A DNA stretch of 57,955 bases, filler included, from Dugesia japonica (Eukaryota), in NCBI GenBank assembly GCA_001938525.1. It is 6 parts of 6 records of this genome, joined end to end, with 100 filler letters (N's around TTAATTAATTAA, not from the genome) between each part and the next. Parts side by side here need not be neighbours in the genome. Positions count along the whole stretch, not along the records: positions 27,363 to 39,334 come from MQRL01635366.1; 5 more parts are not named here. One strand, 5' to 3'. The notes under the pieces were generated by a model. That model had not been told where the DNA came from, ran no database searches, and worked only from the letters and a program-made list of their open reading frames with translations. Positions within the stretch are counted from its first letter, which is position 1, and each line of letters begins with the position of its first letter. The translations under genes were made by a program, and so were the position numbers. This document shows, piece after piece, positions 1 through 57,955 of the stretch.

Positions 1-643
1 GTACTAAAATCGAAATCATTTCTTGGTTAAAATCAATTGTATTAAAATTTTCATCACAAACATTAAATCTTAAACTATCAATGTATTTTGTATTTATCTT
101 AGAATAAATTGGAAATGATGGTCTTTCTATAATTTTAAATCCAAAAGGAACAGTATTTATTGGAAATGAATATAATAAGTTAATATTTTTAGTTGTACTG
201 TTAGTACTAACATAATTCCCTTTAACGATATTAGAAGTTACATTTATCATGTTAATACTTGAGATGTCAATTTTATTTTCAGAATAATAATTTCCTGTTG
301 GATAAGATTTTACATTAAATCCTAAAATTTTGTGAAAAAAAGATTTATCATCAAATGTTAATGTATTAGTAATTTTCATGTAACATTTAGTTGTAGATGT
401 ATCTGCCGAAACTTCGATTCCATGTTTTTCTAATCTAGATGAAATTTCTTTTATTTCATAAGCTCCAGGTTCTATCTTATCTTTAATATTAAATTTATTG
501 TTTTCATTTGTAATGTTAAAAATAATATTGTAACATGTAAAACAAATTAATCCAAGTTCGTATTCAGAATCTAATTCTAATGGAAATTTTAAATCTAATT
601 TTAATTCATTTTCTTTTCCGACTATTAGAAATTGATGACTCAT
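1..643 (-). CDS. Polinton/adintovirus minor capsid protein (penton), 3'-truncated by window edge
   Basis: Manual translation from ATG 643, open to position 2 (214 codons): MSHQFLIVGKENELKLDLKFPLELDSEYELGLICFTCYNIIFNITNENNKF...IEPGAYEIKEI...KILGF...LLYSFPINTVPFGFKIIERP...DENFNTIDFNQEMISILV, which matches the typical Polinton penton pattern. Missing from the ORF track because the stop is outside the window. Confidence 0.85.
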   Translation of the reverse strand, partial: MSHQFLIVGKENELKLDLKFPLELDSEYELGLICFTCYNIIFNITNENNKFNIKDKIEPGAYEIKEISSRLEKHGIEVSADTSTTKCYMKITNTLTFDDKSFFHKILGFNVKSYPTGNYYSENKIDISSINMINVTSNIVKGNYVSTNSTTKNINLLYSFPINTVPFGFKIIERPSFPIYSKINTKYIDSLRFNVCDENFNTIDFNQEMISILV

Positions 644-772
644 TATGCAATTTTTATTATTCTATTTATTAAATAAAAATTATAGAAACAAAGTTTCCTT
701 TTTTAAATCTAAATATTAGTATTAAATGTTAAATGTTAAAATCTAAATTTCCATTACGATTAATCGTATTGG

Positions 773-862
773 AAATCCTAAATCCTAAATCTAAGTGTTA
801 AATGTTAATTAATAAAGCTTGCTACGCAAGCATAATTTTAATAAATCCTAAATCCTAAATCT
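773..862 (+). repeat. Intergenic (AAATCCT)n heptamer repeats
   Basis: aaatcctaaatcctaaatct at 773-792 and 843-862; reverse complement of the ATTTAGG arrays at 2284 and 8369. Confidence 0.7.
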
Positions 863-1156
863 AATTAGTAATACTCTTAAGAATATCTGTAATAGGTTTA
901 AAATTTGCTGAAATACAATGAAATGATAAAGTACTGTTTAATAATTGTGGGTAATCATCAACTATTTTGCTAAATTGCATTAATCTTTGAATATGTCTTA
1001 GTGAATAATCATAATTTTTTTTTTTAGATAATTTAGAAAATCCGTATTTGATTTTGTTCTATATTTATATATTCTGAATATTTCCCCCAATTTAGAATAA
1101 CCTAGTATACCAAGTTGATTAGTTCTTCTTATTACCCCATCCCAATAATAAAATTT
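861..1156 (-). pseudogene. Frameshifted C-terminal domain of the 1132-2283 protein (Polinton accessory helical domain)
   Basis: [46 protein letters not shown] / NYDYSLRHIQRLMQFSKIVDDYPQLLNSTLSFHCISANFKPITDILKSITN*; needs a -1 shift at AAAATTTT (1157-1150) and another in the A11 run (1025-1015). Confidence 0.6.
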
Positions 1157-2283
1157 TCATCTAACTCATCATTATCAAGTTCTATAAGATTAATATTGAT
1201 ATTAATATTGATATTAATATTATTATTAACAATCACCAATTTTTTATTAGAATCATCATCATCATCATCATCATCGTTATTTCTAGGTTGAATAGATTTT
1301 AAAAATTTTTCTTTAAATATACTTTCGGGAGTTTGTTCTGGTTCTGGTTCCGATTCCGATTCCGATTCCGATTCCGATTCCGATTCCAATTCCGATTCCG
1401 ATTCCGATTCCGATTCGGGTTCGGGTTCTGGTTCTGGTTTTGGTTCTGGTTCCGATTCCGATTCCGATTCTGATTCGGGTTCTGGTTTTGGTTTTATCGA
1501 TATTTTTGGTTTGGGTTCTGGTTCTGGTTCTGGTTCTGGTTCATTTTCACTATCACTATCACTATCACTTTCATCACCACCACCACCAATTGTAAATGTT
1601 AATTCTGGTTCCTGTTTACGTTTTGGTTTTCTTATTTGTGGTTTTCTTATTTGTGGTTTTCTTATTCGTGATTTTCTTATTTCCGATTTTGGTTCTGGTT
1701 CTTGTTTTATTACTTCTTGTTTTATTACTTCTTGTTTCATTACTTCTTGTTTTATCAATATCTTGGGTTCTGGTTCTGGCTCTGGTTCTAGTTTATTTAA
1801 AGGTTTAAATATATTATTACTATGTTTGNNNNNNNNNNNNNNNNNNNNNNNNNNNNNNNNNNNNNNNNNNNNNNNNNNNNNNNNNNNNNNNNNNNNNNNN
1901 NNNNNNNNNNNNNNNNNNNNNNNNNNNNNNNNNNNNNNNNNNNNNNNNNNNNNNNNNNNNNNNNNNNNNNNNNNNNNNNNNNNNNNNNNNNTTACTCTAC
2001 ATCCATTATCTACCATATAATCCACAACTTCTTTTAAACTTGTTAGATTTTCTAATACTGGAATAAAGTAATCTTTATCATCATTAAACTTAACAATAAG
2101 ATCTAAGGTTGATAGTGTTCTTTCTAAATTATTACCAAGTATAAATAAGTGCTGCATCTTTTCTAAGTATCTGGTTTTAATCATATCGTTCTTTTTCTTA
2201 ATTTTCTTATTTTTACTACTTTTTTTTACTACTACTTTTTTTGTTATTATTTTTAATTTTATAAAAAGCGTCTCGCGCGACAC
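1132..2283 (-). CDS. Polinton accessory protein with EP/ES/KP low-complexity tracts (spans an N gap)
   Basis: 383-aa track ORF. Likely true start is the ATG near 2184 (MIKTRYLEK). Contains (EP)n, (ES)n, KQEVI and RKPQI repeats; frame across the gap is unverified. Confidence 0.7.
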
Positions 2284-2312
2284 ATTTAGGATTTAGGATT
2301 TAGGATTTAGGA
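2284..2312 (+). repeat. (ATTTAGG)x4 array upstream of the minus-strand ORF
   Basis: atttagg atttagg atttagg atttagg att. Confidence 0.8.
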
Positions 2313-2341
2313 TTTTGAAATTCGCACTTAGGTTTCAAAAC

Positions 2342-3974
2342 TTAACTAAAATATTTCTCCTTATATTTATCATAAATTTTATTGGAAATTAACCCCATAA
2401 TTTTTAATTTTTTACAAGTTTTTTTAATGTCATTTTCCAAATTATCGTGCCCGGATTTTACTGCCGAAATCAATACTGTTAATTTTTCAAATAAGTTTAA
2501 TGGGTTCAATCCTTCACCTGATTTTTCTTCTAGTTTTGCTAATAATGATTTTAATTGATTACAATATTCATTATCCTTAGGTGGTTTTATTATTTCATTT
2601 AAATACATTTTTATAAACTTTTCATCGTCATCAATCAAAATATTGAAATTAAAATTTCCTATAACCAAATCAACAAAATCTTCTGAATAATCATGAGTTT
2701 TATTATTAACTGAAAAATATTTACCATTTGCATTCTCAAAGAAAATTATTCTCACTTTTGAATTTTTAAATAATAGTGAATGATATTTTTTACCACTAGG
2801 TTTTACTTTATATTTATCTATAACAGGAAATATTGTTGGTGATTTTAATGTTTCGAAATTAATTTTAAAATCTGGATTAAATGCAGTTGTATTTTTTGAA
2901 TTTAAAATTTTAAGAATTTTTTCACCTAATTCTTCTGATTTTGCTGGTGATGCTTGTGGTTGTGATGTTGCTGGTTCTGGTTCTGGTTCTGGCTCTGGTT
3001 CTGGTATTAATGGTTCTGGTTTTGGTTTTGGTATTGGTAATGGTTTTGGTTTTGGTATTGGTTCTGATTTTGGTATTGGTTCTGATTTTGGTTCTGATTT
3101 TGGTTGTGATGTTATTCCTTGTGATACTACTTTTTGTGATACTACTCCTTGTGATACTACTCCTTGTGATACTACTCCTTGTGATGTTATTCCTTGTGAT
3201 ACTACTCCTTGTGATAAATATTGTGATGATGATGTTGATGTTGCTTCCGATTTTAGTTCCGATTTTGATTCTGATTTTAATTCTGATTTTAATTCTGGAT
3301 CTGTTTCAACATCTGTTGCTTCTGTTGCCATAGATTTAGTTCCTCTTGTTTGTCGTTTAGGTTTTTCTTTTGTAACAACTTTTTTAAATTTATTTTTTAA
3401 CCTTAAACAATAATCACTATTAGCCGGATGTGGACTTATAAATTTATTTAAATAAACATCAATATCTTCAGGTGCTTCTGTTCCATCTATATTTCCTAAA
3501 ATTAATCTAAAAATTCCATCAGTATAAGGAATAACTTCAGATTTTAATAAGAAACTTTTATTTCCATCTTCTTCAAATAAATAAATTTTATTTTGTTTTA
3601 AACTTATCTCCATAAAACTTTTTATTTTATCAATTGCAGTAACATTTAGTTTTGAAAATGTTGGAATAATTGTTTGAGTTAATTTACCATTAGCATCAAC
3701 ATTTTCAATTGAGTATTCGGGTATAAATGGTGTTACTTTTTCATTTAAAAAGAATTTTGTTAAATCTCTAGTTTCCATTAAATTTGATTTCAATGAAATA
3801 TTATTAATNNNNNNNNNNNNNNNNNNNNNNNNNNNNNNNNNNNNNNNNNNNNNNNNNNNNNNNNNNNNNNNNNNNNNGAATAATATTTCCACAGAATAAA
3901 TCATTTACTTTTTCATGAACTTTTATTAGGGCTCTTAATTCTTTAATTCTTTCTTCAACTTGTTTTGTATTCAT
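2342..3974 (-). CDS. Conserved Maverick/adintovirus virion-associated protein (GasderminX-like C-terminus)
   Basis: C-terminus GEGLNPLNLFEKLTVLISAVKSGHDNLENDIKKTCKKLKIMGLIS resembles the Maverick motif PNELxxRLxLLIASxxAGNxxxxNEIxxIxxxLxxxGII. Central SQGVV/PKSE/PE repeats. Better start is ATG 3974 (MNTKQVEERIKELRALIK), upstream of the N gap. Confidence 0.65.
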
Positions 3975-3979
3975 ACTTT

Positions 3980-4462
3980 TTATAAAGTATTTTTATAAGG
4001 GTTTAAATATAAACCATTACCTTGTTTAGTTATTTCAATTCCATCTTTAAAGTTTCTAGTTAAGTTTTTTAAATCATCATCGGAAATAATATTTTTAAAA
4101 TATTTATGAATTGCAGAACCTTGATAAGGATTTAGGAATATTCCTGAACCAACTTGATCAATTTGTTTTTGTTTTAAGATTGCATCTTTACTACTAGCAA
4201 CGGTACTTGCAATTCCTGATGCGATTCCAGCAGTTCCGGCTAAAGCTCCAATGATTGCTGAAATTGCGGCCAGGAATGCAAAACCACCATCATGTTTTTT
4301 TCTAGATATAAGTTCTTCTTTTACTTTTTTAGAGATATAATAATTTTTACCATTAATTTTTACAGATTTACATTTTTTATTATTTACAATTTTTTCCAAC
4401 TCTTCCTCTGTTGGATTTATTACATTGGTTTCATCATTCCCATTCCCATTCGTCATCTTCAC
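3980..4462 (-). CDS. Polinton core/membrane-active protein (adenovirus pX-like, 'cupiennin'-type)
   Basis: HDGG|FAFLAAISAIIGALAGTAGIASGIAST hydrophobic segment after an adenain-type GG site; repeated GSGIFLNPY / GNGLYLNPY motifs. Confidence 0.75.
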   Translation of the reverse strand: MKMTNGNGNDETNVINPTEEELEKIVNNKKCKSVKINGKNYYISKKVKEELISRKKHDGGFAFLAAISAIIGALAGTAGIASGIASTVASSKDAILKQKQIDQVGSGIFLNPYQGSAIHKYFKNIISDDDLKNLTRNFKDGIEITKQGNGLYLNPYKNTL

Positions 4463-7400
4463 TATTTTCTGAAAGAAAAAGTTGACATAATAATTTTTTA
4501 TTTATTAATTTTAATCTCTCATGCCACATCTGACATTCATCACAAAAGAATTTATTTCCGTGTGGCCATCCACGAATTCCACTATCTTCTAATATTAATT
4601 TATCACTGTATGCATTTAATCCAACTTTCTTTTGTTCTGTTAATTCTATTTCATGTGATTCTGATTTTAATGAATAATTTGTTCCATAAAATTTTTTTGT
4701 TGAATCTTTTAAAACTTCATCAAAATCTTTCATTAAAAATTTATTTGAACTTTGTAATCCTTTATTTTTTGATGCAAAGTTTAATTGATTATTTTGCGCT
4801 TGTTGCCCTTGTTGTTTATAATTATAACCATAATTTTTAGGTCTTATAAAATTAGCTTGAGTTATTTCTGCATTTGGTAATTCGTCTTTCATTTGGAAAA
4901 GTTCATTTCCTAATAAAGATTGTAATTTAATTAAATTTTCATTTCCTTTTACTTCTACAAAGCAAGAATCAGTATCGGTATACAATATTTTGTAATTTCC
5001 TTGTCCAATTAATGGATCCATTTTCCTATAAATAAAATCATACATAATAAATTTTGCATGTTCTAAAATAGTAAATCCAATGTAAGGAAATTTGCTGTAA
5101 TACAAATTTGATTTCATCATATGCATTGCTGCCACATTTGCCTCATTTGAATCATTAACTGTAAATATTTTACTAGATCTAAATGTTAATTTCGATGCGA
5201 ATTTCTGGTAATCCCTATCGGTATCCACAATTTCAACATCACATCTATTTCTAATATTCTCGAGTGTTTTTCCATAATAAGCATTTAACATTAATTTATA
5301 AATGTGATCGCCTGATGCATCGTGGTTTGTTTTGGCTTCTCTTCTTAATTGAATTAATTTGTATACATATTCTTTAAACCAAGGACTCACTTTCATTTTA
5401 AAATTTTTATGAATCTTTGTTATTTTCATTCCTATTTCGAGATATAAATCTAATGTTGATCCTAGAGTTACATAATTCTTTTTATCAAATTGATTTAATA
5501 ATAATTTTATATTTTCTTTCCCTAATTTTTTTTTAAAACTTTTTTGGTAATTACTCAAATGTTCTTCTTGAATATTTAATCTTTCTGGAGCTAATGGAAA
5601 ATATCTTGTTTTCTCATGAATTTCAGGAGGATATTCTAAATCAACTTCATATATAAAATTATATCCTTCTATTGGTTTTTCATATGTAAGGGAGCCAGTA
5701 GGCTCCATTAAATTAGTAATCTCATTTATTTCTCCTGTTGGAAGAGGCATTGTCATACATGATGCATAAAGAGAATTTTCATCAATATATTTAATGTAGG
5801 TATCATCAAAATAATCTTCTGGAATATTTTTTCCTTCCCTAACTAATTTAGCTATTTCTTCTGATTGCGCTTTATTTATTTTTCTATAAGGGTTATTTCT
5901 ATTATGTGCAAATACTTGTCTTTCACTTAATTCTGAAGATACTCCTCCTCGGATTCCAGATTCAATTGTTAGAAATGTATCATAAGTTCTGGCTTTTGCA
6001 TATTTTAATTTAACTTTGGAATAATAATTTCCGCATTCCCATGCATAGCCAGGCATCGAATAACAATAGCATGGATCTAATTTAAAGATGCCGGTCATGC
6101 ATTTGTTTCGGAAATTTTCAATGAAATCTGCCAAAATTAACACATCCAATTTCATATAATGGAGTGTGTATTCCCACATATTTTTAAACTTGAAATATTC
6201 TTTTAAAAATATTTTATAATCTGCAAAACTTATATTTTTTTGTCTTAGTGTATTAAAGAATATTTCTTTATCAGGAATCTTTGTGCTTTTAAATAATTTT
6301 TCTACTTCTTCAATGTTTGAGGCTTTTACATATTCGTATGGGAATATGGCTTTCTTTGGTTTTAGGTTAAATGATTTTAATATTGGGAAATTGTTAGATT
6401 GGGTTAATAATTCCCCCATTTTTTCCACTGGTGTAAATGGAATTAATCTGTTGGAATCAAGGAACCTAATATTTTCATAAGTAAATGAAATGTAAGTTTC
6501 TGAACTGTGTGGAATTATTTCTTTTACTTTCCCTGGGGAATTTGTTAATAATTCCCTGAAAAATAAATGTGAATCATACCCAGATAAATTGTGAAAATAA
6601 AAGGGGATAAATAAATTTTTTACTGAAAGATCATTAATATTGCATTGTCTACAAGTCCATCCTCTAAATCTCCCATTAAAATGATTATGATCAATTACTG
6701 GATCTTTAACAGGTTGATCACAATATCGACAATTAATATTAACATCAAAAGCTGGGTGATTTGTTCCCCAATATTCTTTTATTAATTTAGTTGATTTTAT
6801 TTCATTTATTTTTTCATTCATCTCATCTAAAAAATCAAACATTTGTTTGTGGGTATCTTCACCAGAAAATTCATAATATTGACTTTTCATTAAAAGGGGG
6901 TAATTAGATTTTACATAAATTCCTAGGGATAAAGTTTTTTGTTTTTTAGTTTCAGTGTTGGTATAAGTTTCGAAATCTCCAACAATGAAAAATGGTAATT
7001 TATTTTTTTGATAAAATTTATTAAACTTGTAAGAATCTTCTACTGGGAATTTAATATTATTAGGTTTGTGGTGAACACAAAGATCCTGATGTTTTTCTAA
7101 AACTTCGGCACTTGAATAACAATTCATACATCTGACACATAAATGATTTCTCCCACCTGGTGTTGCAAAGAATACATTAAGATTTCTACACAAAATATAA
7201 TGTTCTTTGAAAACCAATAAATTGCATTTATTTATATTTGTATCTGGCTTTGTGTCATAGTGTGAAATATATAATGGCTCAAGTTCTTTTACTGTGTTAA
7301 CTGAAAATACATTTATTTTCCAATTATTTAATTCTTCAAATTTACTAACATCGCAAATGCTCATTGGAAAAGTAAAATCTTGATAAATTAATTCATCTAA

Positions 7401-8327
7401 ATAGGGAATATAATTATTTACGAGTGTTGGATGATCATGTGGATATTTGTGTGCCAAAATTGAATACAAGAAACATTTATTATCACTATTTTGTATGTTA
7501 ATAACTCCTGGTTTTACAAATGGTAACTTTTGATATGATGCTCCTGCTAAAGATTTGTATTTATGTAATTCAATTTCATATCTGACAATATTTAAAAATG
7601 TCCAACCCGATCCTTCTTTATCAGAATCTTGAATATGATTTGCTAAATGAGTAAAAATGTGAGTTGTTACATTTGGTATTTCACTTTCAATTAAAATTCT
7701 ATTATTGAAAGAATAAGATTCAAATTGTTTTTCGACTAATATATTATTTTCAATTTTACTATATCTACCCCATACTTTCATATCCACAATTGCTTTTTTC
7801 TTATCATAGTTAAAATACTTGGTAATAATTTCTTGTGTTTCAGGTTTAAAGAAATTAATATCTTGAATTGGTTGTTGGATTTTTTCTTCAACTTTTTTTA
7901 TTAATAAAACTTTACTTTGTTTAAAATATTTAATTTTAAAATCTTTATATATTTCAAAAGTTCCGCGAATTTCTAAAGGAAAACTAACTGCATCATCTTC
8001 TGGTAATTCACTAAAGGCATTTCTATTTAATTTTCGATTATGTCCTACAGAATTATAATGTGTCTTTGCAAGATTTTGATATTTAAATGTGAAATTACAA
8101 AGGGTACAATGCAATGGTACATCTAGTGAATTTCCACACTTGGATGCATTTAAATGTTTTGTTAAATCATTTTGACAATTAAATAGTCTAGGACAATTTC
8201 CTGTTGGACATTTAATTCTTTGTATATTTACTTGACATTTTCTTGATTTAATATGACCACCAAGACCTGCTTTATTTTTAAAGAGTTGGTTGCAATTGCT
8301 GCACTTGAAGACTCATGGAGTACTCAT
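4434..8327 (-). CDS. polB: Protein-primed family B DNA polymerase (pPolB) with N-terminal Zn fingers, terminal protein, vOTU and inserted HNH/EndoVII-like module
   Basis: TP motif EGSGWTF; vOTU-like GVINIQNSDNKCFLYSIL and EHY; ExoI VGDFETY; CRYC...DHNHFNGRFRGWTCRQCN; ExoII FHNLSGYDSH; ExoIII YMKLDV; PolA YIDENSLYASCM; PolB YKLMLNAYYGK; PolC YTDTDS. Frame stays open upstream of 8114 to a TGA at 8315-8313, with an in-frame ATG at 8327. Confidence 0.95.
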
Positions 8328-8368
8328 TTTTCTAAAGGGTGGATTTAATCATGTGATTACTTTTCTAA

Positions 8369-8460
8369 ATTTAGGATTTATATTTTACATTTAAGATTTA
8401 GTATTTATATTTGGCATTTGGCATTTGGCATTTGGCATTTAGGATTTAGGATTTGGGATT
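8369..8460 (+). repeat. ATTT(A/G)G(G/C) heptamer array upstream of polB
   Basis: (atttggc)x4 (atttagg)x2 atttggg plus degenerate units. Confidence 0.75.
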
Positions 8461-8470
8461 TATATTTTAA

Positions 8471-8570
8471 NNNNNNNNNNNNNNNNNNNNNNNNNNNNNN
8501 NNNNNNNNNNNNNNTTAATTAATTAANNNNNNNNNNNNNNNNNNNNNNNNNNNNNNNNNNNNNNNNNNNN
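8471..8570. other. Artificial scaffold linker N44-TTAATTAATTAA-N44
   Basis: Six-frame-stop palindrome at 8515-8526 between 44-N runs; identical at five places in the window. Confidence 0.97.
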
Positions 8571-8742
8571 TTAGGGAAAAGTTACTAAATTAGGGAAAAG
8601 TTAATAAATTAGGGAAAAGTTACTAAATAAGGTAAAAGTTACTATATTAGGGAAAAGTTAATAAATTAGGGAAAAATTAATAAAATAGGGAAAAGTTAAT
8701 AAATTAGGGAAAAGTTACTAAAATAGGGGGAAATTTACTAAA
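8571..8742 (+). repeat. 19-bp minisatellite TTAGGGAAAAGTTA(C/A)TAAA, about 9 copies
   Basis: Tandem units directly visible; each starts with TTAGGG or a variant. Confidence 0.9.
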
Positions 8743-8841
8743 CTATTTATTCAAGAAATGCACATTCCATACATCTTAGAATTAAATTTTACATAAATCT
8801 TAGAAGTTATTTTAGAGGAAAATTAATATTTACTAAATTAT

Positions 8842-9147
8842 TTAATACGAACCCGATGCCAAATTAATTTCCGAACCATTTATCTGTGATTTGACTTCGG
8901 TAACTTGTGATGGATAAACACATACCGCTGCTGAAACTGTAAATTTTAAAATATTACCAAGAAATAATTTATAATTAATACATAAATTTTTGGCATTTAT
9001 TTCAAATTTTTCCTTTAACAATTCTACAGTTTTAGTAGATAAAGGATATCGAGATTTGCAACATAATCGTCTCACATTACTGATACTGTCATCTCCCATC
9101 AATGTGGTCATGTCACAAACACTGATGGCTCTCAAAAGCCATGCTAT
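8842..9147 (-). CDS. Possible terminal exon of an unidentified host gene
   Basis: Acceptor-like TTAACTTCAG followed by about 100 open codons (IAWLLRAISVCDMTT...LASGSY*) with higher GC than the flanks; no family recognised. Confidence 0.3.
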   Translation of the reverse strand: MAWLLRAISVCDMTTLMGDDSISNVRRLCCKSRYPLSTKTVELLKEKFEINAKNLCINYKLFLGNILKFTVSAAVCVYPSQVTEVKSQINGSEINLASGSY

Positions 9148-9300
9148 CTGAAGTTAATCAATTTCAAATTAGCATTATTTATTAATTTCATAATTGCATT
9201 TATTGTGAGAATAATTGTTGGACTTAACCATTGATCGTTTTTGAGATTTCATTAAAATAAAGAAAAANCTTCGATCAAAATAAAATGTATTTGTAAAGAA

Positions 9301-9334
9301 ATTCAAATTTTCGACACTTGTCTCCTTCAGGAAT
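9301..9334 (-). ncRNA. Minimal hammerhead ribozyme-like motif (variant core)
   Basis: Reverse complement reads ATTC-CTGAAGG-AGACAAGTGTC-GAAA-ATTT-GAAT. Confidence 0.55.
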
Positions 9335-9850
9335 GATGACTTTCTGATAATTCAAAAGGATAATAGATCTCTGGTACAAAATTCTTTATCTTTTATCGAA
9401 ATTTATCGGTTTATTTAAAGTATAATCTTTTTACTTTAAAATTAAACCTCAAAAAATCTCAAAAAATTACAAAAAATCTGTTTTTATTAATATTAAAATA
9501 TTTAAACTCTAATTTTTCACTAATTCTTTCAAAATTTTTTAAATTATTGAAGGTATTGGAAAAAATTATTTATTTATTGAAAACTTTTACTTATTGAATT
9601 TTTTGAAAATTATTTATTTCAAAATTATTTAAAATTATTTAAAATTAATTATTTCAAAATTATTTAAAATTAATTATTTCAAAATTATTTAAAACTATTT
9701 ATTACTTATAAAAAAAGATTTTTTGAGATTTTTTTTGAGATTTAATCTTAAAAAAACATTATATTTTAAATAAACCAATAAAATTTCGATAAAAGATAAA
9801 GAATTTGGTAACAGAGATCTATTATCCTTTTGAATTATTAGAAAGTATTC

Positions 9851-9884
9851 ATTCCTGAAGGAGACAAGTGTCGAAAATTTGAAT
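9851..9884 (+). ncRNA. Minimal hammerhead ribozyme-like motif (variant core)
   Basis: ATTC-CTGAAGG-AGACAAGTGTC-GAAA-ATTT-GAAT: stem I ATTC/GAAT, stem II GACA/TGTC; core has G where CUGANGA has its last A. Confidence 0.55.
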
Positions 9885-10439
9885 TTCTTAGCAAATACAT
9901 TATATTTTGATCGAAGCTTTTTCTTTATTTTAAAGAAATCATTATTTATTAAATTTATTCAATGACTAGTTTCAGAATTAAGAACTTCAGTTGCTATATG
10001 CTTACAAATAACAATGTTTTTAATTGTAAAATAAATGTCCACTCAAACATTTACAATAAAAAAATGATAACGTGTAATATCGAATAACAATTTTATTGCA
10101 TATATCAACTAATGGATTAAAGTAGGTAGATACTGGCGTACAGGAACACCTCCAGCCAAGATTTTTTTAAAGGTCACCTGTTCTAGAATTTGATTGGTTG
10201 AAAATTAAGTGTGCGTATTTTTACGTTATTTGATTGGTCGAAACTTTTTAAGGTCAATATCAACTTTTCCTGATTTTTGATGAGTCATCGGTGTGAAATT
10301 AAAGTTTTTGTTTAAATTGACAGTTTTTATATGATTTTTTAGTTAAATTACGTGAAATTACAGATTTTTCAGAAAAATATATTTAAACTGTTTCAAAATA
10401 TATTTAAATTAATAGAAAGAAACAGCAACAAAAATCTTG

Positions 10440-10935
10440 AAGCTCATCAAATTTATGGCAGGGAAATTCAATTTGTTTGCAATGAGAACTTAGTTTTCCT
10501 TGATGAAACCGGAACAAATATGCAACTATCAAGAGATTATGGTTATTCAACGGGAAAATGTGAAAATTTATAAAACGGTAAAAGCCGATAGAGCAGTATC
10601 TCGCAAACTTGTTTAGTCTGCGGCACACCAATTTTTTTTCATTCATTCTGTTTTAAATACTTGTCCATTCTATATATTATATTACCAAAAAAAATCTAGA
10701 ATTTTTCTAGAATCTAGAAAAAAATTTATATTTTGGTGTGCCGTAGACTAAAAACGTTTGCGAGACACTGTGATAGAAGTATGAATATCAGCTGGATGGC
10801 ATCTTAGGTTACCAGAAACAAGATGGAGCATTTAACGGAAAGTATTTCATGCCCCTTATAACAGAGAAACTAGTTCCTCATTTTCTGCTAAACAGATCTG
10901 ATCTACTAATTATGGACAACTGTCGGTTTTATCGA
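10440..10935 (+). pseudogene. IS630/Tc1-like DDE transposase fragment, interrupted by a MITE
   Basis: LVFLDETGTN...RDYGYS, then ILGYQKQDGAFNGKYF...LLIMDNCRFY. Confidence 0.75.
10594..10770. mobile_element. hAT-like MITE
   Basis: About 37-bp TIRs CAGTATCTCGCAAACTTGTTTAGTCTGCGGCACACCA / TGGTGTGCCGTAGACTAAAAACGTTTGCGAGACACTG; degenerate 8-bp flanks cgatagag/tgatagaa. Confidence 0.8.
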
Positions 10936-11010
10936 ATTATTAGAGTTAAATAATATTAAATCTAGATTTCTTCCTCAATATTACTCTCCTCTTTACAATT
11001 ACAAATAGAA

Positions 11011-11216
11011 TTATTGCGAGAATAATTGTTGGGCGTAACTATTGATCGTTTTTCAGAATTCATTAAAATAAAAGCTTCCATCAAAATTTGTTTTTTTTCC
11101 GGTTTTTGATAATAATTGAAAAGTCAGTTCCTGACGAAGACAAAGTCGAAATAAAGAATTATTATCTAAACCCATATAAAATAAAATTTGATCGAAGATT
11201 TTATTTCAATGAATTT
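11011..11216. mobile_element. Palindromic Penelope-type insertion, short copy with a hammerhead in the loop
   Basis: Same head (TTATTGCGAGAATAATTGTTGG) as 9200, 21250 and 50730; inverted arms around 11057-11117 and 11157-11216. Confidence 0.7.
11126..11160 (+). ncRNA. Minimal type I hammerhead ribozyme
   Basis: AGTTC-CTGACGA-AGACAAAGTC-GAAA-TAAA-GAATT; canonical CUGANGA/GAAA core, stems I and II pair; cleavage triplet appears mutated relative to the 52003 copy. Confidence 0.7.
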
Positions 11217-11242
11217 AGTCTCCTCAAATGAATCATGCAGAG

Positions 11243-11774
11243 GAGTATTTCTCAACGAAAAACACACCGCGGACCAGTAAACTGTAAAACATTTATAACG
11301 CGGGCCACTAGTTGAGAAACATTGCTCTATGACAGTGTGTTTCTTAACCAAAAACCAACCAATGATCAGTAGATAGTAAAACTTTCTAACGCGGAATATT
11401 AATGATGGAGTATTTATCATACGTAGTAGTGTTATTCTAAATCTTAACTACAAATACGTTATTGCCAAAAACGAATTTTACATGCATCACTGAGTAAGAA
11501 AGGAAAATTACGCTGTTCCAAGTACTTAAGTTAGAGTTCGACTGCATTTTAACAGCCTACAGCTTTAGTTTACCTTCTCAATATGCCTTTTCTGATATAA
11601 TTTGAATGTTTTCTTATCTATCTTTAACATCTTCTTATTAGAAAAAGTAACCGAACCTCCTCGAGATAAATTCCAAAATATTAATTAAGAAATTATTTAA
11701 TGATCCTTGGCGGCCCACTAGTATTTTATTTATGGACCGGATAAGGGCCGCGGCCCACAGGTTAGGGACCACTG
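11243..11774. mobile_element. hAT (Charlie-like) MITE relics, two adjacent
   Basis: Ends GAGTATTTCTCAAC...GTTGAGAAACATTG (11243-11324) and CAGTGTGTTTCTTAACC...GGTTAGGGACCACTG (11333-11774) with GCGGCCCAC subterminal motifs. Confidence 0.55.
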
Positions 11775-11920
11775 CTATAGAGGAGTATTTCAGCTATTTC
11801 AAGTCAGTCTTGGCATCGTTTCACTTGTCGCCAGAGAATAAAATTAAATCCAGAATCAATAAAGTGTTAACGAATGAAACTGTTTATATATATATATATA
11901 TATTTCTGCCAAAACCTATA

Positions 11921-12832
11921 ATAATTTTATGGATTTTTTTCACAGAAATGATAACAATGAAAAATGATAACGTGTCATATTAAATAGCAATTTTCTTACG
12001 TATCTAAACAAATGAATTAAAGTAGGTAGATAGTGGCGCACAGGAACCCTTACCCAAGATTTTATGTAAAGATCAATTGTTCTAGAATTTGATTGGTCGA
12101 AAATTACGTGATTTGATTTGTCGATATTTTTAAGGTTAAGGTCAACTTTTCCTGATTTTCCCGGTAAGAAATTGAACTTTTGTTTAAATTGACAGAATTT
12201 TATGATTTTTTATTTAAATTACGTAAAATTAATAATTTTATGGATTTTTTCACAGAAATGATAACAATGAAAAACGATAACGTGTCATATTAAAAAGCAA
12301 TTTCCTTACGTATCTAAACAAATGAATTAAAGTAGGTAGATAATGGTGTACGGGAACCCCCAGGCAAGATTTTTTTTAAATGTCAACTGTTCTAGAATAT
12401 GATTGGTCGAAAATACGTGATTTGATTGGTCGACATTTTTTAAGGTTAACTGTACCAGATTTGAAGCGTTTTAAGTGTGACATTGAAATTTTGGTTTAAA
12501 TTGACAGACTTTTTATGATTTTTTATTTAAATTACGTAAAATTAATAATTTTATGGATTTTTTCACAGAAAGGATAACGTGTCATATTAAATAGCAATTT
12601 CCTTATAATTCTAAACGTGATTTGATTTGTCGATATTTTTAAGGTTAAGGTCAACTTTTCATGATTTTCTCAGTGTAAAATTAAATTTTTTGTTTAAATT
12701 GACAGACTTTTTATGATTTTTTTATTTATATCAATAATTTTATGGAATTTTTTCACAGAAATGATAACAATAAAAAATGATAACGTGTTATATTAAATAG
12801 CAATTTCCTTGCAATTCTAAACAAATGAATTA
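11921..12832 (+). repeat. About 310-bp tandem repeat containing the AGTAGGTAGATAGTGGCGC terminus motif and TGATTGG boxes
   Basis: Units start near 11921, 12233, 12545 (internally deleted) and 12734 (partial); dispersed copy at about 10060-10360. Confidence 0.85.
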
Positions 12833-14709
12833 ATTTAGAATTAATTTATTATCTTCTACTTATTGGTTTAAAAAATTGTTAAACTATGACTCTCTTCAAG
12901 AAGGGTTGTAGTTATCCAATGGTAACGCTGGGAACTATCAAAACGTGATTAACCAATTGCTGAGTATGTCTGATTATTCTGATTAGGGGTTGTCAGTCAA
13001 CTCCATGGTATGGTGTAATTTAATCACTAAAGAATGATCCTGTTTATGAAAGTAAGTACTCGTTCATTTGAGAGAAATTCGAAAAGAACTAAAGCTCTAC
13101 ATTGAGGAATTGGAAATCTGAAAATCAGTGATTGGTGACGTTAAGCATCATAGATTAACTGAAATTGAACTTTTTATGGTACCAAGGGATTGCACAAAAG
13201 CGCTTACAATTTATATTATAAATAAATATTATAGAAATCAATATGCTGAAATTGAACATATTTAAGCAAAACNNNNNNNNNNNNNNNNNNNNNNNNNNNG
13301 AAATCACGGGAGTTGTTTGTGGTGATAAATTGATAAATGAATACAATAATTAATAATCGAAACAGTAAAAGATATTAATATATATCCATGATATAAACTA
13401 CATTTATATCTACTATTTTATATTATTAGGTCATTAAATATGGCATGTTGAATTTCCTGTAGTCCACAGTTAAAATTCGGTTTCATTATTCATTGAAATT
13501 TAATATGATTAATTAAATTTGAAGTCATTACAAGTAGAAAATTCGATAGATTTATACCAAAATCGTTCCATTTTAAAGTATTTAAAAAATCATTTGGCTA
13601 TTAAGTGAAATAATTTTACTTCATTACCTCAGTCTTTTCATCCAAAAATAAATTATTTGATAGTCTGTTGGCAATTGACTCAACTTGAGGAGAATTTAAA
13701 TTTATATTTCTCCAATTAATATGATCTAAATTAATAAAATAGAGATAGAATTATTGATAGAGACAAACCAAAAGGAAAAACAGAATTGGGCATGATGCTT
13801 TGAATTAAATTTTTAAAATATAAGTAATGCAATTTTTATTCACTGAATTTTAAAAACCAACAGATTATTTAAAGTCAAAACTTAAAATGCAAAAGTTTAA
13901 ATATCAGAATCGTTATTTTGAAAAAAATACTGAATGTATTATTAAAACAATGATGTCCATTGAATTGAAATCTTTCTTAAAAGTGATTGTTGTGCATTTG
14001 TGAATGTTATAACTATCATTGCCTAAAAACATTTTGGTATGGATATGTATTCATTGATATATCGCTTTGGTTGGTTGTTGTAGTATGTATACTTGGGTAA
14101 ATGTTATTNNNNNNNNNNNNNNNNNNNNNNNNNNNNNNNNNNNNNNNNNNNNNNNNNNNNNNNNNNNNNNNNNNNNNNNNNNNNNNNNNNNNNNNNNNNN
14201 NNNNNNNNNNNNNNNNNNNNNNNNNNNNNNNNNNNNNNNNNNNNNNNNNNNNNNNNNNNNNNNNNNNNNNNNNNNNNNNNNNNNNNNNNNNNNNNNNTTT
14301 ATTGTTATTTTTTTAATTATTAAAAAAATTAATTCACTTTTTTATTTAACTATTATAAATTGCAAATTTTAACTCGGTTTTTCATTAAACTAATTATGCA
14401 TTCAATAATTGTTAAATCAGACCTTTCAGAATACACAAATTTATATTAAATAACTATTGGCGTCTTCCAGGTTCTCCAAATTCCAGCTAGTCCAAATTCT
14501 AGTTACTCCAAAAAGTATTAAAAACACTAAAATTAACCTTTAAAAACGTGTTTTCACAGATTGATAACAGATAAGATTATCGTAAAATTATTTTTGAAAA
14601 GAATTTGGGAGATTTGATTGTGAATTATTTTAGAAAAATTTATTATTTTAAAAAGAAAATAATCGCTTCTTAAATTTTTAACTTTTCTGAATTTTTCTCA
14701 GCGCTTGAA

Positions 14710-15100
14710 ATATCGTAACTTTTTAAATGTGTAAAAGTGATTCTTCAAAAAAGTCGCTATAGTTGTTATTGGAGTGCAGAGACCTTTTTCATCGAGGAAT
14801 AATCTCATTTCAGCTAATGTCATATGGTGGTTCTTATCAATTTCTTTTAATAATTGATTCTTCATTTATATATTTATAATTCTTTTTAGGTATCTACCCC
14901 TTTTTTGGGTAGAAATTAATCCGGTTTTGTAATATCTAAAAAAGATGAATGTTTAAAATTTCTTTTTAAATAAAAGTATGCAAAGACAACCTGTAAATTA
15001 TATTTTTTTAAGGATCCGCAATTAACATTTAGAATCTCACTTACAGTTTTCATATCTTTTCCATCTTTATACGCTTTTATGATCTGTTTTTGTCCACAGC
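14710..15100 (-). pseudogene. IS630/Tc1-like transposase N-terminal HTH region
   Basis: QIIKAYKDGKDMKTVSEILNVN and, downstream, EIDKNHHMTLAEMRLFLDEKGLCTPITTIATFLKNHFYTFKKL. Confidence 0.6.
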
Positions 15101-17272
15101 AGAAATCCTGGTGAAATTTGTTAGATCTTGTGGAGAGAAATAACAATTTAATAAATATTTAACTGACTCCAAATTTTAACTCGAAAAACAATATGCGCGT
15201 AAGGTTTTAAATAAAAATGATAATAATAATAAATAACTAAAAGGATACTTTATGTTTTTAAAACTTTATTTAAATAAATCAAATATAGAAATAAAAATTA
15301 CAATTAATAACAAGGTGATTGATTTTACGGATTTAGCGAAAACCGCTCTATTTTGATTTTAATTGAAGGATAAAAACCGGTATTACAATACCGTTCTAAT
15401 AAGTTGTGAATGGTGGGACTAAATTTCCTCACCACACGTGTTAATTCAAGATGTGTAATTTAATAATTAATTTTTAACAAAACACAGATAATAATTCAGT
15501 GTCTAAATTACTGTATTATTATCTAATAAAATTTAATGATTTAAAGGAAACAAATATTAATCCAAACGGATTTATATTTGTTCAAAACTAACAAAAATAT
15601 TACCTTTTAACTGCTAATAATTAGCTTTGTAAATTTCAATATTCCTAGTTGTACTGCTAATGTAGCTTTAAAATGTTTGTCTACCAACTACTGATTTTCA
15701 ATCAGTATTTATACCAAATTTTTGTTTACAATTAATTTAACAGATTTCTTGATTAAACAAAGCGTTTACCAGAAATGGTAATTTCTATTTACTTAATTAG
15801 GAAATTTGAAATTTTCTGGAACTAAAATAAATAATGTAAAATAAATAAAAATTTACGTTACTATTTTTAGTAATTGATTTTAAGAAAATAAAATTATTTA
15901 ATAACTTTGAATAAGATTTTTTTATTATTTAATAACCTTGAGTAATTAATTGGTAAATTAAAACAATTTGAAATTTTAATAAACTGAATAAAAATTTTAT
16001 GAATGAATTTATAAACTAAATAAATTAATGTAAGCTTAGCTTAAAAAAACCCTAACAAATATAAAAACATCAAGAAAAAATAAGTAAATTTACTTTGGTC
16101 AGCTATATGAGAGTCTGCAGAGTTCCGTTGACTCAGAATCCGCATTTGAAATGGTTTCAAAATTCATTTTTAAAATATAAACAAAAATATAAGTTTTTCT
16201 AAAATTACTTTAAAAAAACCAGGTGTGTTTAGTATTTTGTGTGTGTGTGAATGCTGTGTGATTATCTTTTTCTACCTTCTATACTATAATAAGGAAGCAA
16301 ACTTTAAAAAAAAACTTAATACGTTATAAATCACTAAAAAATTTTTCAATTATATAATAGACAGCCAATCAGATTGCGGTAAATTATTATCAGGTTATTA
16401 TTTATTTTCATTATTTACTTATTAAACTTTATTTAGTGTATTATTTATTAATACTTTCATTAATAATGACATATTAATGAAATATTAATGTCATTTAATG
16501 TATTTTTATCAATTTATTAAACTTTTATAATTCGAAATTTTCAGAGATTTAAATTTGTTGAATTTAACAAGATAAGATTGTGATTAATGAAAATAATTGA
16601 ATAATACAATTTGTTGGGGTTTTATCTAGGTGAGTTGACAAATCTAGGGTATTAGACCTAGTTTTTCGGTTAATGAATTAATTTCTTCTGTTATTAATTG
16701 CCCTTTCTTTGTTCTCTCAGTCTGTTTGTGTCTTTCAACATTTCTTTTCTCCTTTTACGACTTAATAGGTTACGGATCATCCCCCATATTCATTTCCTTA
16801 ATTTCGGTTTCTTCTTTAATTATTCCTTTTGGTAACTGGTCTGACTCCTTCTTCTGTCTGTATTCATCGTTTTCCTTCTTGTGACATTCTTTTTGAATTT
16901 CGAGTTTACCTGTCGCTGGAATATTTTCTATTTTCAGGTGTTTCACCCTAACAAATTAAATTAATATCTTACTTTAACAAGTAAATATTTGATATTTTCA
17001 ATTTTGTGAAATTATTAAATAATTTTGATTTGAATTTAATTTAATAAATTATGCAAATTTGTGTAAATATTTTATTTGATAAACTTTTCTATTACAATTA
17101 TTATTATTTCTAGAATAATTGCCGAATTTAACTATTTATTTATAAATTATTCTCATTTTAATTGTTAATAATTAATATTTGGTGAAATATGTAAAATTTT
17201 ATTAATAATTTAATTATATTATTATTAGTGAAAAATTTATTTTACAAATATAAATAATCACCAATAGAAAAC

Positions 17273-17635
17273 ATGTTAGACAAAATTTGTGTGCTCTCAT
17301 ATTTTGTAAACAATTATCGATTACCAATGAACACTGATAAATTAGAAAATATTTATAAGTTATTAACTAGTCACAATTTTGATTCAAATAAAAATGTTCC
17401 AGATGAATTCAAATGTGGAAAATGTATGAAAATATTGATTAAAGCTTGTCAAACTCGATGTGGATGTAGATTTTGTCGGAGTTGTGTTGATGAAATGATG
17501 AATAATGAATGCCAATTTTGTCCTGGAATCACGAGTGATTGTAAAATTGAATTATTGTCCACAGTTCAATTGGATTACAGAGCAAATACACAAATATCGA
17601 AGCTAATAATGAAATGTCCTGAAGAAATGTGCTCA
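17273..17635 (+). CDS. TRAF-family RING-finger protein, N-terminal part
   Basis: FKCGKCMKILIKACQTRCGCRFCRSC...FCPG RING followed by LDYRANTQISKLIMKCPEEMC (TRAF linker and first Zn finger); truncated by the linker. Confidence 0.82.
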
Positions 17636-17735
17636 NNNNNNNNNNNNNNNNNNNNNNNNNNNNNNNNNNNNNNNNNNNNTTAATTAATTAANNNNNNNNN
17701 NNNNNNNNNNNNNNNNNNNNNNNNNNNNNNNNNNN
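17636..17735. other. Artificial scaffold linker
   Basis: TTAATTAATTAA at 17680-17691 between N44 runs. Confidence 0.97.
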
Positions 17736-19111
17736 ATTATTATTATTATTATTATTATTATTATTTCTTCTATTATTTTTTTATAAAATAATTGAATTGA
17801 TTTTAGATTAGATTACATAAACTATTTATTATTGTTTAATTGCACTAATTTGCATCTCAATGATCTAAATGATAACATCTTTACTTTTGAAAATGTCATA
17901 TTAATATATTGTTCTAATTTAACATATGAATCTCTTAATTAATAAATTTTCTTTTGATTAATTAATATAACTATTAACAAACTAATCTGATTTATAAGCA
18001 ATTTTTTAAAGTTATAAACATTTTAACATACATCTTTGTGATTTAATAGAGTGATTTTTACTCATGATAATTTCATTTCGGTATTGTTTTTTTATTTCTT
18101 GATTTTGCATATATATTTGCCTTTNNNNNNNNNNNNNNNNNNNNNNNNNNNNNNNNNNNNNNNNNNNNNNNNNNNNNNNNNNNNNNNNNNNNNNNNNNNN
18201 NNNNNNNNNNNNNNNNNNNNNNNNNNNNNNNNNNNNNNNNNNNNNNNNNNNNNNNNNNNNNNNNNNNNNNNNNNNNNNNNNNNNNNNNNNNNNNNNNNNN
18301 NNNNNNNNNNNNNNNNGAGTTTATTGTTTTAATGGGGGAAATATTCAATTTTTTAATTTTTGGTTTAAATTATATGATTTCTAATGATTTTTGTTTAAAT
18401 TAAGTTATTTTATTGATTTTTGATTAAATTAAATAAATAAATTTTTGTCTTTCTATTGCGGGGGTTTGGGGGTTTATTGCACAGTGGGCTACTATCTATC
18501 TAATAAAAAAACTTATATTTTTCCTTCAAACGATGCATTATTATATATAACTATTATCATTATTTTATCATTATATATTATTTCGAGAAGGAAGCATTTT
18601 TTTATAGTAGTACTTTAAGTAATGTATATGTAGTTTTTAATTTTATGTCGAATGGTGTCAAAATATTATCATTACATATAACTATTATCATTATATATCA
18701 TTATATTTATTTTTCGTTGATGTGATACACACGCACACAAAGGTGTAGAAAAAATTTAATACACGCGCAAATAGATAAAATGTGTGGGAAAATGTGATGC
18801 ACACACGCAAATGGATAAAAAAAAGATAGAAATAATATAATACACAAAAGTAAATAGATAAAATGAAACACTATAATATGTATTTACATTCAAATTTTGA
18901 CACAATTTAGTGTAAACAATCGAGAAACAAGCTACAAATTAATCTTAACTATATGGTAAGTTTTATTAATGATTATACATTATTTATTATATTTGTATTT
19001 TTAGAAAAAATACAACAATGAACAATTCAATGATGAAGAAAACGATGAATGCTCCAGTTCCTGCTCATGTTGTTGATGATAACAGTTAGTTTTAATTAAT
19101 TTTGTATTTTA

Positions 19112-19865
19112 AATCAATATCCAGCATACCAAAATTACTGTGCAAATTGGACACATAAAGCTGATTGCCATTGTATTATGGAGAGATACATGCACAATCA
19201 TTTTCTGAGAAAAAGTAGTATGTATGTCCCATATATAGGACAATAGGAATAGGTTCATATGTAGATTTTGACAACGCTCACGCGCACCATTTAGAATCAT
19301 TTGCTGTAAATAAGAAGAAATTATCAAAAATAATATTAGAGAACGAGATAGATGGTCCACCAACAAAGAAAATGAAACATAACATAATGGCCGGAGGGTG
19401 GGTGGTAGGGGGTAGGGGTGTATGGTCTTTGTTCTGACATAGAAAAAAAAGTATGACTCATCACTAGAAAGTAGGCGTGGCAAAAAGATAAAAAGTGGGC
19501 GGGGCAAAAGATAAATGGGCGTGGCCAAAAAGTGGGTGGAGTCCAAAAGTGGGCGGGGCTATGACTCGTCAGAAGTTAATGAAGAAATAATGATTGCCTA
19601 GAATTGGTAAATAATGAAGAAATCTGGTCTGATTTCCAAATTAGAGATGAAATGGATGAAGAAAATATTGCTATGCAACATTTAATTGAAGAATAAGTTG
19701 GTGGCTTATTAGATGATGTAGTTATTGAAAAGGATTTATATAAATGCCATCAAATTTTAAAAGTGAATATATCGAAGTGGAATATTAATGAAATTAGTAT
19801 ACCAGATTCTATAGTTACTCAAATATTTAAAACTATTGGGGAATTGAAACAAGTTAACCGATATG
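19112..19865 (+). pseudogene. Family-B pPolB N-terminal leader relic
   Basis: YQNYCANWTHKADCHCIMERY, YVDFDNAHAHHLESF...DGPPTKKMK and EE*VGGLLDDVVIEKDLYKCHQILKVNI align with the 28154-28670 translation. Confidence 0.75.
19390..19572 (+). promoter_or_regulatory. G-rich cluster of GC/CACCC boxes flanked by TGACTC motifs
   Basis: AGGCGTGG, GGGCGGGG x2, GGGCGTGG and GGGTGGAG at about 20-bp spacing, GATAA x2, TATGACTCA at 19452 and TATGACTCG at 19560. Confidence 0.45.
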
Positions 19866-19899
19866 CAACGAGGCATATCAAGAATTGAAACAGGATTTA

Positions 19900-20110
19900 A
19901 TAAAAACACCGGTACTAAGTTTTCCAACAGAAATAAAGATTGCATATTAGATACTGATGCAAGTTTTAACAGCATTGAGGCTGTCCTATTACAACTGGAT
20001 GAGAACAGTCGAGAAAGAGTGGTCGCCTATGGTTCCCATGCAATGAACGCTGACGAAAAAGAATATTGCATAACCAGGAAAGAATTGTTGGCAATATACT
20101 ACTTTTTTAT
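19900..20110 (+). pseudogene. Gypsy RT/RNase H fragment
   Basis: ILDTDASFNSIEAVLLQ...ERVVAYGSHAMNADEKEYCITRKELLAIYYF. Confidence 0.85.
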
Positions 20111-20540
20111 CTACCTACTTGAAATTATAACGGCGAATAAATTTAAATTCAAGGAAAATAGTTAAAAATAGTAAACATGCAAAAATGACCCACTGAAAAC
20201 AATTGAATGCAAAGAAAATGTAAGTCATTTTTACGAAGACTAAACTTTGCTTCGTTTTACATTGATCATATGATTTGAGCGTGAAATTAACATTTAACAT
20301 AATATTTATTATTAATAATAAAAAATTACAAAAACAAAATGAAAGATTTATTGCATAACATTTATGAACTAGAACAATAAAAAATAAAATAATTTCATAT
20401 CAAATCATATTATAATGCTAAAAATATGAATAGTATTAAAAATAATAATTTTAAATTTAATTCTAATAATAATAATAATTATTATTATTAAAAAATAAAT
20501 AACGCTATTTAAAATAAAAATATGTTTTTCCTTTTTTTAT

Positions 20541-20582
20541 TTTTGTATATTTCGACGGATCAACTGTCATCATCAGACAAAA
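20541..20582 (-). ncRNA. Minimal hammerhead ribozyme-like motif (second sequence family)
   Basis: Reverse complement TTTTGT-CTGATGA-TGACAGTTGATCCGTC-GAAA-TATA-CAAAA. Confidence 0.6.
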
Positions 20583-21236
20583 TAAAAAAATGAGTTAATT
20601 CAGTCTATTTTATTTTAAGAATGCTATATAAATGTAGATATTAACTAACAAGATATTTAACAAGTTAAAATTATATTTCATAAAATTGCAATATTAAAAC
20701 AAATCAAATTCATTTTAAATTTTTGAATATTTAATTTTAAATATTCAATAATTTGAATTTAGATATATTTAAATATTATCATTATTTTAAAATATCACAT
20801 TCCTCCCTTTGCTTTATTGATATTGAGGATTAGGATTTATTGTCATTCTTTCTGGATAACGTCTTTTGAGATCGCTCTCATTTTGTCGGTCAGATTGTAC
20901 TGGTAAGGCTGTTTTCTGTTTACTGCTAACTGATATTTGTGTGCTCCATGACTTGTAGGAAAGTTCATCTCTTGGTATTCTTTTGATTTGGTTGTAATTC
21001 CTTTGAATTAAAGTGTTTCTGTTTTCATTCAGCAAAGTGTAAGCCCATTCATTAATTTTCTTTATTACTTTAAATGGTCCAATATATCGCCTTTTAAAAC
21101 CATCATGTGCATTGTTTTTCATTAGAACTTTATTATCAATTTTAATTTCATCTCTAAATTGATATTTATCATATTTAGCTGTTGTAACTTCATTATGTTC
21201 TTCAATATGTTTTCTTACATGGCCATGAATATTNAT

Positions 21237-21376
21237 TTTATAATTACAATTATTGTGAGAATAATTGTTGGACTTAAACATTAATCGCATTTGAGATTTC
21301 TTTAAAATAAGAAAAAGCTTCGATCAACGTTTTTTTGATTATTATTTTGATCGAAGCCTTTTCTTATTTTAATGAA
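21237..21376. mobile_element. Short palindromic Penelope-type insertion inside the Gypsy integrase
   Basis: 12-bp TSD ATGAATATT(C/N)AT at 21225-21236 and 21377-21388 duplicates integrase residues MNIH; family head plus short inverted arms. Confidence 0.85.
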
Positions 21377-23783
21377 ATGAATATTCATAATATTTCTTTT
21401 TATTTGTTCTACATATTGATCAGAATTCTTTGCGATGTTCGTTTCGCTCCTTCCAGCATTCCACATATTGATTTTCGGTTTCCTCCTAAATACTATTTCA
21501 TACAGAGTGTACTTAGTCGTTTTTTGTGTTGTTGTTCGTAATCCATATTCTATTATTGGTAGCACCGTACTCCAATCTTGAATTCGCCTGTCTTCTAGTA
21601 CTGAACTAATCATAGGTTTCGCAATTCTAAATAATCTTTCTACTAATCTGTTTCCTTGAGAGTAATATGGAGATGAAAATGTTTTCACGATTCCCAATTG
21701 CCTACAATATTTCTGAAATGCACCTGAACTAAAAAACTACCACAATCCGAGTGAATTCGACTAGGATTTCCAAACTTGGATATCCAATGTATCCAAAGAG
21801 CTTCACATATGTCTTCAGTTGTTATTGTTCGTAATGTAATCAAACATATAAACTTTGAAAAATAATCCACAATTCCAAGAATATATTTATAACTATATTG
21901 CGTTGGTTTAAATGGTCCTGTAATATCTATTGCAATGCATTGAAATGGTTCTTTTTCGGATATATTCTGTAATGGTGCTTTAATTCTTCCGTCAATATAT
22001 TTATGCGCGATACACTGTTTACATTTTAATAGTTGTTCTCTTATATTTTTATCTATACACGGTCAATAATACTCATTTTTGATAACTTCTGTTGTTTTCT
22101 CTACTCCTGGATGACCCAATAACTTATGGTATTTCCCATTTAAATGCTTGATAATCTGTTCGTACCACAAATTGTGATCCCATTAAATAGTGCTTAAACT
22201 TGAGGACTAACACATATATTGCCAGCAGCTCTTTTCTTGTAATGCAGTACTCTTTCTGACTTTTTGTTAGTATCTTCAATGCATAGTATAATACTCGTTC
22301 CTCGCTATCTTGTACTTGCGAACGTACAACACTAATTGCGCTGTAAGAAGCATCTGTATCCAAGATATATTTTCCATCCTTTGTTAGTAAAGCTAGCACT
22401 GATGGTTCTGTCAACCTTTTACGTAGCTTGTAAAAATATTCTTTATTTTCATCTGTCCACTGAAATTTGTTTTCTTTCTTTAGCATCAAACTAAGAGGTT
22501 CTGATAAATTTACATAATTCTTTATGAATCGCCTATAATAATTACAAAACCCTAAAAATGTTTGAAGTTCTTTTCGACATTGAGGAATCTCCCATTTTTT
22601 GGATTGCTATAAATCTTATAAAAATCTGTTGCAATTCCATTTTTAGTTATTATATGTTCGAGATATTGTATTTTTCATGTAAAAATTTACATTTATTTGG
22701 CGCTAATTTAAGTCCAGCTTCTTTCATTATGCTATTCTACAGTTTTACCGAATATTAAAATATCGTCTAAATATATTACGAACTTTTTCAAATTTTCATT
22801 TCTCAATACAATATTCATAAGCTGCTGAAATGTCGCTGATGCTGAGCATAATCCAAACGGCATTCTAGTAAATTCGTATTGTCCAAACTTTGTACTGAAT
22901 GCTGTTTTTTCCAGATTTTTTTTAGCTATCNATACTTGGTTATATCCACTTGAAAGTCTAGAGTTGAAAAATAGTTAGCTCCAGCAATACTGTCAAATAT
23001 TTCCTCTGGTGATGGTATTGGAGATATTAGTCGGTTTGTTTTAGCATTCAGTGCCATATAGTCAACACACATACGGTCATCACCGTTTTTCTTTATCACC
23101 ACTAAAATAGGAAAGTTCCATAGAGAAGTACTCGGCTTTACAACACCAGCATCTATAAAATCTTTTACCACATGTTCTACTTCTTCCTCGAGTCATTTTG
23201 GTATTCTTCGTGTTTTGAAAGCAATTGGTCTGCTATCGGTTGTTTCTATTTGATTTTCAATCATATCAGTCTTATCCACATCCATCTTTTATCGACTAAA
23301 TACATCTTTATTCCTTTCAAGGATTGCTAATGTTTTGATCACAACGTAGTAATTGTTTGCAACTTCCATATCATTTTTAATTTTTTGCAGTATATTGTCT
23401 GTAATTTCTTCATCTGATCTTTGTTTTTCAGAGGCCATATGTATAAGTGATACTTTTTCAAACAATTATTCATTTTGATTAAACTCTTCTACATATCCGA
23501 GTGTAGTTCCAGTGTTTAGAGTTTTACATCCGCTTTCTAACATATATATTCTTTCCCACAAGTATCCATTATTATCTATTGTAATTCCATCTGTTACTAA
23601 ATGTTTCCGCATGGCCATTTTCTCTTTATCTCNNNNNNNNNNNNNNNNNNNNNNNNNNNNNNNNNNNNNNNNNNNNNNNNNNNNNNNNNNNNNNNNNNNN
23701 NNNNNNAAATATTCAACAATTTCATTTATATCTACGTTTTAAGATACTGCAATTCTATAACATTGATTGTTATTATAAATCTC

Positions 23784-23846
23784 ATGAGTCTCTGTTTTTC
23801 CGAATCCCGTATTACAACTCATTAACACGGTCGATTTTAGTTTTTT
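23784..23846 (-). promoter_or_regulatory. -1 programmed ribosomal frameshift signal (A_AAA_AAC plus H-type pseudoknot)
   Basis: Heptamer 23846-23840 immediately before the ORF1 stop; stem 1 CCGTGTTA/TAATACGG, stem 2 ATGAGTT/GACTCAT. Confidence 0.7.
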
Positions 23847-26800
23847 ATTGACTCAGGTAGAACTGTTTTTGAAATAAATGGAATTTTAACATTCTGTATT
23901 ATTATTCTATCATTAGCTGCATCCACCATTATTTCGTAGTTTTTCATGCTTCTTAATCCTATATATAGATGTGGAAATATTTTCGGCATAATATCAAACA
24001 CGTGNGCTGTAATTACAAATCCAATTGACATATTTAATTGTATCTTCCCCAAACATTCTTCTGCTGTACTATGCACGCATATTACTTTTGTCATAGATTT
24101 AAAAATTCTTACAACAGGGTTCTTTTTACAGAAACGGTCGGCTAATTACTGGCTTAAAACATTCAAATCAGCGCCTGTGTCAAACATTGTTTTTACTGAT
24201 ATCCTTGTAATCTGACATTCAACAATTGGTTTATTTCTTGCGTTTTCTGGCCTTGACACTGATATTAGTGTTGGTTTATATTTTATAAGTGTTTGTCTTG
24301 GTAAGGCTCCATTTCCTTCGATAAAATTGACATACTTATCTTCAAGTGACGGTTTAAAAGTTTAAATTAGTTCAGNAGATTTTTAAATACTCAATAGTTT
24401 GAGTTTGNATANATTTAAATATTATCATAATTTAAATATATCACATTCAAATAATTATACTGAATATAAGATGGCTATAATCATAATTCTTAAAATTTTT
24501 AAATTTTAACAATTTTTCAATAAAAAATTAATTTATATACTAATAAAATTTTTCTATAATAATATTTTATTAAAATTACTATTTTAAACCCATAAAAATC
24601 AAAAAACCAAAAACATATTTCAAATATTTGTTGGGTTANNNNNNNNNNNNNNNNNNNNNNNNNNAAAAAAACAAAATTATGGAATTATAGAACAGAAATA
24701 ATTAGAAAATGGCTTGTTTCAGAAGTTACATGGAAGAAATAATAAAATAAGAAATCTACCAAAAAAAATAATTTAAACATAACTTTTGAGGTGTTGGACC
24801 AGAAAATATTATTATTATCATTACTATTACGTAATTATTATTATTATACAATTACTATATAAATTCGAGAAAATGAAAATTGGGCGTAGAGGACCCAAAT
24901 TTAGAAGAAAAGAATAGCTTTTTCAATATATATGAAAGAAATAATTAAATAAATTATAAAAATACTATCCAATAATACAATGATATGTTCGAAGGGTCTC
25001 TGTGACCAATTTTATTTATTATACTAACGCTAATTAGCGTTCGATAATATTATTAATTTTTTTGCGAAAGAAAAATATTACATTTTAGCATTTTGATAAT
25101 TCTTATTTTTATGAAAGTTATCTTAATTAATTTGAAATTTAATACTCATCAACCATGTGATGATGTAAAATCAGTTTAGGTTTAACTCAGCTAATATTCC
25201 AATAAAGAATCGTTGCAAATGATTAACATATTTTATACATTGATTTTTTTAAAAGTTTTATTTAAAAATTCCATGCGAAATAACGCGATAAGGAAATTCT
25301 TGTTAGAGCTTCGGAATAGTGGACATCATCCCTGGTCCATGTTATAGAAACGGAGACGAAAATCCGATAAGTTTCAGGCCGAAGTAACGTGATGTTTGTT
25401 GTTAAATATGTTTAATAAATTAAGCAGAATATCATAAAAATTAGGTTTGTCATATTTTATTGTTAGATGAGCAAATCAAAGAAAACAAGTAGGAAAATAT
25501 ATCTAGCCTTATTACTGGCCTTATATCGACGAGCAAGGCCGCAATTATATCAAATAGACAGAAGTCCGAACGATGATAGACAAAGAAAGGAGATTCCGAA
25601 TTTGAAAGCAGTTCAGGAATAGATTTCCTTACAACTGACCACCCGTCTAAAATCACTCGAGTGTCAGCTGGAATGGGCACGAGACTCATTCAAGAAACAG
25701 ATAAAGAGACCAAAACGGGAGTTGTATAGTAACCCGTTGAAGATATCTGATGTATGAACTGTACATTTGTTCAATTAAGATAATGTGATATGTTTGTCAC
25801 GACTTTGTTCTATAGTTATCGGCTGAAGAGGTGGCGAACCGTCAATGAATAATAGTGACTTAATTTTAATTAATTTTCATTTTTGTTTTTGCGTCGATGG
25901 AAACTGTACAAAATTTCAGATAGTATAAAATTCGTGTTGTAAACAATAATGTTAATGGAAATAATATCATTATCTTGAAAATAATTTGTCATTTATCATA
26001 AACTAATTTTAGTGAAAAAATCTAAAGAATAAATGAATGTACAATCAGAATTAGCAACCACCCAAAAACGGTGGAAGAAAAATCAGCGTGAGTTGCGCAA
26101 CGAAATCTCAACTTTGAAAGGGTAGTTCACTAAATCTAATTCGAAATATGCCAAACTGAAAGAGAAGGAATTGGCGCTTTAACAGGGCAATCGACTCATG
26201 GCCGACGTGATCAAAATATACGCGGATCGTGAGGCCACAATGTTCAACACCCAAAAAAAATCCGGGCCAAGAAAATACGGTGGATCTGGATGGCTAAACA
26301 GGATTTATTGTGAGTGGAGAGTGTAGATGCTAATATTCTTGTGCATATAATAATAACTGTTAACCATTTCGTAAAACTATTCCATTTGCTTTGGTTATGT
26401 ATGATAATTTATTTTNTTATCGGAATTGATATTTATGAAGAAAGAGTACTGTCCTGATCTCCATATGTTTTTATAGCGTCAAAGAGTATAAGACGCGATA
26501 CCGCAAAGTCGCCTTGAATCCATGGAATGAGAGGCATGTCACAATGGTGACAAAAACGCATTGTGGTTTTTAGGTATGCTCCTAGATTTGATTATTAAAA
26601 ATAATTTGTTTTTGTTAATTTCAATATTCTAGAAACCCCACATATGTTAAAAAAGTTTTATTTTCAAATTTATTATAAGTTTGTCAATTATTTATTAAAA
26701 GTTTTTAAAAACTGATAAAATAATAAAATTTTAAATTATTTTCAAAGTTTTGAAATACAAAACTGATAAAATCCTATAAAAAACATGAAAATATATAAAA

Positions 26801-27262
26801 ACTTGAAAAATTAAAACAATTTTTTAAATCTAAAATATTTTAATCAATTTTGTCGGAAGAGCTATCTGCACATTAATGCTTAGATTATGAAATCTAATAA
26901 TTAGGGCCACATACACCATTCTCTCCCAGTAATTTTTTAATTGCTTAGNNNNNNNNNNNNNNNNNNNNNNNNNNNNNNNNNNNNNNNNNNNNNNNNNNNN
27001 NNNNNNNNNNNNNNNNNNNNNNNNNNNNNNNNNNNNNNNNNNNNTTGAACCCTTGTACAGAGATGACGGGCAGTCTCTCCAATGTATTGGCATCATACCC
27101 ATTACATTTAGATTAATAAACAAGATTAGAACACAAAAAATTGGTGTATGGGATATTATAACAAAGATATTAACAATCTTATGTGAAGTAGAAACAATTT
27201 TCAATTAATGAAGATCCTTAGCAAGTTTCAGAATCAATTTTTTAAACTTTTTCAAACCTTCA

Positions 27263-27362
27263 NNNNNNNNNNNNNNNNNNNNNNNNNNNNNNNNNNNNNN
27301 NNNNNNTTAATTAATTAANNNNNNNNNNNNNNNNNNNNNNNNNNNNNNNNNNNNNNNNNNNN
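27263..27362. other. Artificial scaffold linker
   Basis: TTAATTAATTAA at 27307-27318 between N44 runs. Confidence 0.97.
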
Positions 27363-27399
27363 GTTTATGCTTTAGTAAATTATTTCATTTATATTTTAA

Positions 27400-28090
27400 A
27401 TTAAAGCATGATGATTATAATTTCATTACATTTTTTTCAAATGTAATGATATTATTTTCAATGTTAAATTAATTATCATTATAATTTTTATTGTAATGAT
27501 TTTAAACTCATCATAATATTATCAATACATTTTTTTAAAATGTAATAATCAATTAATTTCATTACAATTTTTAATTTAATGATTTTATTTTTATTGTTAA
27601 TTTAATTATTATAACTTTTATTATAATGATTAAAACTTAACATAATATTATCAAATTAAACTTAATGTTTTTAAATTTAAAAAACTAAATGTATGATGAA
27701 TATATTTATAAGTTATAAGTAATTTATAGATTTTAATTAATTACTATGACTTTATTTATTGATTTAACTTGATGCATACAACTTTATTTATTGATTTTAA
27801 TTCAAAAGATTGGTTGATTTATTAATTTTAATTAGTGATTATGATTTATTTATTCATTATAATTATTGGTTATGACTTATTTATTGACCTATTTAAAACT
27901 CTGATTTATTTATTGATTTTAATTAATAACTATGATTGATTTAATAATTTAACTAATGAACTTAACATTTTAATGGTCTTTTTAATTGATCTAAACTTTT
28001 TAAAAGAACTTTTAATGACCTTGATCTTTTAAGAGATCTTAATCTTTTAAATGATTTTGAACTTTTAATTGACCTTGATCTTTTATAGAT
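27400..28090 (+). repeat. Degenerate AT-rich tandem repeats (about 30-bp TTTATTTATTGATTTTAATT..TATGA units and others) upstream of family-B polB
   Basis: Recurrent tttatttattga and gatctttta motifs. Confidence 0.55.
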
Positions 28091-28153
28091 AAAATTTTAC
28101 TAATCTCTATAAACAATAAAAGAATAACTTTATTTATTTAAGAAACTTTCAAA

Positions 28154-31100
28154 ATGTATACAAACTATTGTGGAAGTTCAAGTCATAACAAAGACTGTCA
28201 CGATATAATGGAAAATTACTATAGTCTTATTTATTGTGGGAAAAATATTATGTTTGTCCATACATACACAGAGTTTTATAAGGCAGATATACATCAATTG
28301 TCTCAATTTTATGAAAAGAAGAGAATAGTACTGAAGAAATTTCTCGAAGGACCTCCATGTAAGAAGTTTAAAGCAGAACCGGGAGTTATAGTCATTGAGG
28401 ATGATATTATTATCAAGAACAAACTAGTCAAACCAGAGGTTATAGTTATTGAGGATGGTATTGAGGAAGAAATGGACTGGAAAAATATCAAAATAATCGA
28501 AGAACTAAATGAAGAGGACTTTGTTGATAAAGATGATGATGCAGAAGACGTATTGCAAAAATATTTGCAAGAAGAAGAAATACAAAAAGGTGGATCCATA
28601 GACGAATCTGTTATTGAAACAGACTTGTAAAAATGTCACCAAATCTTGAAATTAGATGTTTCAAGATTTAACANNNNNNNNNNNNNNNNNNNNNNNNNNN
28701 NNNNNNNNNNNNNNNNTAAAATTATCGAAGAAATGAAGGATATAAAAATCCAGTTTGAAATTCATGTAGAAAGATCATAAAATAAAAGTTGTCATTTATC
28801 TAATAAAGCTGTACTACCTAGTGATAAGTTTTTCAAAGATGTAATTAGGGTATTAAATGAGAAGATTGTTGTAAAAAGCGAGTTAGGAAGTAGCTGGACA
28901 CTTAGTAGGATATTAGGAATAAACCTTAAATTGACTAAAATTAGCAAAATAAGTAGATTGTCAAATCGCAGTCATATTCCGACGCCTGAAAATCTTGTAA
29001 AGAAACAAGCAATTGTTAACGTCAAAAACATTGATGATAAATGTTTCATATATAGTGTTCTCGCCATTCTAAAACAAGATTAGTAGACAAAAAACATGGC
29101 GATCGTATAACACAATATAAATGGTTTATGCCAGATCTTGTTTTCAGTGAAAATGACATGCTTATGAAATTGATGAATATTCCCAAATTTGAAAAACAAA
29201 ACCCTGGATTGAGTATAAATCTACTATCATGGAATACAAACTCAAATAAAGTTGATGAAGACGAGGTTGTCATGAAACACCCAAACCTTGATATAATTCA
29301 CAGATAAAAGTTGAGGGTGAACAAAAGATAAATTTATTATTACTTAAAGATGGGGATAAATTTCATTATACTGCTATAGTTAATTTGAATAGACTTATGA
29401 ACAGAGACATTAAAAAAATGGAGTACAAATTCGATCAAAATGGTGTCCTAATTGTTTAAACGGATTCTGTGACAATATTGCATTCAAGACCTATGAATCA
29501 ATTTGTTAGAGAATACGAACAGGAACAACACTTTTTACAATGCCTGATGAAAAGGAGTTAATGTTTAGAGATTATTCAAAAACTGTGACTCCACCATATG
29601 TCATTTACGCTGATTTCGAATCAGTGCTAGAGAAAGATCTTGAACATTACTAGAAGCATCTGCCGATATCAGCAGGACCTTTGTTAGTAAATAATTTCAT
29701 TAACGAATATCATTACCATACATTTATCGGATCAGACTGTGTTTACAATTTCTTGACAATGATTGAAAAAATTACCAAGAACATTGTGTACCCTTACTAT
29801 GAAGAAAATGGCAAGAAAAAGTTAAAAAAATCACACCGGAAGAAGAAATTAAATTCAAAAAAACGACTATTTGTAATTTTTGCAAGAAAGATTTAGTAAA
29901 ACCGGTTAGAGACCATGATCATTTCACTGGTAAATATGTTAGTGCTGCATGTTTAAAATGTAATATTAGTAGAAAAATCAAATATGATTTACCAATAGTC
30001 TTTCATAATCTTAGAGGTTATGACTTGCAACATATATTGAAATATGGACTCAGTCAATTTGCACATTGGAATATCTCGTGCATACCTACTACAAGCGAGA
30101 AATTCTTATGCTTGATTGCACACTATGGAGACTTAAATATAAAGTTTATCGATTCAAATCAGTTTATTAATAGTTCATTAGATGCAGCTGTTAAAACAAT
30201 TTAATCACTCCATTAACATCCAAGGAGTTTAATGACAACAGAATCATCAAATCAAAGGGAAATTTCCCATATAATTTTGTTACTAGCCTCACAGTGTTGG
30301 AAGAAACTGAATGTATGCCACCAATATGGAATGGTGTCATCAAAGAATCGTATCAGAAGACTCTGGAAATGTGGACTATTACTAGATTACATGATGATTT
30401 ATCTAAAACTAGATGTATTACTTCTAGCCGACTTTTTTCAACAATTTCAAACCAAGTCGCTAGGACACAATGGACTAAAACCGCTAACATTCTTTGAAAT
30501 TCCAGGCATGAGCGGGGCATTAGCATTGATGATCCTAAAGGATCCCATCGAATTGCTTACAGATAATGATATGTTCACATTTTTCGAGGGAGGAATCAGA
30601 GGTGGACTTACATTTGTTAACAAACCTAATTTAAAATCGGTCGAAGACACTGATCTTTTGTACATCTATATAAATAACTTATATGAATGGGCATTAAGCC
30701 AGAAATTATCATATATGGATTTTCAATGGATACATATATGATTAGAGCAAATATTGGAAGAGTGTAGAACATTAGATCTAGAATCATTAACATATGGTTA
30801 CACAGTAGAAGTTGACATTGAAATACCGGTCGAGTTAACCGATTATTTAAGCAATTTACCTGTTGGAGTCGAACATCAGAGCCCACCTGGAAGTAAGGTA
30901 AAGAAGCTGTTATTAACACATAATACCAAACTTAATTATGTTGTACATTGGCGATTATTACAACTGTACATGCAACTAGGTGTTAGTATTGCTAAAATAC
31001 ATAGAGCTGTAAAGTTCACACAAGATTATATTTTCAAGAAGTATATAGATGAAAATACTGATCTAAGATCTAAAAGAACATCAGACCTAGATAAGAATTA

Positions 31101-31856
31101 TTATAAGCTTTTAAACAAAAGCTTGTATGNAAAAACAGTAGAAAATCTAAATAAAAGGATGAATCTTAGACTGTGAAATTCAGAGAAAAAGCCTATTACA
31201 TACGCTTCGAAGCCAGGCTTTAGGAAAACAATTAAAATAGATCAGGATTTAATTGNGGTATTGTTGAATATGGATAAAGTTTGTCTCAATCTTCCTAGTT
31301 ATATTGGTCAAACAGTGTTGGACTTGATTAAGTTAAGAATGTATCAGTTAAAATACACCTAACTTGAGAAATATAGGACAGATGAAAATTTTATCATAAA
31401 TATATTGGGAGGAGATACCGACCGCTATTTCCTGGAGGTTAAAGGTATTAGATTGNAAAGATTGTTAAAACTGATGGTTCAGGATGAGTTGTTGGACACT
31501 TCAAATTATGATGCAAAACACCCGCTTTACAACAACAACCTAAATTCAGTAGTAGGGAAATTCAAAGACGAAAGCAAGGGTAAAAGATACAAAGAATGAG
31601 TTTTTCTGAGACCAAAATGTTACAGTCTCCCTAGTGAAAAGACCAGCATGAAGGCTAAGGGGATAGCATTAAAAGATACCGATTTAACACACTAGTCGTG
31701 TCTAGATTGTTACAATAACAATCAATCGATCTCAGTTGAAAAATTTAGGATAGGTACAATAAACCACTAATTGTTTAGTTTTAAGAGATCAAAAATAGCA
31801 TTAACCAACAATGATGATAAGAGAGAATGAACAAACGAAAACACAAGTACCTACTA
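28154..31856 (+). pseudogene. polB: Full-length decayed pPolB, Polinton family B
   Basis: Leader (28154-28630), ELGSSWTL (TP), AIVNVKNIDDKCFIYSVL (vOTU), YADFES, RDHDHFTGKYVSAACLKCN, FHNLRGYD, YLKLDVLLLAD, EGGIRGG, INNLYEWA, YKLLNKSLYxKTVEN, GGDTD, GKFKDE, LRPKCYS; many stops and frameshifts. Confidence 0.92.
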
Positions 31857-32186
31857 ATTTTTATTTCCGACTTCAACTTAAATATCATTTAATTCAACAA
31901 AGGAACATTTGCATCACCAACAATTTTAGGTTCGCCTATATTACTTTAGTTGAACATTTGACAATGATTAGTTATTATTTTTGGGTTTCTAATTCCTTTC
32001 GATATTTCTTTTTTGTGAACTATATTTATATTACTTTATGTATATGTTTGACTACATAATCGAAATGTTTTTCTCAGGATTCTTTCAAAGGTGACTCTTA
32101 ATATGTGTTTCCAGTGAAAATTTAAATGATTCATTTTTCTTTAAAATAAAAGTTTTGAATCTACAATAACTCTAAATTACCCATTT

Positions 32187-32523
32187 TTATAATAAATTTA
32201 TCAATCCTAATATTGCTAATGCTATTGGTAATAATACAGCAATGAATCTACCCTTTTGTTTATAGATTATTTTTCTCATTCATTTTTTATTCCTATTTTT
32301 AATAATTAAATGCAACGGCCTTTTATGATGTTGCAAAATAAACATTTTATTTTGGTTAAGAATTACATTTACTCGAAAAATATTTACAAAAACCTCTAAA
32401 AAAACATAAATAACAAACTTTGGAAATGACTGTAACATTTTTATTATAGACTTTTGTGGAGCCTTAACTTATAATTTAAAATAAGGAAGACTTTGTAGAA
32501 AGAAAAGATTATTGTTTTACCAT
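32187..32523 (-). pseudogene. Polinton basic core protein (QxGGF-type) relic
   Basis: ...LQSFPKFVIYVFLEVFVNIFRVNVILN...HHKRPLHLIIKNRNKK*MRKIIYKQKGRFIAVLLPIALAILGLINLL*; resembles Polinton core proteins ending in QKGGFLxxLLP. Confidence 0.65.
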
Positions 32524-33324
32524 AATTTTATCATACCAATGATTAATATTCGGTTGCTTAAGTGAGTAAACCATGCGCAAAATCAGCAGCGTCACTTCAC
32601 AAATATCAAGAGAATAGCGATGATAAGAAAATTACCTGGGTGCTATACCAATTGGATAAACGCTCTTGGGAAGCTCAGATTGCTGCAGAAAAGTCAAGAA
32701 TCGCCAAAATAAGAGAATTCTGAGAGAAAACTGCATAATCTCATGACCAAGAACGGGCCTNGAAGGCTCAGCTTGAAACCTTTCCGGAATTGTTAGAACA
32801 GTCACATAAACGCAAAAATTGCCTCATCAAAGAGTAGTGAGATAGTGGCGCATGGGCACAATTTTTTAATAAGTTATCGCGTACCCCCCTCCCCCGGGAG
32901 GCACAAAAACACATTACGCAGGTGCGGCGTTTTTTTACATAATTTTTGTGCTTGTTTTTTTTCTAAGATTTTTGGGATCAAATTTTTTAGTTAGAATCAA
33001 ATTCTTTTTGATTGGATCAGTTATTTTGATCCTGGGGTGTGTGTATTTTTAAATTTTAAATTTTGTGTGTGTTTGGTGGTTTTTAATTTTAACATGTAAA
33101 TATTGCGCAGAATCACCTCTTCGACATTTTTAATAGATATATTTTTATCGTGTAAATATCACAAAGACTCCCCTCTGTGAAGTTTTTTTATAGATATATT
33201 TTAGACTGGCCAATATGTTGCAATAATATCAAAAAATATCAAGAAGATCTCCACATTTTAATACTGAATGCAACACAGATACACTGAAAATAAAATTGTG
33301 ACGTCATAACCACTAAACAGAAAA

Positions 33325-33705
33325 ATTTCAAATAAATCTTATAAAATCTGATAATTAATTCTCTTTCCACACATATCAACCTCCACCTCCCGAAAAAAAT
33401 TTTAACACACTTATACTACTTACAAAATAAACCAGTCAAATTCAAGCCCATAAAATAAAATATCGAAGCACATTCGACAACCACCATTTTTCCAATCAGA
33501 TTACCTCTCCAAAAACCCATTAACCATTTAATTCCATCAACCACATACAAACCTACAGCCTCCCTAAAAACCACCCACGATAACTTATACGACTGTGTCC
33601 ATGTGCCACTACTCTTGTAGCGAAAACCATTTAGACCTACTTTTAAAAACCACCATAGCAACCCAAACACATACAAAATTTAAAATATAAAAATACACAC
33701 ACACA
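33325..33705 (+). repeat. Direct repeat of subterminal region 36484-36985
   Basis: Shared AAATTTCAAATAAATCTT..GATAATTAATT..CTTTCCACACATA, CACACTTATACTACTTACAAAA, AAATTCAAGCCC, CACGATAACT. Confidence 0.8.
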
Positions 33706-34226
33706 AGTTGATACTATCCAGAATCTACAAGAATGGTTTAATTCTGACTACGCTGCCCTATTTGATTTCGATGAAGAAGCTTCGCCTGTGTTTTAAAGTT
33801 ATTCTGTAAATAAAAAACTTCAATCTTGTTGAGTCTCTCTAACTCACCAAGTAAAATTGTAAGGGGTAAAAATTGTAATAAAAATGACAATGAACCCGAA
33901 CCAAAACTATGCAGGTATGCACTGGGACTATGGGTTACGAGTCACTGACCCTTTATTAAAAATTTAGCATGCACGCTTGATCAAATTTTTAGCATGGTTC
34001 TACTGAACGATTATACTGGTTTTTCAACATACAGAGTTATACATACAATCATAGTCACAAAATGTAACATACAATTTATGCAATTTTTATTTGAATTTTC
34101 CAAAAACTAATTGATTCTTTCAGATGTTTATTAGCATACAAATACGATAACGAAATTTTCTTGTTACTAAACATTCGGATCTTCCAAATATTTAATTACA
34201 CACAAACTTATGCCTTATTTACAAGA

Positions 34227-34425
34227 CTATTGCATTTATTAAAAATTTATTTTAAAAAAATTAATAAAAACCAAAGTGGCGGCTAAGTTGAGTTTTAAAA
34301 ATTTCTTTTATGGCGAAAATTTATTAAAAATTCTCCGACGCATGATTTTCAGTGTATGTGTGTTGCATCTGAATTGCATCTAAGTTGCATGCCTGTTGCA
34401 TTTATTAAAAAAATCAATAAGAATT
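34227..34425 (+). repeat. Left arm of a ~200-bp inverted repeat flanking the TBP-like gene
   Basis: Reverse complement of 35601-35802 with high identity. Confidence 0.9.
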
Positions 34426-34650
34426 CCCAGGCATGCAATTTTTAATGAAAATCTCATTACCGATGCAATTTTTAATAATAAATCTCAATAGTGTTGTAAT
34501 TTTTAATAAAAAATCTCAATAGCTGAGAACATTTCTTAGAACAAAGTGATAGAGGCATAGATNTGTTTTCATAAAAATCATAAATTCATGGCGTATTAAT
34601 ATTTTTTTGTACTTGAATTGTAAAGGTTTTGCATTCGTGTTGCGAATTTT

Positions 34651-35140
34651 CTAAATTTCTTCAATCAAATTGATTAAATCTGAAGTAATGTTATTCAAAT
34701 ATCCTTGAAAATACAAATTTTAAAGCTCTATTATTACTATTTTTTTGTTGAGAACACATTTACACATAAAGGGTCATATTTTACAAGTCTAAGAGCTGGA
34801 AATAACTCTGGTTTAAACCAACAGTTGACTACTCTTAATAATTTATACAAATTTGTTGAGACTCCCATATTTACGACAATGGATAGCGATTGAAATTGAA
34901 AAATTTTTATATCATACTGGTTTAAATCAAGCGGTTCCAATGGTTTCTTACAACCCATTATTCTACATTTTCCTGATTTTAAGTAAATAATTGTAAATTT
35001 ATCACTTTTGACTTGGAATGGACAGGGTTTAACCGTAAGAAAGCTCATTTTCTTTGTTACTTCTTGCGGCTTTACACCTCTGTAATTAATATTGGTTATA
35101 TTAATTAATGAATTAAGAGGAACATTGGGGTTTTGATGGT
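34651..35140 (-). pseudogene. TATA-box-binding protein (TBP)-like gene, intronless, lightly decayed
   Basis: Two TBP half-repeats: INITNINYRG...FTIIYLKSGKCRIMGCKK and IFQFQSLSIVVNMG..NLYKL...WFKPELFPALRLVKYDPLCVNVFSTKK/IVIIEL (cf. TBP ALIFSSGKMVCTGAK and YEPELFPGLIYRM.PRIVLLIFVSGKVVLTG). Frameshift at ~34740, one stop, start codon lost. Confidence 0.78.
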
Positions 35141-35249
35141 ATTATTTTAATTTATTCGTTAAAACAAATACATAAAATGTAATAAATTAAAGAAAACTAA
35201 GATAAGCAAATGATAATCAAATTATTCTAAGTAAAAAATACCATAATAA

Positions 35250-36400
35250 GCCTTATATTACACAGTTGCTATGAAAATAATACATGGTTGTTATATAAAT
35301 AATACATGGTAACTAAGCAAATAATATACTCATAAACCTTATAATACAGGGTTACTATGTATTAATACACTCAGAATCCTTATATTACATGGTTGCTATG
35401 TAAATAATACAAGGTAGCTATGCAAATAATACACACAAAAATCATATATTAAACGGTTGTTATGTAAATATTACATGGTACATAAGCAAATAATATACTC
35501 GTAAACATTATATTACAGGGTTACTATGTATTAATAATCAAGACTGTCCATTATCTTGCAATAATATCAAGACTACCCTATATAGCAACACATGCCTAAT
35601 AATTCTTATTGATTTATTTTAATAAATGTAACAGGTATGCAACTTAGATGCAACTCAGATGCAACACACATACACTGAAAATCATGCTTCTGAGAATTTT
35701 TAGTAAATTTTTCTCCAAAAAAGAAATTTTTAAAACTCAACATAGCCACCACTTTAATTTTTTATTAATTTTTTTANAATAAATTTTTAATAAATGCAAT
35801 AGGTATGCAACTCAGATGCCATGAGAATGCAACACATATACACTGAAAATCCCATGCCTATAAAGTTTAGACTGTCCCATCACTTGTAAAATATCAAGAC
35901 TGTCCCATTTAAAGCAAAAATATGTTAAAAAATCAATAATGCTTCAATGTCTTTTAAAAATATTAAGACTCCCCAATGTCCTGCAATAATATCAAGACTG
36001 ACCCATTTAAAGTAAAATATAAAGAAATAATCAATAATGCTTCAATTAATACTGTCCAATCTCTTACAAAAATATCAAGACTGACCCATTTACTGCAAAA
36101 TATCAAGTGTGTTCCAACCTATGCAAAATATAGAGACGACCCATACCATGCAAAATATCAAGACTGTTCGATATCTTGTAATAATAGCTTACAAAATATC
36201 AAGACTGCCCATACCTTGCTAAATAAAGAGACTGCCCAGTGCAAAACATCAAGACTGCCCCATTCCATGGTAATTATAGAGACTCCTCCATGCAAAACAT
36301 CAAGGCTGCCCCATACCATTGTAAATATAGAAACACTCTGTTACTAAACACTCTGTTACTAAATATCAAGACTGCTCAATCTCATACTTAAATATAAAGT
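35250..36400 (+). repeat. Two degenerate subterminal minisatellites (TACATGGTTGCTATGxAAATAA ~22 bp; AAATATCAAGACTGCCCAT ~27-29 bp)
   Basis: Visible recurrent cores at 35250-35535 and 35535-36400; ORF 35976-36347 is a translation of this repeat. Confidence 0.8.
35601..35802 (-). repeat. Right arm of the ~200-bp inverted repeat flanking the TBP-like gene
   Basis: Reverse complement of 34227-34425. Confidence 0.9.
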
Positions 36401-39334
36401 CTGCTCAAAAAAAATTTAAATTTCCAATGCAAAAATAAATTTTTGAATTTCCCGCCAAAAAAAATTTAAACTTCACGCCCATAAAATTTCAAATAAATCT
36501 TTAAAAATTTGATAATTAATTGTCTTTCCACACATACCTTTGTCCACACACTTATACTACTTACAAAATTCAACCAATCAAATTCAAGCCCTTAAAATAA
36601 AAAATTCAAAGCACATTTGACATACAAAATCTTCTCTTTCACATTACCTCTCAAACCACACATCAACCAAAAAATTACATCAACCACGTACAAACCTATA
36701 ACCTTCCAAAGAACACCCCCACGATAACTCATACCACTGATCTGATGCGCTACCATACTTCTAGCAAAATCCATCCATCCTAGCCCATAAGTCCTTTAAA
36801 CAATATATAGACCAAATTTTTGTCCCACAACAACCAAATCTTAAAATCTAAAAAAAAATTATTTCCAAGATCTCCAACTCCTCCTCGAGTATAAAACACT
36901 TGTTTCACACACACACAAACTAGTTTTGAAAAAACACCTTAACAATCCAAACACACACAAATTTTAAAATTTAAAAATACACACTAACAGGATCAAAAAA
37001 ATATGATCCGATCAAAAATTTTTTGATCCCAAAAATCTTAGAAAAAAAACTAACGAAAAAATTATTGCACAATCGTAATGTGTTTCAGAGCCCCCCGGGT
37101 GGTGGTGCGCGATAACTTCTAGTGTTTTGAGGCGCTACTATCTATCTGCTAACCATATTATTAAAAAAATATATTATGTCTATTTTTTTTCATATAAATT
37201 TAATTTTCTCAGATAGGGGTTATTTGGATTATTATGATAGATTATTTTTTCATCTTATCAACTTTAATAAAACAACAGTGATATTGAATAAAGGTTATGG
37301 ATAATTGTGGAATTCTTAATTTAACTAATAAAGTGCATTATAGTGGCCCGAATTTAGAAAATGCGATACTGAATAAATGTTACATTGTCTGCACAAAAAT
37401 GAAAAATAAATTACTTAAACTAGCATTGATTAGTCCGTTGATAGTAATTGCCTAGGCATAAAATAGAATCACATTGTTTGATTACTATAAGATATTCTAT
37501 GTAGTCGGAATTTAATTTGGCGCTAATAGGGTTAAAAAACATCAATAATAAATTCATTAATATTAAATTGAATTAAAAATTCAGTGTTTTATTATAAATA
37601 GCCTATACAAAAATGGCAATAAATTATATAATTANNNNNNNNNNNNNNNNNNNNNNNNNNNNNNNNNNNNNNNNNNNNNNNNNNNNNNNNNNNNNNNNNN
37701 NNNNNNNNNNNNNNNNNNNNNNNNNNNNNNNNNNNNNNNNNNNNNNNNNNNNNNNNNNNNNNNNNNNNNNNNNNNNNNNNNNNNNATTATTTAAAAATCA
37801 TGTTGATACTGTCTCTATAGTTAATAGCTGATCACTAATTAACTTTCAACGTTTTAAAATTTTCTTAAATTAAAATTAACTTAAATATTTCATTATTATG
37901 TAATTATAATTATTTATTCAGAATTTCTTTTCAATATACTGTTTAATTAATCAAGTCAAATTTTAATTCTTTTTATTAATTTTCAATATTACTATTAATA
38001 ATCTAATAATGTCATTCTGATAAAAATAGTATAACATTGTACAATTTTAGAAATTCATCTAATCATTACTTGTTCCTAAGATTTTGTATAATTTTTAAAG
38101 AATTGTTTTTGTAAAACCAAAGACTTTAGTTTTAAGTTCAATGAGTAAATCTGAAAAATCTAGTTATATGTTATGGTTAGAAATATTAAATCAAAGATGT
38201 ATTGAATTTGAATAATCCTTCATTTATAATGAATTTTTATAGCTTCAATTGGTTCAAATAATCCACAAATTCGAAATATAAAACAGAGTGACAGTGTTAA
38301 ATTGTGTACAGATAATTCTGATCTTATGAAAACCGTACATAATCCAAAAACTTCACATTATAAAAGTCAAGAAGAGTACTTCGATGAAATAATTTTGATT
38401 AAAAAGGTTTTAAATAAATGATTTTTTCTAACTTCTTAAATACTTATGTAAATTAGCATATTTGATATTTCACCCACTTAAGTTTGTAATTAACATTACT
38501 CATTAAATTTGATAAATAAAATTAATAAATTTTAAGATTGTAATAATTAACTTTCACTACTATGTTTTTAAAAAATTACAACTTAAAATCTTTGCAACTT
38601 TGAATTGTTTATATTTATTTCAATAAAGTTAAAACGAGAATAATATTTTCATGTGTTTTTGTATTTAATGTTAAGCTGAAAATAGTACTTTGGGAAAACC
38701 GCAATTTTCAGATTTTTTAATTGGTAGTTAAAGAGTGGTTAATGCCGTCTTGATGAAAAAAGTAAAATATTGTACAGTTTTAGAAAATCATCAAATTATT
38801 TCTTGTTAAGATTTTGCGATTAGGTTGAGAGGAATATAGACGTTTTTGTATTTAATTTCAAAATAACTATTTTCAAGATTAAAAAAATATTTTTTTTAAA
38901 TTAAATTCTATCCAGAATAAGACTTATAAATTTAAAATTCTTCCAATTTTACATCACAAAAATTTTTCAGATCTACAATTTTTTAAGAATGTATAATTAT
39001 ATTATAGCATGTTATTGTTAGACTGGAATTTAAAACTCATAACTACATGTATCTATGAATATTTAGGATATTGTTGCGTTAAAGGGAGAAAATGAAATTC
39101 TCAAATGTAAGTTACGGAAAACTGATGAAATGTTGATCAAAAAGGTATGAGCTATATATACAATGCAGTATTAATTTTTTTATTTAAGGACAAAGAATTA
39201 ACTGAAGTTTTAAATGTAAGTCTTGTAATACGGACTCAATTTTTAATATTTGTTAATATTATTTTTCATGTAATATTAGAAAACCTACTAAACCACATGC
39301 CCCTCCCTCTGCCGGCAAAGTGGTTTGTTTTTTT

Positions 39335-39434
39335 NNNNNNNNNNNNNNNNNNNNNNNNNNNNNNNNNNNNNNNNNNNNTTAATTAATTAANNNNNNNNNN
39401 NNNNNNNNNNNNNNNNNNNNNNNNNNNNNNNNNN
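39335..39434. other. Artificial scaffold linker
   Basis: TTAATTAATTAA at 39379-39390 between N44 runs. Confidence 0.97.
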
Positions 39435-39494
39435 TCATCGTAATGTGTTTCCGAGCCCATGCATGTGCGGGCAGTGCGCCACTATCCCCCTACT
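39435..39494 (-). mobile_element. Right terminus of an AGTAG-type TIR element abutting polB mid-gene
   Basis: ATCGTAATGTGTTTCCGAGCCC...GTGCGCCACTATCCCCCTACT, similar to 37072-37150. Confidence 0.7.
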
Positions 39495-40945
39495 ATTATA
39501 TGATAGTATATTTGAAACTAGATGTGTTTTTGTTAGCCGATTTCTTTCACCAGTTCAGAAATAAATCATTGGCACACAATAATTTGGAGCCATTAACATT
39601 CTTTGACATCTGGATTGATGTCATTAAATGAGCCAATTGAATTGTTGACTGATAATGATATGTATACCTTTTTTGAAGGAAGTATAAGAGGTGGGCTAAC
39701 ATTTGTAAATTAAAACCATGTTGTTAGTAATGAAAACACAAATTTATTATACATCGACATCAACAATCTATATGGATGAGCATTAAGTCAGAAATTGCCC
39801 TATGCCGATTTCGAGTGGGTATATACTGGATTAGATTCAGTATTGGAAGAATGCAGAATAGGAGATCTCGAATCCTTACCATATGGTTACACATTAGAAA
39901 TAGATATGGTTATACCAGCAGAAATCCAGGGTGAACTGAATGATTTACCTGTTGCAGCAGAACATCAAAGTGCTCCAGGTAGTAAGGTGATAAAATTGAT
40001 CCTGACTCACTACCCAAAAGAAAATTATGTCATACACTGGAGATTGCCGCAAATTTATTTGCAATTGGGTGTACAAATAACAAAGGTACTTAGAGGTCTA
40101 AAGTTTAGCCAGGAATCTATTTTCAAACAATATATAGATGTGAACACTAAATTAAGATCAGAGTGTAAATCAGAGCTGGATAATAATTATTATAAGCTTT
40201 TAAATAATAGCCTGTATGGTAAANCAGTTGAAAATTTAAAGAAGAGAATGAATTTAAGATTGTGTAATTCAGCTCAAAAATTGATGACATATACTTCGAA
40301 AGCTGGATTCAGAAAAACAACTAAAATTGATGGTGATCTAATAGCCGTTTGGTTGAACAAAGAGATTGTTTGTTTGAATAGATCGAGCTACATTGGTCAG
40401 TTTTTACTTGACTTAAGCAAGCTAAGAATGTACCAATGGCAGTACATTTTGCTTGAAAAGTACAGAAAGGAAGAAAGTTGTGAGGTAAATATTGTAGCCG
40501 AATAGCTTTTACGAATAGCTTTTTCTTGGAGATTAATAACATAAAATTGGAAAAACTAACCGGATTAATGGTGAAGAACCAGCTATTGGACACATCCAAT
40601 TACAGCACAACCCACCCCCTTTACAGCAACGGTTTAAATTCAGTAATTGGCAAGTTCAAGGATGAGAGCAAAGGGTAGAAATTTCAAGAATGGATATTTT
40701 TGAGACCAAAATGTTATAGCTTACTTAGCGAGAAAGAATCAATGAAAGCTAAGGGCATAATATCAAAAATTACTGACATTTATCATCAGTCATACCTTGA
40801 CTGTTATAATAATAATGAAACGGTCTCAGCTTAACATCATCAGCTCTACAGTATTAAGAATCAAAGGATAGCTCTTTTCAATAGGAATGATAAGCGAGTA
40901 TGGATAGGGAAAAATGTAAGTTTACTATATGGGCATTATATTGTA
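39495..40945 (+). pseudogene. polB: pPolB C-terminal half, Polinton family B
   Basis: YLKLDVFLLADFF, EGSIRGG, YIDINNLYG*A, YKLLNNSLYGKxVEN, GKFKDESKG, LRPKCYS, NDKRVWI...YGHY; colinear with 30390-31856. Confidence 0.92.
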
Positions 40946-41487
40946 ATACTTTTCCTCAATCAAGATCAAACCAATTCAATCACGCTCAATCCAATCTACC
41001 TCAAAGTATGACTTTATTTTATATTAGATAATATTTTAAATTTTTATATTTAGGAAAAAGAAGAAAATTGTATATATGTAAACGTGTAACGGTCCTCTTT
41101 AGGACCATAAATATTGATTGAGATTATATTAGTCGTCATTAGGGCTCAAAATTATAATTTCGATAAAGAAATTTAAACAGAGAACATGCAATACAGATAC
41201 AATTCAAGAAAAAACTATGAGTCATACACGTGCAACTTGAATGCAAGTTAAACAAAGACATTGTAATGCGAGTGCAACTAGAACAAAAAGCATGAGTAAT
41301 ACTTATGCAATATGAATACAGATTAATCAAAGACAATTCAACATGAATGCAAGTACACAATGAGGATNAGTGCGCAATAAGAATGCAAGTTAAACAAAGA
41401 AAATGAAGTTGCAACAAATGTCAATATAAATAAAATCGTCATTTTTCATTTTATCAACAATAAATTTAGATAAAGTTATAGATGATA

Positions 41488-42076
41488 TGGTTGAATATAT
41501 TGATATAAATTGTACTCATGAAAATCAAAAAAAATGTTGTAGAATTGAATGAAGAAGAATGTACTTCATTGTCATAAGAGGAGAAGGAAACATTTGTTGA
41601 AGTTATAGGTAAGATATTTTTATTAATTTATTATATAAATAATGAATAACTTAGAAAATATTCAAGAGGATGTTGAAATGATAGTCGATGTACAAACAGT
41701 TGAAGATGTACCAAAAATAGAAGAAGGAATACTGATTAATAAATGCACGGACCTTTTAGAAAAATCAGCCGATATATTTGATAAAGGCTTCATTTAATTT
41801 AAATTAAATTATATTAATTATTTTCTAGAGTTGTTCATCGAATTACTTGAAACTAATTATCCAAAACTAAGAAAAGAAATATTATACTGCGCACCAGAAT
41901 TGTTATTGTTTAAAATTAAACATATGACTGGAGTTGATATCAAANNNNNNNNNNNNNNNNNNNNNNNNNNTCATAAAGAAGATATTGATTGTGAATATTG
42001 TTCTAGAAAGAAGAAAGATTTGAAGAGAAAATTTATCGACTCTATCTTTCCTGAGTCTAATAATAGACAATGTTAA
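41488..42076 (+). pseudogene. Small three-exon gene of unknown function downstream of polB
   Basis: Phase-1 introns 41609-41654 (GTAAGA..TTAG) and 41787-41828 (GC..TTTTCTAG) join FVEVI/ENIQEDV...IFDK/ELFIELLETNYPK...CEYC in frame; exon 1 has a stop. Confidence 0.45.
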
Positions 42077-42529
42077 TAACTTTATGTTAATTATTTTAGT
42101 TTGTTATTAAATAAATGTTAATTTAAATTTAATTTTTTTATTCTTCATTACTGTATTAAATACTTTTTCGGAGATAAATAAAATTAAGTCTGTCAGGAGA
42201 ATTTTAATATTAAGTCTGCCTGGAGAAATTTAATATTAATTCTACCCGGATAATATTTGACATTGACCTAAAAAAGATTGTCATCAAAATGTTCTTGACC
42301 TACATTCATTCAACCTTCAAATATTTCCTCAATCAAAACTTATTATACTAAATCAATCTGACCTTAAANNNNNNNNNNNNNNNNNNNNNNNNNNNNNNNN
42401 NNNNNNNNNNNNNNNNNNNNNNNNNNNNNNNNNNNNNNNNNNNNNNNNNNNNNNNNNNNNNNNNNNNNNNNNNNNNNNNNNNNNNNNNNNNNNNNNNNNN
42501 NNNNNNNNNNNNNNNNNNNNNNNTTGAAA

Positions 42530-44333
42530 ATTCGACCTTGAATTATTTCTGTTTATTAGAATGTTTATAAGATACCGGGGCTATAATTAACGTTATGAGT
42601 TTGAGTTGTTTTAATAAATTACGATAAATTCATTTAGAAATGAGTGATGAAAGATTGCGTTGTGCTACACTATCTACCTACTATTATCTTTACATAAAAA
42701 TGTATAGTAGNTAGATACGTGCAACACTGGAACAGTGCATTTAGTTGGTTTTTTAAAACATTCAAAAAAGGTTGAAGAACAAAAAATTTGAAGAACCAAA
42801 AATTTGAAGAACAAAAAATTAAAGAACAAGACCCCCCCGACCAGACTAATGCAAGTGTTCCAGTGTTCTACCTACTACAAAAATTGTTGGAAAAGTTAAA
42901 ATTGGAGTGATAATTGATGAAGTTTGCAAAGAGATTACTTTCTTAGTTGCTGAAAGAGTNNNNNNNNNNNNNNNNNNNNNNNNNNNNNNNNNNNNNNNNN
43001 NNNGATATCAGCTTATGCGAAAGGTTAACAGCAAAACGGATAAAAAAGTAGAAAATTACATTTGTAATATTGAAGCAAAATTTGGCAGACAAATTTAAAA
43101 AGGTGAGCGATTAACAAGAGCTTTAAATATTCTGAAGATTAAAGAGAATCAACAGTTATTGTAAATAATGGAAAGTAAAGAAGGTGCTTTTATGGCAGAT
43201 AATTGGGATGTAGGATGCACACATCTTATAAGACATAAAATAATCACAAGTGGTATTCCAATCAATGTAAAACCGTATAGGCAACCAATGAACTTAGAAC
43301 CTAAAATTGAAGAAGATATCCAAAACCTTTTCGAGAATAATATTATCCGGAAATGCAACTCTCCTTGGAATACCCCATTGATTTTCGTTTGGTAAAAGGA
43401 AAGAAAGAACATAAGAATATGTTTGGATTTCAGACAATTGAATATTGTAACGAAAAGACAAGCCCTTTTGATGCCTAATGTTGATGAAATGGTGGAAAAG
43501 TTAGATGGAGCTAAATATTTTAGTTTAATAGACTTGGGAAATGAGTACTATCAGGTGGAGCTCGAAGAAGAATCTCAAGAAAAAACGGCGTTTTCAACGA
43601 AGCACGGATAATATTGTTTTAATAGAATGAATCGTCATTTGGAATTGATGCAGCAACAGGTACGTTTCAGGAGATGACACATAATTAGTAGAGATGGTGT
43701 TAGAACTGACCCGTCTAAAATAGATGCAATAAGAACATTTGGCAAACCTAACTATGTGAAGAAGCTGCGAAGTNNNNNNNNNNNNNNNNNNNNNNNNNNN
43801 NNNNNNNNNNNNNNNNNNNNNNNGGAATTTGTAATTATTACAGGAAATTTATAGAAAACTACGCAAGAAAATCAAGAATCTTAAAACAGTTGTGTAGTGG
43901 ACCAAACCACAAAACCTTAGAATGGAAAGATGAAATAAGCGATACTTTTGAGGGTCTAAAGAAATCTCTAATGCCTGCACTAATATTGTGTTTTCCAGAC
44001 ATAAACAGAGAATTTATATTAGATACAGATGCCAGTTTTGATACAATTGGAGCAGTATTGTCACANNNNNNNNNNNNNNNNNNNNNNNNNNNNNNNNNNN
44101 NNNNNNNNNNNNNNNNNNNNNNNNNNNNNNNNNNNNNNNNNNNNNNNNNNNNNNNNNNNNNNNNNNNNNNNNNNNNNNNNNNNNNNNNNAAACATTACTT
44201 GTACGGTAGAAGATTTACTCTTAGAGCAGATCATAAAGCTCTAACCTTCATGATGACGACGAAGAAACCAATTACGTCGCAATTTCAGACATGGATTAAT
44301 TATCTGAGTAGTTTAGAGAAAACTGAAAAATGA
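42530..44333 (+). mobile_element. Degenerate Ty3/Gypsy pol region
   Basis: Protease DTGAIINVMS (42571), RT (PINVKPYRQP, SPWNTPL, LDFRQLN, YFSLIDLGNEYYQV, KTAF), RNase H (FILDTDAS, HYLYGRRFTLRADHKAL). Confidence 0.9.
42706..42876. mobile_element. 170-bp miniature element with AGTAG(G)TAGA termini
   Basis: Left AGTAGNTAGATACGTGCAACACTGGAACAGTGCATTTAGTTGG; right reverse complement AGTAGGTAGAACACTGGAACACTTGCATTAGTCTGG; extra orphan end at 42667-42682. Confidence 0.7.
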
Positions 44334-45494
44334 ATTACTAGTTTTTTCTATTTAACGTTTTATCTATAAAGTTTGATAATTATAGGTTTACATATTTGGA
44401 ATTAGTGAAAGATTCTCTATCGAATAGATACCTTTTTGGCGAATTTTGAGATACTTTTTCAATTTTCGAAAAAAGTTACCAAATCCGAGATGACAGCTGA
44501 ATATCTTCTCTAGGAAGCATTTTTACCGATACGATATTTTAACTTTGCATAGTCACATTTTCCTCGTGAGTAAAATAATACCAAATTTGAAACCATATGA
44601 GGTATGTATGCAGAAAGAATTTAGCACCAAAATACAAAATTTGAGATTTTTCACCACAAAACCCTATTCCAGATAAACTTTGGCGATTTTAGGTTTATAT
44701 ATTTGGAACCAGCAAACAACTTTCTATCTAATAGATATGATTATGTAAAGATGAGAAATAATTTTTTCCAAAAAGTTTTATTTGTAAAAAAAATCTCCAT
44801 CGAATTCTCAATCGACTGATGTGAAAATCTCGATAAAAATTTTTTCAAAAATTTTCGAAATTTTGGATGTTACCCCGGATTCCCATAAAAATTTGATTTA
44901 AAAATTTTAAAAATCTGAAAATTTAAACAAAAATGACCTAATTTTACCAATTTATCATAAAAGTTTAAAATAATTTTAAAAAACTGGAAAGTTTAAACAA
45001 ATTCGACTTTTTTCCAAGAATTTCCGTAAGCTTTCAACCTAAATTGACCAATCTCAAGAAAATATTTGACCCAATCACCGAGAAAATTACCCAAGCTAAG
45101 CAATCCAGAGGAAATATTCGACAGAATTCACCTGGACCAACCAAAACTTGACCATATTCCACCTAACCGAGAAAATTCCCAACCAAATTCACCTAAACCA
45201 GCCAAAAATTTTCCATATTCGACCTCACCGAAAAAATTCCCAACTATATATACATGAAAAATTCTACTGCTTAAAAAGACTATAAACATTTTCCCAACTA
45301 AATACACAGTAAAAATAAAAAATACTGGATCACTTATGTACTAATCTCGCGATGAAAATAATCTTGCACACATAAATTTTGTTCTCGCCTAAGAGAGTTT
45401 TTGTTAAATTAAAAAGTCGATATCGATTGCGCCATCTACAATAATTAAAATATTCAAACTGTTGAGAACCTATGTCTCTTTTGGCATCCAATTA

Positions 45495-45915
45495 AATTTG
45501 GAGAAGAAAATGATGTATGTCAAGTTGACGAAAGCTTAATTTGTCATAAGCAAAAGTATCATCGAGGCAGATTTTCAAATTCCCAAATATGGGTATTTGG
45601 AATTGTAAACTGCAGTTATGTTCCAGGTAAAGGATTTATGCAGGTGGTACCTGATAGAAAAGCTGATACTTTATTGTCAATAATTACTCAGTGCGTCCAG
45701 GTAGCATTATCCATAGTGATGAGTGGAGAGCTTATTATTCTCTTGCTACACTGGGATATGAACTCCTGACAGTTAATCATAAAATGAACTTTATTAACCC
45801 TCAAACTTGAGCTCATACCCAGAATGTCGAATCATATTGGAAAAAACAAAATTCCCGTTGTAAAAATATTGTAGATCCATTGGAGAAATTATTTGAGGTA
45901 ATAAAAGAAAATTGA
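45495..45915 (+). pseudogene. Merlin (IS1016/IS1595-like) DDE transposase relic
   Basis: VCQVDESLICHKQKYHRGR...WVFGIV...VPDRKADTLLSII...PGSIIHSDEWRAY...TVNHKMNFINPQT*AHTQNVESYW. Confidence 0.88.
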
Positions 45916-46288
45916 AATAAATAAATTGAAATGAATAAAGTTGTTCGTTTAGAAATGTGTTCTTGAAAAGTGTAATTGTGAAATGAAATTGTGCAATCTT
46001 GGAGTCATTTTTTAAATATGATCTCTTTCAACTGCTTCCTCCAATGATTTTAGTTTGAATAATTTTAGTGCACTTGTTAATTATTCTATGTTTCAAGTCA
46101 TTAATAAACGCTTTTACCATGATTTCTTCTTTCTTTCATGCACAAGAAGTAATGTAACTGAGTGACTTATATGTGTGTGAACCTATACCAGTCTTCTTTA
46201 GGGCAAAAAATAATGATTGAACGAATAACAGTTTATGTAGGCCTATGTAATTCAAGTTAAACAAAGAAAATGCAAAACAGATGCAAGT

Positions 46289-46320
<32 letters not shown>

Positions 46321-47188
46321 GTAACAAGTATATGTTAAAAAAAACTATTTTAAAATCGCCTTGTTCTTTGTTTAAATTATTAGTTCTGATAATGACATAT
46401 TCAAATTTGTGGTGGATGATGTTAATAAAATGGGTAAATATTTCCTTTACCATAGAACCTCTTTAAGTTTTCCTCATGGTGTTTTCAGAGTTATTTGAAC
46501 TTGGTAAGATAGTAGTAAGGAAAAATAACGCGAAATCATCAGAAGTGTTTCACATGAATAACAGTCATTCCAAATCAAAATGATAATAATAGTACTCTAA
46601 CATGTCAAGGTACAGCAACCCTGTGAAACACATTAAGAGTAGCAGAAAAATAGAAAACACTGTGGATATGTCAATTTAAAATATTTATATCACTGGGTAT
46701 TATATATTTTTAAACCGAGTTCGTAGGAAATGACACAGGAGTATATATAATAACTCAACCTTTGAACTTTGAATAACATTTTTTATTACTCGGGATAGTT
46801 TAGATAATCCATTACCATCTAATCAGCATGCTTTTAAATAACAAATGAGTACCAGAAAGAAAGGAAAACAGTTTTTTTGTAATGATAATAATAGTTGACT
46901 TTCACATGCATTTTTATATATATTATATCAATACCAATTATTTTGTTGTTTTCCTTAGTGTTCATTAATTTTGTGGTTTTACTTCTTTATTATCTAAATT
47001 TATCAAACATGTTATACACTATACAACATATGATACATTCAATTATTATCGCGTACTAAGATAAAATATATAAAGGCGATTTGTATTGACATAAAGTTAC
47101 AAATTATTCTTTGCAGAAATTCTAATATAAATTAAAATTACATTTAATTAAAGCGATTTTTTTATAATTTTATAACTATAATTATTAC

Positions 47189-47736
47189 TTTTGTTTTAGA
47201 AATTATTGGTGCTACCGTCATGGTATTAATAGGAAATGAATTCTTATCTAAAGAAGTTTTATTATTAAAATTATTAGTTTTCATAGCACCTCCGACGCAG
47301 TTTCTTATTCCAGTTTCCGCGCGTTGAATGCCAACCCGAAACTTATCATCAGGCCTTAAAGCATGACCTTGATGATAATATAATAATGCAGTCTCGAATT
47401 CGCCTTTAAAATAATGTACTTCCGCTTTTTGATAAATAGCCTTAAATAATAAAATAAAAAATATTCTGACTAAATACTTTTGGATTTTGTGGTTCTGTTT
47501 CATAAGCCAAATTTGCATCGATTTCTGCTTTATCAATATTACCGTCATTTAAATAACAGAAGGATCTACTGACTAAACAATCAACATTTAATGGCTTATA
47601 TTGCAATGCCTTAACGAAAATAACAAAAGGTTTTCAATAAAAAAGTAACCTCAGTAAAATATTTTAGAGCTCTGACACCTTTTCCATTTTTAAGTAACTT
47701 TAGAGCTCCATTTTTACTATAGTCAAAAGCATTCAT
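47189..47736 (-). CDS. TTC25: TPR protein TTC25/ODAD4 (outer dynein arm docking) homolog, three exons
   Basis: Exons 47736-47650, 47609-47478, 47440-47189 with GT-AG introns of 40 and 37 nt; KAIYQKAEVHYFKGEFETALLYYHQGHALRPDDKFRVGIQRAETGIRNCVG matches the TTC25 TPR region. Confidence 0.8.
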
Positions 47737-48785
47737 AATTGATGATTCATTAAAGTATATATTAATATAAATTGATCATTTAAATATTACACACATGCTG
47801 TAATTTCTGCAAAAAATCCTAATAAATAATTTATTTTAACTAAGATACCAATAAAATAACACTTATGAAATCCATTCGAACTTAACTATTTTTGAATTAT
47901 TTTTCGTGTTATCATTTTAACTTATACTTTTCGCTGCTGGTTTTTACTTGAATAAAGCAAATTTTGATTTAGTATTTTGTGTATTGTTAAAAACTTTGAT
48001 ATCATAATGCTGTTAATAATTGTATTTTGAAAGTACCATGGACATAACAAAATATTTTTAAATATATCTTTAAAATTAATTAAAATAATGAAATTTTAAC
48101 CTTAAGTAAGAAAAATATAAATAAACAATAATGAAAGCAAAGGTATCAGTCAAATGTGTCGCCTTCTTCGAAATATAAAACAATTTCATAATAAATATTC
48201 AGAAATTGAATAATTCAATAGACAAATTCTATTTAATTATAAAAACATTACCATTATCAGAAGTAAATGAATATTTTTAAGTTTTGAATTTCAGAAATTA
48301 ATAAGAAATTATTAATATTTAAAAACCATAGTTTATTCAAATATTCAGAAATTTGAGATTCGAAATAATTATTAAACAAACGTAACTAACAATTTGGCTA
48401 TTTTCTGGAAGATGTTATTTTTAGATCAATTACAAGAGTTTCGAATGTTGTTTTTTTATTTCAGCAATGTAGCCATTCAATAAAAATTCGTGTAGAAATT
48501 ATTGGAGATTTACAGAATTCTTCTTAAATTATTTTTAGAACAAATATTATTAATTTTTGTCTGAGTTATCTGTGAACGAGTATGTATGCTCTGCCGCTAA
48601 TATTGGCGCAACAGTGGTATACAGGTTACAGACCTTATGTTGCTTGATATTTGCTGAAGACAAGACGATAATGAAAGTTTTATAATGAAATAAAAAATAT
48701 ATTTTGACGTTAAGGGAATAAAAAACACAAAAGAGCTGGATCGTTTGGTAAAATGCTGAATAGGAGAATTGGTATTGAAATAAGT

Positions 48786-48885
48786 NNNNNNNNNNNNNNN
48801 NNNNNNNNNNNNNNNNNNNNNNNNNNNNNTTAATTAATTAANNNNNNNNNNNNNNNNNNNNNNNNNNNNNNNNNNNNNNNNNNNN
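48786..48885. other. Artificial scaffold linker
   Basis: TTAATTAATTAA at 48830-48841 between N44 runs. Confidence 0.97.
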
Positions 48886-49052
48886 TTAAAAACTACTCAA
48901 ACTTTTGTTTCAACCCAATATCAAAATTAGGCAATCTATAACTTTTTTCCGGTTGGTAAAAACAAAGTTTATTTAATTTTAAAACAAACACATTGATTTT
49001 TTACTGAAATACTTTTTGCTTTTCAAATTAATTTTCAATGAATTATTTTTAG

Positions 49053-49290
49053 ATTTACAAAATTGAAAGAAACAGGTTTCATTAAAAAATTACTCAGAAA
49101 ATGGTGGCCTTCAAATAAAATCTGTTCAGAGGATAATACAGAAACATCAACTTTAACAATCAGTGAAACGGGCGGTGTATTTATTATTCTCATGGCCTTT
49201 TTTATTTTAGGATTTATTTTACTTTTGTTTGAAAAACTCATTTATTTTAAATCAATGAGAATTAACACTTTGAATGAGCATAATTCCTAA
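49053..49290 (+). CDS. Ionotropic glutamate receptor family, last exon (S2 end plus M4)
   Basis: Acceptor TTTTTAG then KLKETGFIKKLLRKWW...C...LTISETGGVFIILMAFFILGFILLLFE. Confidence 0.82.
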
Positions 49291-49558
49291 CTGAATTTAT
49301 TACAAACTAATTACAAAAATATGCACAACATAATTCAATTTAATATTAGATTACAATTTTTTAGGATTTCATTTTAGCACTTGAAATGGATACTAGTCAT
49401 TTGATTAAAATAAATTGAATCGAAAATTTTGCTTCATTGCTCATTGAATTTTAGGAATGAATTATATTACAAATATTCCATAAGTTACTTTTTTTTAATT
49501 AAAAATTAATGTTCATAATTATTTATTTCTTTAAATTGTATAAGTGTTACAGTTTTAC

Positions 49559-49624
<66 letters not shown>

Positions 49625-49674
49625 NNNNNNNNNNNNNNNNNNNNNNNNNNNNNNNNNNNNNNNNNNNNNNNNNN

Positions 49675-49737
<63 letters not shown>
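49559..49737 (+). repeat. (TAA)n microsatellite with internal gap
   Basis: Direct observation. Confidence 0.97.
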
Positions 49738-49741
<4 letters not shown>

Positions 49742-50729
49742 TAACAAATATAATAATAACATACAAAAAAATAATTAAAATATAATAAAAATATTAAAAA
49801 AAATAATAATAAGATTATTAAAAAACAAAAATAATAAATTGCTTGCGAAGAGTAGACTCTAAAAATTCAACCATGATACACTCTCATGAAATCAACAGAT
49901 CATTAATGTTGTTGACTTTAGCAAACAAACGTATCTACCTCCAACGAATCTGCATGAAAGTTGACCGCGACAAACATCAATCTCGGAACAGTAGATGTAA
50001 ACAAAAAATTACTGCTCAATTTACCTCATACAAATAAAAGACAAAGAAAAATAATAATTTAATAATGAATTAATAATTTTTTGAATATCACACATATAAG
50101 ACAAATTTTAATATTATAATGCACAGTTTGATTTAAATANGATTTTAAAATCTATCAAATGTAAATGAATTAGTGTCATGACAAATTTTCGAACAAATTC
50201 AGAAAATGATCAAAGTAAAATAATGGTGTCATTAAAGTGAAATTAAAAGAGAAATTCAAATGGGACAAATTGTAATTAAACTAAAAATCGTTTTAAAATG
50301 ACGAGAAGTCATTCACTTAAAGAATTTATTGGTTTAAAGTGTCTAAATAGAATTTGAGCAACCAAACGTAAATGAAATAATATATCAATATAGTTTAACG
50401 GAGATGATAGACATTTTAATAATAGTTAGTAATTATTATTAAGTGTTTGAGGTTCTATCCTGAGCCTGATTCTATGAATGAAAAATAGGAAGTTGGTTTG
50501 CGACCAATCTGATAGCGATAGATGATTTTCTATTTGACATCTGAAGTTCAAATGTTTTATATTTGATTATTATTATAAAGTGATAAACAGCATTTGTATT
50601 TTTGTCGTTAGTGATATTTTTATTTTCAACGAGTAATTTGGTATTAGACTTAGCAAAAGCGAGAGAATATTATTTAATATATGTACAATCATTGAAATGA
50701 GTGATAAAAATAATATTAAATTGAAAATA

Positions 50730-50962
50730 TTATTGCGAGAATAATTGTTAGACATAACCATTGATCGTTTTTCAGAATTCATTTAAAATAAAAGCTTCAA
50801 TCAAAAAAATATATTTTTAGGTATTTGATAACAATTCGATATTTTGACTTTTAACAAAATTACAAAATTAAAATTAAAAGAAGACGAAGTCGAAAAATCG
50901 AATTGTTTTTAAATATCTATAAAAAAATTTTTGATTGAAGCTTTTATTTAAAATATTGAATC
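50730..50962. mobile_element. Palindromic Penelope-type insertion with partial hammerhead
   Basis: Family head TTATTGCGAGAATAATTGTT; inverted arms at about 50777-50850 and 50885-50962; AGAAGACGAAGTCGAAA half-core at ~50879-50895. Confidence 0.65.
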
Positions 50963-51309
50963 CATCATGATAGTGCAATAATTTGTATTTATTATTGTTT
51001 GAGAATTATTGCATTTCATAGTTTTGATTTAGAAGCTTAGGTTTCGATTTGACAACAATGACCTCATTGAATTGTAATTGTAAACTCAAATAAAAACATT
51101 CACCAGTAATCAAAGGAAGTTTGAAACCTAGATCGGATTTTCACTCATATCCACTGAACCCAAAAGAAAGGAAAGGTTACAGATCCCTGGTAAGGATGAG
51201 GGTCAGGGAAATCTCTTAGGAGCACCAGACATTAAAATGAAATTGATTTATTCGTACAAAATAAAATTGTCACTTACATGTAAAAATTTTAAAAAAACGC
51301 ATAAATTAT

Positions 51310-51730
51310 AATCCATCACACAAAACTTTCATTCCATCACACTAAAATTACATTTCATCACACAAACTTTTAATTATCACTCAACTTACAAAAATGAGTA
51401 GTCAAATCATAGAATTATAATTCTTCACACTATAATTAAACTTTATCATACTAAAATTACATCTCATCACACAAAATTTTAGTCTATTACACTACAAATA
51501 GATGTCACCACAAAAAATTGTAACTAATTACACTAAAATTTTAATCCATCACATAAATATTTTATTCCTACACAAGAAAATTATCACTTACATGTAGAAA
51601 TTTTAATCCAACACAGAAAAATTACATTTATCTCATAAAAAAGACTCAATGGAAGGACACATAAAATTAAAAGTCAACATGTAAAGTTTTAAGCCGTCAC
51701 ATTAAATTACAAAAACGTTTCATAAATTAC
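51310..51730 (+). repeat. Degenerate ~21-bp minisatellite (ATCACACxAAAATT)
   Basis: Recurrent catcacac/aaaatt units. Confidence 0.7.
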
Positions 51731-52002
51731 ATTGAAGTCATTAAAATTATCATTTTAAAATTTATTATTTAAAATAATTAGACATTAAAATTAAAATATG
51801 ACTAACAATTAATTATTTATTAAATTATATTTTGTTTTACCATATAAAAATAAATATAGTTGCATTTGAAAAAGTATGTGCATCGATTGCATATACTATT
51901 TCCTTATTTTAATGATATTGAAATCTCTAAGTACAATTTTTTATTTAATTTCATGTTATAATTTTATTTGACATTGATTATATAAATGATAATTGATTCT
52001 AG

Positions 52003-52037
52003 AATTCTATATTTCGACTTTGACTTCTTCAGGAATT
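52003..52037 (-). ncRNA. Minimal type I hammerhead ribozyme in the Penelope 3' region
   Basis: AATTC-CTGAAGA-AGTCAAAGTC-GAAA-TATA-GAATT; perfect stem I, palindromic helix III (ATAT), same strand as and just downstream of the GIY-YIG ORF. Confidence 0.75.
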
Positions 52038-52169
52038 GACTTTTTGATTTATTCAATATTTATGTTTGCAATAGTAATTTTATTTGAATTAATTTATCTT
52101 TACTAAATTTTAATTGGTTAGATTTAATTTTTTTTTAATTTAATTATTTTATTATTATACGTTACATTG

Positions 52170-53215
52170 ATTTTAGGATTGTCTTTTTTAATTAGTATTT
52201 CTTCATGTTTTTTACTATAAAGTGTAGAAATTTAGTCTGTTCCTATTGTTTTCTATTTTAAGCGATGTTGTCCGGGTGAAATTTTATGTTGGTGTTTAAA
52301 GTGTTTGAAGACTTCACTTTCTTTTTGTTTCAGATGTTCCTTAATTCTTGTAAGGATGTTCTGCATGTTTCTCCTATATATGTTTCTTGACAAATGGTGC
52401 ATGTTATTTTATAAGTGGCATTTTCTTATTGCATATATTTCTACCATCACAAATGCATTTGGGACTACAAAAGTTTTGTCTTGGTTTCTGTAATTGGATG
52501 CCCAAAGGTGCTTGTGTTTTAAATTTATTTCTTGGATTGTTAGTTCAGTTTAGAATTTTGTATTATATTTTGCATGATTTGGCTACATTTCTCATTAATA
52601 AAAGGTAATTTAATTACTGTGTTTGTCTTTGGTTCGATTTTATTATGGTTTCTATCCAAAGATAAATATTTTGAAATAATTTTATTTCGGTAGCCGTTAT
52701 TTAAAAATTTATTTTTTATCAACTTGAGAGAAATCAATTTCATTTCTTCATTTGAAGGTAGTCTCGAGAATTCTTTCATCTTTAATTATACCAATTTTAT
52801 TATACCAATTTATAACTACTCGAAGGTAATATATTTCCAATGTGAAATGGTTTTTTATATAATTGGGTAGTTAATAATTCTTTCGAATTAAAATGTCCAG
52901 ATAAGGAATCTGAAAGTCAAATGATTTCTTTAAAGTGAATTTAATGTTATCATTTAGACTGTTGGCTAATTCTAAAATGTTCTCTAAAGGAGAGTTAGTT
53001 ACAAAGAAAATACCATGTATATATTTAAACCATAGATGAATTTTCTTATTTGATATAAGAATTCTTTGATTTTCAATGAAGTTCGTGATAATTAATTTCA
53101 CTATATAGTTTCTTCTGAAGAAACATCATCCACTGAAAACATTTTCGTTTAGAAAATTCTTCGGATTGGTGACAATTAAAGGTGTTCTCAAGTTTGTTTT
53201 ATATTCTTAAACCAA
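52170..53215 (-). pseudogene. Penelope-like retroelement RT C-terminus plus GIY-YIG endonuclease relic
   Basis: WFKYIHGIF (degenerate RYVDD), ANSLNDNIKFTL..QIPYLDILIRK, KFLNNGY, IKLPFI, TYIGETC...TRIKEHLKQKESEVFKHF. Confidence 0.85.
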
Positions 53216-53400
53216 AAGGTATTAATTCCCTAGAATCTATATATATATATATANNNNNNNNNNNNNNNNNNNNNNNNNNNNNNNNNNNNNNNNNNNNNNN
53301 NNNNNNNNNNNNNNNNNNNNNNNNNNNNNNNNNNNNNNNNNNNNNNNNNNNNNCTAGTATTTTATTCATGATAATCAAACTATTTCATTCAAATTAAATC

Positions 53401-55222
53401 GGTACCAGGACAATATCCCACTGGACAATTTTCCACTGGACAATTTCCCCCTGGATAATATCCCCCCGGACAATTTCACCCGGAAAAAATAATTATTTAT
53501 GAGATTAAAAATGAGATTAATTTTCCCCTGGACAATATCCCCTTAGTATAATTTCCCCCAGGACCATTTCCCCGGAAAAAATAATTATTTATGAGATTAA
53601 AATCGAAAAACATTTTTAAAGCAAATTTTAATAAGCTAAATGAGTTTTGGACAATTTCAACCAGACGAAATAACTAAAATTTTGTATCGATTAGAATTGA
53701 CTTCAGACTCTCATACACTCCAAATAGGAAAATTCAGGGAATTCCAATTAGAGTTATATAGAGGCCACTGCAACGAAATTAGGGCAATTGATGTGACATC
53801 CGTCTTGCACCATATATGTCAGGGATGCACAACCTTTTTTTATCGAGGGCCTAATTTTCGCTATAAATTTTTATGAGGGCCAAAATTTTTATAATACGCA
53901 GTTCATAAATATAAACTTTTATAAATATAATTGTCCTAGAACCAAATCGGTATCAGGACAATATCCCACTGGACAATTTCTCCCCGGATAATTTCCACCC
54001 GGACAATTTCCCCCGGAAAAAATAATTATTTATGAGATTAAAAATGAGATTTATTTTCCCCTCGATAATATCCCCTTAGTACAATTTCCCCCGTATCATT
54101 TCGCCTGAAAAAATAATTATTTATGAGATTAAAACGGAAAAAAGTTTTTTTAAGTAAATTTTAATAAGCTAAATGAGTCTTGGACAATTTACACCGGACG
54201 AAATAATTAAAATTTTGAGGAAAACGAAATTTTTTTTCTTTTCAATTCCAAGTTATAATTATTTCAAATAATTATGATATTAAAACCGAAAAAAAATTAA
54301 ATATTATTAATTAAATACAAAAACGATATCAAGAAGATGGCGACTTTTCACTGAAAATAAAGATGATTGTAGCCCTAGCGTTCGTTCCTCCACCAGATGT
54401 GGTGGCTGTATTTGAAGAGTTGTCTGTTGAACTTCCGGCTGAAGCACAACCTGTCGTTGATTATTTTGAAGACAACTACATTGCAGACTACAGCGACGAG
54501 GACGTCGTCCCCTATCTTTGAAAGTGATCTTTGGAACATATACCAACGATCACAAGATGAACTTCCGAGAACAAACAACTCTGTTGAAGGATGACACAGA
54601 AGTTTCCAGTCAAATATTGGTTGTATACATCCTTATTTTTGGAGTTTCCTCGACTGCATCAAACGTGAACAAGCCCTGCAGCAAGTACACTTAATACAAG
54701 CTCTTTCTGGCCACGCACCTAAGCCTGGAAGAAAGACTTATTCACATCTTAAGGCTCAAATCCTCACTATTGTACAAGACGTTGGAACTCGTAACAAATT
54801 GGATTATTTACGTGGGATTGCCCATAATTTAGGGTTTTAAATAGATTTTTCATGCTTTCTTTTCTTTTATAAAAAATATAATAATTTAATACTAATAAAA
54901 ACCAACTAGTTTTTCAGTAAATTTTTATTTTAATTTTTCAATTTTTAGAAAGTTCTAATTTATTATATAATATTTAAAATATTTTACTTTACTAATTAAT
55001 TCTTTCGGTTTTAGTATCATGAATAATTATTTGATATATTTTTTTAAATTTCATTAAAATAAGATAAGGCTTCGATCAAAACAAAACAAAATTTATTTGT
55101 AAAAAATGTTCAAATTTTCGACAATCAGAAACAAAAACTACCCCAATAGTTAAATTGTCCGGGGGGAATTTGTCCTGAGGGGAAATTGTCCAAGGGGATA
55201 TTTTCCAGAGGGATATTGTCCG
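53401..55222 (+). mobile_element. MULE/Mutator-like composite: two head-to-tail units (53401-53943, 53949-55222)
   Basis: Termini GGTACCAGGACAA / TTCCTAGAACC, 15-bp subterminal repeats GGACAATTTCCCCC, perfect 8-bp TSD ATTAAATC at 53393-53400 and 55223-55230. Confidence 0.88.
54320..54839 (+). pseudogene. MULE transposase C-terminal half
   Basis: ALAFVPPPDVVAVFEEL...VDYFEDNYI...LWNIYQR..DELPRTNNSVEG*HRSF...HPYFWSFLDCIKREQ...LDYLRGIAHNL. Confidence 0.88.
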
Positions 55223-56161
55223 GGGGAAATTTTCCTAGAACCATTAAATCTATTCTAGTTCATTAGTTCAAATTTAATAAACATTAAATATAACTGAAAA
55301 ACATTTTTCAAAAAGTATATAGATGTATTGGGAAATGTATAGAAATTTACTAGAAATATGAGAAAATGTAAAATAATTTCATAGAAGTATTTAAGACATT
55401 ATTTAAATTTACTAGAACTCAAAGAATTGTATCAGAAATTTAGGAGAAATCGTGGAAATGTATAAAAAATTTACTAAAAGTCATTAAAACTTTGGGTAAA
55501 TAATTCTAAAGTTTCAGAGAAGAATAAAAAGCTATAGATATTACATAGAAGTATAGGAAAATTAACCAAAGATTACTAGAAATACAGAAAATTTAAAGAA
55601 ATTACATCTTTATAGTTTTGGTGATTTTAATTATTTTCATTGTTAGCATCAAACTAAGTAATCATCCTCATTTTTGTCTATCCAAATTTATTAGTAACTT
55701 TTCAATTGAATAGTTTACCCCTAAGAAATTTAATCAAGTTAACATTTCCGTCTCATCAACGATAAATTAATTACTAATCTGATTATCAAATTTTCAGATA
55801 ATAAACTCTCATAGTGAAGTAGTATATACTACAATTCGGCATTGAATCTCGATACCCTTTTATCTGAAATACCATAACACATTTTTGATATTATGATTAG
55901 TAAATAAAATAAAATAATTATTTACACTAGTTTATTTATTACTAACGATCACTAACTAAATTATCTTCACTTCATTTATGAGCAGTGCATATTTCAGTAT
56001 TTATTATTACGGAAATTTAATGATATGACAATTGACAGGTATATTTTATTATTATGACTAAGTTATTCTAACCACAGAATACAATAATACATTCTGATAT
56101 AAAGTCTTATGCAAGTTTTGTTTACACTGATGGGCGATATGATCGGTTTAATACATTAGAT

Positions 56162-57341
56162 CAATAAATATGAAATGTTGGGTTTCATGAAGTCAAATGT
56201 TTGACGGTGGATATTTTTAATATTTGACNTTGACAATTATTTGTCTTTGTTTGAATGTGTAGATACCACGTTAATCTTTTAAGCATACGTTTTATTTTCC
56301 TATTAAAGAATAAATTGTCTTTTTTAGATCAAATTTGTCAAATGGATATGTCAAAAATTCGTATTATTTTCGAATATGAGTTCTATCTCGGAACCAATGA
56401 AAGGCAAATAGTTCAATATATAACGGACTGTTGGACAACAATTGTCTCAGAACTTAAGTTTTGAAGACTTCAGTTTTGAAAATAACTTATGCGGGCGATA
56501 AACATTAATAATGATGATCTTAAAGCTTTAGTGAAAGAGAGTTCTTTTCAAAATACGCTTGAATTAGCAGCAATGTTTAACGTTTTCATTTCAACAATAA
56601 TTGATAATTTAGAAAATATTGACAAGGGAAAAGGTTCTGCATGAATTAACAACTAGCCTCAAACCTTGTTTTTTAATGTCACTAAATAAAGGTGAACCAT
56701 ATATTCAACGTATAGAAACATCTGGTAAAAATAGATTGGCTTCGATAATTGCAGGCCTTCATCTCAATGGTTGGATAAAAATGAAGCACCAAAACAGAGT
56801 CCAAAGTCGAATATTCGCGAAAAGAAGCTTATGGTATCTGTTTGGTGGTGCAGCGCCGGTATTTTCTATTATAGCTTTTTGAAACCTACTCACAGTGAAT
56901 GCTTACTGCAATTAATTAGAAGACATAATAAAATTGCTTGAAATTAAGCAGTTGATAATAGTCAATAGATACAGGCAAATTCTCTTNCAAGATAACGCTC
57001 GATTATATGTTTCCAAAGCAACGCTGCTCAAACAGCAGGGGTTGGAATTGGAAACTCATTACCACTCACTGTTTTCACCAAACTTTGCTTCAATGGATTA
57101 TCATTTATTTAGGTTATAGACAAAGTTTTGATGGTAAAAGTATTCAAATTTGAAGAGACTACGAAAAACGTCTTTCGTGATTTTATCACCACTCTATCAC
57201 TAGACATGTCGCTGTTGGAATAAACGAGTTGATATTAAGGTAGCAGAACTGTGCCTAGAGTTTTAGTGCATAAATGTATTACATTGTGTTTGTTATATAA
57301 TAATTCCAAGTTTTGAAAAATCTAACATTTCATACTTAATA
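56162..57341 (+). mobile_element. Decayed mariner (DD34D-type) transposon
   Basis: MDMSKIRIIFEYEF, KKLMVSVWW..GIFYYSFL, QDNARL, FSPNFASMDYHLFR; imperfect TIRs AATAAATATGAAATGTTGG vs ATTAAGTATGAAATGTTAG. Confidence 0.85.
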
Positions 57342-57489
57342 ATTTCAGTTATTTAATACATTTTGTAATATAATTCTACCTATCTAATGTGTTGTTTAAT
57401 ATAATTTTACAGAGCAGTTTTCATTTGAAGTTGTATGACGTCAGTTGGGTGAAGTGAGCGCACTAGATCAGGATGTGACGTAATCACAA

Positions 57490-57940
57490 GGTTTGAAATT
57501 TCACACCTGTATGTAAACAATGGATATTGATACCCGAGATGTGAAAATTCATACATTGGACGCCAATTCTCACACCTTTAAAATAAACAATGTTAGGTGT
57601 GAATTTTCACACTTTAGTTGACCTTAAAAAATTTAATTTTTTAAAATTTTTTATAGCTTAAATTTTACAGTTTAATGTAAACAATAAATTTTTATTGCAT
57701 TTGTTTAAAGCATCACGCTTGGGGAATTTATACATGAAATTATTAATATTATTATTTAACTGTTTTATTAAAGGTGTGAATTTTCACTCTAAAATGCAAT
57801 TAATATCTTTATTGACATGTCAAAATTTCAAGCATTATTTTTTATTATTATTTTAATAAGTTTGTATTTCACACTTTTGACGTGAACTTTTACACCTTAA
57901 TGCAAACAATGAAAATTGTTTAAGCGTGAGAATTTTTTTG
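57490..57940. repeat. Dispersed direct and inverted TTTCACACC / GGTGTGAA motif array (MITE-like)
   Basis: Repeated gtgaaattttcacac and taaacaatg units. Confidence 0.45.
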
Positions 57941-57955
57941 GCATTATCTTTGATA

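Follow-up and report, generated by a model that had tools for sequence, protein, structure and literature searches.

The closest described systems to the locus reported here are the Polintons, Mavericks and adintoviruses (Polintoviricetes), and relatives of the locus carry the same gene set: a DNA polymerase B of the protein-primed type (pPolB), rve integrase, A32 packaging ATPase, double jelly-roll capsid protein, and, in some loci, C5 protease. Polintons and Mavericks are also like the present element in their AGTAGT end motif, given as the Maverick end motif in the accessible text of PMC8097293, and in the decay of most copies (PMC8097293; bioRxiv 10.64898/2026.06.19.733378, in part). In the sections available to us, TBP is absent from the eight vertebrate core genes listed for Polintons and adintoviruses, and no promoter word is described (PMC8097293; PMC8502044; bioRxiv 10.64898/2026.06.19.733378). 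The visible legend of Figure 5 in PMC8502044 places 'TBP' in at least one virus with an adintovirus-like PolB, not necessarily a member of the present family. Among the matches listed, which do not cover subscription papers, none describes a TBP family of Polintons or a promoter word belonging to it.

Cellular and archaeal TBPs (PF00352; 7o4i_O, 2z8u, 1cdw, 1mp9) have in common with this family the full-length two-lobed saddle, the L5.1 phenylalanine of both lobes, and the C-lobe EPELFP stirrup. However, they are ~180 aa long, whereas family members have 150 aa and ~20% identity to them, with helix H2 mostly missing, the N-lobe stirrup shortened, and a C-lobe Asn replaced by Ser. TBPs of Nucleocytoviricota and other dsDNA viruses resemble the family in having the fold without the N-lobe regulator signature, but their TFIIB contacts have diverged and they often come with a TFIIB of their own, whereas the family keeps the TFIIB-contact glutamates at 96-99% (PMC7221094, available portion; BFVD matches). 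ORF24 of KSHV, one of the beta/gamma-herpesvirus TBP mimics of the TATT late-promoter system, appears alike in its viral TBP fold and in a variant TATA word before virion genes, the early genes using ordinary promoters; it has an additional domain with which it contacts Pol II directly, depends on five partner proteins, and is reported to be incompatible with TFIIB binding (PMC12529657, as excerpted). In contrast, the 150-aa family protein is a bare saddle with no extra Pol II-binding domain, and it retains the TFIIB glutamates.

The window analysed is a stretch of 57,955 nucleotides from Dugesia japonica (GCA_001938525.1), filler included. The original prediction placed at 32833-37150 a nested inverted-repeat element with a compact intronless TBP-like gene at its centre. 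That gene is borne out, though broken: a minimal TBP-like gene with 79 homologs lies at 34654..35099 on the minus strand, and ORF 34740-35138(-) matches Pfam TBP at E 2.9e-4. The intact relative P0001 aligns to 35099-34740 with 71% identity (tblastn), and a second tblastn match, 34743-34654, is in a different frame, with a frame break near 34740; there is no ATG where relatives begin. From the P0001 matches in two frames and the missing ATG, the gene is read as intronless, ~150 codons long, and broken, and the window's copy is a non-functional fossil. Over 6 kb, 182 reads came from RNA run X10 and 295 from X14, on both strands and nearly all less than 95% alike. The 0-5 p53 half-sites observed around the gene resemble the counts in shuffles, with no enrichment.

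The Polinton polB and core gene said to adjoin the TBP gene were located as remnants. A decayed pPolB of the TBP-bearing clade occupies 28733..31851 on the plus strand, with 43-47% identity to loci L008 and L015; compared with L015 it has 13 stops and shifts frame several times. It is followed on the minus strand by a weak fragment of c6, a conserved Polinton gene that is possibly the minor capsid (31886..32125; profile E 0.012; tblastx to L008), and by a broken core gene of cluster c4 with a QKG-x-F motif (32199..32495; tblastn E 3e-18; profile E 1e-17; alignment). Cluster c4 we take to be the core protein named pX. The gene order, TBP > pX > c6 > convergent pPolB, matches that of L008 and L015, which among the eight pPolB-bearing loci are nearest to the window's pPolB and TBP, the tree support for the TBP grouping being 88 only. 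No match to ATPase, integrase, or capsid was found in 27-37 kb and the remaining genes are broken, so the window's copy does not hold a full intact Polinton gene set. As had been noted from the sequence, the interval contains no transposase, in that no integrase-profile match falls inside it.

A profile of 69 family sequences matches PDB TBPs at E 1.5e-21. The AF2 model of P0001 (pLDDT 95.6) gives Foldseek TMq values of 0.70-0.79 and, against TBP, a VIA Z of 13.4 with 149 of 150 residues aligned at an rmsd of 2.6; as modelled, the intact relative is shown to fold as a two-lobed TBP saddle. Both the fold and the far divergence from cellular TBP had been anticipated. Among 142 family members, F41 and F117 (the L5.1 phenylalanines of the two lobes) and F101 (the C-lobe loop phenylalanine) each make up 100% of aligned residues, while the N-lobe loop F21, the fourth intercalating position, is 83% conserved in a shortened region of low-confidence alignment. 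The TFIIB-contact glutamates E97 (C.L3.2) and E99 (C.L3.4) stand at 96% and 99%, and S72, the C-lobe Asn-to-Ser change, at 92%; the interface roles of these residues are taken from the accessible part of PMC7221094. The spacing from strand 5 of lobe 1 to EPE has a median of 48 (n=120); 10 of the 12 references have 60-64, and the remaining two are regex misfires. The N-lobe H2 region is ~13 residues shorter, its long helix is absent from the P0001 model, and the family lacks most of this helix, which in eukaryotic TBP/TRF bears a basic patch for Mot1, TAF1, Brf1, and TFIIA. TBP clusters in the ESM Atlas carry mixed taxon labels drawn from very few members and were set aside as a guide to host range.

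The predicted linkage to pPolB and capsid genes appears in metagenome loci, where TBP is neighbored by packaging ATPase, integrase, double jelly-roll capsid, and pPolB genes (rve+chromo, pPolB, C5 protease, and A32 ATPase by identity; the capsid is cluster c8, Foldseek E 1e-14). At least one Polinton core gene is present in 42/80 TBP loci and in 27/35 of those of at least 3 kb. All five loci of at least 10 kb have three or more core genes, and pPolB and an rve integrase are found in 5/5. The adenovirus-type protease occurs in 13/80 loci and in 2/5 long ones, the other three possibly being cut short. No end-to-end TIRs were found in seven longer TBP loci, which look incomplete, and the window's TIRs gave only weak matches (E 0.001-0.004) in 2 of 81 loci. 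Six TBP-linked pPolBs form one group at an SH-like support of 100 (FastTree), and the group of L055, L058, L061, L063, and L066 appears in the tree of TBP as well, with support of 98. A single clade holds the 24 family rows, separate from 10 cellular and giant-virus ones (FastTree), and the 48 unsaturated pairs out of 66 have a median dN/dS of 0.17, which at the level of sequence shows purifying selection on the family. The fold, the linkage to the Polinton gene set, the separate clade, and the purifying selection support the proposal of a Polinton lineage with its own TATA-binding factor. An IMG/VR search with the TBP alignment returned one unrelated giant-virus-type TBP (L001), and scans of viral contigs with capsid, ATPase, and the window's pPolB gave no matches. 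Among 112 ORFs scanned (14 of them non-TBP, from L001/L098), there was no Pfam TFIIB and no RNA polymerase family, many of the ORFs being unassigned and the loci incomplete.

Scored on the very loci from which it was derived, the word YATAAACR stands before 98 of 120 virion, packaging, and integrase genes and before 0 of 63 TBP genes. It is strand-specific, ~30-50 nt ahead of these genes; its form TATAAACA is present in 67 of 253 upstream windows (3.1 expected; antisense 0), and in L063 14/14 sites are on the coding strand. Upstream of ORFs, the word was found in 63/148 cases in TBP loci vs 5/280 in 22 TBP-less loci, controls of which several are redundant (L085 and L087 come from one contig, and L093 and L094 share the same pPolB). 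Since motif and TBP are both markers of one clade, finding them together counts as a single evolutionary event and lends no independent support. Of 121 sites, 73 lie inside an upstream ORF and only 48 are non-coding; in pX, TATAAACA can encode Tyr-Lys-Gln. Over the whole window the word shows no enrichment (12 vs 18.8 expected). Canonical TATAWAW stands upstream of 26/63 TBP copies.

It is proposed, with a probability of roughly 0.65, that the interval is one end of a Polinton/Maverick of the minimal-TBP clade, broken and likely rearranged, and that the TBP is likely the element's own late-promoter factor. A TATA-like word before capsid and packaging genes implies that a TBP-like protein likely switches them on, and a herpes-like late-gene switch operated by the viral TBP is the likely prediction. 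The TBP gene would be expressed early by host machinery, as the TATAWAW boxes suggest. The viral TBP would then bind YATAAACR through its conserved phenylalanines and altered saddle (C-lobe Asn to Ser) and, with its retained EPE stirrup, recruit the host's TFIIB and Pol II; lacking most of N-lobe H2, it would escape Mot1/BTAF1, TAF1, Brf1, and TFIIA. The outcome would be an early/late cascade like that of herpesvirus TATT promoters, from one 150-aa protein. The distribution of the motif makes the originally suggested redirection of, or competition for, host transcription less likely than a private promoter word driving the element's own virion genes. Extended to an animal-type Polinton clade with two-stage transcription, a 150-aa TBP on a private YATAAACR box, use of host TFIIB, and escape from regulators, with short TBP derivatives that in this genome may have spread well past the range of full elements and could supply the factor in trans, the model is tentative, at slightly under even odds.

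Alternatively, the Polinton TBP could be a decoy or repressor that titrates host TFIIB or blocks host or early promoters, with YATAAACR serving host TBP or some other factor. It may be that host TBP recognises TATAAACA too, the word is one base off the canonical TATA box, and loss of the co-activator helix alongside retained TFIIB glutamates would also suit a dominant-negative mimic. The TBP-less L098 also has a borderline excess of the word (7 sites vs 3.2 expected, reached in 11/200 shuffles), with 3 sites on the plus and 4 on the minus strand. However, the three mappable DNA-contact phenylalanines are invariant, and the word is sharply limited to virion, packaging, and integrase genes, absent before TBP, and scarcely found ahead of the ORFs of TBP-less Polintons; such a role is considered unlikely.

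A Polinton-type terminal repeat at 36947..37150 (minus), ~2 kb upstream of the TBP gene, likely marks where the TBP-bearing element naturally ends. Inward of it are a subterminal block (36483..36984) and, still upstream of the TBP gene, minisatellite arrays (35237..36363; 22/41/64-bp and 28/51-bp units). The inner inverted repeats were found as described, with arms at 34227..34435, followed by a 31-bp minisatellite at 34433-34523, and 35591..35802 (91%), as were the minisatellites, in four arrays (33087-33202, 34433-34523, 35265-35530, and 36069-36350). The spacer at 33703..34226 is mostly low-copy and without a match in a six-frame Pfam scan. The left repeat belongs to a short Polinton-end derivative (32833..33702, plus) with an AGTAGT terminus, a TIR, a direct copy of the subterminal block (33322-33700, 75-86%), and a 40-bp inverted arm (33037-33076/33663-33702, 95%). 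A plain nested inverted-repeat element would have no such direct copy, and 32833-33702 is likely a separate insertion. Low-copy stretches lie on both sides of it and look coding; neither gives a Pfam match, and no longer homolog turned up for the left one, so these stretches do not establish an interrupted gene. The outer TIRs held up in part: there is inverted similarity (32871-33076/36947-37118) and the left end reads AGTAGT, but the arms are 72% alike (BLAST: 171/245 columns, 8 gap runs), and their tips differ (AGTAGTGAGATAG vs AGCAGATAGATAG). There is no target-site duplication at the arms (flanks TCAAAG vs AACCAT). The longest of the inverted repeats that involve N gaps were rejected as assembly artefacts.

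We infer one internally deleted Polinton at ~28100-37150, with the derivative lying within it. A discrete TIR-bounded satellite, as first envisaged, is doubtful given these arms and flanks and the Polinton genes that continue normally beyond the left repeat; on the sequence comparison, the TIRs likelier belong to separate insertions, which the original prediction had itself named as counting against it. It would also be improbable, at odds like those of the decoy, that the interval belongs to a non-autonomous TIR-TBP-TIR family mobilised in trans, its left arm internally inverted. In its favor, two Polinton-type ends face each other around the TBP gene and its 91% inner repeat, and the 95% inverted pair could have flipped the block at 33322-33700. 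In DNA run X1, summed depth over TBP is 1.1-2.6e5, ~10x the pPolB end (2e4), and 34428-34629, downstream of TBP, is as high-copy, a pattern equally expected if short derivatives bearing TBP formed a family, though summed depth is not copy number and depends on likeness to a decayed reference. Against it, depth falls to 63-267 over 33822-34225, vs 1e5 in adjacent bins, marking a low-copy spacer inside, and same-clade pX, c6, and pPolB lie in normal order left of 32833. Chance capture of a processed pseudogene of host TBP/TRF, as the intronless, broken gene and its eukaryotic-type EPELFP motif might suggest, is refuted by the linkage data and has almost no probability left, given the family's single clade, ~20% identity to cellular TBP, conserved Polinton context with dN/dS of 0.17, and high repetition in the host DNA run.

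Under the preferred reading of a Polinton end whose TBP acts at late promoters, the finding bears on how these elements make particles. Maverick virions have not been observed (PMC8097293, in the text available), and the accessible portions of the cited Polinton literature do not state how Maverick capsid genes are activated. A conserved factor and promoter word offer a direct test of a late, virion-producing phase. If the reading is true, the family would be a very small natural TBP, the herpesvirus late-promoter strategy would have been reached independently, and the protein and its word would be a candidate orthogonal promoter-factor pair.

The window is AT-rich, with a GC content of 15–34% per kb, and decayed mobile elements are abundant in it. 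An ORF at 34740–35138(−) has a weak Pfam match to TBP (E 2.9e-4), and its nearest intact relative, the 150-aa protein P0001, aligns at 71% over 35099–34740 and then in another frame over 34743–34654. Because P0001 aligns across two frames of window DNA, the gene is intronless and broken, and it also lacks an ATG at the start position used by relatives. The original prediction of a compact, intronless TBP gene thus stands for the missing introns and the TBP match.

The predicted TBP fold is borne out on an AlphaFold2 model of P0001 (pLDDT 95.6), whose full length matches TBP structures from yeast, human, plants, and archaea (Z 11–13.4, against 7.2 for the first non-TBP row). The PDB chains matched by a profile of 69 family sequences all contain TBP (35 sequences; the best match has E 1.5e-21). 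In the 90% collection, 79 of 85 candidates are homologs, as are 113 representatives at 50%; most are 140–200 aa long. Across 142 members of 130–380 aa, with shorter matches and one repeat protein left out, there is no variation at F41, F101, or F117, the glutamates E97 and E99 are kept in 96% and 99%, and the C-lobe Asn is replaced by Ser in 92%. Reference TBPs have ~13 more residues following strand 5 of lobe 1, a region in which the P0001 model predicts no long helix. According to one TBP study, the two glutamates serve TFIIB/TFB binding, the basic patch of N-lobe H2 is the contact for TFIIA, TAF1, Brf1/2, and Mot1, and viral TBPs have diverged at both (PMC7221094). The Polinton family has kept the glutamates and lost the H2 patch.

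Of 328 stretches in a metagenome scan, 130 were confirmed, and the best 80 of these were kept as loci. A Polinton core gene occurs in 42 of these best 80 and in 27 of the 35 of at least 3 kb, while all five of at least 10 kb carry ATPase, pX-like protein, integrase, capsid, and pPolB genes. Neighbors were identified by Pfam and the capsid by fold match, its fold resembling the PBCV-1 Vp54, iridovirus, and mavirus capsids. The six pPolBs linked to TBP group in a single clade, apart from the intact second pPolB of the window and from 16 pPolBs of loci with no TBP match. Of the two subgroups, one is recovered in the TBP tree at 98 and the other, containing the window ORF, at 88 (both trees by FastTree, with long-branch warnings). 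Of 66 pairs, 18 are saturated; the remaining 48 have a median dN/dS of 0.17, and the few ratios near 1 that were noted come from almost identical pairs. Linkage to pPolB and capsid genes, the single clade, and this ratio support the predicted Polinton lineage with its own TBP, and both the TBP gene and its origin in a Polinton are solidly established. Accessory genes near TBP vary, and include dual-specificity phosphatase, LRR, RING finger, C2H2 finger, KilA-N/DUF3627, PLA2-like, and WWE domain genes (metagenome loci L011, L012, L054, L055, L057, L063, and L066).

The interval 32833–37150 had been described as a discrete, TIR-bounded element of nested inverted repeats. Both the inner inverted repeat (91%) and the minisatellites were confirmed, but the outer inverted similarity is a poor 72% and has no TSD. 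Polinton genes also continue past the left boundary, with a pX-like gene (E 1e-17), a weak piece of c6, a conserved Polinton gene (E 0.012), and a convergent pPolB, so the discrete-element framing is probably wrong. The left end starts AGTAGT, which is among the Maverick end motifs cited in PMC8097293, and the minus-strand order from 37150 is terminal repeat, subterminal block, minisatellites, and TBP. Metagenome loci L008 and L015 share the gene order of the window locus, which lacks their ATPase, integrase, and capsid genes; among eight pPolB-bearing loci, both the decayed pPolB remnant at 28733–31851(+) (43–47%) and TBP (42–43%) are closest to these two. The piece at 32833–33702 contains a 95% inverted pair of its own, carries the right-end block as a direct copy, and is followed by low-copy DNA. 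Low-copy, coding-looking frames flank it at 32532–32832 and 33707–33793 (+); no family was found for either, nor a longer homolog for the left one. Within 39436–40948, a Polinton-type end (AGTAGG..GATAGTGGCGC, minus strand) adjoins another decayed pPolB of the TBP clade (68% DNA identity to the first) midway along its length, at junction 39494–39497, so Polinton-type ends occur inside Polinton genes here. The best reading of the interval, with a probability of roughly 70%, is a Polinton that has suffered deletions and holds a separate end-derivative. Less probably, the interval belongs to a true satellite family, which would also fit run X1 of DNA sequencing, in which summed depth (not a copy number) is 1.1–2.6e5 over TBP vs. 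2e4 at the pPolB end and 13–63 in low-copy bins; this depth shows that the window TBP gene is highly repeated.

Other elements were observed as well. Another Polinton, at 1132–8312(−), belongs to a different clade: its pPolB frame runs uninterrupted for 1292 codons, includes endonuclease VII and zinc finger domains, is only 24–25% identical to the TBP-clade enzymes, and is followed by three long ORFs. A ~310-bp tandem repeat (10060–10368 and 11919–12833) has a unit containing AGTAGGTAGATAGTGGCGC, nearly identical to the terminal motif of the 32833–37150 interval, and one more such motif lies near 42684 (42654–42687). A MITE-like element at 9245–9940 encloses an AT-rich minisatellite between arms of 160 bp that are 94% complementary, and decayed Gypsy-like pieces lie at 19848–22606 and 43150–44333 (RT-RNase H, integrase, SH3). 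Long inverted repeats at the N gaps (8471, 17636, 27263, 39335, and 48786) were rejected as false products of TTAATTAATTAA padding. In IMG/VR, the giant-virus-type contig L001 encodes a TBP of conventional type (182 aa), heliorhodopsin, and ribonucleotide reductase, as well as a family B polymerase split into parts that are separated by an endonuclease VII ORF.

Among 253 dereplicated stretches of 120 nt in front of conserved genes, 67 contain TATAAACA (3.1 expected; antisense 0) and 113 the TATA-like word YATAAACR (antisense 3), with 48 of 121 YATAAACR sites 31–40 nt before the ATG. YATAAACR precedes ATPase (22/24), pX (16/18), capsid (9/10), integrase (10/14), and PLA2 (9/11) genes, 1/3 pPolB, 0/10 zinc finger, and 0/63 TBP genes; TATAWAW lies upstream of 26 of these 63, mostly at −50 to −31. 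The C2H2 genes near TBP, which lack YATAAACR, could be early regulators. YATAAACR is upstream of 63 of 148 ORFs in 16 TBP loci of at least 5 kb, vs. 5 of 280 in 22 control Polinton-type loci without a TBP match. L008 and L063 hold 13 and 14 sites, counts that exceed 200/200 shuffles, and almost every site is on the strand of the genes. YATAAACR does not precede the genes of the 1132–8312(−) Polinton, two of which have TATAAAA upstream. Against the promoter reading, 73 of 121 sites fall inside an upstream ORF, and the complete TBP-less element L098, which in capsid and ATPase score comes closest among the controls, has 7 sites, borderline and on mixed strands. Since the gene and the word mark the same one clade, their association is a single event. 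L098 itself (1–12321) is a TIR-bounded 12.3-kb Polinton that also carries a weak PC4 co-activator-like ORF (E 0.003).

TBP is named in a figure legend of PMC8502044 for an adintovirus-like virus, and the supplement text does not mention it. The available part of a 2026 PLV framework preprint (bioRxiv 10.64898/2026.06.19.733378) mentions neither TBP nor TATA, and no conserved Polinton TBP or promoter for it appears among the literature matches listed. The main rival to a promoter function is that the Polinton TBP acts as a decoy. The candidate late-promoter role is likely. The proposed TBP-YATAAACR switch would parallel KSHV ORF24 and TATT promoters (PMC12529657), although the Polinton protein is a bare saddle with no known partners. 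For this late-promoter role, it is proposed that the small TBP would be produced early by host machinery, then bind YATAAACR and recruit host TFIIB and Pol II, thereby turning on the virion, packaging, and integrase genes, and that it may lie beyond the reach of factors that evict or sequester host TBP.
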